Positions 1 to 64,000 are shown, counted from the stretch's first letter. The stretch: DNA of 64,000 bases from Mayamaea pseudoterrestris (GCA_027923505.1 BROI01000019.1:558001-622000); one strand, 5' to 3'. Numbers and translations are program-made. The notes: a model not told the origin generated them from the sequence alone.

Positions 1-601
1 ACTCCAACTTTATTTCAACTCGATGCGGACCTGGTCCAAACCTTGCCATGAGTTGCTTCATTGAGTATTGCTGTATCGAGTCATGCGTAGTGTGCTTTTG
101 CTGCACCAGCTGCTTTATTTTGGCGTCCAACTGTTGCACTTGCTCTCGCTCGCCTTCCGTTCGTTCCAAGTTTCTGGCCTGCTGCTCGGCAAGCTGCAGC
201 TCTCGCGTCAATTTCAGATTCTCTTGCTCAAAGGTCGCTACTCGTTGTTGTAGCTTGCTCATGGCAGCATTCTCATGGTTCGTCTCATGTTTCATTCGAT
301 CCCTTGACTCGGGCGAGTGAATCAACACGTAACCCATCGCCGCGACGGCAATCAAGAGTAATCCAGCCACAACCTTGTAGAAGGTCGACGTTCCTTCACT
401 ATTGGGACTGTACGATCGATGGCGGGCACTCAAGCTGAAGCTCCGTTGCACGCCGGGTCGCTTGTGTCCGGAAACGTTGCTCAGTGGACTCGTCGCCGCG
501 TCGCCCGCTAGTGGCAGCAGCATGGACGAGTCGCTCGAGGCGGATCGAGCCATGCCAATGCCTCGCATGCCGCGGTGCTTGAGGTCGCTCATGTCCATCA
601 T
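1..601 (-). CDS. 5' part of a type II membrane/coiled-coil protein, probably leading into a cyclophilin-like domain (runs off the window)
   Basis: Not in the ORF track because it has no stop in the window. Manual translation from ATG 601: MMDMSDLKHRGMR... TM (VVAGLLLIAVAAMGYVLI), heptad-like coiled coil, then ARFGPGPHRVEIKLE, a motif I recall preceding cyclophilin-like domains in diatom proteins. Confidence 0.65.
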   Translation of the reverse strand, partial: MMDMSDLKHRGMRGIGMARSASSDSSMLLPLAGDAATSPLSNVSGHKRPGVQRSFSLSARHRSYSPNSEGTSTFYKVVAGLLLIAVAAMGYVLIHSPESRDRMKHETNHENAAMSKLQQRVATFEQENLKLTRELQLAEQQARNLERTEGEREQVQQLDAKIKQLVQQKHTTHDSIQQYSMKQLMARFGPGPHRVEIKLE

Positions 602-951
602 GGTGGTGAATGTCATATGCTGCTGGATAAAATGATTTTGGAAGATGTAAAGCAGTGTGTGTATGGCTTGTGTGCATGTATAATGCCTGTCAAAATAGTG
701 TGAAGCATGCAAGGAAAGAAGGTGGTCGGTCGCGATTTGCTTCGCAAAGAGGGCGCAGGTAGCCAAGAATGTCATGGTCATGCAGTCATTTGCGAAAGGT
801 CATCCATGCCTTTCCATGTGAGTATCGCTACGATGTGTGTGCGTCGGACGGACGACACCAGCAACCACCCAAGATCGGATCTGCTTTTGACCATGACGGC
901 AAGTCTTCCTTGAAACGGACAATCAGCTTGACCAAAGGTGCATTTGGAACC

Positions 952-2641
952 ATGCTGGTCCTTTTTGAAACTCCCGTGGGATACTCCTTGTTCAAGGTTA
1001 GTCGCCAATTCAAATGTCAAAGCATTACTCCTCGGCTAGTTTCATTTGTTCTTTCGATTACAGTAACTCATCAATTCGATGTTCTTTCACCTTTAGGTTT
1101 CAAACGAGAAGAAACTATTGAAAACTGATGCTGCCGACATTTATGACACATTCTTCAAAGACTCGGAGGCTGCGCAAAAGACGCTAGAAATGGTAAGCTT
1201 TCAGCCATTTCAGGACACTGCCGACGCCGTCTCGGCTGCCACTGCCATGATGGAAGGCTCCGTGAGCGCCAGCCTCAAGAGCTTTCTAAAGAAGAAACTA
1301 AAGAAGGCGAGTGCACCGGAAATGCTGGCCGTGGCGGAACCGACGCTTGGAGCATCCATCAAGGATACTGGACTGCCGAATCTATCCAAGATTGCTCACG
1401 ACGATCGCATCAAGGAAGTCTTTCGGGGAATTCGTTGCTACATGGATGAGTTGCTTGGCGACGAGGATGCGCCCCAGCATGTTTCGCCGGCTGACGTTCG
1501 CGCCATGCAGCTTGGTTTGTCGCATTCGCTGGGACGGTACAAGCTCAAGTTTAGTGCCGACAAGGTTGATACAATGGTCATTCAAGCTGTTGGTTTGCTC
1601 GACGAGCTCGACAAGGAAATTAATACATATGCCATGCGCGTCAAGGAATGGTATGGATGGCACTTTCCCGAGTTGCAGGCGCTGGCTGGGGACAATGTCA
1701 AATACAGCAAATTGGTGCTGTTGTGCGGCATGCGCGAAAAGTTCAAGGAGTCTGATTTGAGCAGCATTTTGGAGGATGAAGCACAAGAAGCGACAATCAA
1801 GGATGCAGCGGAAATTTCCATGGGTACCGAAATTGCCATGCTGGATCAAATCAACATTCAGGCATTGGCCGATCAAGTTTTAAGCATGACCGAATATAGA
1901 GCACAACTTTACGAGTACTTGCGGAACCGAATGAATGCGATTGCTCCAAACTTGACAATTCTCGTCGGCGAGCTAGTGGGAGCGCGACTGATTGCGCATG
2001 CTGGCTCTCTCATGAATCTGGCCAAGCAACCAGCGTCGACGGTGCAAATCCTTGGAGCGGAGAAGGCTCTCTTTCGCGCACTCAAGACCAAGCATGATAC
2101 GCCCAAGTATGGTCTCATCTACCATGCGTCACTCATTGGACAAGCGGCGCCCAAGAATAAGGGAAAGATCAGTCGTGTCCTTGCGGCCAAGGCTTCCTTG
2201 GCCATTCGAGTGGATGCACTCAGTGACGAGACGCAAGACGAGCTTGACACAACGATCGGTTTCGAGGGCCGCGCCAAGGTGGAAGCACGACTGCGACAGC
2301 TTGAGACTGGCGTCGTTACCAATGGTGGGCTAACGGCACAAAAGACAGCCAGATACGACCCCGTCGCCGCCAAGCAAGCCGCTGCGGCGCCAGCTTACAA
2401 CTCTGCGAGTGATATGGTACTAGACAGCAAGCCTGCCGCAGAGAATAGCGATAGCGAATCAGAGAGTGCCAAGAAGAAGAAAAAGAAGGATAAGAAGAAA
2501 AACAGGGAATCGGTTGAAACTGCCGATTCCAGCAAGTCAAAGAAGGATAAGAAGAAGCGCAAGGCAGCTGACAGCGACGATGAGTCCGATGGAGAAGCAA
2601 AGAAAAAGGCAAAGAAGGAGAAAAAGAAGTCTATAGGTTAA
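952..2641 (+). CDS. NOP58: Nucleolar protein 58 (box C/D snoRNP); join(952..996,1097..2641)
   Basis: Exon 1 MLVLFETPVGYSLFK, phase-0 GT..AG intron 997-1096; Nop-domain motifs LGLSHSLGRYKLKF, DKEINTYAMRVKEWYGWHFPEL, STVQILGAEKALFRALKTKHDTPKYG; KKE/D-rich tail. Confidence 0.95.
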
Positions 2642-2869
2642 GCATTAGTACTTTAATACATTTGGCTGATCTGGAGTTATATATTAGAGACTAGTCGGAT
2701 AGCTATCGTTCCACCTGCAAATTCTGATGACTTGCCCTTGGCAGTATAGCGCATCACAGGTCGCTGCAGCCTACAGCCAAACCTACCGGCAGGACGTTAC
2801 GCTAAACCACATACTAAGAGAATAAACATAATGTTGTTGTATATTGCTTAAATGTGAATTTCTATATTA

Positions 2870-3457
2870 TTATGCGCTAGCTTCTATCTGCAATGCAGCG
2901 CTCAGTTGCTCGTTCAATGGCCGAGAGTCGTCGACAAAAAAGCAAGTATGAAGATGCGGCAGCTTGCAGTTGCAGCTTGTGACGTGACGATCCTTCATGC
3001 GGTCAAGGCGGTTTTGCTCGTCGCTAACGTTCTTTTCAGTTGATAGTTCATACCGACAGTCGGGGCAGCTACTGTTACGCGCCAACCAGGTGGAGCAGCA
3101 GGAAAAATGAAACAAGTGGCCGCACGGAAGGCGCGTGAGTGTCAAGCCGTCAATGAGGCGATCGCAGCAAATGCTGCATTCCGAATTATCACGTTGATAA
3201 GCTTGCCGATCACATGGAAGAATGCGCGTCCAAGGCAATTTCCTGACGGCAGACTGCGCGAGTGGTGGAACTGGCTTAGCATCGTGGCGTTGGCGGACAT
3301 TCGTTTCGGTTGATGGCAATGCCGTGGCAGTTTCGTGCTGGGTGGAAAGCAAGCTTGCAAGTGGAAGACTTGTGGGTCGGTCGTCGTTGCTCGGGGGAGA
3401 GTCTGAACGCCGGCATGCGGATTGGTGAGCAAGGATGGCAGAGGTTGCGAGGCACAT
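2870..3457 (-). CDS. RING-H2 zinc finger protein (putative E3 ubiquitin ligase)
   Basis: CSICCDRLIDGLTLTRLPCGHLFHFSCCSTWLARNSSCPDCR matches C3H2C3; first in-frame ATG at 3457. Confidence 0.85.
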   Translation of the reverse strand: MCLATSAILAHQSACRRSDSPPSNDDRPTSLPLASLLSTQHETATALPSTETNVRQRHDAKPVPPLAQSAVRKLPWTRILPCDRQAYQRDNSECSICCDRLIDGLTLTRLPCGHLFHFSCCSTWLARNSSCPDCRYELSTEKNVSDEQNRLDRMKDRHVTSCNCKLPHLHTCFFVDDSRPLNEQLSAALQIEASA

Positions 3458-4057
3458 GATGACCAATGACTGCGAATTGAATGATTAGATGCGGCGTTCC
3501 GATAATTTGTGTCATGATGAATGAAGTTGCTGATGCACTTGCCAGTGCATGGTCAGTGCTCGATCATGAAACTCAGCCACGACGCGCCGGATGGAATTTG
3601 TCCCAATTGCTCCCTTTCACACTTCTAGCTGACGTGTCACTTGCGGGCAATGCTTGCACGACAATGCTCGTGTCGTTCCTGTCGATTCAGCCATAGCTGT
3701 GATGCACAATGATGACCAATTGTCAACGAGGCAATTCGATTCACCGCCATGTCAGGTTTTGCCATTGGCCAAGGTTCGTTTTCGTTTTACGCCAGCGTCG
3801 AGATGCCGTCTCATTTTGTGCCTGTTAGGCAGGCTCGCCCGGCTTGAGAGAGACGCGCGCGCGTGTAGACTGTCGAACCGCGACTGAAGGAAGCTAAAGT
3901 AGCTCGTCGATGCAGCGCGACGCATCGCGGAGATCCATTTCACGTGACAGCCCATCGCCAACGTGCATCCTCCATACGATCACCCCGACTCGAGCAGTGT
4001 CTCCTCTCTCTCTTATTTCTTCTTAATAATACATTCAAAATCTTTATCAAAAACGCC

Positions 4058-6615
4058 ATGCGCTTGAATCCTCGCAAGTCCAAGCAGAAGAACCAAGCGG
4101 CCAAGCAGCAGGTTGCAGTGCAGGTGAGTTTTTAGGCGCGTGCGCGGATTCCGCATTCCAGCAGCGCTTCGTTTTCCAACGGCGGAATTTGCGAAAATTT
4201 CGTCCATGACGGAAAATGTTGGCTCTTGCGAGCTAGATGATTGTCGTTGCCGCGATTCGCGTCAAGCGTTATGCGACTGCTTGCCTGTGCAGTTTGATTA
4301 TTTGTGCGTGAGCATGTGCCGAGCGTGCACTCTTAGAAAGCATTGCCAGAAGCCTTTTTTCCCATGCGACTCTTTGGCAAGGCTCGCCGAGTTACCATCC
4401 TTGAGTCATGCTCTATTACTCCCATATTTGAAGAAACAAACCAAGACGTCTATCATGAAGAAGTAGGCGAGCATCATTCTCCGGCCAAGTCCATGACTTG
4501 GGATTACTACTGTCACCCAATCTCGCCCGACAGCGTTTCGTCACCACTCTTGACGCCTACCACCGCTTGCTACGACTGTTCCTATCGATTACCGCCCGCC
4601 GCATTATCAACTAAATGCTTGGCTGACGAGGAGAATGACTTGGGCTCGACGGATCTTGTCCGCAGCCTGCTAAACATGGGGCCTTGCGCGTGCATGTGCA
4701 GCGTTCTCGACTTGAACAAGGGCGGTCTTGACGAAATGCATACCGTCCATGACAATGGCATGCTTCCCGCTGTCTTGGACTGGTTTCAGCACCAATGCAG
4801 TTCAAAAGCTGTATCGCTGCATCAAGTTGCTTCGCAAATACTTGTCAATGACGATGAGCTTCATTGCGAGCGGCCATGTCAAATGGAGTTGCGAGTGGAA
4901 GTGGAATCAAGACCTACCGTCATTATATGGGAGCCAAGAACAAGCATGGAATATATGGAGACCATTGACTTATTGGTGTGTCTGGGTTGATCACTCTCGT
5001 TACATCGTACAATTGGATCGTTTCGCGCAATCGTTACTTGCATGTCTAAACATTTCGTTCGTACATTTAAATTTCTCACTTGTGCACTATCTGTTTTACA
5101 ATCTTTAATCAGACGGACGATGCGGCCCCGAAGGACCTTTCTGCTGCCGACAAGGGACGACGCCCCGCCCGAGGCCCTCCAGGAGCAGTGCTGTCACTTT
5201 CTGCCACGCCTCCAGCTGCCAAGGGATTAGGTTTGAGTGCTTCGCCCACGGAGCGGACAAAGACGACGACTTCGAATAAGCCAATTGCTGCAGATGTTGA
5301 AACGGTGCAAGTTCAGACTCCTGGTGCCGACCGCAGCGCATTGAAGGACTTGTCGGCCTTGCGCGATGCTCCTCCAGCCAAGCGCGAAGAATTGTTCATC
5401 GCCAAGCTCAAGCTGTGCAGCGTCATTTTCTCGTTCGACGATCCAACCATGGATAAGCGCGGCAAGGACATGAAGCGTCAGACATTGCTGGAACTTGTCG
5501 ATTATGTGAATACTCCTGCCGGCCAGAAGATTTTTACTGAAAACATTATGGGTGATCTCATGGCAATGGTGTCGGCGAATGTATGCCGCGCGCTTCCACC
5601 TGCGACGGACGACTTTGATCCGGAGGAGGATGAGCCGGTATTGGAACCGGCGTGGCCTCATTTACAAGTCGCTTACGAGTTCTTTCTTCGCTTCATTGTC
5701 TCATCGGAAGTGAATGCCAAGGCTGCCAAGAAGTATGTCGATCAAAAGTTCTGTCTCCAGTTGGTGGAGCTCTTTGACAGCGAAGATCCTCGTGAGCGTG
5801 ACTACCTCAAGACGATTCTCCATCGCATCTACGGAAAGTTTATGTCGCATCGTTCCTTTATCCGCCGGGCCATTTCGAACGTCTTTTATCGGTTTGTCTA
5901 CGAGACGGAGCGCCACAATGGCATTGGAGAGCTCTTGGAGATTCTTGGCAGCATTATTAATGGCTTTGCCATTCCGCTCAAGAAGGAGCATTTGCAGTTT
6001 TTGGTCCGAGCCCTTATTCCGTTGCACAAGCCCAAGTGTGTCGCCCTTTACCACCAGCAGCTTTCGTACTGCATCATCCAGTACGTTGAGAAGGATGCCG
6101 ATACGGCGACGCCCATCTTGAATGGCTTTTTCAAGTGCTGGCCTTGGAGTTGCAGCGGCAAGCAAGTCATGTTTTTGAACGAGCTGGAGGAGATTCTTGA
6201 ATTGCTGGGAGCAGACCAGTTGGCCGAAGTGAGCAACATGCTCTTTACGAACCTTGCTCGTTGCCTCGACTCGGATCATTTCCAAGTCGTTGAGCGCGCG
6301 CTGTTCTTGTGGAACAACGAGCACTTGGTCAATTCTGGTTGCCTCAGTCGCTTGAACGCGCAGGTTGTCCTTCCCATTATCTACGGCCCGCTGTACAAGA
6401 ACTCGTCGGGACACTGGAACGCAACTGTGGAAGGCTTGGCGCAAAACGTTTTGAAGATGTACATGGAGTACGACTTGGCTTTGTACGACAAGTGCACGGC
6501 TGCGTACTTTCGCGACGAAGAGGAAGCCAAGAAGAAGATGGAAGCGCTGAATGACAAGTGGAACGAGATTGAACGCATGGCGTTGGCCAATGCTCCGGCT
6601 CTCATGGCCAAGTAG
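4058..6615 (+). CDS. Protein phosphatase 2A regulatory subunit B' (B56); proposed join(4058..4123,5113..6615)
   Basis: B56 motifs FDPEEDEPVLEPAWPHLQ, FDSEDPRERDYLKTILHRIYGKF, HFQVVERALFLWNN. The large exon starts after TTTAATCAG (5112), with no in-frame ATG until well inside the conserved region; an upstream ATG exon (MRLNPRKSKQKNQAAKQQVAVQ|GTGAGT) splices in phase 0. Confidence 0.88.
4364..4990 (+). CDS. Hypothetical 208-aa protein lying inside the proposed PP2A B56 intron 1
   Basis: Open frame from ATG 4364 (MRLFGKARRVTILESCSITPIFEE...) to TGA; protein-like composition, no recognised domain. Confidence 0.45.
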   Translation: MRLFGKARRVTILESCSITPIFEETNQDVYHEEVGEHHSPAKSMTWDYYCHPISPDSVSSPLLTPTTACYDCSYRLPPAALSTKCLADEENDLGSTDLVRSLLNMGPCACMCSVLDLNKGGLDEMHTVHDNGMLPAVLDWFQHQCSSKAVSLHQVASQILVNDDELHCERPCQMELRVEVESRPTVIIWEPRTSMEYMETIDLLVCLG

Positions 6616-7080
6616 GGACGGCACTGTACAGGTCGTCTTGACGTTTTCGATATACATATAACTAAATTACCAATTAAGGAACGATTTCGATAAATTAGCT
6701 TCTTAGCTACTTGCTTTCCAAACAAAGTTCGTCAAACATCGCAAGGACTAGCAAGAACATGAAAGGCCCAACCGGTATTCATGCGGTCATTGTGATTGCG
6801 TGTGATACTGAAAGCCACGATTGATGACCGGTGACGCACGCCAACCAGCGAATCCGTTTCCATTCAGCGACTCGTTTCGCACGCGCCGTGCGAGGATCAA
6901 GGTTTACGACCCGTCTTGACATTATCTTGCGCGTACAAGACGCGGGCACTCTTGACTTTTTCTTGTGAAAGGATTTAAAGGCTTGTCAAAGGCAAAGGAG
7001 CTCGTCCATCTCGTTGCTCTGGCTGCATTTGCCACAACTTTCGCTCCGAGCCAATTTCCTTGCATAGATTACATCACAAC

Positions 7081-7644
7081 ATGATTTGGAAGCCAACCAT
7101 TGCCACCTTTCTTCTCGCCTCGACATGCGGCGGGGACTCGACACATGCATCTGAGCTGTCGTCCTTGATTCCTCGCTTTCTTCAAGAGCTGTGGCCGATC
7201 CGATTTGCAGCCCACAAGCCACCGACGTTGATACCGGAGAAGAAGGACATTTCGTTTCAAGCCAACGATGCCACCTCCTTGACGATGGAAACGTTTGATT
7301 TCTTTGTCGCAAACCATCGAGCCGTCTTTATCAATTACTGCAGTAGCAAGACTGGTATCTGTCATCATGTTGCGCCAGAGTGGGAGCAGTTTAGCGACAT
7401 TGCGCCGCACATCTTTTCTCACGTTGGAGTCGCCAAGGTGGACTGCGCGCAGGAACCAATTCTGTGCAAGTCCAAGCACGTGAAGAACTATCCAACCTTG
7501 CGATGGTACGACGAGCGCCAAGTCCAAAACTACCATGGCGTTCTCAGTGCCAAGCACTTTGTGCAGATTGTTGCCCGCAACATGAATCAAACGGCCAGCT
7601 TTTCGAATGACGAGGATGGATTGCCAATGGTTTCGGTTGCCTAG
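7081..7644 (+). CDS. Secreted/ER thioredoxin-fold (PDI-like) protein with a non-canonical active site
   Basis: Signal-peptide-like N-terminus; LTMETFDFFV..VFINYC..TGICHHVAPEWEQF..VAKVDCAQEPILC..VKNYPTLRWY is a PDI a-type fold with TGIC in place of CGHC. Confidence 0.75.
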   Translation: MIWKPTIATFLLASTCGGDSTHASELSSLIPRFLQELWPIRFAAHKPPTLIPEKKDISFQANDATSLTMETFDFFVANHRAVFINYCSSKTGICHHVAPEWEQFSDIAPHIFSHVGVAKVDCAQEPILCKSKHVKNYPTLRWYDERQVQNYHGVLSAKHFVQIVARNMNQTASFSNDEDGLPMVSVA

Positions 7645-7862
7645 GTTGTTGCATTCACATTCCATCCCAATCCAAGGCGGTTGATGCCCGTGCAAGGAAA
7701 ACTAAATGGATGCACATTCTTTCTTGCAGGGCTCAATAAGCCTCTACATTACTACCTTCTTGCGCGTCCTATAAACACGTTAATGAATTTATAAACTAAA
7801 TAACGTTATGAACCAAACTCAAGCGCGCATATTGTACTTATGTGACTCAATCGCCCTCGTGG

Positions 7863-9197
7863 CTACCTGCGCAGCTCTTGGAGGGCAACCTCCAGCTCTT
7901 CCTTCCTTGCACTTTCTTTCATTCCACGATAGTCTCGAGCATGCCCATGGCCAGGTGCAATCATGGTCCATCCTGGTATTGCAACTAGCTTGCGCAGCGT
8001 TGCAGCCTGACGTTGCAAATCATTGCCGTAACGCGGAAAACCAGTCATGTGACCATTGTTGCGCGTCGTCCATGCGTACGAGTCGCCCGTGAACAAGATT
8101 CCGTGGTGGCGGTCCCAGAGTGTCATGCTGCCCGGCGAATGTCCAGGTGTGTGTAAAATGACGCAAGACTTGTTGTCGTTCCTGCTGTTGGTCGAAAGCC
8201 AGTCGTCTTGTAAAACCGTTCCATTTAACGAATAGGCAGTCAATCCATCGTTAAGATCATCAGCATCATTTGCGGGCTGCAGTAAGACTTCGACATGTTC
8301 CAACGATTCGTCGCCAAAATTGTGTCGACCCAAGTCACTCGCATGAAAGATTCGCTTCAAGTTTCCCTGGTAGTGCGCTGCCCACTTGCCATGATCAGCG
8401 GTATCATCAATGTGCGTCAAAAAGAGATAATTTGGACCATCCGGTCCAGTGATTTGCTCAACAGCCGCCACGCTCCGTTTCGAATACTTTGGAGTGTCGA
8501 TCATGACAAAGACTGGCTTTTGACTGTCTTGCACGTACGTTTTCACAAGGTATGGGACTGCTCCAAACGATGCCTCATTGTGATGACCAAGCCAGTAGAC
8601 GGAAAGAGAACTGTCATTTAGAAATCGGCGCGGAAAGGGCTTGTCATTGGACCGACTCAGTTGATGCACCAATGTTTGATCCGCCATTGTCCACGCTTGC
8701 TCCACAATAGTCTTGTTGGAAGCGCCATGTCGACGCTCCGCCAGCGTTTCGACGCGAATGGCAGCCACGGGACAGGCCATCATGGCGGCGCGAGCCGCAT
8801 CGATATCGTCGAGTGCCTTTGGTTGACTGTATACAAAATGAGCGTTGGAATTCTCCAATCGACGAAAGGATTCGGGAGCAAAGAGACTGCATGCAGCGCA
8901 GTTGATGCACTACTTGAAGAGGAAGGACAGATAAAAATATTAAAGAAGAAAAGCATTGTAATGACGCATTGATAGAGAAAGGAAGCTGCGCAATAGAAGA
9001 AAATGGAGGAAGAAGCATACCTTGTCGTTGACGTACAAGACTCCTTCCACATTCTCCTCCAGACGTCGGGGTTTAGCGTGCAAAATGATCAAACTACTTG
9101 ACTTTTGATCCAGTACAAAGGTTTGAACTGGACGAAACAGAATTGCAGCAACGATGAGGAAGGAAGCAGTCGTCGTCATGGTGATGGTCGTGCTCAT
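7863..9197 (-). CDS. Ferredoxin-like Fe-S domain fused to a metallo-beta-lactamase-fold hydrolase, probably plastid-targeted; join(9197..9021,8909..7863)
   Basis: Splicing intron 8910-9020 gives LYVNDKCINCAACSLFAP...ACPVAAI; MBL motifs THIDDTADH, HTPGHSPGS, FTGDS, PGHG; signal peptide followed by VQT-FVL (ASAFAP-like). Confidence 0.85.
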
Positions 9198-9276
9198 TTT
9201 CGATTGCCGCGTCACATATCAGCGCGTGATGTCGAAGTCTCAATGCGACTGGTCAGACAGGCTTTTCAGACACGCT

Positions 9277-10508
9277 GCAGGTCGATCCCAGCCGATCCAT
9301 GTAGCAGCCCATGTCAAATGGTGGCGTTCTCATCCTCTCTTGCGCTTGCTCGTAAGTGCAGTTGTCTGGTTGGCGACGGAATTTTTGCATGTTCGTTCGA
9401 TCCCGTCGCTAATTATCTTCAAAAGCAAATCCAGATAGTCGTCTGAACACACATATTTCCTTGGCTGTATCTTTCGCTTCCGATATAGGTCGAAGTAATA
9501 ATACTGGTGGCAAAATTATGGTAATCAACCTCGTGGCAGTAGTGCTGTTGGCGCTGGCTTGCAAGATCAGGTTGGGCGAACAAATCCGGCAGTAGGCGCC
9601 GCAAGTTGGTCTAAGTTAACCAGGCCAAGTCGGCGTCCCAGGTCGGAGTGGCTCGTGCAAGACCTGGAACAGTGGGCACTCCATCAGCGGCTCGACAAGT
9701 GACTAACAGCTTCAGCCAAGTGCATAGATTGGTCAAAACATGCTCAAGTTCCGCATCAACAATAGCCGGCGCCAAACGGTCCAAGAATTCGCGCCGCGTC
9801 AAACTCTGCCCCATTACCAGCGGTGCGAACCGCACGGGCAAGGCCTGGACGATACGTGCACGAACTTGGACATTGGTCGCAACCCCTTCGTCAGTCGGCT
9901 GCAATGACGGCATGTACTTGGTGCCAAGAGGCAAAGCTTGCAGTCTTTCAATTGTTTGCGCCAATGACGCTGGCACATGGATAAAGTGCCCGTTCAGGTT
10001 GAAATCCGCCCCGTCAATTCGACCAAGCCTGCCGTGCCTTGGAAGATCTCCGAACCAAAACCGAAAACTCGATTATCCCAACGGGTGGTACGGCCTGCAA
10101 TGGCAAGGTACCGCTGGGTTCCGACAATTACTTGAATGCAACCGTGTGGGTGCATTAGCTGGTCGGCGTTGACCAGAGCAGCGACAAGGACGGGAGCGGT
10201 ATCCAAGGGCGTGTCGACCAGTCCTTTCAAGCAGTCAGCTGCAGTTAGAGCAGTGCGAGTGAGACCGTTCAAACCATTGAATTCAGCGTTCATAGGATCA
10301 TTACTTGCTTGACTGTAACGGGCAAGAAAGGTGACCGTAGGAAGAATGGCGGCGGCTGCGGCAGCAGCGTCTGCTCCATTGGCGGTGGCCATGGTGGAAT
10401 GCACTTAAATCTATCCTCTTTTCTTGTCAATAGCAGCAGTTGGGGCGGCCGGGGAAGGGTCCGTGTTCAGTGTGTGAGCAGAAGGAATGCGCTCCACGGT
10501 ACGAATAC
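9277..10508 (-). mobile_element. Degenerate insertion carrying a broken ORF (possible retroelement ORF1 remnant) between 16-bp direct repeats
   Basis: GCTTTTCAGACACGCT occurs at 9261-9276 and 10509-10524. ORFs 9994..10404 and 9611..9976 join by a 1-nt shift in a G run near 10010, with an in-frame stop at 9611 and apparent continuation (TNLRRLLPDLF). Confidence 0.5.
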
Positions 10509-11036
10509 GCTTTTCAGACACGCTAAAGATATTTTTCAAACACGTATTCGTTTGACTCGAGTACACGAGTACGCGTAAGCAACATGCACGAAATAAATGT
10601 CATCGACGCCAGTGGCGACTGCAACTATGGATAATGTCCGCGACAAACCGAAGCCTGAGCCAGCGACACGCAACGTGTCAAAGGTTTCGTCGATTGAAAA
10701 AGGTCCTATTGGTTTACTCTGGTTCCAATACCTTTTGGCACTTCAAACACACATGTCTGAGCGGAGAGGCATCCGATTTTAAACCAATCATAAGCTGTCG
10801 ACATTGAACTTCTCAGGGGCATATACTCATCGGGGGCAGCCCAATTGTCCGTTCAGATTTTACTTAGATGATCAATCGTGCAAAGATCTCGGACAAAATG
10901 CGATGACCCAAATGCCTGCCGATCTCGTGGCGAGGTCCACCAAATTTCGTCCATGCAGCCTCATTCATTCGACTCCACACGCATACTGACAGCGGCAAGC
11001 CTTGGCATTCATTCTACTATTAACTGTATCAGACAA

Positions 11037-13368
11037 ATGAAGGCTCTAATTGTTACTCTTCTCCACTTGATGCTCTCTGTGCAGCATACGAGTGCGGCGG
11101 CTACGACATTCACCTACTCACTCCACAAGTACGAGTTTCATTTTGCCAGTGAATATGACTACATTGTGAACACCAACAGGCAGCAAGCAGCGGCGACATT
11201 TGCCGCCACGTTAACGTTGGTAAGCACATTGGATGCCATGCTTTGATGTCTCCAACTGCTGTTGAATCAGGAGCGCCACGCGCCACGCACCTTGTTCCTC
11301 TCGCTCTCGAGTCCCAAACAAACTGACAGACATTAATCTCTTCTCACCCTATAGTGCGGCGTGAAGGGGCACCTTGCGGATCTGACGACGAAGGAAGAGA
11401 TTCAAGCAATATCTACCTCGGGAATTGTTAACGGACAAAATGCATGGATCGGGTTGACTGACTCCGCCGAGGAAGGCAAATACGTTTGGACAACCAATCA
11501 ACCTCTGTCGACTGTTCCTGGCAATGATAACTGGAGCACTCTGGAGCCCAATCAGCAGACAGCGCTCGAAGATTGCGTCAACATTATTGCTTCAAATGGC
11601 AAGTGGAACGACGTCGTTTGCAGCACTGCCAATTACGGAGTTTTAGTGGAGTTCGACTGCGCCTACCCATCACCCACTGCCGTAAAAATTATAAGTGGTC
11701 ATCGATATGAGTATTACCCAACTGCTTTACTTCCCTCAACTTGGGAGGCAGCCGTGGTGGCATGCTCACAGGTAAGTTTAAGAGTGGCAGCGATTATGTT
11801 GATTCTTATCATTTTTTTGAAGCTCGCTTGTGCAATTTCACCAACTTGAACTGAAAAAATGTCCGCTATTTTAGATGGTGCGCTGTGGAACTTACGGGCA
11901 TCTTGTAACATTGTCAACATCTGTAGAGCAAGCTGCGGTCAAGACGGCCTTCCAGACGCAATTCTCAAGTGACACACTGGCTTCGTGGATTGGGTTGAGC
12001 GACAAGGCAACTGAAAATACTTTCTTATGGGTCAATGGCGAGACGTATACAACCCCTACTGATCCAACTGGTCCACAATTTTCATCGGGAGAGCCCAATG
12101 ATTACAATAATGGCTCACCGGGGGAGGATTGTGTTTCGCAGCGAAGGTCAGACTCTCTATTGAACGACCAACGATGTTTAACAGAACAGGGCTTTATCTG
12201 TGAGTTTGATGTAAACTGCCCTACCGAAGCTCCTAGTATGTTTCCTTCAAGGCAGCCAAGCAGGTCACCGAGTAGAACGCCAAGTAAGTCGCCATCCAAG
12301 ACGCCGTCAAAGATGCCATCCAGGACTCCATCAACAACGCCATCTGGACTCCCTAGTTTGGTCCCAAGCAAAGCTCCATCAAAACAACCATCAAAGCAAC
12401 CAAGCGTGACTCCTTCCACTGAACCAAGCAGACACCCAAGCTCTATGCCTAGTGCAGTCCCGAGTATGCTTCCTAGCAAAGTGCCAAGCTCACTTCCATC
12501 AAAGCAACCAAGCTTAACTCCTTCTGCTACTCCAAGTGTCCGCCCAAGCTCAATGCCTAGTGCTGTTCCAAGTGTACTTCCTAGTAAACAACCAAGCTCA
12601 CTGCCATCTAAGCAACCAAGCTCTCTTCCATCTAAGCTACCAAGCGCACTTCCATCTCAGCAACCAAGCGTGACTCCTTCTGCTGAACCAAGCAGACACC
12701 CAAGCTCTATGCCTAGTGCAGTCCCGAGTGTGCTTCCTAGCAAAGTGCCAAGCTCACTTCCATCTAAGCAACCAAGCTCGCTACCGTCGAAGCAACCAAG
12801 TGTGACTCCTTCTGCCAAACCAAGCAACCGCCCAAGCACCTTACCAAGTCTGCTTCCAACATCAACTCCAAGTAAAGTGCCCAGTTCACGTCCATCCAAG
12901 CAACCATCCAAGCTTCCCAGTAAATCTCCATCCACAAAGCCAAGCACTCGTCCCAGTGCTGTGCCAAGCAGAATCCCAAGTGTTGTTCCAAGTAGGCTGC
13001 CTACTAAGCTACCAAGCGTATCCCCATCCGGCAAACCCAGTCGCCACCCAAGTGCCAGGCCAAGTCGTCTCCCATCGACAAGGCCTAGCGGTTTGCCGTC
13101 TCGAAAGCCATCATCGAAACCCAGTCGTGCACCCACCGTATACAAATACAACATTAAGAAGTGCGTTCGCTTTGTTTTTAAAAAATGGTGCACGTGCGAA
13201 CAGGATGGGACGGAATGCCTCACTGATAAGCGAGTCCGCACCTGCATTAATAAATATGAGAAGAAAAATCGGCTGAATACGAGAGATGAGACTGAATCAT
13301 TCAAGGAAAAGCTCAACATTGCATATGATCGGGAATGCCTTCGCCGTCAGAAACTGGGAATTGTGTAG
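11037..13368 (+). CDS. Secreted protein: two C-type lectin domains, Pro/Ser mucin-like stalk, Cys-rich basic C-terminal domain; join(11037..11219,11355..11771,11875..13368)
   Basis: Signal peptide MKALIVTLLHLMLSVQHTSA; two phase-0 GT-AG introns; CTLD motifs GHLA/GHLV, WIGL, EPN, EDCV, WND/LND; dozens of xxPS tetrapeptide repeats. Confidence 0.88.
12226..13135 (+). repeat. Coding 12-nt tandem repeat (xxPS), with an internal ~264-nt duplication
   Basis: PSKQPSSLPSKQPSVTPS-type array; block CAACCAAGCGTGACTCCTTC...GAACCAAGCAGACACCCAAGCTCTATGCCTAGTGCAGTCCCGAGT recurs at ~12397 and ~12661. Confidence 0.85.
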
Positions 13369-14098
13369 TGGACATGTTGTCATCTAGCGATCAGTAGATA
13401 TCTGTTCTTAGATTTTGACTTGAGAGAGTACCGGTAGGTATTACTGTATTGTACAAGTAGTAGGCTCCGAGACAAAGCCGATGTTTTGTCGGACTGGCAT
13501 ACGACGCCAGTTTTCATTGGTGCGTTTTGGGATGAAATGCTCTCGTCGCGATGAGTGGGTCGTCGCGTCGTCGCGCTGCCATCATCAAATACTTTGACGT
13601 TACTCCCCTTGAGCAAGCCATTTTCACATGTCAATTCGTCGCAATCTACTGTATAGCTTTCTCGTATTTGTTCTGGTTTGCTTTCTGCTGCAACTTACGC
13701 GGTTACATGCCGTGACAATCCACCCTTCATCCAGCCATCATCAAGGTGGAACGAACGACGCGCCACTGTATTCCATAATGGGCTACCACTTTGTTGACGT
13801 AATGAACGATCCTTGTATACAAAGAAAGTCATTGGCTATCAGCAGTAATTATGAGCATCCTGCATACTCGGCTGATCAGACCCTGTCACTCGCACTTTGT
13901 CGAGCGTGGTACCTGAGCACCAGCGTTCTTTGGAGCGCATGCGAAGCTATTCACTCCATTGCATGCGATGCACGTAGTTATAATCTGCTGTGGGGGCGAA
14001 GAAATGATCTAAATGAGTGAATGTGTTACACGTGTAAAAGGCAGAGAGCTGCTGAGATGTGTGGATACAAAAATAAAAGAACTTTATATCATCATAAA

Positions 14099-16783
14099 TT
14101 ACTTGGATGAATGCAACTGCATATTCCACATTTCAGCGTAAATTCCTTTGCACTTGAGAAGTTCGTCGTGTGTTCCCTGCTCTGCGACTACGCCATCCTT
14201 GACGACGACGATATTGTCAGCGTTGCGAATGGTACCAAGCCGATGCGCAATTACCAAAACCGTCCTATCTTGCCCGAGACGATCTAAAGCATCTTGAACG
14301 CTTCGCTCAGTTATATTGTCAAGCGAGCTCGTAGCCTCGTCTAGCAAAACAAAAGGAGGATTCTTGAGCAAACATCTGGCGATAGCCGCTCTTTGAGCTT
14401 CACCGCCGGAAAGCTTTAAGCCGCGATCGCCTACCATGGAATCCCATCCATCGTCCAAACTCTCAATAAACTTGAGAATCTGCGCATCGTCTGCAGCTTG
14501 CTCCAGCTCCTGTTGCGTTGCATTTCGTCTTCCATAGGCAAGATTGAAGCGGATCGTGTCATTGAAGAGAGCCGCAGCCTGAGGAACGACTCCAATCGCG
14601 TCGCGCAAGGACTTTTGCGTGACGCAACGAACATCAACCCCGTTCACCTTGACAGCGCCACCTATGACATCGTAGAAGCGAAACAGCAAGCGTGAAATTG
14701 TGGTTTTTCCCGCGCCGGTGCTTCCGACAACAGCTGTTGTTGTGCCTCGCTTCATGACAAACGACAATCCCTTCAGTCCTTGGTTCGATGGTTGTGACGG
14801 ATAGTGGAACCTGACATTGTCGAATTCCACCGCAATATCTGGATTAGCGGTATTGCTCAGTGGAAGCTCCATTGCATCAGGTGCGTCAATGACGTCTGGG
14901 TTCTCAGCGAGCAGCTCCGACATGTTTCCAAGATCAACAAAAGCCATGACAACCGCGTTGTAGACGGATCCCAAAAAGTTGAGAGGCGCAAACAGATTTA
15001 GCGTATACGTCAACACCGCCACAAAGTCTCCGACCCTCATGCCTGGGCATTCCGCCGTGCTCACATTGGCGCAGCAGTCGGAAATCATGGCGTCGCACCC
15101 CATGGTTTCGGTGCAGCACAAGCTCCGCTTGCGAATACCAAGGACGGAGAGTGCGAGCGCCGTGGCAAGGCAACACTTTAGCAACGCTTGCTGTGAAATG
15201 TTCAAAAATGAAAGGCTTGCTTGGACATTAGTACTGCCCGCTTGGTAATGCTTGACGGCGTCGCTGAATCGGTCTCGTTCAAATCGCTCAGCGGTGAAAT
15301 ATTTGACTGTCTCGTAGTTCACGATTGAGTCAGTAAAAATATCATGGTAGCGATTATCCGACTGCACCAAGGCCTTGCGGAACCGTTTGCGCCACAGAGT
15401 GACCAAAATTGTCCAAACAATGTAGACAAAAACGAAATAAAAGACGGCAATCGCGAGCGGCATGTACTGAAAGTATGTGGCGAAAATGATGCAAACCACC
15501 ACGCACTCGACCGCCGCCGGAACAAGCCATAGAAACAAGTACTTCATCAGCGTGTCGCAGGCGGCAATGCCTCGGTCCATGCTGCGAAGCGTTTCACCAA
15601 GCTTTTTCCGAATGTGAAAGTCCAGCGACAGCGAGTGTAAATGCTCAAACGAAGCCTCCGAGAGTTGCACAAAGGCTGCCTGTGCCACTTTCAGATACAC
15701 CAACGACTGTCCTTCCTTCATGGCAGCGCCTAGGAACGAAACCACGCAGTGCGCGACTGCGTAAATGACTGTCTTGCGGTAGTCGGCGTGCGCCAAACTC
15801 GTCGACGCCCACCCCAGATACAAGGGACTATATAATCCACAAACCTTGCTGCCAACGACCATGACCCAGGTGGCAATGGCTCGCATTCTGTTGCGAATGG
15901 CCGAATCGTCCGTGGCGTCGGGCCAAAAGTAGGGTTTCAGCATGACAAAGAGCGCTCGGCGCGAAACGTATTGCTTTTGGCAGGCGCACTGGCGCTGCAC
16001 GTGCGGCAAGTGCACCGTCACCCAGCCGTCGAGTATGCTCAACAAGACGGTCAGTGTCGCAAGACCGATCCAAACAAACGTACTAATGCTGCTGCTGACG
16101 TTGCTGCTGTTGTTTTGCACTTGCGTTTGCCATGTACGAACGTACATGAACCATGATATGAGATAGACTGTATTTTGCAGAAACCGCTGGATGGCTCCGC
16201 TGCGCTGCTTGCTCGCATCTCGTGCCAGCAGCGCCACTTCCAGCGCCAAGTTGATGCTTGTGACGGCCAACAGCATGACTGGATAGGCGGAGGTAGTAGC
16301 GAGCCACGGCGTAAGACTGGCAGACGCGAACATGAGCGACAATACGCTCCACGCGCCGTAAAAGAAGTAAAGTCGCATCGATCGATGTCGCAACGTTTCG
16401 TCTCCAAATTCATCAGAGGATAACGACGTTCCAAGTAGCGGAAGTGCCTCGTCAATGTTGCTGCTGCCATTCTTGACGCCAGTGGCACTGCCTTCACTCG
16501 TTCGAATTGGATTCGACATGGTGCTTCCATATAAAGGATTGCTAGTGCTGGAAGCAGTATTCGACGCTAGAACCTTGAGTGCATCCATCTTGTTCTTGCT
16601 GGAGGAACCATTCGATGTCGTTGCTGTTGCTGCGACTCTTGGTGTCGTTTCCGTGGACGGCGCGTTTGACGCGGCTTGAACGAGATCAATCGACAGTCGA
16701 ACGAGCTGGAGCGTCAGCGCGACGCAGGATCCAATCACCACCATGGTCGAAGTGCTTTCGTAGGTTGCGGAATATGACGACAT
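14099..16783 (-). CDS. ABCB half-transporter, ATM1/HMT1/ABCB6-like, with extra N-terminal TM domain
   Basis: FEHLHSLSLDFH, DSIVNYETVKYF, PLNFLGSVY; Walker A GSTGAGKT, signature LSGGEAQR, Walker B VLLDEATSSLD, IAHRL. Confidence 0.92.
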   Translation of the reverse strand: MSSYSATYESTSTMVVIGSCVALTLQLVRLSIDLVQAASNAPSTETTPRVAATATTSNGSSSKNKMDALKVLASNTASSTSNPLYGSTMSNPIRTSEGSATGVKNGSSNIDEALPLLGTSLSSDEFGDETLRHRSMRLYFFYGAWSVLSLMFASASLTPWLATTSAYPVMLLAVTSINLALEVALLARDASKQRSGAIQRFLQNTVYLISWFMYVRTWQTQVQNNSSNVSSSISTFVWIGLATLTVLLSILDGWVTVHLPHVQRQCACQKQYVSRRALFVMLKPYFWPDATDDSAIRNRMRAIATWVMVVGSKVCGLYSPLYLGWASTSLAHADYRKTVIYAVAHCVVSFLGAAMKEGQSLVYLKVAQAAFVQLSEASFEHLHSLSLDFHIRKKLGETLRSMDRGIAACDTLMKYLFLWLVPAAVECVVVCIIFATYFQYMPLAIAVFYFVFVYIVWTILVTLWRKRFRKALVQSDNRYHDIFTDSIVNYETVKYFTAERFERDRFSDAVKHYQAGSTNVQASLSFLNISQQALLKCCLATALALSVLGIRKRSLCCTETMGCDAMISDCCANVSTAECPGMRVGDFVAVLTYTLNLFAPLNFLGSVYNAVVMAFVDLGNMSELLAENPDVIDAPDAMELPLSNTANPDIAVEFDNVRFHYPSQPSNQGLKGLSFVMKRGTTTAVVGSTGAGKTTISRLLFRFYDVIGGAVKVNGVDVRCVTQKSLRDAIGVVPQAAALFNDTIRFNLAYGRRNATQQELEQAADDAQILKFIESLDDGWDSMVGDRGLKLSGGEAQRAAIARCLLKNPPFVLLDEATSSLDNITERSVQDALDRLGQDRTVLVIAHRLGTIRNADNIVVVKDGVVAEQGTHDELLKCKGIYAEMWNMQLHSSK

Positions 16784-17225
16784 GATGCAAAAAATGACTG
16801 ATTCAAATGGACAGTCTGGTTGGTAGTGAACTTAAGTAAAGAACACCCGCAACGCAATGATCGAAACGCCAGCAAGCAATGACCGAGGCTTGTTCGAAGC
16901 TGCAACGTTACTAGTCAATGATAAAGTCTGAATCTCTGGCTTGATCTGACTTCTTCCTCAAACTATAACGAGACTGCTTGCGCAAGCCAAAGAGTCGCAA
17001 GGGTGTGGACGGCCGCTTGCCGAACAATGATGACCTCGTGGTTGCAGTGCCATTCGCTGGTTCCTTTTCGAAAACGTCGTAGCGGGACTTCAGTAACACT
17101 ACGACAAAATGGATGGCGCGGCAACCGCGCGACGAGTGTTGACCAACTTGCATCACTTTGAGCACGACCATGGGAAGGAAGTAGTGTGTACAGACACTTT
17201 TCGCAACAGAAGGTACACTAGAGAC

Positions 17226-18401
17226 ATGTCAGTAATTGCCTTGCTTGGCCTACTGACGTTGGTCGCCGTCTACGGAGTCGAAACGGTTCACTACACCCGC
17301 CGCAACACGGAACATGCTCACGACTTGTACATTTTGACGAGCGTACTATCGGAGGCCAATGTGGCATTGATGCAGTGCTTCGTCAAAGAGAATTCAAACG
17401 TCAGACTCACGTGGAACGAAACGAGACATCTCTGCTGCAAGGCCATTGCGACGAGCTCGGTGCACGTGTTGGAGCGACGAAACGTTTTAAGCAATTGTCA
17501 AGCGCAAGCCGCTCCTGTTCCTACAGTTGCGAAAACGAGTCCATCGCAAACGCAACCGCGACTGTTGCTTTTGGAAAGTCATTCCGTGAACAAGATTCCC
17601 GACGTGACAAACTCCGTTTGGTCGTACTTTGTCTGGGACGATGTCATATTGCTCGGTTTTTGGTTGACCTCGCACGAAGCGGGGCAAAGGACGGCCTTTC
17701 TGCAGCCACTCATGTCGGATGACTCTCGTTCGTTCTTTCAAGCAAGTATAAACTCCAGTCTTGCATTGAGTGGTGGTATGCATCGGTCGATGCAGCATTC
17801 AATCAATGTCATTTTGCCAGAATTGGCAACTGACTTGAAAGCAACATTAAATTTGCAGGTTTCAATTTGGATACAACTGTTTTTGCCTCCGGACGTTTTT
17901 GTGTTACCAAACGATGCTTTCGAAGACAATGCTCAATGGAATTTGACTATGCATACAGCTTCTGGTCGCGTCATGAGCGAGGAGGAAGCAGCGTATGCGA
18001 GTCCATCGCATGTTGTCCTCGTTCATGTGCAAGGCCATGTCAACGCAAACAATGTTTCGCAGATCAACTTTGCCACCAAGATGCACTTTCGGTATCCGCA
18101 GCCGTCGAAAGATCCGTTGAAGAATTTTCAAATTGTTTCCATCATGGCTCCCGAAGTCGTTGCCGGCCAAATTATTGCTGTAGAAGCAAGCAACAACATG
18201 ACTACTACTTTGTACTTGCAGCCACCCGGACATGTCAAACCAACATCCACACTCGACAGCCCCGTCATACTGTATGTGCAGGTTGCAACACCGTTGGCGT
18301 CTGACGTTACGTTCGTCTTGGCTAGTACGATTGTGGTGTCGCTAATTGGTGCTGCTGTGATTTGGAACGAAATGAGACGGGCGGCGTCAAGATTACGATA
18401 A
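17226..18401 (+). CDS. PIG-X/PBN1-like GPI mannosyltransferase I accessory subunit
   Basis: Signal peptide from ATG 17226 (an upstream ATG at 17109 is possible); LPPDVFV..D, EEAAYAS, MHFRYPQP resemble PIG-X motifs; single C-terminal TM with a basic tail. Confidence 0.65.
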   Translation: MSVIALLGLLTLVAVYGVETVHYTRRNTEHAHDLYILTSVLSEANVALMQCFVKENSNVRLTWNETRHLCCKAIATSSVHVLERRNVLSNCQAQAAPVPTVAKTSPSQTQPRLLLLESHSVNKIPDVTNSVWSYFVWDDVILLGFWLTSHEAGQRTAFLQPLMSDDSRSFFQASINSSLALSGGMHRSMQHSINVILPELATDLKATLNLQVSIWIQLFLPPDVFVLPNDAFEDNAQWNLTMHTASGRVMSEEEAAYASPSHVVLVHVQGHVNANNVSQINFATKMHFRYPQPSKDPLKNFQIVSIMAPEVVAGQIIAVEASNNMTTTLYLQPPGHVKPTSTLDSPVILYVQVATPLASDVTFVLASTIVVSLIGAAVIWNEMRRAASRLR

Positions 18402-18735
18402 GTCTGGCTAATCGAACGATAAATACCGGTATGATTGCAATTGTGAAGCTAGTATTACTATACAAGTCATTTGTATTATGTAAATAGGCGAAACAGTATT
18501 ATTTGGTTGCATTACTGTATCTGCGATTGGTGAGCTCGTTCAAAATTCTCGCAACACTCCTCGCATCACACAAAGCGTTACAAGCTGGATTCGCGCGCGT
18601 GATACCTCACGTGGAGCTTACCAAAGTCGCACCGGTTGAATCGGATTCGCTTATCATCGTACCGGTACTCCGTGTTAATTCACACGATAATTCGACGGAG
18701 AGCTGCTCTAGAGTCAACTATGAACCAGTTTGACG

Positions 18736-18814
18736 CGTTAAGGCCACTATTATTGGACCGTAACATGCGTTAATATGCCACGGATGAGATTGATAAACAA
18801 TAGTTGCCTTAACG
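18736..18814. repeat. 79-bp element with 19-bp imperfect terminal inverted repeats (copy 1)
   Basis: CGTTAAGGCCACTATTATT ... AACAATAGTTGCCTTAACG. Confidence 0.75.
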
Positions 18815-19076
18815 ACATAGGGATCATGAGTAATTACCCTCGCAGTGGTGCGTTGCCTCGAGCCTCGAGCCTGATCGGCAAAATTTGGTTCAATCAAACC
18901 AAAGACCTCTTTCAGCACCGGCGCAAAGTCGTCCATACACAAACGTGATCATAGAGATGTCATATTTAGCAATTCGTCAACCAAAGGATCGGCTAGTGCG
19001 TCAATATAAAAGTTTTGGGCAAGTGCTCGTTCCATGCCGCCGCCACAAAACTGGAAAGACGAAGACAAGTATGAGG

Positions 19077-19155
19077 CGTTAAGGCCACTGTTATTGGATG
19101 AAAACGAGCATACACATGCAATGGATGCAATTGATGAATAATAGTGGCCTTAACG
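19077..19155. repeat. 79-bp element with 19-bp imperfect terminal inverted repeats (copy 2)
   Basis: CGTTAAGGCCACTGTTATT ... AATAATAGTGGCCTTAACG; same length as copy 1 with a related loop. Confidence 0.75.
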
Positions 19156-19922
19156 GCGTTGGATGGTGAGTTTCATTTGCCCTAGAAGAGCTCATCAAAA
19201 TGTCGCTCTGGTTGCTGCCTCCATTTACGACCTTTAAAGGGTACAATTTCTGCAAGTTGCGTCCACTCTGTGTTAATTTTATGATGAGCAATGAGTCGAT
19301 AGCTGGATGCCGTGCTTAAATCATTTTCTGAGGCATTGTATTCCATTTGACTCCGGCAAGGGAGCGCGCAAATGAATACTTCACATTGCAGCGGGTCCCA
19401 AATACTCAAACAAGCTCCGATTGACTTAATTTTAGCGTCATATACACTGGATGATTGTATTTTATAAGCTTGTGTAATCTATATTGCTACGTTACCTATA
19501 TAAAACATGACCGGTGGGATCATGACCAGCTTGTCATGGTGATGGTCAGTTTTCGACTGTCTGCCCTTGGTGCGTCATGATCGAGTTATGTGGTGGAGAA
19601 TCAGTGCCGGAACGACGTTGGTAAGGCCTACGTGAGGTATCGCGCGCGCGAATCCAGCTTGTACCACTCAGTGCTCTTGTGTACGCCATGTGTGCATAGC
19701 AGCTGTAAAAGTTTTCCCTGATATGGCTGCGCGTTAATCGAAATGGCACCTTTGCGTCAACATTTTTCATGCGTCATCTCTCTTCGTTACATGAAACTTT
19801 ATCCAAGCTTACTTCGTTACAACCAAACAAGCTACGCGCTTACAGTTATTTCGTAATAACCTTGACTGCGGTCGAATAATCGGTGAATTGTAGCATGAAT
19901 CGATGGAAGTAAGCACTTGCTT

Positions 19923-21089
19923 TCACGCCGTTCCATCACCGCTGGCAATGAGCAAACTTGGCGGAGAGCCTTCCACCATTCTCCTTCGACCACGCCGCGG
20001 CGTATTCGTTCGCATTGGCCCACGTGCAACGCTCGGATTGAAGGAATTGCTGCGGGCGACGAGCATCTTGTCGCGTTGCATATTGCGCTCGTTGTTCATT
20101 CGGCTCGACATTGATCGCGTCGGCACGGTTCGCTCGTGATGACTGTGCGCCATACGACCAGCACTGAAACTTTTGCTATTCGCAATGAGGGGATCAAATA
20201 AAACGTCCCGATCGTAGGAGCGAGACCGTCGACGCGTTGTTGCATTGGATGAATCAGTGGGTCGACGCATTGCCGGCGGCCGGTTCGATGCGTTTGCAGC
20301 GGTTGGAAATCGCAACGATAGTATTTTCTTAATGGATCGAAACAAGCTTCGTCGATACGACTTCTTCACCTTCCAGTTTTTGCGCTTGGGTCGCGTGTAC
20401 ATTTCAATAAAGCATAGAACAATGGCAAGGAGAGCGCCCATCGACATGAACGCCACCAATCGCATGGTCTCGTCGCCACGGAGCAGTTGATTGTCGATTT
20501 CGTCATGTACACGAATCTTTTCGGCAGTGGACGCATGCAGCGTCACTTTGACGCCCCTGACCACTGGCAAGCCGGGAGCTGCATGCAATCGCTCCACGAG
20601 GCGCGTATATTCCTCCTTGGTGACGAGCGCTCGCTTGACCAAAACGAACAACCGAGCAGGCGAGTACTGCGTCAGCATATCCGCTGAAAGTGTCACAGAG
20701 CCTGTGAAATTGGCTTCTATAATTACGGTTTCGTCGTCAGCGTGTAGTATTGTAAGCTTGTCGGAATGCAGGTTTATCTGTAGGTCGAGGTCCTCTTGAA
20801 TCACGCCAAGTAAATGCTTTGAAACGACGGCTTCAAGCTCCTGCTGAACCTGTTTCCAATGCAAGTCCTTATCAAGATTTTCGTGAGCATTCGACACTTT
20901 GATGCGCAACGAAAAGGACGGCAGATCATGTTGATGGTGCGCCTCAGGAAGACCCAGTAGAGCGGCTGCATTTCGTAAACGCAGTCGCCGATTCAACGAC
21001 GTCGCCTCCAAATTTTGGAATGTTTGTAGTATATGGAGACACGACCATGATGCTAATAAAAGCGTCAGCGCTACCAAAGTTCGGGCCAT
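19923..21089 (-). CDS. Hypothetical type I membrane protein (signal peptide, ectodomain, TM, basic tail)
   Basis: Long ORF, ATG 21089 MARTLVALTLLLASWSC; RRLRL motif; TM LVAFMSMGALLAIVLCFI. Confidence 0.75.
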   Translation of the reverse strand: MARTLVALTLLLASWSCLHILQTFQNLEATSLNRRLRLRNAAALLGLPEAHHQHDLPSFSLRIKVSNAHENLDKDLHWKQVQQELEAVVSKHLLGVIQEDLDLQINLHSDKLTILHADDETVIIEANFTGSVTLSADMLTQYSPARLFVLVKRALVTKEEYTRLVERLHAAPGLPVVRGVKVTLHASTAEKIRVHDEIDNQLLRGDETMRLVAFMSMGALLAIVLCFIEMYTRPKRKNWKVKKSYRRSLFRSIKKILSLRFPTAANASNRPPAMRRPTDSSNATTRRRSRSYDRDVLFDPLIANSKSFSAGRMAHSHHERTVPTRSMSSRMNNERNMQRDKMLVARSNSFNPSVARGPMRTNTPRRGRRRMVEGSPPSLLIASGDGTA

Positions 21090-21453
21090 GGTGATTTCCA
21101 AGAGTCAGCTACCATTCGTAGGTGTCCGCCGGACCGAGTTGATGGTCGCAGTTGCCAATCCTCCGAGTCCTCATCAATCTCAAGATGCTTTTTCAAAAGT
21201 GAAGCAGGAAGTATAAAAACTGCTGCATGTCTAATCACTCGTCTCCCATCATGGTCATGAGATGGCTTCCACAAGTACAAGTACAAGTACCGTGGTATCA
21301 CGCGTCGCATGCATCTGCGTTGGCAGTCGCATCGGTTTACGTTGAAATCGCACCGGTTATGAGGCGTGCAGCAAAAAAATGACCGTTGCGTTGCAAAATA
21401 ATTATAATGCAACAAGTTTGCTGCGCCTGTTTACATTGTAATCTACATGCATT

Positions 21454-23319
21454 ATGGAGCTGAATGATGGTTTAAATCCGCCGCTGCGTCAATTTTTGAC
21501 GCGAGTCACCGACCCAGAGGAACTGCCTCGTGTAGCACACAGATGGGTTCGCGACGCTGACGGCAACGACGAGAATGAGGAGGGCGCTGCGGCCTCTAGA
21601 CCTTTATGGGATCTTCCAGTCATTCCAGTCTACAAGCTAAATGATGGTTTTGAACTCTGGCAACTTGCTTTGGTGGATGCTGATAGTTTTTGGATGCTCT
21701 TTGCTAATGAGGAGATCACCGAGGACGAGGACTTGATCATTTGCATTACCAGCGATATAGGCGTCATCTTTGGTAGCACATTAAAAAGGTTCAAGTCTTT
21801 GCGACTTGTTAATAATAATGGAGACAAATTTGTCAAGCTTGGTCCAAGATTCGTATCTTATGTTGGCGAGGAAAGTCGCAATGCAATTTTTGAAGGCGAA
21901 CTCTTCGTATTGCACTCGTCGGGTGTTCGGCCGAGCACAGACAAGCTACAGCTTTGCCAGAAGGAAGTACAAAATCTCCTTCGCCTGGCCACGCGCTTTC
22001 CTTTGCCGCGGCGCATACTGCCGGGGACTGACCATGGTCGACGTCTCGAGCTTTATGGTAAAGACTCGAACAATGCTCAAACAAAACCGCTTGACATGTT
22101 TTCCGCAGAATGTTTGCGCGAGTGTTTCGGGCAAGCCGACTGGAAGCGAAACGCAAGACTCACACTAAGCAATTATCCGCTTTCCGCAAAGGAATGGAAC
22201 GTGTTGCAGGAGTTTACATTCAAAGACCTGCGAGTGTCTGGTCATGCGCCTCTCTCATGGACCTTTTTGCAAAATACGAAGGCTGAGTCAATTCAGGTTC
22301 ATGACGACCCTGAGTTAGAGCGAGATTTTCAAAACGACGCAAGCCCAGTGTCAACAAGGATTGTTTTTCGCCCTCCCTACTTATTGCAAGTGAGCGGAAT
22401 TGATGGCTTTTGTCGCAAATGGCTCTCCATTGCCAGTGATGTGGAATTAGAGGAAGTGCGCATGAGCGAAACGTCTTGGCAGTACCTGTGGCAATCAAAC
22501 GTTTTGTTGGACCGCACCAGCTGGACATCAATTAGAATCACTGACTTGAAGATTGGTAGAAAAAACATGGAATTTGAGGATGCGAGGGTTATTCCAGCCG
22601 ACCGACCGTGGACACTCAAGTGGTTTGCGGCAAAAGACGACGAAAGCAATGGCTCGTTGCTTATTCGTCGCATAGTTCCGTCCTTTGCAGATGAAGAAAT
22701 GTCCTACTCGCGTCGGGACGCCAGCAATCCACTTGTCCGTGATGCGCCTCCACCGGAAGCTAGTCAGTCGGTGGTATTGGCCGCCATGTTGGCTGCTCGC
22801 AACGACCCCGATCGGCTCTACCGACTTTGTCGCTCGTATGCGCACATGCTCACCAAGCCACGAACATCAGCTACTCGGCTTTCGGAGTTGGAGACAGGTT
22901 TGATTGAGCTTCGGACATTGGGAATGGACCATGATGCAACGATTGCATTGGTCATGCAAGTCATGAATGCGCAGCAGTTCCAGCATGATCGCGAGCTGCA
23001 GCAAATGGGAGAGCAAATGCAGCAAGCACTGGAGCAGCAGCGCGTAGCTTCTGCCCGCGAGCTGCAGCAAATGCGAGAGCAAATGCAGCAAGCACTATGG
23101 CAGCAGCACGTAGCTTCTGCTCGCGCTCTGCAGCAAGCACTGGAGCAGCAGCGCGTAGCTTCTGCTCGCGAGCTGCAGCAAGCACTGGAGCAGCAGCACG
23201 TAGCGTCTCGGGTGGAACAGGAGCAGTTTAGTGAACAGCTGCATTCTCTCGTGGATTTGAATCGCTCGCTCGAGATGAGAGTGGTTGACTTAGAGGAGCA
23301 GCAACGAGACCGTCGCTGA
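21454..23319 (+). CDS. Hypothetical 621-aa protein with C-terminal Gln-rich coiled-coil tandem repeats
   Basis: Long ATG-initiated ORF; repeats ELQQ(MxEQMQQ)ALEQQxVASAR at ~22990-23210. Confidence 0.75.
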   Translation: MELNDGLNPPLRQFLTRVTDPEELPRVAHRWVRDADGNDENEEGAAASRPLWDLPVIPVYKLNDGFELWQLALVDADSFWMLFANEEITEDEDLIICITSDIGVIFGSTLKRFKSLRLVNNNGDKFVKLGPRFVSYVGEESRNAIFEGELFVLHSSGVRPSTDKLQLCQKEVQNLLRLATRFPLPRRILPGTDHGRRLELYGKDSNNAQTKPLDMFSAECLRECFGQADWKRNARLTLSNYPLSAKEWNVLQEFTFKDLRVSGHAPLSWTFLQNTKAESIQVHDDPELERDFQNDASPVSTRIVFRPPYLLQVSGIDGFCRKWLSIASDVELEEVRMSETSWQYLWQSNVLLDRTSWTSIRITDLKIGRKNMEFEDARVIPADRPWTLKWFAAKDDESNGSLLIRRIVPSFADEEMSYSRRDASNPLVRDAPPPEASQSVVLAAMLAARNDPDRLYRLCRSYAHMLTKPRTSATRLSELETGLIELRTLGMDHDATIALVMQVMNAQQFQHDRELQQMGEQMQQALEQQRVASARELQQMREQMQQALWQQHVASARALQQALEQQRVASARELQQALEQQHVASRVEQEQFSEQLHSLVDLNRSLEMRVVDLEEQQRDRR

Positions 23320-23663
23320 GGTTTATGTAAACGACTTGTCTGCTAGTATATGTTTTACTCTATATGTGGATACAATAAAAAGCATTTTGATAGCTATTAA
23401 ATACTGTTGTATTGTCAGTACCAATGGCTAGCCTTGAACCATCGGAAATTTGTGCATGTACAGCCGCTGCTTCGTCTCGCTGTAAGTCTTCTTCCCCCTG
23501 AGTGATGTTGTGCCACTCGATCAATCGATTTCGTGTAATTTGCCGCAAGTGATGCGAACAAGGCCCAACCCATTTGATGTGAGACAATCACGCCGTTGTT
23601 GACACATTGAAACGATAAATCGCTACGTTAGACAAGTCCTACCTTCTTTTGAAAGGCGAATAG

Positions 23664-26327
23664 CTAGTTCTCCGGTAAAATATTCGACGTTCCGGCCCGC
23701 TCCACCATGCTTTTATAGGATCCATTTGCCTTGTTCATTAACTCGGAATGGCTGCCAAGCTCAGCGACCTGTCCTTGGTCAATAACGGCGATATAATCGG
23801 CGTTCCGGACCGTCTGAAGTCGATGTGCAATGACAATGGTCGTCACTGAATGATTTGTGGTTAGCAAAAGCTTATCGAGAGCCTCCTGAACGATTTTTTC
23901 GCTCGTAGAATCAAGGCAACTCGTTGCTTCATCCAAAATTAGTAGTGAGGGCTTCTTCACAATGGCTCGCGCTATGGCGATTCGTTGACGCTGGCCGCCT
24001 GCAACCAGACACAACAAAGGATTAGACACAAAAGGATAAAGAATTACGATTACCAAACAAAACTAACCGCTCAAAGAACCACCTCGTTCACCCACTTGTG
24101 TTTCATAGCCGGCTGGAAATCTCTGGATAAACGAATCTGCATTCGCGAGAACAGCAGCTCGAATAGCTTCCTCCCGAGATGTTTGCGGACAACCATACAG
24201 TATGTTGTCGAGTATGGATCCTTGAAACAAAACTGGTTCTTGAGTTACCACTCCAATCTCTCGCCGATACGCCAAGATATCGAAAGAGCAAAGGTCCCAC
24301 CCATCGATAAGAATTGTACCTCGCTCGGGATCGTACATTCTTTGTATCAAGTTGATTATTGAACTTTTGCCGCATCCCGAACTGCCAACAAGAGCCAGCG
24401 TCTTTCCACGTGGAATGTCCAAGTTAATTGATGAAAGGACCATGGCTTGCGGACGGCTTGGATATGAAAACGACACATTCTTTAGGTGCACGGAGAATGG
24501 CCTGGTTGCTGGCTGAAATCTATTAATAAACCCGTCGCTTTCGACAAATTCATCGTCCACCGCAATAACATCCTCACTGTTCGTAGCAGGAGGAGGAGGT
24601 CTGCGATCCAACAATGCAAACACCTTGTCACCAGCTCCCGACGACTTTATCAGCGACGAATATGACTGAAACAAATTTAGTAGTTCCTGTTGTAGAGATC
24701 CTTGATACAGCATAAAGGCGAGGAGAACCTCAGAGCTAAGACCATGTCGCTCAATGAGGTGAGATCCGACGTAAAGGAGCATGCCTTGGACGACCGTGTT
24801 GATGAGAAAAGTGCTGACTGCCATGTAGTAGACTCCAGTCATGTACAACTGCCGGACATTGAGCCTGAAATGCTGTTCAATCTTCTCACTGTATCGCTTG
24901 CTTTCCTGCCGTTCTGCTGCAAACGCAATTACCGTCCTGACGTTTGTCAACGCTTGCTGCGCCACGTTATTGGCTTCTGCTAGCGCATTTTGAACTTGTT
25001 CCGCATTCTTGGCAAGCCAGACGCCATAGAATCTGTTAATCGCCGCCACAATTGGTGCCATGGAGACGGCGCATGCACCCAAAGTGGGACATCGCCAAAG
25101 CATGTAAGTTGTGATTCCGGTTATGCGTACGACTGATTCAATGCTGAATCGAAAGAACCAGGTCAAGTCACCACCCATTTCCGAGCAATCACTTGTGAGT
25201 CGACTCGTCAATTCTCCAGTACTCGTCACGTCAAAAAAGCCCATTTCCTGTCGCAGCAAGTGGCCAAACAAGTGTAGTCGCAAATCCTTGACGATGCGTT
25301 GGTTGGAATAGCCAAACAAAAAGACGCACCAGAAGTCAAGCAACGCATCAATCGAGCCCGCGACGAGCAAATACAATATTTCTTGGTGCGCCTTGTGAAA
25401 ATCGGCTTGCGCGAGTGCCGAAAGCGTCGTGGCGACAAAGTGCGGCATCGACAGCGAGCACGGTAGACGAAGCAGCAGTACAAAGCAACCCAAGTACAAG
25501 TACATGGTTTGTGGCTCGGCAAGCTTGAGTAAGCGGCGTGTCCCTCGAAGTCGATCCGAAACATCAGCGGCTTCATTATGCATGTCTGGACTGTTGGGCG
25601 GCGATAGGAGTGGCGTTGTCGGCGAATTTTGGTCGTCGTCGTCACACGTTTCAATCGCGACGTCAACATTAACGCATGCATTGGCATTAGCGCATCCTTC
25701 CAAACCCGTAGATTGTTCAAAGTTTTCTTCGTCGAGTATTAGATGGTAGTCGGTAGTCGCTTCGAGGGTGGATTCGTGATAATTTGTTGAATTTGTTGTC
25801 GAAGCTGCTGCGCCATTTGTATCTTCCTCCGATGCTTCGGGCCAGAATGACAGCATCAAGGCTAAAGCAGACGTGATAAGCATTCCTAGACCAATCAATA
25901 GCATCCAGATATCCATTGAAGCGTTGAAATCGCGGTCTTTGCTGTTCAAGTGATTCGCATTCATTCGCCATCCGACGAAAACCAATCCGAAACCAGTCAC
26001 CGTGCTACATATGTTTGACGCTCGAGTCAGCATGCTGGCAAGTAGCGAATGATTTTGTCCGACGCGTTCCTGCTCTTGCTGACTGCCAAGAGTGCCCTGT
26101 TGTGCCGACACAATAAACCACGGAACGAGCACTAGCAATGTGACACCACTCGCCAGCTGCCCCGACAGAACCATGGCAATGAGAGTGAGCCATGGATGCT
26201 GCTGTACGAAAAGTACGAGAATCAGTACTGCAAGGCATGCATAAGATGTAACGCTAAGAATAAAGGTATTCGAGTGAACATTGGCAGGTCTCGTGGACTC
26301 GACACCAGTGGCCAATGGCGCCACCAT
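23664..26327 (-). CDS. ABCB half-transporter, TAP/ABCB9/ABCB10-like; join(26327..24068,23998..23664)
   Basis: [15 protein letters not shown], Walker A GSSGCGKS; the 69-nt intron 23999-24067 splits the signature, restored as [30 protein letters not shown]. Confidence 0.92.
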
Positions 26328-26488
26328 GGTGATGACGACAAAGTGCGCGCGTCGCAACAAAGTGTGTGGTCAAGCGCAATTGAAAAGAACTATGATTCGT
26401 GAATACTCCGTTGACGCGACTATTCAAGACGAAATTCCGATGCGCGCGAGTGTTAACCATCTCATCACCAATACCATCCTTCTTGTTG

Positions 26489-28124
26489 ATGTACAATAAT
26501 GGTTGCTTGCGAAAGCTACTATCTGTATATTGTACATCAATCCATACAATTTCGTGTTTATGTCTCATCATCAAAGCGAGCAGACGAGTTCAGGAGCCGG
26601 CGAAGACGATAGATGTTGAATCCTCCGTAATCGTTGCGCCAACCGATGACGAAGAACAAAGCAGACTGCCTCCATTGTCGGCAGCAAATGAAACGAACGA
26701 ACCCATAAAGCCATTACTATCAAAGCTGGAACGATGGAACCTATTGTTTTGTCTCTTGAGCTGGGCTTGTTCGACGGCGGCAGCGACACTTGGTATGTGG
26801 ACGTTATGGAGGGCTGTGGTTTTCACTGTTGATCGTTCCCTGAATCATCTCATTTTTCGCAGTCGTTGGATAATCAAACCTTGTCTTGGTTGCCATTGGC
26901 GCTCCCGAAAGTCATTCCGCCTTGGCGCTTGGTTTATTCTTTGTCGGCGCATCAATTGTGTCCATCTTGGTCCCATTCATTGCATCGGCAAAACTCTTGT
27001 ATGTCACGGGCACCATTTTGGGCATGCTTGGCGCATTCTTGTTTGGAATTCTCGCCGTCTATCTACAATCGGAAGCTCTCTTTCTCTTGGCGTCATGTGC
27101 TTTCGGCATGGCCATGGGCATGGGCTTTCATTTACGGTTCGCCGCCCTGGGCGTCGTTTCGAGTGCGCACCATAAATCGTTCGCCATGACGCTCGTCGTT
27201 TCGGGAGGTTGCTTGGCAGCCTTCGCCGGGCCGGAAGCGGCGCAAGGGACAATCAACATGATTCAAGCGTATCCGTATATGGGGACCATGATCATGACGG
27301 GCATTTATCATGTGCTGAACGCAGTCTTCTTGCTAATGGTCATGTTTCCGGAGACAGTCGAGACGAAAAAAGATGAACTGGTCTTGTCGAAGGATACACC
27401 ACCGTCACCTGCAGCAACTCGTCCGCCAATATATCAACTTCTATTGACGCGATCTTTCCTAGTCCCCATGCTCCTCAGTAGCTGCAGCTGGGCAACCATG
27501 GCCATGCCCATGGGCATCGTACGCATCGCCATGGCTAGCGTTGGTTACACGAGCCGACAGTCGCTCTACGTCATGGAAATGCACTTTCTGGGCATGTACG
27601 CGCCTGGCTTTGTCACGGGAAAATGGATTCAAGCCAGCGGCTACAAGTTCATGTGTCGAATTGGTTGCGCCGTCTTTATGGTGGCACTGATTTTGCTGCA
27701 AGTGGTGCGCGTCGTTGATCACTTTGCGCTATGGGCGATTGGCATGGTTCTAATCGGAGTTGGCTGGAATTTTGTCTTTACATCGAGTACTGTGTGGTTG
27801 ACCAAGGGGAATCTGCAGGAGCAGTATGCGTCATCGACGGTGCGAGCTATGCACGACTTTTTCATGTTCATGCTCAGCGGTATATGGATTCTCAGCGCGA
27901 GTTTTATTTACGCCGCCGGAGGAGAGCAATTAAGTGGATGGGGGTTGCTTTTATGGGTTGTCCTCGGGATTTGGGCCTTTATGCTTTTGTTGCTGGTGTT
28001 TGATTTTTTGGGTCCACACATCACAACGAAATTACCTGCTGCCGTCCAGTCGGACGCGAACGATAAACGCACTGATACACCCAAAGAAGCTTTAGCCTTA
28101 TCAGTATCTATAACAAATCGTTAA
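26489..28124 (+). pseudogene. Major facilitator superfamily transporter with an in-frame TAA (possible pseudogene or base error); start uncertain
   Basis: ~12 hydrophobic segments, HLRFAAL, GGCLAAFAGPE, MHFLGMYAPGFVTG, GVGWNF. Splicing 26793-26862 gives ATLVVG*SNLVLVAIG with TAA at 26871-26873. Confidence 0.7.
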
Positions 28125-28241
28125 TATGCGAGAGACCAAGAACAATGTACTTATCCGACTGCCATGCTATCGGTCGACAACTGGTGGACGATATGGCCAC
28201 GAGTAATTGCACGCCACCTTAAAAGCTTCCAAGTATCAACT

Positions 28242-31200
28242 TCACGAAACTATATTACCGCAGCTTAAAATACATTCGCCTTCTGGGCATTGCCAGTTGA
28301 TAAATCCACGACAAGTAGCAGATTGACAACGGCATGGAATGCGTTTGCTTAGATCTCGTTCGACCGGCAATCTATAATCGTAAGTAATTTCATCTCCCAT
28401 CGCAATTGACGTCCTTGCCATAACAAAGACTCGCGTCTTATGTACTCCAGGCTCCATCCCATGCACGACTTTTGTGATGCAATTGGGCGTGCAGCTGTGG
28501 TTTATGAAGCGGCTGATTCGTCCTTTACGGGTTGCATCCAGTACATAGTTTTTCTCAATGCGGAACTGAAAGCACTGCTGCCCAAAATGCAAGTTCTTCT
28601 TCTGTTTAGCTTCGGCAAGCAAAGCATTGCAATACTCACCAACAATTTCGCATACAATCTCACCAGTTTCATAAGCCTTGTCTGCAAAAAGGCCGACGCC
28701 ATGTATTTTAGACTTTCTCACCGAAACAATCTCCTGCTTAATTCCGGCGCCACCCATCAAGTCCTTATCTTTCTTTGCCATTTGTCTGCATGTTTTGTCG
28801 CTGCCCGTCCCTGTAGAAAGAAATAGGCGGGATCCGTCGATGCGCTTTAAAATGTTCTCATCCCTTTTCGCTTTGGCAATCTCCCTGGCCGACGCCTTCA
28901 GTATGTCAAGCTGTTCCTGCAAGCTGTTACAACGAGCGCACCCGCTACTGAGCAGCGCCGTGCGTAAATTTAGGCGACGGGCTCGAACACAGTGCAGCAA
29001 CCGAATGATAGACTCCTCGCGAGGCGAAGTGATATCATGAGGACGTACACAATGCACAACAGCAACTTGTTGATCAATGTGTTCGCAAAGAGCATCATCA
29101 TCAATGAATGAGCGAAAGGGAATGGCACTGAACGGATTCAGAGATCTTGGATATGGTGCTATTGACGCTTCCGCTGCTTTGGCAGCGCGGCGGACAGCCA
29201 GCGCGCCGTACAATGCCACTTCATTCTCAAACATCCGCACGCAACCTGTTTCTATCTGATTCTTCAGCCATTTTTCCAATCTCCGCATGGTCAAAGCTAT
29301 CGAAGTTGCTGTATGTTCTGCAGAGTTGTTGAAGGTATCAGCGGATAGGGCAACTGTAATTGCTTGGACCCATTCTTCGGCTTTCGTGGCCATCTCGCTT
29401 AGCAAAGTAAATATTAAGTCCGCTGTTTCAGTCTGTAGCGAGCCTACAGGGTAGATTGAACGTGCATCGTGACACAACAAACGTATTTGCTCCACAAATG
29501 ATCTGACATCAACGTATTCATTCCTCAGTAGTCGTGAACGTATCATGGTAAGGCCCTTTGGTTGACTAACGCTGTCATCTGCGTTCTCGGGTACTGTTAG
29601 TTTGGATAATTCGTTTAATGAGCGAAAAGGGTCGCGTCTCAAGATGGCTACAAATATACCGGCGCAAGCAATAAATGTAATTCGTTTGCTCCACCCACCA
29701 GAATCGAGCAAGCTCTTCGTTTCGTTGACTGTAATCATTTTATCAAGATTCGAAAGATTAGACCCCATCTCGCCAACCGTCTCGATGGAGATAAAGTCCG
29801 CCGATGATTGGTCCGCCGGGTTCTCAAGCACTTTACTGTGGCGGCTGACAACATGCTTCTCCGGTTCGTGTTTAACGTCGCTAGTTGAAGCACCAGACTC
29901 GTCTTCGTCTCTTAAAATGGCTGCATCTACCTTTGGCCGCGGAGCAGCGACAGGCCGAGAAGGGAGAATGGCAATTGGAAGGAATTCTCGTTTAGCGAGC
30001 TTCTTGGCGATAGTACGATCACCTTCCGACAATTCAACCGTCTTTTCCTTACTGTGCACACGATTTAGCATGGTGCTATGCACGACAAGATTTTCATGTC
30101 GCTCAGAATTCCTTCGCCTTGCCGAAAAATCGACGAACTGGGCTTTCAGGCACTTTAAGCAACCTGCATCTAGGCGTGTAATGCAATGACAACTACCGCA
30201 CTCGTACAAATGGACACTTCCAGACTCCATCGATTCGCTCGAAAAGGCTGAAGTAGTGTCTGACGCTTCACTTTCCCCAGTGAGAGCTGTTGGCATGAAA
30301 TTTGACAAGGCTAACGCTCCTTCCACGAATCTTGCGATATCGTCGGCCCGCGCACTTGGATTAGTCAGAGAGCAGCTTGGACTCGGTAGTAGATTGTCCA
30401 GTATCTTTTGTTGCATGGTTGGCCTCCACTCCATCATTTCCCCATCGCGTATTTCTGGTGAATTGTCATGTTGCAAACGTGGCCGCAACCCTAAACCCAC
30501 ACGCGTTGCCAGAAGCGAACTCAGTCCAGGTTGGACCTTTGCCCGACGCTTGACAGCCGGCAAACGACGCTGGACTACGGGACAGTAGTGCAACCACCCA
30601 CGTGTACAACCGTAACACTCATCGCCCACACTAGTTGCGACTGGTCCGTGCATTGAGGCAGCACCCTTGGTGGCTCCTTGCCCTTCTATGATCTCCAGTC
30701 GATTCACCGCAAACAATGGATCCGATGCGTGAAACCTCACGTCGTGCAGAGCGGCGATTAAGACTTTGTTGTAAAACACATCTGATTCCATTTCAACTTC
30801 CTTGTGACCAACAGAAACTTTGTCATATAGGCGTTTGTGTAGCGCGTTCTGCAGTTTTAAATCTTCCTCCGTATCTGCCATGCTTTGTGGCTCAGTCATA
30901 AAATCCTCCGCCGCGTCATCATCAGCCATTGCCTGCACATTCTTATCTTCTTTCCACTGAATGATGCGGTGCTCAAATTCATTCATGGACATGTTGACGT
31001 ACCGCCGGCATTCAAATGGGCGGAGCTTAGAAAACCAAACTGCCGCTTCCTTGGCAACGAGTGCGTTGCGTTCCAAATTGCCTTTGGACAAGCGGTTGAA
31101 GTATCGATGGGATTTAGTGAGAGCGCGCTCAATCTTCCAGCGATTCTCGCTCAAGAAAAAGTAGACTTGTGTGTAAAAGTGAAATAATATGTGAGTCAAG

Positions 31201-32206
31201 TCATCTGCGACAAATGAGATAACATTGTAACGCTCACTTGTTTCCACTCACACGCTGGAGTAGCTTGCACGAGACCTTGCGCATGAGTCCGATTTCCTAG
31301 AGCAGCCATAAGAGGATCAGCTGGAACTCGTCGATCCATAGATGGACTAGCTGGTACTGCAAGCGGAGCAAGAGCTGCAATGACTTCGGATTGATCCGGA
31401 TTCTCCGAGCGCGAGTCAGTTACCCTCCGCTGCTTCCGGACCGGCCTGTCCCCGTTTCTCTCGCGCTTCTTGACCTTTTGCTTGATATTGTCTTGTTCGT
31501 TTGAATCATAATCGGTATCAGCCGTCAGTGCGGGTTTTGGAGATGTTGCTCTAGCGCGTCGCTTCCGTGCCGGATTGGTTACTTGATCGGTCGGGTTTAC
31601 TGGCTTGTGGTGCTCTTTTAAGGAATCATTTACTTGTCCTTCCTCCGAGTTTGTCTCATGGTCTAGTAAATGGGAACCCATCTGGAGGTTCTTGTTTGCT
31701 TGTTCTTCCGGTGAATGACGATCTGTCTCCTCGTGATTTACAGAATTTTCATCAGCTGGAGTTGCTACTTTCAACTCCCAACAGACTGGACAAAACCATG
31801 GATCATCGTCTCGCAGCAGACTCAAATGAGATTCTCCCTCCAAAGGCAGACATCTCAAGTGGTATGCTCTGGGACATCCATCACAGCACACAATTTCCCC
31901 GAGTTGTTTGCAGACTTGACAGTAGAATTTGTTTCCATCATGCCCAATGAACGAGTCTTGTGGGGCGAATCCCGGAGGAGACGCAAAGATTTGATTATCA
32001 ACCATGATTCGAAGTGCAACAATATCATTTTTGTGTAAAGCCGTCAAGAGTTTGAGTGGCTCTGACGCTATATTATTGTTCATTTCAGCCGGCGATTCGG
32101 ATGGAGAATGATCGAGCGTTGGAATAGGTGATGATGCTTGGAGCGATGCTACATCATCAGCGGGTGTCAATTCGTCTAGTGAATCGCTTTCCTTCATAGT
32201 CATCAA
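28242..32206 (-). CDS. Chromatin protein: PHD finger, HMG-box-like, bromodomain-like, SET and post-SET (histone-lysine methyltransferase); join(32206..31252,31165..28242)
   Basis: PHD YCQVCKQLGEIVCCDGCPRAYHLRCL..WFCPVC; splicing restores TPAFYFFLSENR; LTMIRSRLLRNEY..FVEQIRLLCHDA; SET KSKIHGVGLFA, RFINHSCTPNC, EITYDY; CRCQSATCRG. Confidence 0.9.
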
Positions 32207-33756
32207 GGTAAATTACTTTTAAAACAATTGACCCGATCCGTCAGTTGCGAGCTGCACAACTATTGTGTGGGCCTTGAATTTTCGCTGGACGCCGCTCGTG
32301 AACGTGGAAGTCGAAATTGAAGCAGCGGCGCTTGGACAAAAGGTCGAGTCACTTCGTGTTCTAATATTGCCCGACGAGACACTTTTCACGAAATATATAA
32401 GTAATGTCGGAATCACGAAGTATGAAAACGAATATCAATCAACCACCTGTTTCTAATCGCGTGCGTCGTCAATCACAAGGTGCCGGAACGTCAATGGGAC
32501 TTTAGATGGGCATCCTCCATTCTACTACAGAAAGGCTCGTCACATGGTTGGCAGCAAGTCCATTCACTCGTTACCGTTTAATATAGTTGGGGGTATACAA
32601 AGAACGACGACCTAAGCTACGACTTTTGTTATGAATTTTAAGGCAAATGGAGGAGATAATGACACCGCTTGTCATAGAGATTGCCCCTTACTTTCGGCGC
32701 CACCCAACGGGTGAGAAGGCAGCGCCGCGTGTGCACGTTGCTACAAAAACTATATAAACATCAGGACCGCACAGCCGAGGGGCATGAAGTGATAGCCGAG
32801 GGAAATGCGCCGATGGAAAAGAGGAATGCAGCATTGTTGTTGGTCGATTGGACGGCAAATGTGGAACGCTTCCCCAACTTTGCGGCTATTCGAACAGGGA
32901 TCCGAAACGTCTGCGATACTGGATAGTACTCCCCGAAGTTTGCGATAACTTAAGATATCTCAAGTCTGTCCGACACCTGCAACTGTTGTTCTTTGCTGTA
33001 ACAATGGCCACCGCACACCTCCTGCTCTGCTGGGCGTCAACCTCAACCTTCCTCGTCTGGATCGCCTCCGCTGCGCCATGGGCTGAAGCAATGCTCCTCA
33101 CCAGATGGCCTACGGCAATTGTCGAAGTACTGCTGCTGGAGCACGTCTCTCAATGCTCGCTAGGCCAATCCAGAAATACTCGAGCATTGTGGGTTGCAAG
33201 GCATTACAAGTCTCTTCATAAAGGGCCGGAAGACTGTGGCAGCAGCAAGTGAAACAGGTTTCGCATGGCGGGAGAGCATGCGATAAAACGCGTCGCAATT
33301 GATCCGTTAAAGCAATATGCTCATGCGAGTATCCGGGCCGGATTGGGAATGTAGCATTTGCATCCCGCATTGCTTCCTTCGAATCCTTTTGATTTAAAAT
33401 GCGGGGCTCGTCCACAGTCTTTGCAGACGACTTGATAAACGGCTGTGCATAAAGCCGTTGGGCAAAAGGAGGATCAGTCGACGGCGTATATGGCGGTCAA
33501 AACGATCCAAACAAATGTATCCAGGAACAATTACTCGCCGGAAATTTAAACTCTGACCGTCCTTGGCCTTCGATGGCGATTTTGAAAGGCCACATGATAT
33601 AGTGGAAAATACCCAAAGAAGCGTTGGTCTACCGGTAGAAAGTAGTTTTTAGTATATAAATGGCAGACGTAGTAAATGTTGTTAAGCTGCGAGAGACCAA
33701 GAACTAGGGCTGTACTTGCTCGCATTTGCTTACCAAACAACCGCCAATTCAATCTA

Positions 33757-34827
33757 TTAAAGTTCATCCGCCACAACGGATCGTAGTATACTCACAATCT
33801 CACTATCGTCTCCGTGATATTCCTTGGCAAGTGTTAGTGCTGTTCTTTCATTCGCCGTCTGCAGACTCACACTTGCGCCAGCATCCAATAGCAGCTTGAC
33901 AATGTGCACATGTCCAGACCGCGCCGCCATATGCAAAGCATTCCACTTGTTGCCATCGGAATGATCCAATATATCAGTGTTTCTTGTTTCGCGAATGGCC
34001 GCCAAAAAGTGCTCCACCTGTTCAATCTGGCCGCGGTCAGCCGCCGCTCGGAATTCGTCAGCCGTGAGCAAGCCACCACCGTTCGGCAGAACCAAGACTG
34101 GTCCACTCAGTAAACGCACAATGGCATGATCAGGTTCAAGCGATTCCGTGGCAATGTCAAAGGCAGTCTTGCCCATGGATGTTTCAAGTTTAACGTCTGC
34201 GCCAGCTGCCAGCAAAATGCGAACCGAGTCGGTAAAGCCGGCGCGAGCAGCCACGTGCAAGGCCGTCCACTGATTGTGGTCGGAAGTGTTCACCAAATCA
34301 GGATTTTTCAATAAATATTGTTGAAGTAGACTCGGTTGATCCTCATGAGCAGCATGATGAAGGTCGTCGGCTGTCGGATCTGGTTGCGGATGCGATTGCA
34401 TAACTGGATCAGACAATGCAGGTTCTTGTCGAGAGTCGGTCGTTGGTTCTTGAGGATTGTCGTCAACCGGATCGGCTTGCTGAACATTTCGCTCTTCATC
34501 GTTTCCCAATGGCTCTTCATCTTCGGCGACTTGTTCTGCAATGGCATCCTTTGCTGTCGAATCGTCCTGCTTCTGTTCCAAGCCCTTTTGCGGCTCTAGT
34601 AATGCATTCAAAATTTCAGCCGTCGTTTCGGTCGAGTTACCAATGCATTCCAGAGCTCCACTCGGCATTCGCTTACAACCCTTCGGTGCCTTGAAGAAGA
34701 GTTTGCCGCCCGTCTTGACATGATGTTGAATTTGTAAGGCAACGGCGGCGAAAATGGCTACTCCGATGACGGCAAAAAGCATGTTGAGGAGGATCATGCA
34801 AGAGATTGAGATGGACGGACGCTGCAT
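33757..34827 (-). CDS. Membrane-anchored ankyrin repeat protein with C-terminal ADEL
   Basis: N-terminal TM; two ankyrin modules (WTALHVAARAG..LLAAGAD; WNALHMAARSGH..LLDAGAS); ends VVADEL. Confidence 0.85.
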   Translation of the reverse strand: MQRPSISISCMILLNMLFAVIGVAIFAAVALQIQHHVKTGGKLFFKAPKGCKRMPSGALECIGNSTETTAEILNALLEPQKGLEQKQDDSTAKDAIAEQVAEDEEPLGNDEERNVQQADPVDDNPQEPTTDSRQEPALSDPVMQSHPQPDPTADDLHHAAHEDQPSLLQQYLLKNPDLVNTSDHNQWTALHVAARAGFTDSVRILLAAGADVKLETSMGKTAFDIATESLEPDHAIVRLLSGPVLVLPNGGGLLTADEFRAAADRGQIEQVEHFLAAIRETRNTDILDHSDGNKWNALHMAARSGHVHIVKLLLDAGASVSLQTANERTALTLAKEYHGDDSEIVSILRSVVADEL

Positions 34828-35319
34828 CAACGAAACGCTTGGTCAAGTGCCTTTTTCGATTTGCGGATAATGTTGTCGCAAAACCTGAGGCTGATGTGTA
34901 AACTTTCGCGTGACTATCAAACATGCACGAGGCGGGCCAAGGAATCGCAAGGACACGAACGTTTTGCCGATCGCTTGTGATTCGTTGCCCAGTCGCAATT
35001 TGCGCGCGCCAATGCATCTCACTGCTTCGGCGTGGGAGTCATTTCGAGCATTTAGCAAGACTGAAAACGAAGAAATGACCGCTGACAAACTTCAATGACC
35101 GCTCAGACACGTCAGTCATCGCGCCCAAGCATTCGAAACAGCAGAAACCGCTTCGAGTCTTGGCGAAAGGTTTTGCACCACCACCAAGAAGAAAATCGGA
35201 AGGACGAGCAGCAACAGCGCAACTACTCTCATGTCGAGGTAGAAGAGGCTTTCAATTGACTCTCTACAGACTTTGCTAGAACTATCTGAAGTGGTCGCTG
35301 CAGCACCCGTCGAATTTGT

Positions 35320-36864
35320 ATGCTTCAGCCGTCAGCCGTCAACGACTCCGATTCATGGTCACATACAAATTGCTCCACCACACTCCATCTGGCTTTACAA
35401 TTCACCATGACAAGGCATGCAATATTACGATTGGTTGGAGTAGTGCTATGTTGCTATACATCATTCGCATGGTCGCCTCATGAATCGATCCACTCGAATC
35501 TGTCAGCTGCGCCAAATTGTTCACACTCTTCACCACCTACACAAAGAATAAGCGAATTAATTCGCGGATCGCGACGGAGAATACAAACGCTGGCATCCTT
35601 TCCAATACCTGGTTTCACCATGACAATGAAGGTTGGATCCAAAGGGCTTGATCTCTTGACATTTTCCGACGAGCTAGAGACAGTCACGGAGAAACACTTG
35701 TCGGATGTACTGCTTGATCAAATACCAACGACTGGACCACTTGGTCAAGACAACTTTAAAGACTTTGTTCTCGAAAATGCAGTATCAGCGAGTCCATATG
35801 ATGACATTGACGTGCTACTGCAAGTTAATTTTACTGGTGGAGCAATTTTCGCCAACACTTCACTGTTAAGCAACGCCACTTTTGTACAAACAACCATGTT
35901 TGACTCCATCAAGGCTGCATTCTTGATAGCAGACGGATATAATACATTTGTGGCTCGCATTGAAGCCAACGCGGAGCTGCAACGCATCAAGGGCGTCAAA
36001 ATATCGGTGAACCCGTACTTTGGGCCGGCGCCGCCTCTTCCTTCCAATGCACCCACAATGGCGCCAGCATCCAATAGTCCAAGTGAAGCTGACGACGCTG
36101 CTGTTATTGGAACCATGATGATTGCGGTCATTGTCATTGTAATCATTGTGCTAGTGGCAGGCTGCTTGGGAACGTGGTACTATTGTAATCAGCGCAAGGC
36201 CAAGGAGCGACGACGACAGGTTGCAAAACTGGCCAAGCAAAGGTCGGACCGCGCGTTGCTACGAAAGCATCAATCGAGTCGGTCGCTGGGAACAAACAGC
36301 ACGATAACTATGAGTGGGATTGACGGCAGTATGTCCAGTATGAATGGGAGCGCTCGCAATGTAGCAGCAGGTAGTATGACGAACGGTGCCTCGTTGAGTC
36401 CTATTCGACAATCGCCAGCTTCATCAATGGGCCAGAAGAATGTTCCTCCAGCCGCCTTTTCTCGGCCGTCGTTACAATCAAGACGTGCCATTTCGTTAAT
36501 GGCAATTACAGAGGATGAAGACGAATCCGAAGCAAGCGGAGATGTTGGTTCTGAAACGCGCTCGTCGAGCCGAGGGTCTGCCAAGCAAAAGCGCCTCATT
36601 GCGTCCGACAGTGCTCTTGGAGAACGTGATTTGTCCAATAGTTCGGGGACAGAAGATCATATATATGTATTTGACACGAGTGTGCCTAAATTGTGGGCAT
36701 CCGATGCCTCCATCAACCAGCAGCATCTGCCTTTTACGGATGAAGACGGAAATGAAGATGGAGATGACGACGAAGACGATGAACTTATAAGTGGAGCGAG
36801 CAGTGCAGACGAGCGATTTGAAGATGAATACAAAGCACAGTATCACGGGAGAGAGGCGCTATAG
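35320..36864 (+). CDS. Hypothetical type I membrane protein (signal peptide likely from ATG 35407)
   Basis: 514-aa ORF; RRRIQ motif, ectodomain, PS/PT linker, TM IAVIVIVIIVLVAGCLG, Ser/acidic tail. Confidence 0.8.
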   Translation: MLQPSAVNDSDSWSHTNCSTTLHLALQFTMTRHAILRLVGVVLCCYTSFAWSPHESIHSNLSAAPNCSHSSPPTQRISELIRGSRRRIQTLASFPIPGFTMTMKVGSKGLDLLTFSDELETVTEKHLSDVLLDQIPTTGPLGQDNFKDFVLENAVSASPYDDIDVLLQVNFTGGAIFANTSLLSNATFVQTTMFDSIKAAFLIADGYNTFVARIEANAELQRIKGVKISVNPYFGPAPPLPSNAPTMAPASNSPSEADDAAVIGTMMIAVIVIVIIVLVAGCLGTWYYCNQRKAKERRRQVAKLAKQRSDRALLRKHQSSRSLGTNSTITMSGIDGSMSSMNGSARNVAAGSMTNGASLSPIRQSPASSMGQKNVPPAAFSRPSLQSRRAISLMAITEDEDESEASGDVGSETRSSSRGSAKQKRLIASDSALGERDLSNSSGTEDHIYVFDTSVPKLWASDASINQQHLPFTDEDGNEDGDDDEDDELISGASSADERFEDEYKAQYHGREAL

Positions 36865-36969
36865 CAGTTATCTTATCAGTTTAAATGTTTATGTACTTTG
36901 CTATTTTTTCTGAAAATTATCGAGCCACCTTGAACATTTAATGATTTAGCATGCAGCTTATCAAGTGCC

Positions 36970-38886
36970 CTATGCCAGCTTTGAATACGCAGCAATACCA
37001 AAGGTCATGACATCGTCCACCGGGGCACCGCTCTCTTGAGCACGTCGACGTCGCTCATTAGTACCATGGCTGTGTGAGCGTCGGGATCGACGACCTGGAG
37101 CGGCTGTGCGACCACGAGAGATGCTTGCGTTTAGACTGGGACTTGTGCTGGTAGCAGTTCCATTGCGTTTGCTTCCACTGGTTGGCGGCAACGGTGGTGC
37201 CATTGCTTGTAGCGACCCCTGACTGGACGATCGCACGAGGCCCGCTCGTTTCGGTTTTCCCATCATCGAATCACCAATAGTCGTCATTTTAGCCTTTGCT
37301 CCGCCAAATCTTTGCGCAATTTTACCAACGGCTGACATGGAACTTTTGCTACGCGTTACGCGATGGCCAGGGAGTGCTGCACTCCCCGTGTCGTTGCTAA
37401 TTTCCGGCTGATGTATACGTTGACGTTGCATAGGTTTCGGTGGCAACGTCTTTCGCGGCGAAAATTCAGCTTCAATGGCTGACAAATCAAGCTCCATTTC
37501 ATGTCGGCGTAGTTGCAAATCACGCTTTCGCGCCTCTTCCTCGATGCGATATTTCTTATCATGCTGCATGCGATTTTCTTGGTAATGCTGATGTTTCCTC
37601 TCAAACAAACCTTCCAGCTTGTCCATGAATACTTCGGCATCATTTTGCGAAAACTCATCATCATCACGGCTAAGTTGTTCCCTATCAAAGCTCGCCTGCA
37701 AATTGCGCCGAAAGAATTCATCCGCGTATCCCTCGGGAGATTGCTCATCACCCTCTTTAGAATCACTATACTTCCAGATTGGCGTACCATCGTGGCGCGA
37801 CCAGTCTTGAAAGGCAAAATCGTATTTTGACGCATCCTTGCCGCGGACCAAACCATCGCCAGTGCCACATTGCCCAGCTCGTCGACGCAGCAAGGTATGT
37901 TTGAGCCAGCCAGACACTGAAATAATCTTGGCTGCCGGCGACGACGGAGACACATTACTCGATGACGGCGAAGTCGCAGCCGTTGCTGGAGAAAGGCCAG
38001 GCGAAGTCTTGTCCATGAGGTCGGGTCGATGTCTCGACAAGTATTGGTCAGACGCTTGGAGCACCTTGTTCGCCACGGCGGACGCTTCCGATTCATCATT
38101 GTCCGTGTCGTCCGATTCGCGACCAGCCAGTACAGTAGTCGAGTAACTATTGTCGTTTCTGTGGACCCATTTCTTGTGAATGTTTGTTATTATGTGATTC
38201 TTCTTGACGAGCAAAAAGAGAGGAATCATGCCAACCAAACCAACCAGGAGAACGGTCGTCAGGAGAATGGGTTGCTCCATACCAGTCTTTTCGGAGTCCA
38301 AATTAATGAGCCCCAGTGCAGCGTCTCCCACTTGTAGACTCAAGAAGGAATGCTTTTGTATCACGATATTAGCGCTATCTTTCATGTATTGCTGCAAGAA
38401 TTTACGATCTTCGGTAAATGTTTGGAGAAGAACGCTTTGGGCAACATAGTAGATTTCCTTGTCGGAAAGTTTGTTTTCCGAGCTATAAGTCCCATTACGA
38501 AGCATGACTTGACCTTGGAAGACGGCAGTAATGCGTTGCTTGGAGGGACTGATTGACTTGGAAGATAAATCTGAAATGCTCACGCGGAGCGTGACGTAAT
38601 TCTGTCGCAGCCAAAGCAACCTAACATCATTTGTAGGCATACTCAGAGCTTCATCAAAGCTTTCGGCTAAAAATTCTCCTGCAATGAGTGACAAAGGACT
38701 GTTTATCCGATCCAAATCCGAGTCTGAGGTCACCAATGAAGTAAATTGTATGGAAAATGGAGGGAGATTGGCAGAAGCAGTTTCTAATCGTCGTCGATCG
38801 CTGCTAGATCCGCGTAAGCTGCCTCTTCCTTCAGCTCCATAGAGCCATAGCAGCAGGAGAGTAGAAATAGCTTGCAGTTTCATCAT
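36970..38886 (-). CDS. Hypothetical type I membrane protein
   Basis: 638-aa ORF; signal peptide, SLRG..RRRLE, ectodomain, TM ILLTTVLLVGLVGMIPLFLLV, long low-complexity tail. Confidence 0.8.
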   Translation of the reverse strand: MMKLQAISTLLLLWLYGAEGRGSLRGSSSDRRRLETASANLPPFSIQFTSLVTSDSDLDRINSPLSLIAGEFLAESFDEALSMPTNDVRLLWLRQNYVTLRVSISDLSSKSISPSKQRITAVFQGQVMLRNGTYSSENKLSDKEIYYVAQSVLLQTFTEDRKFLQQYMKDSANIVIQKHSFLSLQVGDAALGLINLDSEKTGMEQPILLTTVLLVGLVGMIPLFLLVKKNHIITNIHKKWVHRNDNSYSTTVLAGRESDDTDNDESEASAVANKVLQASDQYLSRHRPDLMDKTSPGLSPATAATSPSSSNVSPSSPAAKIISVSGWLKHTLLRRRAGQCGTGDGLVRGKDASKYDFAFQDWSRHDGTPIWKYSDSKEGDEQSPEGYADEFFRRNLQASFDREQLSRDDDEFSQNDAEVFMDKLEGLFERKHQHYQENRMQHDKKYRIEEEARKRDLQLRRHEMELDLSAIEAEFSPRKTLPPKPMQRQRIHQPEISNDTGSAALPGHRVTRSKSSMSAVGKIAQRFGGAKAKMTTIGDSMMGKPKRAGLVRSSSQGSLQAMAPPLPPTSGSKRNGTATSTSPSLNASISRGRTAAPGRRSRRSHSHGTNERRRRAQESGAPVDDVMTFGIAAYSKLA

Positions 38887-39428
38887 ATTCTTCGTCTATA
38901 GGCAGCAATGAAAAAACCTTAGCTGTGTGTGGACAAAGCCATGGCGGTGCGCAATCGAACAAAACGTGTGCATCATCCATGTGCATCGGCTGGCGCGCCG
39001 GCGCGGAGGGACTTTGGAATGAAAACGTGACCCAGAATCGCAGCGTTACTTACGTCTCACGATGCGACGCGAATCTGCGCCAACGAGGTATGCATCGCTG
39101 GCAAATAGTATAGAAGCCGATTTGCTAGCGGACTATGTACTTATACACCTATTCAGTTGCATCTGCGCAGTCACAGAAATGGATAGCGCATTATTGACGG
39201 AATATTATCTGAAGTAAAGGCTTCCTGGACCGCGAAGGTTGCAGCGACGACGAATGATACCGGTACAAAACTTCAAACATATATACATCGCATTGCAAGC
39301 AGGCATTTACCACCGTGACAATGAAGACAGCTCGCTGCACAACAGCGTCGACGCGTTTGTATCCAGAAGTTACGGCCACTCCTGTAGCAAGTGGCGACGT
39401 CATCGTGACTATTGCAACATCATCCTAG

Positions 39429-41048
39429 TCATGCAGCCACCATGCCTGCTTCTATAGCGCTGCCTGTATCATTGACATGGGCTCCGCTGTCGTCGCGAGA
39501 CTCGGATGTTTTCAGTACGAACTGCACATCTCGCAGTGACCGCACAGTCTCGTCAGCGTATGCATACGTACTGCGAGCCGTGCTATCTATGTACGCGAGC
39601 GAGTCGCTTGCTGCCTCGGCCATGGCGTTTGTTGGGACCACCATGACACCAAGCAGCAAGTTGCCTTCGTCATCTGTTGGTACAACAGCTCTTACCGCTG
39701 GCCTAATCTTCTCCATTGTCCTGCTCCATCCGGTACGCAGACTGACACTATTTCGCGATACTGCATAAACCAATACCAGTCCCATCATGAGCGCGCCAAA
39801 TACAAGGAGAATCATGTTGTGATTATTTGTAACGTACGATTGGAAATCAGCTTGAGCATTCGTTGACGTGTAAGGATCAACATTAATGTTGCCCATGGCG
39901 TCGTCGTCTCCATTCAGTAGCAGCAAAAGACCTTCCGCAAAAGCAGCTCCAATCGTAATCATGAACGCTGCCTGATGGTAGTAGTATTCGTAGCCTACCT
40001 TGTCGAAACCGATGTCCTTTTGATCGAGCTTGTCGTGCGTTTTTACAAAGTAGCTCATCTGAACTGCATCGTCCTTTACACTTCGCTCTTGGTACACTCT
40101 AAAGTTATGTTCATAGAGTGTAACTCGCTTCGTGCCCATACCACCTAGTTCACCAATGACAATTGGCCTACATGCGAGATGAGAAAGGACATTTGTTTGA
40201 GCAAGATTACCTTCTAAAGCATCAATCATTTTTCACAACTCAAAGCGACACTCACAGATATGGGCGCTTTAAGTCCTTTCGTATGTCGTTCATGAACAGT
40301 TTTAAATGATCGCTATACGATTCTCGATGGTCTTTGTCTTCCACATCACTGTATCCGTGCCACCAGATCAAACCCTCCAGCGAATGACCTGCACCAGAAT
40401 AGTCCTTCGCCGCCTGACCAAGTAAAATGTCGTCCACATTATTAAGCGTCTGTTTCACACTCAATAGAATTTGCTTGTAGTAACGCTGTAGTTAAAGAGA
40501 CATAAACGACGCCTTGAGATCATGTTTGACGACTTCACCGCTCAAACCTCGTTCTGACATATTTAATCTTACACCAGTGGTTCCACCAGCAGACGGCGGC
40601 CGAAAGTCTTTGGCCAAAGATTTGTTGTCCCAAGCACACTTGATAATGACTACTGGTTCCTCGTATATTTCTCCCAGTATGTGTCCGAGTTGGATTTCTG
40701 GTCCAAAGTATTCGTCGGAATGCGACAAGCCCATGTCTGCTGAGAGCGGCTTGTGCTCCCATCGTTTATCCAGTTTCGATTGATAAGCAACGTAAACATC
40801 GTCTCGCACTTTCCAAATTGACCTTTGATTTGAAGCCTTGTCCTTTTCGACAAGCAAATGGCCATAGTTGTCGGGGTCGGACTCGGTCAGTTCTTGGAGT
40901 TCGCTGAGTGAAGCAAAACTTCCACAGCACCGTCACCTGCCAATATAAAGATGCGTACAGGATTTCGCTTTGCAGCTCTTGTTAAATGCAGCAGTGTTGC
41001 GGCTATGAAGAGTATTAGCGCCGTCGGGCGAAGGAGGGTGATGGCCAT
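39429..41048 (-). pseudogene. Sialate O-acetylesterase (SASA/SGNH)-like secreted or membrane protein with a 1-nt frameshift near 40918; introns 40486-40572 and 40168-40255
   Basis: NPVRIFILAGDGAVE, VRDDVYVAY, FGPEIQLG, IIKCAWDNKSLAKDFRPPSAGG, IWWHGYSD, LPIVIGELG; adding one base gives VEGFASLSELQEL, continuous with the next ORF; C-terminal TM. Confidence 0.7.
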
Positions 41049-41249
41049 GGTGGTTTTTATGTGAGTGACGACTGTATGACCGAAAGAAAAATCTGATGAC
41101 CCGTGGAGTAACGAAGCGACGTTACGAGCCTTCATCGCTAAATCTTTTAGCTATCGATACAGGTACCTATTGATACCTGGAGTGCGTATATACTTACACG
41201 TTGACGTACGAGTAACATAAAGGCAAAGACAAGTCAGTAATCGTAAAAT

Positions 41250-42614
41250 CTAGCCACATAACAGCTCCGGTTTCTCTCTCAGCATGTAGAACAAGACGTC
41301 AGGAATACACGGAGACAATCTGTTGTTCGACTGCGCCAAAATCCTGGCTGACAAGCCGTCAGAGCACAAGCTTGGTTTACCTGTATCGGACTCAGTGTTC
41401 AGCAGCAACCTTCGTCCACTACGGTTCAGGCGTAACCAGAAGTCCAGGTCTGCATCGCCTTGACTATAGCCATCTTCTTTTATGGCAAGTTCCATGCTCA
41501 GAGTATTCAAATGTACGTTAGTTCGAAGGCTATAAGAGAAGGCATTGGCCGCTTCCTGATCGAGTATAGATCCAAGATCCAAGTGCTTCAAGCCTTGCAT
41601 TTTAGGTAAGAGGTCTGCCATGACTCGAAGTCCTTCCATGCCAAATCGATTGCTCGATATTATAAGTGATTGAAGAGTCGCATTGACTGTAAGAGCCTTT
41701 GCAAGCGATGCAATCCCAGCGTCTCCTATTCGGTTCAAACCAAGAGAAAGACTCGTGAGCGAAGTGTTATTGTACAGTGCCTGTGCCAACTCATCGGCAC
41801 CAGTATGCTTGATACGATTGCCAAATAACGACAAATCTTGAATGCTGCAGCCAGGAACGCGCAAAAGTTGAGCCACGTATACAGCAGCCTCGTCTCCAAG
41901 ACCGTTAAAATCGAGAGATAGGTACGTGAGACTAGAGTTTTGACTAGATTCTTTTTCGCTGAGTGAATGGGACGTCATTAAATATAATCTTGAGAGACCT
42001 TGCGCCAGAATCAAAAGTGATTCAGCATTAAGCGCATTCCCAGACAGATCGAGTAAACGTATCGATAAAGATGTTGCAAGACCGTTCAAAAGCGATGTCA
42101 TGGTGACATACTTTCCATCACTTGTCGATAGAAACATGGACGGAGAAAAGCATATCCGTAGTTCGGTCAAGGAAGTGTTTCCGTACAAAATGTTTCCCCA
42201 AGCGTTCGACGGCTCAAAATCACAGTTGCGAATGAAAAGGCGCTTTATGTCATGGCACTGAGCCAAGGCTGTTGCAAGTGTCGACTCACAATCATCCGAA
42301 CAATCCTCCAACTCCAAAACATCAAGCGCCTTATATCTGAGACTTGGAAGCAGCCACTGGCTCATCCAACTTTTGTCGAAATGCATATTCTGTAGAGTCA
42401 AGGTCTGAAGTGTGACGTTGTCTCGAAGCGCCATGCAGATGCTATGAAGCGATTGTTCGGATAAGAGCTCACCCTGAATAGTCAAGTGTGTCAGACTGGG
42501 GTCATTCCTGAGCAATAGATGAGTCGTATCGTCAATAATGCGGCTCTCATTGTCGTCTCGCTCCTGGCGGCGATGACGAAGCTTAAGCCACAGTGAGATC
42601 AGGATGAAGAACAT
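41250..42614 (-). CDS. Leucine-rich repeat protein, ribonuclease-inhibitor (RNI)-like class
   Basis: LTYLSLDFNGLGDEAA, LSLFGNRIKHTGA, LTSLSLGLNRIGDAG; NDPSLTHL start and LRLNRSGRRLL..LFYMLREKPEL end typical of diatom LRR proteins. Confidence 0.88.
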   Translation of the reverse strand: MFFILISLWLKLRHRRQERDDNESRIIDDTTHLLLRNDPSLTHLTIQGELLSEQSLHSICMALRDNVTLQTLTLQNMHFDKSWMSQWLLPSLRYKALDVLELEDCSDDCESTLATALAQCHDIKRLFIRNCDFEPSNAWGNILYGNTSLTELRICFSPSMFLSTSDGKYVTMTSLLNGLATSLSIRLLDLSGNALNAESLLILAQGLSRLYLMTSHSLSEKESSQNSSLTYLSLDFNGLGDEAAVYVAQLLRVPGCSIQDLSLFGNRIKHTGADELAQALYNNTSLTSLSLGLNRIGDAGIASLAKALTVNATLQSLIISSNRFGMEGLRVMADLLPKMQGLKHLDLGSILDQEAANAFSYSLRTNVHLNTLSMELAIKEDGYSQGDADLDFWLRLNRSGRRLLLNTESDTGKPSLCSDGLSARILAQSNNRLSPCIPDVLFYMLREKPELLCG

Positions 42615-42927
42615 GTTTCCTTGTTCGTCGTAGGATCTTCGGCAAGGAAAGGACTTTTGTTGACTTCATTGATCAGGTTGCGCCGATGAGGTAAAACATC
42701 GTCACAAATTGGCCGAAAATTTCGAAATCGGTTCAAAGCTGACTTTCAACACTTATATGCCTAAACTTTTCGCAAAATGTCACGCACGATTTCGAACGGA
42801 CGATCCGTTTCTTCCCTGAGACTCGTATCGGTACTCGATCACCTTTCGATTCGTTCTTTCGAAGCGGCCATGGGCGATTATGGAACCAACAGCCGCTCGA
42901 TGAAGCAGCGAGCGAACCGATACAACA

Positions 42928-44505
42928 ATGTCTATGCGTCGATATTTTCAAATAAGCGTCATTGATGTTCGCAGTCTGGCAGCCTTTCGAATCCTCCTTG
43001 GGCTGCTACTTCTTTATGATACCTACACTCGATTCTCGCTGGGTCGCTTCGATTTGTATTGGTATACACAAGACGGCTATCTAGGCCAGTCGGAGCTACC
43101 TCATCAAGCTCCTCTTCATAAACTATGGTTTTATCGAGGAAACATTGAATTTCAAATTGTCTGCGTCGGCTTGTCAATCTTTCTGTCGCTGCTCTTTACG
43201 CTCGGCGTTTCAGACACCCCCATTCTGAAAATACTCTTGTTTGTGGTTCACACGGCTGAACAGTCGCGCAACATGCCGGCTCATGATGGAAGCGACTCTT
43301 TTGTGCGTCACTTGCTGCTATGGTCATGCTTTCTGCCGCTCACGCGCGTTTGGAGTATGCAGGCGCGGCAAAGGTCGCGACGAACAAGCAAGAATCTCTT
43401 TCCAAACTACACTATTTCTGGATTACCATGTCTTGCAATCAAACTGCAAATCGTGCTCATGTATCTTGGAACTGTCTTGCTGCGACTAGAAACCATGGGG
43501 TGGAAATCGGAATGGATGCCGCCCCAGTTGACAGCCGTCCATTACGCACTGAGTGGATCCTTTGCTGCTCGCGACAACTTTATGACAAGGCTAATCACAC
43601 AAACACCCTGGCTGTCGAGGATAATGACGGCTCAGGCCATGCTGTTGGAGGGACTTGCTCCCATTTTTTGTCTTCTTGGAGGTCCGTATCGTCATTTAGC
43701 GGCAATGGCAATGTTTGCGCTGCACTTTGGGTTGATTTTAACGGTGAATCTCGTCAATTGGCAGCTTGTCGGTATGCTAGTGCAAGTGATATGGATACCA
43801 ACGCACGTATGGGATAGATGTCTTGGGGTTGGAGAAGGGACGGACAATACCACGTTGACATACAAAAAGGACGATGGCGACGGCGCTCCCACGAGGAGGA
43901 AAAGTGCGCATGATTCGATCGACGCCGCACCAATTTCCCGATGTTTGCGCACATTCTTCTTTGCATACATGATTTACAATTGGATGGGAAATCGAAAATG
44001 GATTCCAAAGCATGACCATGGCGACATTGGCGAGGGCTTGCGCTTGTCGCAGTACTGGGTCATGTACCGAACGGTAGGTACCACGGCTCATCTTCCCTTT
44101 CTGACTGGCTACTGCCACGATGACAGAACGGGCGTGGCAAAGCAACACAATGATACGTTACAAGTGGTCGATTTGTTTCACTACGTCAAGACTGGCAATT
44201 GGAAGATACAGGATCCGCTGGAGCTACTGCACACTGGCATGACTGACCACTTTCCGTCAGCACGATGGGAACGTGCCATTACGCAATGGATACAACAATC
44301 GGGAAAAAGGACTGCCATCAAGACATTTGGCAGAAAGTTGTGCACTCTTGTCAACAGTGATCGGCAAAATCAGGGTTTGCCACAGATTAATGAAGTTGAA
44401 CTTTCTTGGATCGACGTCGAGCTTATGCCGCCTGGAAGCACATCAAGATATAACCGAAAGAAGATGAAGCGGCATGCTGTGTCTGCCACTTGCCGCTTAG
44501 CTTAA
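42928..44505 (+). CDS. HTTM-domain membrane protein (gamma-carboxylase-related TM domain)
   Basis: DVRSLAAFRILLG, DGSDSFVRHLLLWSCFLPL, LQIVLMYL, LHFGLILTVNL, GLRLSQYWVMY; intronless. Confidence 0.75.
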   Translation: MSMRRYFQISVIDVRSLAAFRILLGLLLLYDTYTRFSLGRFDLYWYTQDGYLGQSELPHQAPLHKLWFYRGNIEFQIVCVGLSIFLSLLFTLGVSDTPILKILLFVVHTAEQSRNMPAHDGSDSFVRHLLLWSCFLPLTRVWSMQARQRSRRTSKNLFPNYTISGLPCLAIKLQIVLMYLGTVLLRLETMGWKSEWMPPQLTAVHYALSGSFAARDNFMTRLITQTPWLSRIMTAQAMLLEGLAPIFCLLGGPYRHLAAMAMFALHFGLILTVNLVNWQLVGMLVQVIWIPTHVWDRCLGVGEGTDNTTLTYKKDDGDGAPTRRKSAHDSIDAAPISRCLRTFFFAYMIYNWMGNRKWIPKHDHGDIGEGLRLSQYWVMYRTVGTTAHLPFLTGYCHDDRTGVAKQHNDTLQVVDLFHYVKTGNWKIQDPLELLHTGMTDHFPSARWERAITQWIQQSGKRTAIKTFGRKLCTLVNSDRQNQGLPQINEVELSWIDVELMPPGSTSRYNRKKMKRHAVSATCRLA

Positions 44506-44844
44506 AAAGAAATCGTTAACATTGTCCTCGGAAGTGATGCGCGTTAATTCATGCGACCTTTCAGACACAGTAATAGCTGTTGAGCAACCACGAGGGGTAC
44601 TACTGGTCCATATATGTAACCTAAGGATCGAAATCTGTATATTATCTTTACAACTTTGTTGGCTGTCTGGGTAGGCAACGTAAAAGAGCTGCAAGTTCTT
44701 CAACTCTATAAAGCTCATAGCAATCATCGCATCGGTACTGAGTTATTTGTTCTTTCAAACCACCGATTCGTCGGCCCTTCCTCTATTCGACCACAAAAAG
44801 CGACAATTTAAGCTTTGACGGACGGCTCTGAGTGTGTATGCTGA

Positions 44845-46386
44845 ATGAACAAATTACAAGAAGATGCAGACGACATGGAGTGGGTGCTGTTGGTGCCTCC
44901 CAAGCTGACCCAACTCGTCTACAAGGCCCTCGTCGGCTGCGACTGCGTAAGCCGTCCATGGGAACTAGCCGGCCGCACCGGAGCACGAATTCACAGTCAC
45001 TCAGAAACGCAAATTGGAATTCCAATTGCGAGAAAGGAATTGCTTGATGCTTTGATTCAAAATGCAAGTGCCGGAAATGGCATTGTCGATGACAACCTTG
45101 GGCCTGACAATGACGACAGCCAGAACTACAACAATGAGGATCGAATCTTTCTACGCGACCTTCTATCACACACTCCTGGTGTTGAATTGATACGGAAACC
45201 GTTTACAGCTTCAAAATCGGCCAAAATATACGAAGAAAAACAATTCGATGCACGTGTTCATCCAGAGCGAGCTCCCAGTCCAGATGAAGGAGCTGGCTGC
45301 AACATGGACAACGACTCGACAATGTCACCAGCATTCACTTACGCCGAACTCTTTGCCGGTATTGGTGGATTTGGTGTGGCGCTGGAGCGTCTTGGTGGAA
45401 CGTGCATCTTTTGCTCCGAGCTGGAAGAATCTTGTCGAGACTTGTATTCGCTCATCTTTCCGAACACGAAGCACCTTGCTGGCGATATACTAGAGGTTCT
45501 TGACCATGACCTACCGAAAGCAGGTACACTGGATTTGCTCGTTGCTGGGTTTCCTTGCCAACCGTTTTCGGCTCTCGGCGAACAGCCGGGGCTGACCTGT
45601 CCAACGAAAGGCAACTTATTTCTTCAAGTCGTGCGCCTCCTGAAGGTGTCACAGCCCAAGGCTTTTCTCCTTGAGAACGTTCCTGGACTGCTGGGTATGG
45701 TCAAGGATTTGGAAGTTATAACAACTGCATTGGAAGAAGCAGGATATGATGTTACCATTGAGGTTTGTAGCTCGCGGGGTTTGACTGCTTCTATGCGCAA
45801 ACGGCTTTACTTTGTGGGGCTCCGCAAGGAGGAACAAGAAGATCAATTCTCGCATCCATTCGAATTTCCATATATTCCGGACCTTGGTTTGCGCGCGAGA
45901 CATATTCTTTTATACAATGACAATCCCGAGAACGATTCACTGCGCGTTTCCGATGATCAATTCGCTCGGCTGCAGCGCGAGAATCACTGGCGGCCGAACC
46001 ACATGGCATGGCCCACCACCGTGTGCGATACCTTGGTGTCGCATTATGGAAACGCCATTGGGCAAGGCAACAGCCAGCTAGTGCCTTGCGCGCGTGGAAA
46101 GCCTCGTCGGTTCACGCCGCGCGAGTGCGCCCGCCTCATGGGCTTTCCAAACTCGTACAAGCTTTTTGACAAGCCCCGCCAGCATCAAGGGGAAATGGCA
46201 TTCGTCAAGGAGCAGTATCGTATGTTTGGTAACGCTGTTTGTCCTCCCATCATTGCGGCTCTAGCCGGAGCAGTCTTGGCGCATTGCGACAGCATTGGTG
46301 GTTACAAAAACCATGAGGACTGGGTTGCTTTTGGACGGTTTTGTGCGGTGGAGCTAGCCCAGGCTGCGATGCTACCCAAGTCTTAA
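44845..46386 (+). CDS. DNA (cytosine-5)-methyltransferase, bacterial Dcm/HhaI-like, with ~160-aa N-terminal extension
   Basis: Motif I ELFAGIGGF, IV LVAGFPCQPFS, VI FLLENVPGL, VIII RKRLYFVG, IX RRFTPRECARLMGFP, X MFGNAVCPP in canonical order. Confidence 0.93.
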   Translation: MNKLQEDADDMEWVLLVPPKLTQLVYKALVGCDCVSRPWELAGRTGARIHSHSETQIGIPIARKELLDALIQNASAGNGIVDDNLGPDNDDSQNYNNEDRIFLRDLLSHTPGVELIRKPFTASKSAKIYEEKQFDARVHPERAPSPDEGAGCNMDNDSTMSPAFTYAELFAGIGGFGVALERLGGTCIFCSELEESCRDLYSLIFPNTKHLAGDILEVLDHDLPKAGTLDLLVAGFPCQPFSALGEQPGLTCPTKGNLFLQVVRLLKVSQPKAFLLENVPGLLGMVKDLEVITTALEEAGYDVTIEVCSSRGLTASMRKRLYFVGLRKEEQEDQFSHPFEFPYIPDLGLRARHILLYNDNPENDSLRVSDDQFARLQRENHWRPNHMAWPTTVCDTLVSHYGNAIGQGNSQLVPCARGKPRRFTPRECARLMGFPNSYKLFDKPRQHQGEMAFVKEQYRMFGNAVCPPIIAALAGAVLAHCDSIGGYKNHEDWVAFGRFCAVELAQAAMLPKS

Positions 46387-46951
46387 TAGCAGCTTCGAGC
46401 GACTCAAGCTTGATGGCTACTTGCAGCGTAGCGGTACGGTAAAAGCGTCACTCCGAATCTACGAATTGTGCATGGATGCAAACCAACTTTCTCGCGACGG
46501 GGAGCAAGGTGTGTACCGCTCCGACGATCATTTGACTTTTCATTCTTGCTTTCGGAACAGATGGTCGCAGACCATGAGTATTCGACCACAAACAAGCAAG
46601 CATGCTGCCATCACCGCTTTTCGCTTAGCGACTATACGTAGAATATAAGATTGAAGTGCTTTCAAGCGCTCATTGCACAATGCTGAGCTTGATGGCTTGT
46701 TTGTCATTGTATTATGAAGCCGTTATGGAACGCGAGCCTCGAGTGGAACGTGGAACGACGACAAAATTGTCGAGCATCAACGTTGCGACGGTCATTCGTG
46801 ACCTCGAGGAACCAGCTTGATCCTCCTCTTTCAATATGCAAGATGTGCAAGAAATGGACATCTTTAACCTGTGGTGATATCTGCATGCGCATGACCAACG
46901 AAAGTTGCACTCAAACGAACCAGCAGTCGTGAGACTCGCGAAACAGAGGCA

Positions 46952-48856
46952 ATGGGTTGCTTATGTTGCTGTAAGAGTTCGTTTGTCAAAGCATGGTTTG
47001 CAATATTCGCATATTCGCTCCTTTCGCAATGCGTTTCATCGCTCACTTTCAAGAACGGAGCGAAGGACGATGCAACTGCCTACACGCTGCCACAAGTTTC
47101 CGTGATTGCTGAGTACGCCACACAAGCTCAGCTACGCATTACAAGTACATCCGACACTTTGCAAGGTCCGCTTCAAAAGCAGACAGAGATTTATTTGGCC
47201 GTCTACATGTTTAGAGAGTTTTCTGTGCAGCAATCTCTAAATTTTGGAAAACTTGTTTCGTTTTCGCTGGATGCCAAAGTCTACACCTTGCCCTACAACG
47301 AAACGCATACCTTACTGCAGGCAGACTTGCAGGGCAACATTTACTGGCTCGACCAGCCAGCGAAATCGGACGTTACGACTGCCATGCTCGACTTGTACCA
47401 GCAAGCATTCATGACAAAGGAAGGCGTGGGCGAATTGCAGAATCGCTTTCAAGATGAACTTGGCTTGGAGGGAGTCGAGATATTGCGCACACGAGTACAA
47501 GATCGCAAGTATAATACGCGCACGGGCAAGACATCTGGGGAAAAGCCGCAGGGTGCCGCTCCTGCTAACCCAGATGCATCACCGTCGTCTCCAGAAACAT
47601 CTGAAAGCAGCAGTTTCATCATCAGCAATTATTTATTGATCTTTATCGCTGTTATTCTTGTTGCATTGTCACTCCTCCTTGCAGTCTTTGCTATATGCGT
47701 CAGTAAGCGCAAGTACCAGCAACGTGTACGCGCCGAAAATGCGAAAGTGACGGAGAAGCAAGCTGAAGCGGCGTCCTTGCCGACGGATCCAGGCGGCGAA
47801 GACGTTGAAAGTGTCGTGAGCAATTATAGTGGAGGAGATGCAGGTCTTTTACCTGGCAAAACAGACAAAGACCGCCCTGATGATCTTTTGCGGGGCTGGG
47901 CAAGCCCGCAAGAGCCATCACAGTTCGTGCAGAACGTTCGCAACAGCAGGGCGCTTAATACATTCCTGAAAGTTGTGGGACTCGAGACCCCAGCAGATCC
48001 TGAACAAGCCGACAAAGGTAACTTTCGGCAGAACGAGCGCGAAAGAATTTTAAACGATGGAACTGCCATTGAGCGAAGCGAAAAACTTGTGGTACCAAAG
48101 TACAAGAAGGATATATTTAGCATGAATAGTGCAAAGCTCGAGCAGAATCTTGATGATCTCTATAGCCTTTCATTTTCCAACATCCAGCAGGCAGCGGAAG
48201 ACCAGAAAGTAATTGAAGATGATGAACCGGAGAACGGAGAGATATTGGACGTTGATGTACTTGCTGTGTCTGCGGTGCATCGCCTCACGCGTGCACACAG
48301 CGCGCCTTTGTCGGACAGGTTGGGAAGTTCTACCACTGAAAAAGTTTCTGATGACCGACCACTTGTTTCATCACTGAACACTGCCCATTCAAAAACACCC
48401 GGTGAAGCGGAGCAAGCGAGACGCGACGATTTGATGAGAGCGTGGAATCGAGTTGAAGAAAAAGTGTGTGCAGATAAGAAGACACTAATGAGTGCGCCAC
48501 CTATTTCGATTGATTACAAGACTGATAGCAACGTCAGCGATCTCATGCGAGGCTGGAAGTATGACGACGGGAGATCCGTTGGGCACATTTCGAGCAGCGA
48601 AGAAAGCAAACTGCGAAATAGTGGCGTCGCCGCAGCTGGCACTTGTGTTGGTCCGACAATGACTGAAAAAGAAGCAGGTACAATTTTCGAACGCCTTGTT
48701 GCTTCGCCGGCTGCGGACGAGTCTGGCTTTGTGCTCCCGACTACGAAAAACATGTCTGGCTCGTCTGATGAACACACAGAGCCTACAATGGATGTCAGCT
48801 ACGAGACTGAAGCCGGCGCTTCGTCCGCATCTTTCGATGAGCACTCGGACTTGTAG
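46952..48856 (+). CDS. Hypothetical type I membrane protein
   Basis: 634-aa ORF; hydrophobic N-terminus, ectodomain, TM YLLIFIAVILVALSLLLAVFAICV, long acidic tail. Confidence 0.8.
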   Translation: MGCLCCCKSSFVKAWFAIFAYSLLSQCVSSLTFKNGAKDDATAYTLPQVSVIAEYATQAQLRITSTSDTLQGPLQKQTEIYLAVYMFREFSVQQSLNFGKLVSFSLDAKVYTLPYNETHTLLQADLQGNIYWLDQPAKSDVTTAMLDLYQQAFMTKEGVGELQNRFQDELGLEGVEILRTRVQDRKYNTRTGKTSGEKPQGAAPANPDASPSSPETSESSSFIISNYLLIFIAVILVALSLLLAVFAICVSKRKYQQRVRAENAKVTEKQAEAASLPTDPGGEDVESVVSNYSGGDAGLLPGKTDKDRPDDLLRGWASPQEPSQFVQNVRNSRALNTFLKVVGLETPADPEQADKGNFRQNERERILNDGTAIERSEKLVVPKYKKDIFSMNSAKLEQNLDDLYSLSFSNIQQAAEDQKVIEDDEPENGEILDVDVLAVSAVHRLTRAHSAPLSDRLGSSTTEKVSDDRPLVSSLNTAHSKTPGEAEQARRDDLMRAWNRVEEKVCADKKTLMSAPPISIDYKTDSNVSDLMRGWKYDDGRSVGHISSSEESKLRNSGVAAAGTCVGPTMTEKEAGTIFERLVASPAADESGFVLPTTKNMSGSSDEHTEPTMDVSYETEAGASSASFDEHSDL

Positions 48857-49107
48857 GAGCTTCTGTTAACAAGTAAGCTAAGATGTGCATGTTAAGTTAT
48901 CTCTAAATACACGATGCAGTAGCCTCTTTTCATCTATATATTATTAGCTATTTGTAGAAGTTCGAATATAATTGTACAAACAATCAAAGTCCTTTTAGCC
49001 CTGCCTGTGCGGCGGGCAGCCAGCAGTGCTCTCAGAGTATGCAGTGATGCTGTTTTTGAATGGCTAGAGACAGCTAATGCGTACCATTTTTTTTAAAAAA
49101 GAAAGTA

Positions 49108-50514
49108 TTATACAGATACACCGGTGTGGCTCCGATCATAGAGCGAGTTAGTCGAGATTGACGACACTGACTCTGACGCATTTGAAGCACCTTCGAGTGC
49201 CTGCTGCGCAAACAAGTTATGTCCGCAGCCTTTTGGAATCCGTGGCATGCGAGCCCGCGTATGAGGCATCCGAATAAAGTAGCATCCAGCGGTCTCTGCA
49301 ATGTGTTCGGATCGAATGTCAGCCTCGTCCGAGGTTTCTCGAGCCGAGTCGCTAAAGTTTCCACAGCTCGGGCTATAGGGTCCCTGCGCGGTCTTGTCGT
49401 CAATGATAATGCCTTGCTTCTCGGATCCAAAGTCCAATGCATCTTGAAAAGCTTGCAAACACCAGTTAATGAAAATTGCTCCGGGTAGTAGCAATGGTAT
49501 TCCGAAACAAACCACCATCCAGCCATATCCTTGGTGCATCGGCTCCAAATGCTCCACAACGTGAATTGCACCAGCTATACTGCCCAAAACCAGCGATCCC
49601 GATAGGGCCATGGATAGTTTTCTGCATTTGGACGCCTTCCAAAGGCAATATTCCTCGTCCAGAAACTGCTGCTGCTGTTCTTCCTCCTGCAGCTCCTTTT
49701 CATAATCGTCGCGAATCACCGAATATGTTGGCTCTTGCGGCAAAACAAGCAGCTCCACATTGCTGAAGCCTTCCTCAAGAGGCAGCTGACTCTCGAATTG
49801 TTTCCGAATGTGGAGTCGATGCGGTTTTGCAAGGCTGTTCGAGTAGTATTGGTTCGTGCATTCCGAAATGAGCGAAGGACAATTGATTGCGGCAGCCCAG
49901 ATTTGTGCATTGTCCAACGAATCAACTGTATCCATGATTGGGCTCATGACGGGTACCATATAGTCAATGACGGCGCTATAGACTGGTATACCAAGCTCCG
50001 AGTCTCGTATTGATACTTGACGAATATGTCCAAGTACAATCATACTCTCCGTTTGGTACTTGCCGCGCAATTCACTTTCCGCGCTCTTGACGACACTGGA
50101 AAGCATCCAGACGGCCCACCCCAGCGCCATGGCGAGACAGGCAAACACATCGGAAATGTGCGTATAGTAGTTGGCGTAATTGTGGCGTTGATTGTTGTAG
50201 CGATAGGAGCGTCCGCCCGCATCGGCGTCGTAGTATGGATCGCGACTATAGGAACGTCTGTAGGAGTACTGGTAAGTGTTGTAGTTGTTCGCGTAGTGAT
50301 GATTGTTGTGATTGTTATTATGATTATTCCTGTCGCGGTCGTCTCGATTATTATGTTGCCGATTGTTGTGGTCCTCCAACGCACGTTGTCGACGATGCAG
50401 CAACGGCTGCTCTATGACGGCTGCGGCATCGATACGCGTCACGCAGCATGCCAGAAACGCGGTCGCGGAGGTCAGTTTTCTTCTAAAAGAGCTTCGTAGC
50501 TTACAGTTAGTCAT
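49108..50514 (-). CDS. Hypothetical multi-pass membrane protein with N/H/Y/R-rich N-terminal region
   Basis: 468-aa ORF; signal-like segment, HNNNNHNN/YxY low complexity, three further hydrophobic segments. Confidence 0.75.
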   Translation of the reverse strand: MTNCKLRSSFRRKLTSATAFLACCVTRIDAAAVIEQPLLHRRQRALEDHNNRQHNNRDDRDRNNHNNNHNNHHYANNYNTYQYSYRRSYSRDPYYDADAGGRSYRYNNQRHNYANYYTHISDVFACLAMALGWAVWMLSSVVKSAESELRGKYQTESMIVLGHIRQVSIRDSELGIPVYSAVIDYMVPVMSPIMDTVDSLDNAQIWAAAINCPSLISECTNQYYSNSLAKPHRLHIRKQFESQLPLEEGFSNVELLVLPQEPTYSVIRDDYEKELQEEEQQQQFLDEEYCLWKASKCRKLSMALSGSLVLGSIAGAIHVVEHLEPMHQGYGWMVVCFGIPLLLPGAIFINWCLQAFQDALDFGSEKQGIIIDDKTAQGPYSPSCGNFSDSARETSDEADIRSEHIAETAGCYFIRMPHTRARMPRIPKGCGHNLFAQQALEGASNASESVSSISTNSLYDRSHTGVSV

Positions 50515-50828
50515 GGTGTGAATTACTAGAATGGTGGTTGCTGATGGACGCTCGGAGCGTGTGACACTTTTTTGCGTTCGCCATGGTCGCTCGCGGCGAC
50601 TGTTTTCATGAACGATAGGACGTCATCAGCTGTTCTGTAACGGCTGCGACGAGCCGGCAACGTCTCATTACCACTACGACAGATCCTGACGCTTCGCGAT
50701 CTTTTCATGCGCGTCAGCGCGGCGCGCCGCGAATCCATCGATCATTCTCACCATGGCACTTTCTGACTTTGTGAGCAGCTTCACTTTCTCTCAGTTACAT
50801 AGAATCTATCTACTCATAGAACATTACC

Positions 50829-52112
50829 ATGCAACAGAATCCCCCCATCTGCGGTGGCAACTGTTGCTGCTTCCAATGTGTTCGTCAGCAAGAAGTGTAA
50901 GAACCTCCGGCATTCGGCAGCAAGCCACGTGCAACGTTACATCGCGACGAAACACTTTCAAATGCAATCGAATCTTACTCTTTCATCTCGCATTTTGACG
51001 CAGAGCTGTTGTCGAGAATCTCGGAGAGTTTAAAGGTATGTTTGACTTCGTTGACTATCGCTATCTATGTTTTTCTTGCATGCCTGCATGGCGTCGGCGC
51101 TTGACCGACGAGTGTGCGATTTTTGATGGTGAATTCATCGCATTCATAGTGATCTAGCCTCAGACATTTTATTTTGTTTTAGTATCCTAAAGCTCACGCT
51201 TCTATCCTTACTATCTACAGAACTCCTTGACCCTGGATTGCACTGCATTCTTTGGCCCCTTCAGTGCGTCGTTGGTCGCTTGTCGCTTCGCCTCCAGCAA
51301 CTCAACGTGACCTGCGAAACCAAGACGAAGGACAATGTCTTTATTCAAGTCGCCGTGGCGGTGCAGTATCGCGTCATTCTCGAGGGAGCCTACAATGCGT
51401 GGTATCGCTTAACGGATCCTCGTGGGCAGATTCAAAGTTACGTGTTTGACGTTGTCCGCTCCACCATTCCCAAGATGGAACTCGACGAAGCCTTTGCAAG
51501 CAAGGATGACATTGCCAAGGCCGTCTTGACGTCGTTGCAGCGCGTCATGCAGGAATATGGGTATGAGATTCGCGCGACGCTGGTGACGGACCTCATGCCC
51601 GACAGCAAGGTCAAGGCGAGCATGAACGAGATTAACGCTAGCCGACGATTAAAGGAAGCTGCCTCGCACAAGGCTGAAGCTGAAAAGACTAGGTACGCAA
51701 GAGTGGGTGCCTCATATCTGCGATGCATTGGTGTGATTGGCAAATTTCAATATGATTCAGTTGTAGTTGTAGTTGCCAACACTGACCTGTCCATCTTCAT
51801 CAATTATTCTCCAGACAAGTAAAGGCTGCGGAAGCAGAGGCGGAAGCTCGCTACTTGTCAGGCTTGGGTGTGGCGCGTCAGCGGAAGGCTATCATCGAGG
51901 GTCTCCAAGCATCCGTGGCGGAATTTACCGAGGAGGTTGATGGCACCAGCGCAAGCGACGTCATGAGCATTCTACTCTTGACGCAGTATCTTGATACTTT
52001 GAGTGCTGTGGGTGCCAATTCCATCTTTTTGGAACATGATCCTGCGACGGTGGCAAACCTGCAGGCAACCATTGGTGAACACTTTTTGAAGACTGCCAGC
52101 AACTCCAAGTGA
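50829..52112 (+). CDS. SPFH/Band-7 protein, hypersensitive-induced-response (HIR)-like; join(50829..50896,51004..51035,51221..51692,51815..52112)
   Basis: Three GT-AG introns with consistent phases give CCCFQCVRQQEVAVVENLGEFKELLDPGLH, CETKTKDNVF, SYVFDVVRS, AEAEARYLSGLGVARQR, LLTQYLDTL. Confidence 0.92.
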
Positions 52113-52327
52113 ATGTCATCGCCTTTCGTCCCCCTACGATGAGCATGACTTTTCATCCTGACAGTAATTAGTAAATAATGTAGGACTCGTATACGTAGTA
52201 AAATCATGTGATCAAGAAGTTATGTGTTCATGAAGCTGCTATTTACAGAAGGCATTGTGACAGAGATGAATCATATTTGGAAATTGCCGATGTTTTACAT
52301 CACTAGTACGGGAGGTATGGTGGAAGA

Positions 52328-53330
52328 GAGACACCAGCCAGTCAACGTATCTTGTAGCGCACCTGAAATAAGGATGTTTGCACCATTCTGGCTTGATTTG
52401 GGCATACACATGGCTCAAGGTATGGGCATTTAAAAGGCGGCAGCTGCTGGCTAAGAGTGGTGACAAGTTACCACCAAGCACATTGCAGTCCACTGAGACA
52501 CCAGCCTACACTTTAGATAAGGATGTTACCACCATTCTGGCTTCATTTGGTCATACACATGGCTCGAGGTATGGGCATTTGAAAAACATGACAGATGCTG
52601 GCTGAGACTGGTGACAAGTTAATATCAATCACGTTGAAGTCCTTAATGACACTAGTTAGTCCACTTATCTTGCAGAGCACCAGAAATAAGGATGTATACA
52701 CCATTCTAGCTTGATGTGGGCATACACATGGCTCAAGGTATGGGCATTTGAAAGGTGTGGTAGCTGCTAGCTGAGACTGGTGACAAGTTTTCACCAATTA
52801 TATTGCAGTCCACTGAGACACCAACCAGTTAGCTTATCATGAAGCGCACCTGAATAAGGATGTTTGCACCATTTCAACTTGAGTTGGGTGTGCACATGGC
52901 TCAAGGTATGGGCATTTGAAAGGCTTGGCATCTGCAATCTGAGATTGGTGACAACTTGTCACCAATCACATTGCAGTCCACAGAGACACCAGCCAGGCAT
53001 ACAATCTTCTCGCGCAGACTGAATAATGATGTTGGCACCATTATGGTGTGATTTGGATGTATACATGGCATGTTATATGGGCAATTGAATGTAATGGCAT
53101 CAGCGGGCTGAGATTGGTGACAACTTGTCACCAATCACATTGAAGTCCACGAAGACACAAGCCAGGAATACCATATTTGTAGCACAGACTGAATAATGAT
53201 GTTGGCACCATTCTGGTGTGATTTGGGTGTATAAATGGCATGTTATATGAGCAATTGAATGTAATGGCATCTGCAGGCTGAGATTGGTGACAAGTTGTCA
53301 CCAACCACATTGCAGTCCACGGACAAGTTC
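52328..53330. repeat. Diverged edge monomers of the 169-bp satellite (~6 copies, some partial)
   Basis: Recognisable GAGACACCAGCC, CACCATTCTGG, GGCATTTGAA and TGGTGACAA(C/G)TTGTCACCA blocks with many substitutions and indels. Confidence 0.88.
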
Positions 53331-56300
53331 TCATCAAATACATTGCCATCCCCTGAGACACCAGCCAAGCCTACCATCTTGTAGCGCAGCCTGAATAATG
53401 ATGTTGGCACCAATCTGGTGTATTTTGGGCACCTACAGGGCTTGCTGTAGGGGTGTTTGAATGACACGGCATCTGCGGGCTGTGACAGATGACAAGTTGT
53501 CACCAAATACATTGCCATCCCCTGAGTCACCAGCCAAGCCTACCATCTTAAAGCGCAGCCTGAATAATGATGTTGGCACCATTCTGGTGTATTTTGGGCA
53601 CCTACAGGGCTTGCTGTAGGGGCGTTTGAATGTCACGGCAGCTGCGGGCTGAGACTGGTGACAAGTTGTCACCAATCACATTGCCATCCCCTGAGACACC
53701 AGCCAAGCCTACCATCTTGTAGCGCAGCCTGAATTTTGATGTTGGCACCATTCTGGTGTATTTTGGGCACCTACAGGGCTTGCTGCAGGGGTGTGTGAAT
53801 GTCACGGCATCTGCGGGCTGAGACTGGTGACAAGTTGTCACCAAATACATTGCCATCCCCTGAGACACCAGCTAAGCCTACCATCTTGCAGCGCAGCCTG
53901 AATAATGATGTTGGCATCATGCTGGTGTATTTTGGGCACCTACAGGGCTTGCTGTAGGGTGTTTGAATGTCACGGCATCTGCGGGCTGAGACTGGTGACA
54001 AGTTGTCACCAAATACATTGCCATCCCCTGAGACACCAGCCAAGCCTACCATCTTGCAGCGCAGCCTGAATAATGATGTTGGCACCATGCTGGTGTATTT
54101 TGGGCACCTACAGGGCTTGCTGTAGGGTGTTTGAATGTCACGGCATCTGCGGGTGGAGACTGGTGACAAGTTGTCACCAAATACATTGCCATCCCCTGAG
54201 ACACCAGCCAAGCCTACCATCTTGTAGCGCAGCCTGAATAATGATGTTGGCACCATTCTGGTGTATTTTGGGCACCTACAGGGCTTGCTGTAGGGGCGTT
54301 TGAATGTCACGGCATCTGCGGGCTGAGACTGGTGACAAGTTGTCACCAAATACATTGCCATCCCCTGAGACACCAGCCAAGCCTACCATCTTGTAGCGCA
54401 GCCTGAATAATGATGTTGGCACCATTCTGGTGTATTTTGGGCACCTACAGGGCTTGCTGTAGGGGCGTTTGAATGTCACGGCATCTGCGGGCTGAGACTG
54501 GTGACATGTTGTCACCAAATACATTGCCATCCCCTGAGACACCAGCCAAGCTTACCATCTTGTAGCGCAGCCTGAATAATGATGTTGGCACCATTCTGGT
54601 GTATTTTGGGCACCTACAGGGCTTGCTGCAGGGGCGTTTGAATGTCACGGCATCTGCGGGCTGAGACTGGTGACAAGTTGTCACCAGATACATTGCCATC
54701 CCCTGAGACACCAGCCAAGCCTACCATCTTGTAGCGCAGCCTGAATAATGATGTTGGCACCATTCTGGTGTATTTTGGGCACCTACAGGGCTTGCTGTAG
54801 GGGCGTTTGAATGTCACAGCATCTGCGGGCTGAGACTGGTGACAAGTTGTCACCAAATACATTGCCATCCCCTGAGACACCAGCCAAGCCTACCATCTTG
54901 TAGCGCAGCCTGAAGTATGATGTTGGCACCATTCTGGTGTATTTTGGGCACCTACAGGGCTTGCTGTAGGGGCGTTTGAATGACACGGCATCTGCGGGCT
55001 GAGACTGGTGACAAGTTGTCACCAAATACATTGCCATCCCCTGAGACAACAGCCAAGCCTACCATCTTGTAGCGCAGCCTGAATAATGATGTTGGCACCA
55101 TTCTGGTGTATTTTGGGCACCTACAGGGCTTGCTGAAGGGGCGTTTGAATGTCACGGCATCTGCGGGCTGAGACTGGTGACAAGTTGTCACCAAATACAT
55201 TGCCATCCCCTGAGTCACCAGCCAAGCCTACCATCTTAAAGCGCAGCCTGAATAATGATGTTGGCACCATTCTGGTGTATTTTGGGCACCTACAGGGCTT
55301 GCTGTAGGGGCGTTTGAATGTCACAGCATCTGCGGGCTGAGACTGGTGACTAGTTGTCACCAAATACATTGCCATCCCCTGAGACACCAGCCAAGCCTAC
55401 CATCTTGTAGCGCAGCCTGAAGTTTGATGTTGGCACCATTCTGGTGTATTTTGGGCACCTACAGGGCTTGCTGTAGGGGCGTTTGAATGTCACGGCATCT
55501 GCGGGCTGAGACTGGTGACAAGTTGTCACCAAATACATTGCCATCCCCTGAGACAACAGCCAAGCCTACCATCTTGTAGCGCAGCCTGAATAATGATGTT
55601 GGCACCATTCTGGTGTATTTTGGGCACCTACAGGGCTTGCTGAAGGGGCGTTTGAATGTCACGGCATCTGCGGGCTGAGACTGGTGACAAGTTGTCACCA
55701 AATACATTGCCATCCCCTGAGACACCAGCCAAGCCTACCATCTTGTAGCGCAGCCTGAATAATGATGTTGGCACCATTCTGGTGTATTTTGGGCACCTAC
55801 AGGGCTTGCTGTAGGGGCGTTTGAATGTCACAGCATCTGCGGGCTGAGACTGGTGACTAGTTGTCACCAAATACATTGCCATCCCCTGCGACACCAGCCA
55901 AGCCTGCCATCTTGTAACGCAGCCTGAGTAATGATGTTGGCACCATTCTGGTGTATTTTGGGCACCTACAGGGCTTGCTGCAGGGGTGTTTGAATGTCAC
56001 GGCATCTGTGGGCTGAGACTGGTGACAAGTTGTCACCAAATACATTGCCATCCCCTGAGACACCAGCCAAGCCTACCATCTTGTAGCGCAGCCGGAATAA
56101 TGATGTTGGCACCATTCTGGTGTATTTTGGGCACCTACAGGGCTTGCTGTAGGGGCGTTTGAATGTCACGGCATCTGCGCGCTGAGACTGGTGACAAGTT
56201 GTCACCAAATACATTGCCATCCCCTGAGACACCAGCCAAGCATACCATCTTGTAGCGCAGCCTGAATAATGATGTTGGCACCATTCTGGTGTATTTTGGG

Positions 56301-59300
56301 CACCTACAGGGCTTGCTGTAGGGGCATTTGAATGACACAGCATCTGCGGGCTGAGACTGGTGACAAGTTGTCACCAAATACATTGCCATCCCCTGAGACA
56401 CCAGCCAAGCCTACCATCTTGTAGCGCAGCCTGAATAATGATGTTGGCACCATTCTGGTGTATTTTGGGCACCTACAGGGCTTGCTGTAGGGGCGTTTGA
56501 ATGACACGGCATCTGTGGGCTGTGACTGGTGACAAGTTGTCACCAAATACATTGCCGTCCCCTGAGACTCCAGCCAAGCCTACCATCTTGTAGTGCAGCC
56601 GGAAAATGATGTTGGCATCATGCTGGTGTATTTTGGGCACCTACAGGGCTTGCTGTAGGGGCGTTTGAATGTCACGGCATCTGTGCGCTGAGACTGGTGA
56701 CAAGTTGTCACCAAATACATTGCCATCCCCTGAGACACCAGCCAAGCCTACCATCTTGTAGCGCAGCCGGAAAAATGATGTTGGCACCATTCTGGTGTAT
56801 TTTGGGCACCTACAGGGCTTGCTGTAGGGGCGTTTGAATGTCACGGCATCTGCGGGCTGAGACTGGTGACAAGTTGTCACCAAATACATTGCCATCCCTA
56901 AGACACCAGCCAAGCCTACCATCTTGTAGCGCAGCCTGAATAATGATGTTGGCACCATTCTGGTGTATTTTAGGCACCTACAGGGCTTGCTGTAGGGGCA
57001 TTTGAATGTCACGGCATCTGCGGGCTGAGACTGGTGACAAGTTGTCACCAAATACATTGCCATCCCCTGAGACACCAGCCAAGCCTACCATCTTGTAGCG
57101 CAGCCGGAATAATGATGTTGGCACCATTCTGGTGTATTTTGGGCACCTACAGGGCTTGCTGTAGGGGCGTTTGAATGTCACGGCATCTGCGGGCTGAGAC
57201 TGGTGACAAGTTGTCACCAAATACATTGCCATCCCCTGAGACACCAGCCAAGCCTACCATCTTGTAGCGCAGCCTGAATAATGATGTTGGCACCATTCTG
57301 GTGTATTTTGGGCACCTACAGGGCTTGCTGTAGGGGCGTTTGAATGTCACGGCATCTGCGGGCTGAGACTGGTGACAAGTTGTCACCAAATACATTGCCA
57401 TCCCCTGAGACACCAGCCAAGAGTACCATCATGTAGCGCAGCCTGAATAATGGTGTTGGCACCATTCTGGTGTATTTTGGGCACCTACAGGGCTTGCTGT
57501 AGGGGCGTTTGAATGTCACGGCATCTGCGGGCTGAGACTGGTGACAAGTTGTCACCAAATACATTGCCATCCCCTGAGACACCAGCCAAGCCTACCATCT
57601 TGTAGCGCAGCCGGAATAATGATGTTGGCACCATTCTGGTGTATTTTGGGCACCTACAGGGCTTGCTGTAGGGGCGTTTGAATGTCACGGCATCTGCGGG
57701 CTGAGACTGGTGACAAGTTGTCACCAAATACATTGCCATCCCCTGAGACACCAGCCAAGCCTACCATCTTGTAGCGCAGCCTGAATAATGATGTTGGCAC
57801 CATTCTGGTGTATTTTGGGCACCTACAGGGCTTGCTGTAGGGGCGTTTGAATGTCACGGCATCTGCGGGCTGAGACTGGTGACAAGTTGTCACCAAATAC
57901 TTTGCCATCCCCTGAGTCACTAGCCAAGCCTACCATCTTGTAGCGCAGCCGGAATAATGATGTTGGCAACATTCTGGTGTATTTTGGGCACCTACAGGGC
58001 TTGCTGCAGGGGCGTTTGAATGTCACGGCATCTGCGGGCTGAGACTGGTGACAAGTTGTCACCAAATACATTGCCATCCCCTGAGACACCAGCCAAGCCT
58101 ACCATCTTGTAGCGCAGCCGGAATAATGATGTTGGCACCATTCTGGTGTATTTTGGGCACCTACAGGGCTTGCTGTAGGGGCGTTTGAATGTCACGGCAT
58201 CTGCGGGCTGAGACTGGTGACAAGTTGTCACCAAATACATTGCCATCCCCTGAGACACCAGCCAAGCCTACCATCTTGTAGCGCAGCCTGAATAATGATG
58301 TTGGCACCATTCTGGTGTATTTTGGGCACCTACAGGGCTTGCTGTAGGGGCGTTTGAATGTCACGGCATCTGCGGGCTGAGACTGGTGACAAGTTGTCAC
58401 CAAATACATTGCCATCCCCTGACACACCAGCCAAGCCTACCATCTTGTAGCGCAGCCGGGATATTGATGTTGGCACCATTCTGGTGTATTTTGGGCTCCT
58501 ACATGGCTTGCTGTAAGGGCGTTTGAATGTCATGGCATCTGCGGGCTGAGACTGGTGACAAGTTGTCACCAAATACATTGCCATCCCCTGAGACACCAGC
58601 CAAGCCTACCATCTTAAAGCGCAGCCTGAATAATGATGTTGGCACCATTCTGGTGTATTTTGGGCACCTACAGGGCTTGCTGTAGGGGCGTTTGAATGTC
58701 ACGGCATCTGCGGGCTGAGACTGGTGACAAGTTGTCACCAAATACATTGCCATCCCCTGAGACACCAGCCAAGCCTACCATCTTGTAGCGCAGCTGGAAC
58801 AATGATGTTGGCACCATTCTGGTGTATTTTAAGCACCTACAGGGCTTGCTGTAGGGGCATTTGAATGTCACGGCATCTGTGCGCTGAGACTGGTGACAAG
58901 TTGTCACCAAATACATTGCCATCCCCTGAGACACCAGCCAAGAGTACCATCATGTAGCGCAGCCTAAATAATGATGTTGGCACCATTCTGGTGTATTTTG
59001 GGCACCTACAGGGCTTGCTGTAGGGGCGTTTGAATGTCACGGCATCTGCGGGCTGTGACTGGTGACAAGTTGTCACCAAATACATTGCCATCCCCTGAGA
59101 CACCAGCCAAGCCTACCATCTTGTAGCGCAGCCGGAACAATGATGTTGGCACCATTCTGGTGTATTTGGGCACCTACAGGGCTTGCTGTAGGGGCGTTTG
59201 AATGTCACGGCATCTGCGGGCTGAGACTGGTGACAAGTTGTCACCAAATACATTGCCATCCCCTGAGACACCAGCCAAGCCTACCATCTTGTAGCGCAGC

Positions 59301-62300
59301 CTGAATAATGATGTTGGCACCATTCTGGTGTATTTTGGGCACCTACAGGGCTTGCTGTAGGGGCGTTTGAATGTCACGGCATCTGCGGGCTGAGACTGGT
59401 GACAAGTTGTCACCAAATACATTGCCATCCCCTGAGACACCAGCCAAGCCTACCATCTTGTAGCGCAGCCGGAATAAAGATATTGGCACCATTCTGGTGT
59501 ATTTTGGGCACCTACAGGGCTTGCTGTGGGGGCGTTTGAATGTCACAGCATCTGCGGGCTGAGACTGGTGACAAGTTGTCACCAAATACATTGCCATCCC
59601 CTGAGACACCAGCCAAGCCTACCATCTTGTAGCGCAGCCTGAATAATGATGTTGGCACCATTCTGGTGTATTTTGGGCACCTACAGGGCTTGCTGTAGGG
59701 GCGTTTGAATGTCACGGCATCTGCGGGCTGAGACTGGTGACAAGTTGTCACCAAATACATTGCCATCCCCTGAGACACCAGCCAAGCCTACCATCTTGTA
59801 GCGCAGCCGGAATAATGATGTTGGCACCATTCTGGTGTATTTTGGGCACCTACAGGGCTTGCTGTAGGGGCGTTTGAATGTCACGGCATCTGCGGGCTGA
59901 GACTGGTGACAAGTTGTCACCAAATACATTGCCATCCCCTGAGACACCAGCCAAGCCTACCATCTTGTAGCGCAGCCTGAATAATGATGTTGGCACCATT
60001 CTGGTGTATTTTGGGCACCTACAGGGCTTGCTGTAGGGGCGTTTGAATGTCACGGCATCTGCGGGCTGAGACTGGTGACAAGTTGTCACCAAATACATTG
60101 CCATCCCCTGAGACACCAGCCAAGCCTACCATCTTGTAGCGCAGCCTGAATAATGATGTTGGCACCATTCTGGTGTATTTTGGGCACCTACAGGGCTTGC
60201 TGTAGGGGCGTTTGAATGTCACGGCATCTGCGGGCTGAGACTGGTGACAAGTTGTCACCAAATACATTGCCATCCCCTGAGACACCAGCCAAGCCTACCA
60301 TCTTGTAGCGCAGCCGGAATAAAGATATTAGCACCATTCTGGTGTATTTTGGGCACCTACAGGGCTTGCTGTGGGGGCGTTTGAATGTCACGGCATCTGT
60401 GGGCTGTGACTGGTGACAAGTTGTCACCAAATACATTGCCATCCCCTGAGACACCAGCCAAGCCTACCATCTTGTAGCGCAGCCTGAATAATGATGTTGG
60501 CACCAATCTGGTGTATTTTGGGCACCTACAGGGCTTGCTGTAGGGGCGTTTGAATGTCACGGCATCTGCGGGCTGTGACTGGTGACAAGTTGTCACCAAA
60601 TACATTGCCATCCCCTGAGTCACCAGCCAAGCCTACCATCTTGTAGCGCAGCCTGAATAATGATGTTGGCACCAATCTGGTGTATTTTGGGCACCTACAG
60701 GGCTTGCTGTAGGGGCGTTTGAATGTCACGGCATCTGCGGGCTGTGACTGGTGACAAGTTGTCACCAAATACATTGCCATCCCCTGAGTCACCAGCCAAG
60801 CCTACCATCTTAAAGCGCAGCCTGAATAATGATGTTGGCACCATTCTGGTGTATTTTGGGCACCTACAGGGCTTGCTGTAGGGGCGTTTGAATGTCACGG
60901 CAGCTGCGGGCTGAGACTGGTGACAAGTTGTCACCAAATACATTGCCATCCCCTGAGACACCAGCCAAGCCTACCATCTTGTAGCGCAGCCTGAATAATG
61001 ATGTTGGCACCAATCTGGTGTATTTTGGGCACCTACAGGGCTTGCTGTAGGGGCGTTTGAATGTCACGGCATCTGCGGGCTGTGACTGGTGACAAGTTGT
61101 CACCAAATACATTGCCATCCCCTGAGTCACCAGCCAAGCCTACCATCTTGTAGCGCAGCCTGAATAATGATGTTGGCACCATTCTGGTGTATTTTGGGCA
61201 CCTACAGGGCTTGCTGTAGGGGCGTTTGAATGTCACGGCATCTGCGGGCTGAGACTGGTGACAAGTTGTCACCAAATACATTGCCATCCCCTGAGACACC
61301 AGCCAAGCCTACCATCTTGTAGCGCAGCCGGGATATTGATGTTGGCACCATTCTGGTGTATTTTAAGCACCTACAGGGCTTGCTGTAGGGGCATTTGAAT
61401 GTCACGGCATCTGCGGGCTGAGACTGGTGACAAGTTGTCACCAAATACATTGCCATCCCCTGAGACACCAGCCAAGCCTACCATCTTGTAGCGCAGCCTG
61501 AATAATGATGTTGGCACCAATCTGGTGTATTTTGGGCACCTACAGGGCTTGCTGTAGGGGCGTTTGAATGTCACGGCATCTGCGGGCTGAGACTGGTGAC
61601 AAGTTGTCACCAAATACATTGCCATCCCCTGAGTCACCAGCCAAGCCTACCATCTTGTAGCGCAGCCGGAATAATGATGTTGGCACCATTCTGGTGTATT
61701 TTGGGCACCTACAGGGCTTGCTGTAGGGGCGTTTGAATGTCACGGCATCTGCGGGCTGAGACTGGTGACAAGTTGTCACCAAATACATTGCCATCCCCTG
61801 AGACACCAGCCAAGCCTACCATCTTGTAGCGCAGCCTGAATAATGATGTTGGCACCATTCTGGTGTATTTTGGGCACCTACAGGGCTTGCTGTAGGGGCG
61901 TTTGAATGTCACGGCATCTGCGGGCTGAGACTGGTGACAAGTTGTCACCAAATACATTGCCATCCCCTGAGACACCAGCCAAGCCTACCATCTTGTAGCG
62001 CAGCCTGAATAATGATGTTGGCACCATTCTGGTGTATTTTGGGCACCTACAGGGCTTGCTGTAGGGGCGTTTGAATGTCACGGCATCTGCGGGCTGAGAC
62101 TGGTGACAAGTTGTCACCAAATACATTGCCATCCCCTGAGACACCAGCCAAGCCTACCATCTTGTAGCGCAGCCTGAATAATGATGTTGGCACCATTCTG
62201 GTGTATTTTGGGCACCTACAGGGCTTGCTGTAGGGGCGTTTGAATGTCACGGCATCTGCGGGCTGAGACTGGTGACAAGTTGTCACCAAATACATTGCCA

Positions 62301-64000
62301 TCCCCTGAGTCACCAGCCAAGCCTACCATCTTGTAGCGCAGCCTGAATAATGATGTTGGCACCATTCTGGTGTATTTTGGGCACCTACAGGGCTTGCTGT
62401 AGGGGCGTTTGAATGTCACGGCATCTGCGGGCTGAGACTGGTGACAAGTTGTCACCAAATACATTGCCATCCCCTGAGACACCAGCCAAGCCTACCATCT
62501 TGTAGCGCAGCCTGAATAATGATGTTGGCACCATTCTGGTGTATTTTGGGCACCTACAGGGCTTGCTGTAGGGGCGTTTGAATGTCACGGCATCTGCGGG
62601 CTGTGACTGGTGACAAGTTGTCACCAAATACATTGCCATCCCCTGAGACACCAGCCAAGCCTACCATCTTGTAGCGCAGCCTGAATAATGATGTTGGCAC
62701 CATTCTGGTGTATTTTGGGCACCTACAGGGCTTGCTGTAGGGGCGTTTGAATGTCACGGCATCTGCGGGCTGAGACTGGTGACAAGTTGTCACCAAATAC
62801 ATTGCCATCCCCTGAGACACCAGCCAAGCCTACCATCTTGAAGCGCAGCCTGAATAATGATGTTGGCACCATTCTGGTGTATTTTGGGCACCTACAGGGC
62901 TTGCTGTAGGGGCGTTTGAATGTCACGGCATCTGCGGGCTGAGACTGGTGACAAGTTGTCACCAAATACATTGCCATCCCCTGAGACACCAGCCAAGCCT
63001 ACCATCTTGTAGCGCAGCCTGAATAATGATGTTGGCAACATTCTGGTGTATTTTGGGCACCTACAGGGCTTGCTGCAGGGGCGTTTGAATGTCACGGCAT
63101 CTGCGGGCTGAGACTGGTGACAAGTTGTCACCAAATACATTGCCATCCCCTGAGACACCAGCCAAGCCTAACATCTTGTAGCGCAGCCTGAATAATGATG
63201 TTGGCACCATTCTGGTGTATTTTGGGCACCTACAGGGCTTGCTGTAGGGGCGTTTGAATGTCACGGCATCTGCGGGCTGAGACTGGTGACAAGTTGTCAC
63301 CAAATACATTGCCATCCCCTGAGACACCAGCCAAGCCTACCATCTTGTAGCGCAGCCTGAATAATGATGTTGGCACCAATCTGGTGTATTTTGGGCACCT
63401 ACAGGGCTTGCTGTAGGGGTGTTTGAATGTCACGGCATCTGCGGGCTGTGACTGGTGACAAGTTGTCACCAAATACATTGCCATCCCCTAAGTCACCAGC
63501 CAAGCCTACCATCTTAAAGCGCAGCCTGAGTAATGATGTTGGCACCATTCTGGTGTATTTTGGGCACCTACAGGGCTTGCTGTAGGGGCGTTTGAATGTC
63601 ACGGCAGCTGCGGGCTGAGACTGGTGACAAGTTGTCACCAAATACATTGCCATCCCCTGAGACACCAGCCAAGCCTACCATCTTGTAGCACAGCCGGAAT
63701 AATGATGTTGGCACCATTCTGGTGTATTTTGGGCACCTACAGGGCTTGCTGTAGGGGCGTTGGAATGTCACGGCATCTGCGGGCTGAGACTGGTGACGAG
63801 TTGTCACCAAATACATTGCCATCCCCTGAGACACCAGCCAAGCCTACCATCTTGTAGCGCAGCCTGAATAATGATGTTGGCACCATTCTGGTGTATTTTG
63901 GGCACCTACAGGGCTTGCTGTAGGGGCGTTTGAATGTCACGGCATCTGCGGGCTGAGACTGGTGACAAGTTGTCACCAAATACATTGCCATCCCCTGAGA
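53331..64000. repeat. Homogeneous 169-bp tandem satellite, ~63 monomers, continuing past the window end
   Basis: Consensus CATTGCCATCCCCTGAGACACCAGCCAAGCCTACCATCTTGTAGCGCAGCCTGAATAATGATGTTGGCACCATTCTGGTGTATTTTGGGCACCTACAGGGCTTGCTGTAGGGGCGTTTGAATGTCACGGCATCTGCGGGCTGAGACTGGTGACAAGTTGTCACCAAATA; ORF-track starts recur every 169 nt. Confidence 0.98.

Follow-up and report, generated by a model that had tools for sequence, protein, structure and literature searches.

A 169-base satellite array next to gene-dense DNA in a diatom genome: probable heterochromatin and a tentative centromere candidate

Results and Discussion

Flanking genes and origin of the DNA

The window, i.e. the whole stretch of 64,000 bases that was analysed, consists of a gene-dense part followed by a tandem array (Table 1). 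In positions 1..52300, 31 stop-to-stop frames of at least 200 amino acids were found, and the Pfam families determined for this flank include Nop, B56, ABC transporter, SET, C-5 DNA methylase and Band_7. The end of the Band_7 gene is intact, and the first satellite unit begins 215 bases past its stop codon. No transposon-rich or gene-poor transition zone was found before the array. For the ABC transporter encoded in the window, every named best match was a diatom protein, with identities of 66-75%. Since the array adjoins ordinary eukaryotic genes and the relatives of the ABC transporter are diatom proteins, the stretch is assigned to the nuclear DNA of a diatom. A preliminary description of this DNA had spoken of a repeat directly abutting gene-dense DNA in a diatom-like genome; the first point is confirmed by the 31 long frames and the short distance to the Band_7 stop codon, and the second is supported by the best matches of the ABC transporter.

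Table 1. Positions of the features in the window (strand "." where no orientation applies)
Feature	Position	Strand	Evidence
Band_7/SPFH gene, 3' part, with one intron near 51700-51821 and the stop codon at 52110-52112	51133..52112	+	PF01145, E 4.7e-26; sequence
Edge zone, six diverged units of the 169-base family, one of them truncated	52328..53321	+	identity to core consensus
Core of the 169-base satellite array with homogeneous units (63.2 copies), continuing past the window end	53322..64000	+	period, anchor spacings, consensus distance, variant mosaic
Second short dyad, example (10-base arms, 6 bases between)	57143..57168	.	arms 90% complementary
19-base palindrome, example (9-base arms, 1 base between), once per unit	57201..57219	.	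arms 100% complementary

Structure and homogeneity of the array

For the 63.2 copies of the core, Tandem Repeats Finder gave a period of 169 with 96% matches, 0% indels and a score of 20126, and two weaker rows were obtained at 52517..52996 (period 169, 80% matches) and 52770..53313 (period 170, 82% matches). Similarity to the unit was observed from position 52328 on, which amounts to 11,673 bases of repeat. A 14-base anchor occurred 62 times, and the 61 spacings between its occurrences comprised 55 of 169 bases, five of 168 bases and one of 338 bases. The units are oriented head to tail, and at least 63 copies are present here. Compared to the 2-kb bins preceding the array, which showed a GC content of 0.45-0.52, the array showed 0.52, with a range of 0.45-0.58 in 100-base windows. 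The more than 11.6 kb of a 169-bp monomer of roughly half GC, starting at 52328 and continuing off the window, which had been described before, were thus found again with the repeat finder, the anchor and the consensus similarity.

Sixty units were cut at the anchor; their mean deviation from the consensus was 1.62%, and 11 units matched it completely. The repeat block of the window is a single family and not a layered stack. A higher-order repeat was not found, as the mean pairwise differences stayed between 4.4 and 5.3 over lags of 1-20 units without a periodic dip. Instead, shared variants form a scattered mosaic, in which the same variant combinations return in units far apart. The unit comprises no internal sub-repeat, its sole self-match besides the palindrome being 6-7 bases long, and no copy of it was found elsewhere in the window (matches to 1..52327 of 14-19 bases, E of at least 2.1).

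At the border to the genes the picture changes in steps. In their order, the six edge copies showed identities to the core consensus of 77.2%, 76.0% (104 bases only), 72.3%, 72.6%, 82.5% and 82.0%, followed by a jump to 96.45%. Since the core is homogeneous, its shared variants are scattered as a mosaic and no higher-order period is present, unequal exchange and gene conversion between units would be the processes that hold the core nearly uniform. The border units escape this homogenisation and decay, as the identity steps at the edge show.

Palindrome and second dyad

The 19-base palindrome is exact in 59 of 69 copies and carries 0.32 changes per base, compared to 1.05 elsewhere in the unit. 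In the edge copies, 9 mismatches were counted in 114 palindrome cells, whereas the overall amount was 28%, which makes the palindrome the best-kept part of the unit. We infer that it is a candidate protein-binding or non-B-DNA site. The second short dyad is found in the core units only; in the alignment, the edge copies show a different sequence at this site.

Metagenomes were scanned for the 19-base palindrome with both centre bases permitted, which gave at least 121 loci. These were judged to be chance palindromes and not the satellite. In a BLAST comparison of the unit with the 121 listed loci, the palindrome alone was matched over 21-26 bases, in addition to one match of 34 bases at 88%.

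Genomic abundance

The abundance was estimated from summed contig depths (word depth) in two public runs of two studies, X1 and X2, which gives a rough measure and no copy number. Three rows labeled "rhizosphere metagenome", with a share of 0.05, were left out of this depth comparison. Among the sequencing runs listed, none was of RNA or chromatin. Of the 555,133 contig records of X1, 72,413 (13%) fell on positions 50500..53800, and the same region took up 14,194 of the 182,933 records (7.8%) of X2. In the four bins from 53275 to 53718, the mean summed word depth was about 6.4 million for X1 and 754,000 for X2, while the sixteen unique bins from 50500 to 52275 showed only about 147 and 32, respectively. 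The resulting ratio of repeat to unique flank, again rough and no copy number, was about 43,500 for X1 and 23,600 for X2. Because these ratios lie at about 44,000 and 24,000, the data suggest that the 169-base family makes up several megabases genome-wide.

Stop-to-stop frames over the array reach at most 203 amino acids, and most of them comprise 53 or 91 amino acids. Altogether, the array is a long, non-coding tandem array of high copy number with concerted evolution, and it is therefore satellite DNA.

CpG decay and packaging of the array

The observed/expected ratio of CpG was 0.35 in the array compared to 1.09 in the flank, and it decreased to 0.22 in the edge zone, which has a GC content of 0.45. 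Correspondingly, TG and CA were increased to 1.66 and 1.68 in the array compared to 1.21 each in the flank. Of the 164 differences from the consensus, 22 were located on the 8 CpG bases among 169 positions, and all 22 were C>T or G>A changes; one 169-base unit with 4 CpG in its consensus was amplified many times here, and these counts refer to cells and not to independent events. The four CpG sites of the consensus correspond to 24 cells in the edge copies, of which 5 showed CG, 14 TG or CA and 5 other sequences; this comparison of core and edge is unpolarised. Hypermutation from TpA to TpG or CpA was considered as well and was not seen, the TA ratio being 0.71 in the array and 0.59 in the flank.

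Judging from the CpG loss and the CpG-centred transitions, silent heterochromatin with methylated cytosines is the most likely packaging of the array. Two proposals had been made in the preliminary description, namely a centromere architecture of a different kind and a large block of heterochromatin. The block is indirectly backed by the abundance, the lack of coding capacity, the homogenised core with its decayed edges and the CpG decay. For the centromere proposal the sequence features are mixed, as discussed below. It is very probable that the array represents one of the arrays of a major non-coding satellite family of a diatom nuclear genome, which would be homogenised by exchange, decayed at its edges and embedded in methylated heterochromatin.

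Chromosomal place of the array

Interstitial or pericentromeric heterochromatin is a quite plausible place for the array, at somewhat less than an even chance.

A subtelomeric satellite, with the array located between the outermost gene of an arm and the telomere, is possible but rather unlikely. It would fit to an array that directly adjoins gene-dense DNA and runs off the window, and the record with the gene of the window has 720,860 bases, so that an end position is possible. This length is about the size of a small diatom chromosome. On the other hand, the window contains no run of two or more TTAGGG or CCCTAA units, although the array continues beyond it, and none of the 24 loose ends listed, of 24 + 557, is telomeric. 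The unit consensus comprises no occurrence of TTAGGG, CCCTAA, TTAGG or CCTAA. A telomere-like motif inside a subtelomeric unit, which is also known from Chlamydomonas, is not universal. The precedent in another stramenopile is Ectocarpus, for which a subtelomeric satellite of about 98 bases bordering gene-bearing DNA is described (PMC11541908). However, the Ectocarpus unit comprises three TTAGGG motifs, and its arrays beside the telomeres range from a few to about 100 copies (PMC11541908), whereas the unit described here lacks even a single telomere-like motif and is present in at least 63 copies with no telomere in view. Furthermore, if the estimate of several megabases holds, the subtelomeres would be very large for so small a genome.

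Nucleosome-sized centromeric satellites are well known, with units of about 171 bases in primate alpha satellite and about 178 bases in Arabidopsis. It is nevertheless doubtful that the centromeres of this diatom consist of the 169-base family, bound by CENH3. The same holds true for the detailed form of this proposal, in which each chromosome would have one array and each unit one CENH3 nucleosome, possibly aided by the palindrome, and we likewise give little credence to the GC-neutral satellite being CENH3-bound with the palindrome as a recognition or non-B-DNA element. Consistent with centromere DNA are the unit length close to one nucleosome repeat, the very high abundance in terms of contig depth and the highly homogeneous core with its deviation of 1.62%. 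Among the tandem repeats of many animals and plants, the centromeric repeat is the most abundant (Melters et al. 2013, PMC4053949), but in grasses the location of a satellite is not predicted by its abundance (PMC5453492). The short dyad is kept across the subfamilies, a feature that is not specific to centromeres, and short dyad symmetry has been reported to be enriched at centromeres (Kasinathan and Henikoff 2018, PMC5889037).

As a point against a centromere, a nucleosome-positioning periodicity of WW or SS near 10 bases was not found in the array, since 0.43-0.70 of the shuffles reached the observed amplitude at the periods 9.94 and 10.56. The intact gene at a distance of 215 bases, without a transition as in a pericentromere, speaks against a centromere as well. 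A higher-order organisation, which is typical of primate centromeres and not universal, is absent from the array.

The known diatom centromeres provide a further comparison. The centromeres mapped in P. tricornutum are low in GC and not repetitive, and 500 bases of low-GC DNA maintain episomes (Diner et al., 10.1101/096016), which is in line with the short, AT-rich and non-satellite centromeres that the preliminary description had ascribed to this species. Similar low-GC regions were predicted for T. pseudonana (10.1101/096016), and for Fistulifera solaris low-GC centromeres were predicted and partly backed by a conjugation assay (10.1101/2021.11.10.468027). Judged by clusters of 100-base windows of 32% GC or less (10.1101/096016), the array contains no such window, its minimum being 0.45. 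Since its GC content is at least 0.45 per 100 bases and it is a pure tandem repeat, the array lies outside the Phaeodactylum-type class, and its range of 0.45-0.58 is unlike the low-GC, non-repetitive diatom centromeres. In favor of the satellite as centromere DNA, the adjoining 52 kb comprise no Phaeodactylum-type low-GC region either; the lowest GC content of any 500 bases across the window is 0.42.

Any place other than these is improbable.

Other explanations for the array

It is very improbable that the repeat consists of tandem small RNA genes (5S, spliced-leader, snRNA or tRNA-derived) or of another transcribed functional unit. A tandem arrangement with units of 100-400 bases is common for such genes, and short hairpins are present in the 169-base unit. 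However, positions 50000..56000 gave no Rfam match at E up to 1, the window comprises no tRNA gene, and the single-strand fold of the whole unit was no better than that of shuffles (z of -1.25; 24 of 200 shuffles folded equally well or better). In addition, one of the hairpins is missing from the edge subfamily, and a gene array with CpG decay and tens of thousands of copies would be unusual.

Long near-identical arrays are error-prone in assembly, and contigs cannot check how long the array of the window is or how its units are ordered. That an assembler had stacked or expanded the reads of a short repeat is nevertheless hardly credible. The unit is present at enormous depth in the runs of both studies, and the gene-satellite junction is crossed by one contig at full diploid depth without differences (553 bases of X2 spanning 51810-52362 and reaching 35 bases into the first unit). 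Moreover, the ordered decay of the edge copies is a biological pattern and not a stacking error.

Comparison with known systems and significance

With the centromeric satellites of animals and plants, the array shares the near-nucleosome unit, the long head-to-tail arrangement, the homogeneous core with diverged edges, the abundance and a short dyad or box. It differs from them by the missing higher-order repeat, by a GC content of about 0.52 instead of AT-richness, by the diatom host and by touching an intact gene, and it is known from sequence alone. Compared to the centromeres of P. tricornutum and Fistulifera solaris, the array belongs to the same algal group and is a candidate for the same chromosomal function, while theirs are short, low-GC and non-repetitive and the array is a pure tandem repeat (10.1101/096016, 10.1101/2021.11.10.468027). 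The satellite families of Phytophthora parasitica are likewise satellite DNA of a stramenopile, from another organism and with another sequence (PMC7290008). A literature search gave no diatom for which a satellite-based centromere or a large satellite share of the genome is described.

The genomes of the model diatoms are compact, and the centromeres that were mapped or predicted in them are small, AT-rich and non-repetitive. If the 169-base family comprises several megabases, satellite-rich heterochromatin exists in a diatom lineage, and the array is a concrete candidate for asking whether centromere architecture varies among diatoms. Should it turn out to be centromere DNA, diatoms would hold two architectures, short AT-rich unique DNA in Phaeodactylum and a megabase-scale satellite here. 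Ordinary non-centromeric heterochromatin would be a useful but unsurprising annotation. From a practical point of view, arrays of this kind break assemblies and might be used as maintenance elements for artificial chromosomes. Moreover, satellite arrays are natural targets for studies of DNA methylation and silencing in diatoms.

Observations in further data sets

In an index of other windows of this genome, which may cover little of it, the number of look-alikes of the 169-base unit was zero, by sequence as well as by place. No indexed stretch had short words in common with the unit, which therefore appears to represent a family of its own. For so large a family the lack of look-alikes is odd, unless most of its arrays are missing from the assembly or the coverage of the index is low.

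The 169-base unit was also detected at low depth in X6 and X8, two runs of other organisms from the same study as X1. X6 comprises one unique piece of 225 bases, which showed a depth of 2.1 and no differences. A conservation of the unit in other species was considered for this signal, and it was instead tentatively read as carry-over between libraries. Some loose ends in the data of X6 and X8 resemble what we take to be library-adapter sequence.

Organization of the array and its flank

The array consists of real, non-coding repeats of a 169-base satellite family that is very abundant in the nuclear genome of a diatom. The preliminary description had reported a 169-bp monomer of roughly half GC, beginning at 52328, continuing off the window and directly abutting gene-dense DNA, and these statements were borne out by Tandem Repeats Finder, anchor spacings, BLAST and base composition. 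A 14-base anchor occurred 62 times, and its 61 spacings measured 169 bases in 55 cases, 168 in five and 338 in one. When the border was compared with the consensus by BLAST, likeness to the unit started with the six edge copies, and from 53355 onward the identity leaps to 96.45%. The GC content of the array was 0.52 compared to 0.45-0.52 in the preceding 2-kb bins, and 0.45 in the edge copies.

The 60 units cut at the anchor diverged on average by 1.62% from their own consensus, with 11 being identical to it. Since the mean pairwise differences between units were flat (4.4-5.3) over lags 1-20 and identical variant combinations reappeared in units thousands of bases apart, no higher-order repeat is present across these lags, and the units form a mosaic from a common variant pool, consistent with gene conversion and unequal exchange. 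An array that is old and homogenised from within classically shows such a uniform core with progressively diverged edge copies of lower GC. Neither an internal sub-repeat in the unit nor a further copy elsewhere in the window was found, where the only other tandem repeats are short coding ones. Among other indexed stretches of DNA, no look-alike of the unit turned up.

Coordinates of the array, its flank and further features in the window
Feature	Position	Strand	Description
497-aa frame	11875-13368	+	long Pro/Ser/Lys-rich repeat region; tandemly repeated DNA (periods 24-156 bases)
Coding tandem repeats	22990-23208	+	45- and 66-base repeats closing a 625-aa frame at its 3' end and encoding a heptad-like tail rich in Gln and Glu
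513-aa frame	44845-46386	+	complete C-5 cytosine DNA methylase domain (PF00145, E 1.8e-57)
Second flank form	50758-51241 and 51728-51796		about half depth in contigs of X1 and X2
Band_7/SPFH gene	51133-52112	+	stop codon 52110-52112
Low-GC stretch	52145-52250		sole stretch of at most 32% GC near the array, about 100 bases
Edge copies	52328-53321		identity to core consensus, in order: 77.2, 76.0 (104 bases only), 72.3, 72.6, 82.5 and 82.0% (BLAST)
Weaker repeat rows	52517-53313		two rows, 80-82% matches (Tandem Repeats Finder)
Core	53322-64000		period 169, 63.2 copies, 96% matches, 0 indels, score 20126 (Tandem Repeats Finder)
Second dyad (example)	57143-57168		10-base arms, 90% complementary
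Palindrome (example)	57201-57219		9-base arms, one centre base

The 52 kb preceding the array contain 31 stop-to-stop frames of at least 200 aa, with Pfam matches including Nop, PP2A-B56, two ABC transporters, a SET-domain protein, a C-5 cytosine DNA methylase and Band_7, the stop codon of which lies 215 bases from the first unit. Among the best 120 matches of an ABC transporter of the window, every named relative was a diatom protein with 66-75% identity (including Seminavis, Cylindrotheca, Nitzschia, Phaeodactylum, Fistulifera, Thalassiosira and Cyclotella), and the top unnamed match showed 85%; the transporter itself was recovered from a record of 720,860 bases. Judged by these protein relatives, the window is nuclear DNA of a diatom lineage not close to the sequenced models. 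The product of the 497-aa frame resembles a repeat protein of the secreted or cell-surface kind. The low-GC stretch in the spacer between Band_7 and the array is probably the 3' untranslated region of the Band_7 gene; it falls well short of the 500 bases of low-GC DNA reported to maintain episomes in Phaeodactylum (10.1101/096016).

No reading frame is open across the units, the longest stop-to-stop frame over the array comprising 203 aa and most of them 53 or 91 aa. Rfam gave no match in 50000-56000 at E up to 1, and ARAGORN detected no tRNA gene. The single-strand fold of the whole unit was not better than that of shuffles (z -1.25), and a WW/SS periodicity of about 10 bases was absent, with 0.43-0.70 of the shuffles attaining the observed amplitude at periods of 9.94 and 10.56.

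Abundance in public sequencing runs

Eleven public runs share words with 50500-54500, all as contigs. Four of them, X1 and X2 from two studies as well as X6 and X8 (other organisms, same study as X1), were aligned to 50500-53800 at 85% likeness, and the depth was compared between 16 bins of unique flank (50500-52275) and four bins of the repeat (53275-53718). In X1, 72,413 of 555,133 records fell on the stretch, with a depth of about 147 in the flank and about 6.4 million in the repeat (ratio about 43,500), while X2 showed 14,194 of 182,933 records, about 32 and about 754,000 (ratio about 23,600). Summed contig depth is not a copy number and the ratios hold for the order of magnitude only; roughly, tens of thousands of units would amount to 4-7 Mb, a sizeable share compared to run contigs totalling 37-55 Mb.

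One X2 contig (record 14; 553 bases, 51810-52362) crosses from the gene flank 35 bases into the array with no differences and at full flank depth (30.6), and thus the gene-to-satellite junction is real; it is probably present on both haplotypes. In X1, part of the unique flank appears as two forms, at depths of about 63 and 68, and two haplotypes are thus suggested. The second flank form, which shows 34 differences over 485 bases along with several small indels, indicates a diploid cell with two quite divergent haplotypes.

Likeness of 85% or more to the edge copies is shown by numerous contigs, and the corresponding bins are 30 to 1,500 times as deep as the flank, whereas contigs identical to these copies reach depths of only 241-286. 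Hence, subfamilies related to the edge copies are abundant elsewhere, and the exact edge copies of this array are near single-copy. In X6 and X8 the unit was found at low depth on 52328-53800, in X6 together with one identical unique piece (depth 2.1). Some loose ends there are presumably library-adapter sequence. The satellite in these runs may well be a carry-over between libraries rather than a sign of conservation, which calls for caution in inferring conservation from them.

A conserved palindrome in the unit

Each unit carries a perfect palindrome, which 59 of 69 copies hold without change; all 69 show it when up to five changes are allowed. Over the 60 core units it showed 0.32 changes per base compared to 1.05 elsewhere. 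Against the six edge copies, 9 of 114 cells were mismatched, compared to 284 of 1,014 (28%) overall, and the least-changed 19-base windows all overlap the palindrome. Its left arm is unaltered in all six edge copies, and two of these are altered at the centre base only, which keeps the symmetry. The palindrome may be regarded as a candidate binding or non-B-DNA site, a modest case given six related edge copies. The second dyad occurs in core units only.

CpG depletion and chromosomal role

The CpG observed/expected ratio was 0.35 in the array compared to 1.09 in the flank, while TG (1.66) and CA (1.68) exceeded the flank value of 1.21 each. TA was not depleted (0.71 compared to 0.59). In total, the 60 units showed 164 departures from the consensus; 22 of these affect the 8 bases (of 169) that make up the CpG sites, each being a C>T or G>A change. 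In the edge copies (CpG ratio 0.22), the four consensus CpG sites read CG in 5 of 24 cases, TG or CA in 14 and otherwise in 5. Deamination of methylated CpG would produce such a footprint, seen here in a small sample from one amplified unit whose counted cells are not independent events. Cytosine methylation of diatom repeats has been reported (PMC9998398). About 6 kb from the array lies the C-5 methylase frame; its closeness is probably a coincidence.

Altogether, the array is most likely heterochromatin that would be homogenised by recombination and packaged in methylated form. The preliminary description had offered a satellite centromere or a large heterochromatic block. Concerning its position, interstitial or pericentromeric heterochromatin is a tentative reading, held with somewhat less than even confidence. 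A subtelomeric block is a somewhat less probable candidate. The subtelomeric satellite of Ectocarpus provides a precedent, but its unit of about 98 bases carries TTAGGG three times (PMC11541908), whereas the 169-base unit contains no telomere-like motif, and no (TTAGGG)n run occurs within the window, beyond which the array continues.

That the array would itself be the centromere core is rather unlikely. Its unit length, abundance, homogeneity and dyad resemble those of plant and animal centromeric satellites (PMC4053949, PMC5889037). The location of a satellite is not predictable from abundance alone (PMC5453492). The array, a tandem repeat with a GC of 0.45-0.58 per 100 bases, lies outside the low-GC range of mapped or predicted diatom centromeres. 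As the preliminary description had noted for P. tricornutum, the CENH3-mapped centromeres of Phaeodactylum are described as low-GC and not repeats, and in Thalassiosira pseudonana one similar region per scaffold has been predicted (10.1101/096016). For Fistulifera solaris, predicted centromeres of 36-42% GC are described as being without highly repeated elements, partly supported by a conjugation assay (10.1101/2021.11.10.468027). Outside the array, too, the window lacks a low-GC candidate of the Phaeodactylum type, the lowest 500-base GC being 0.42. The literature searched yielded no diatom with satellite centromeres or a large satellite fraction, and other papers may describe one; the array is a concrete candidate on which a second type of diatom centromere architecture could be tested.
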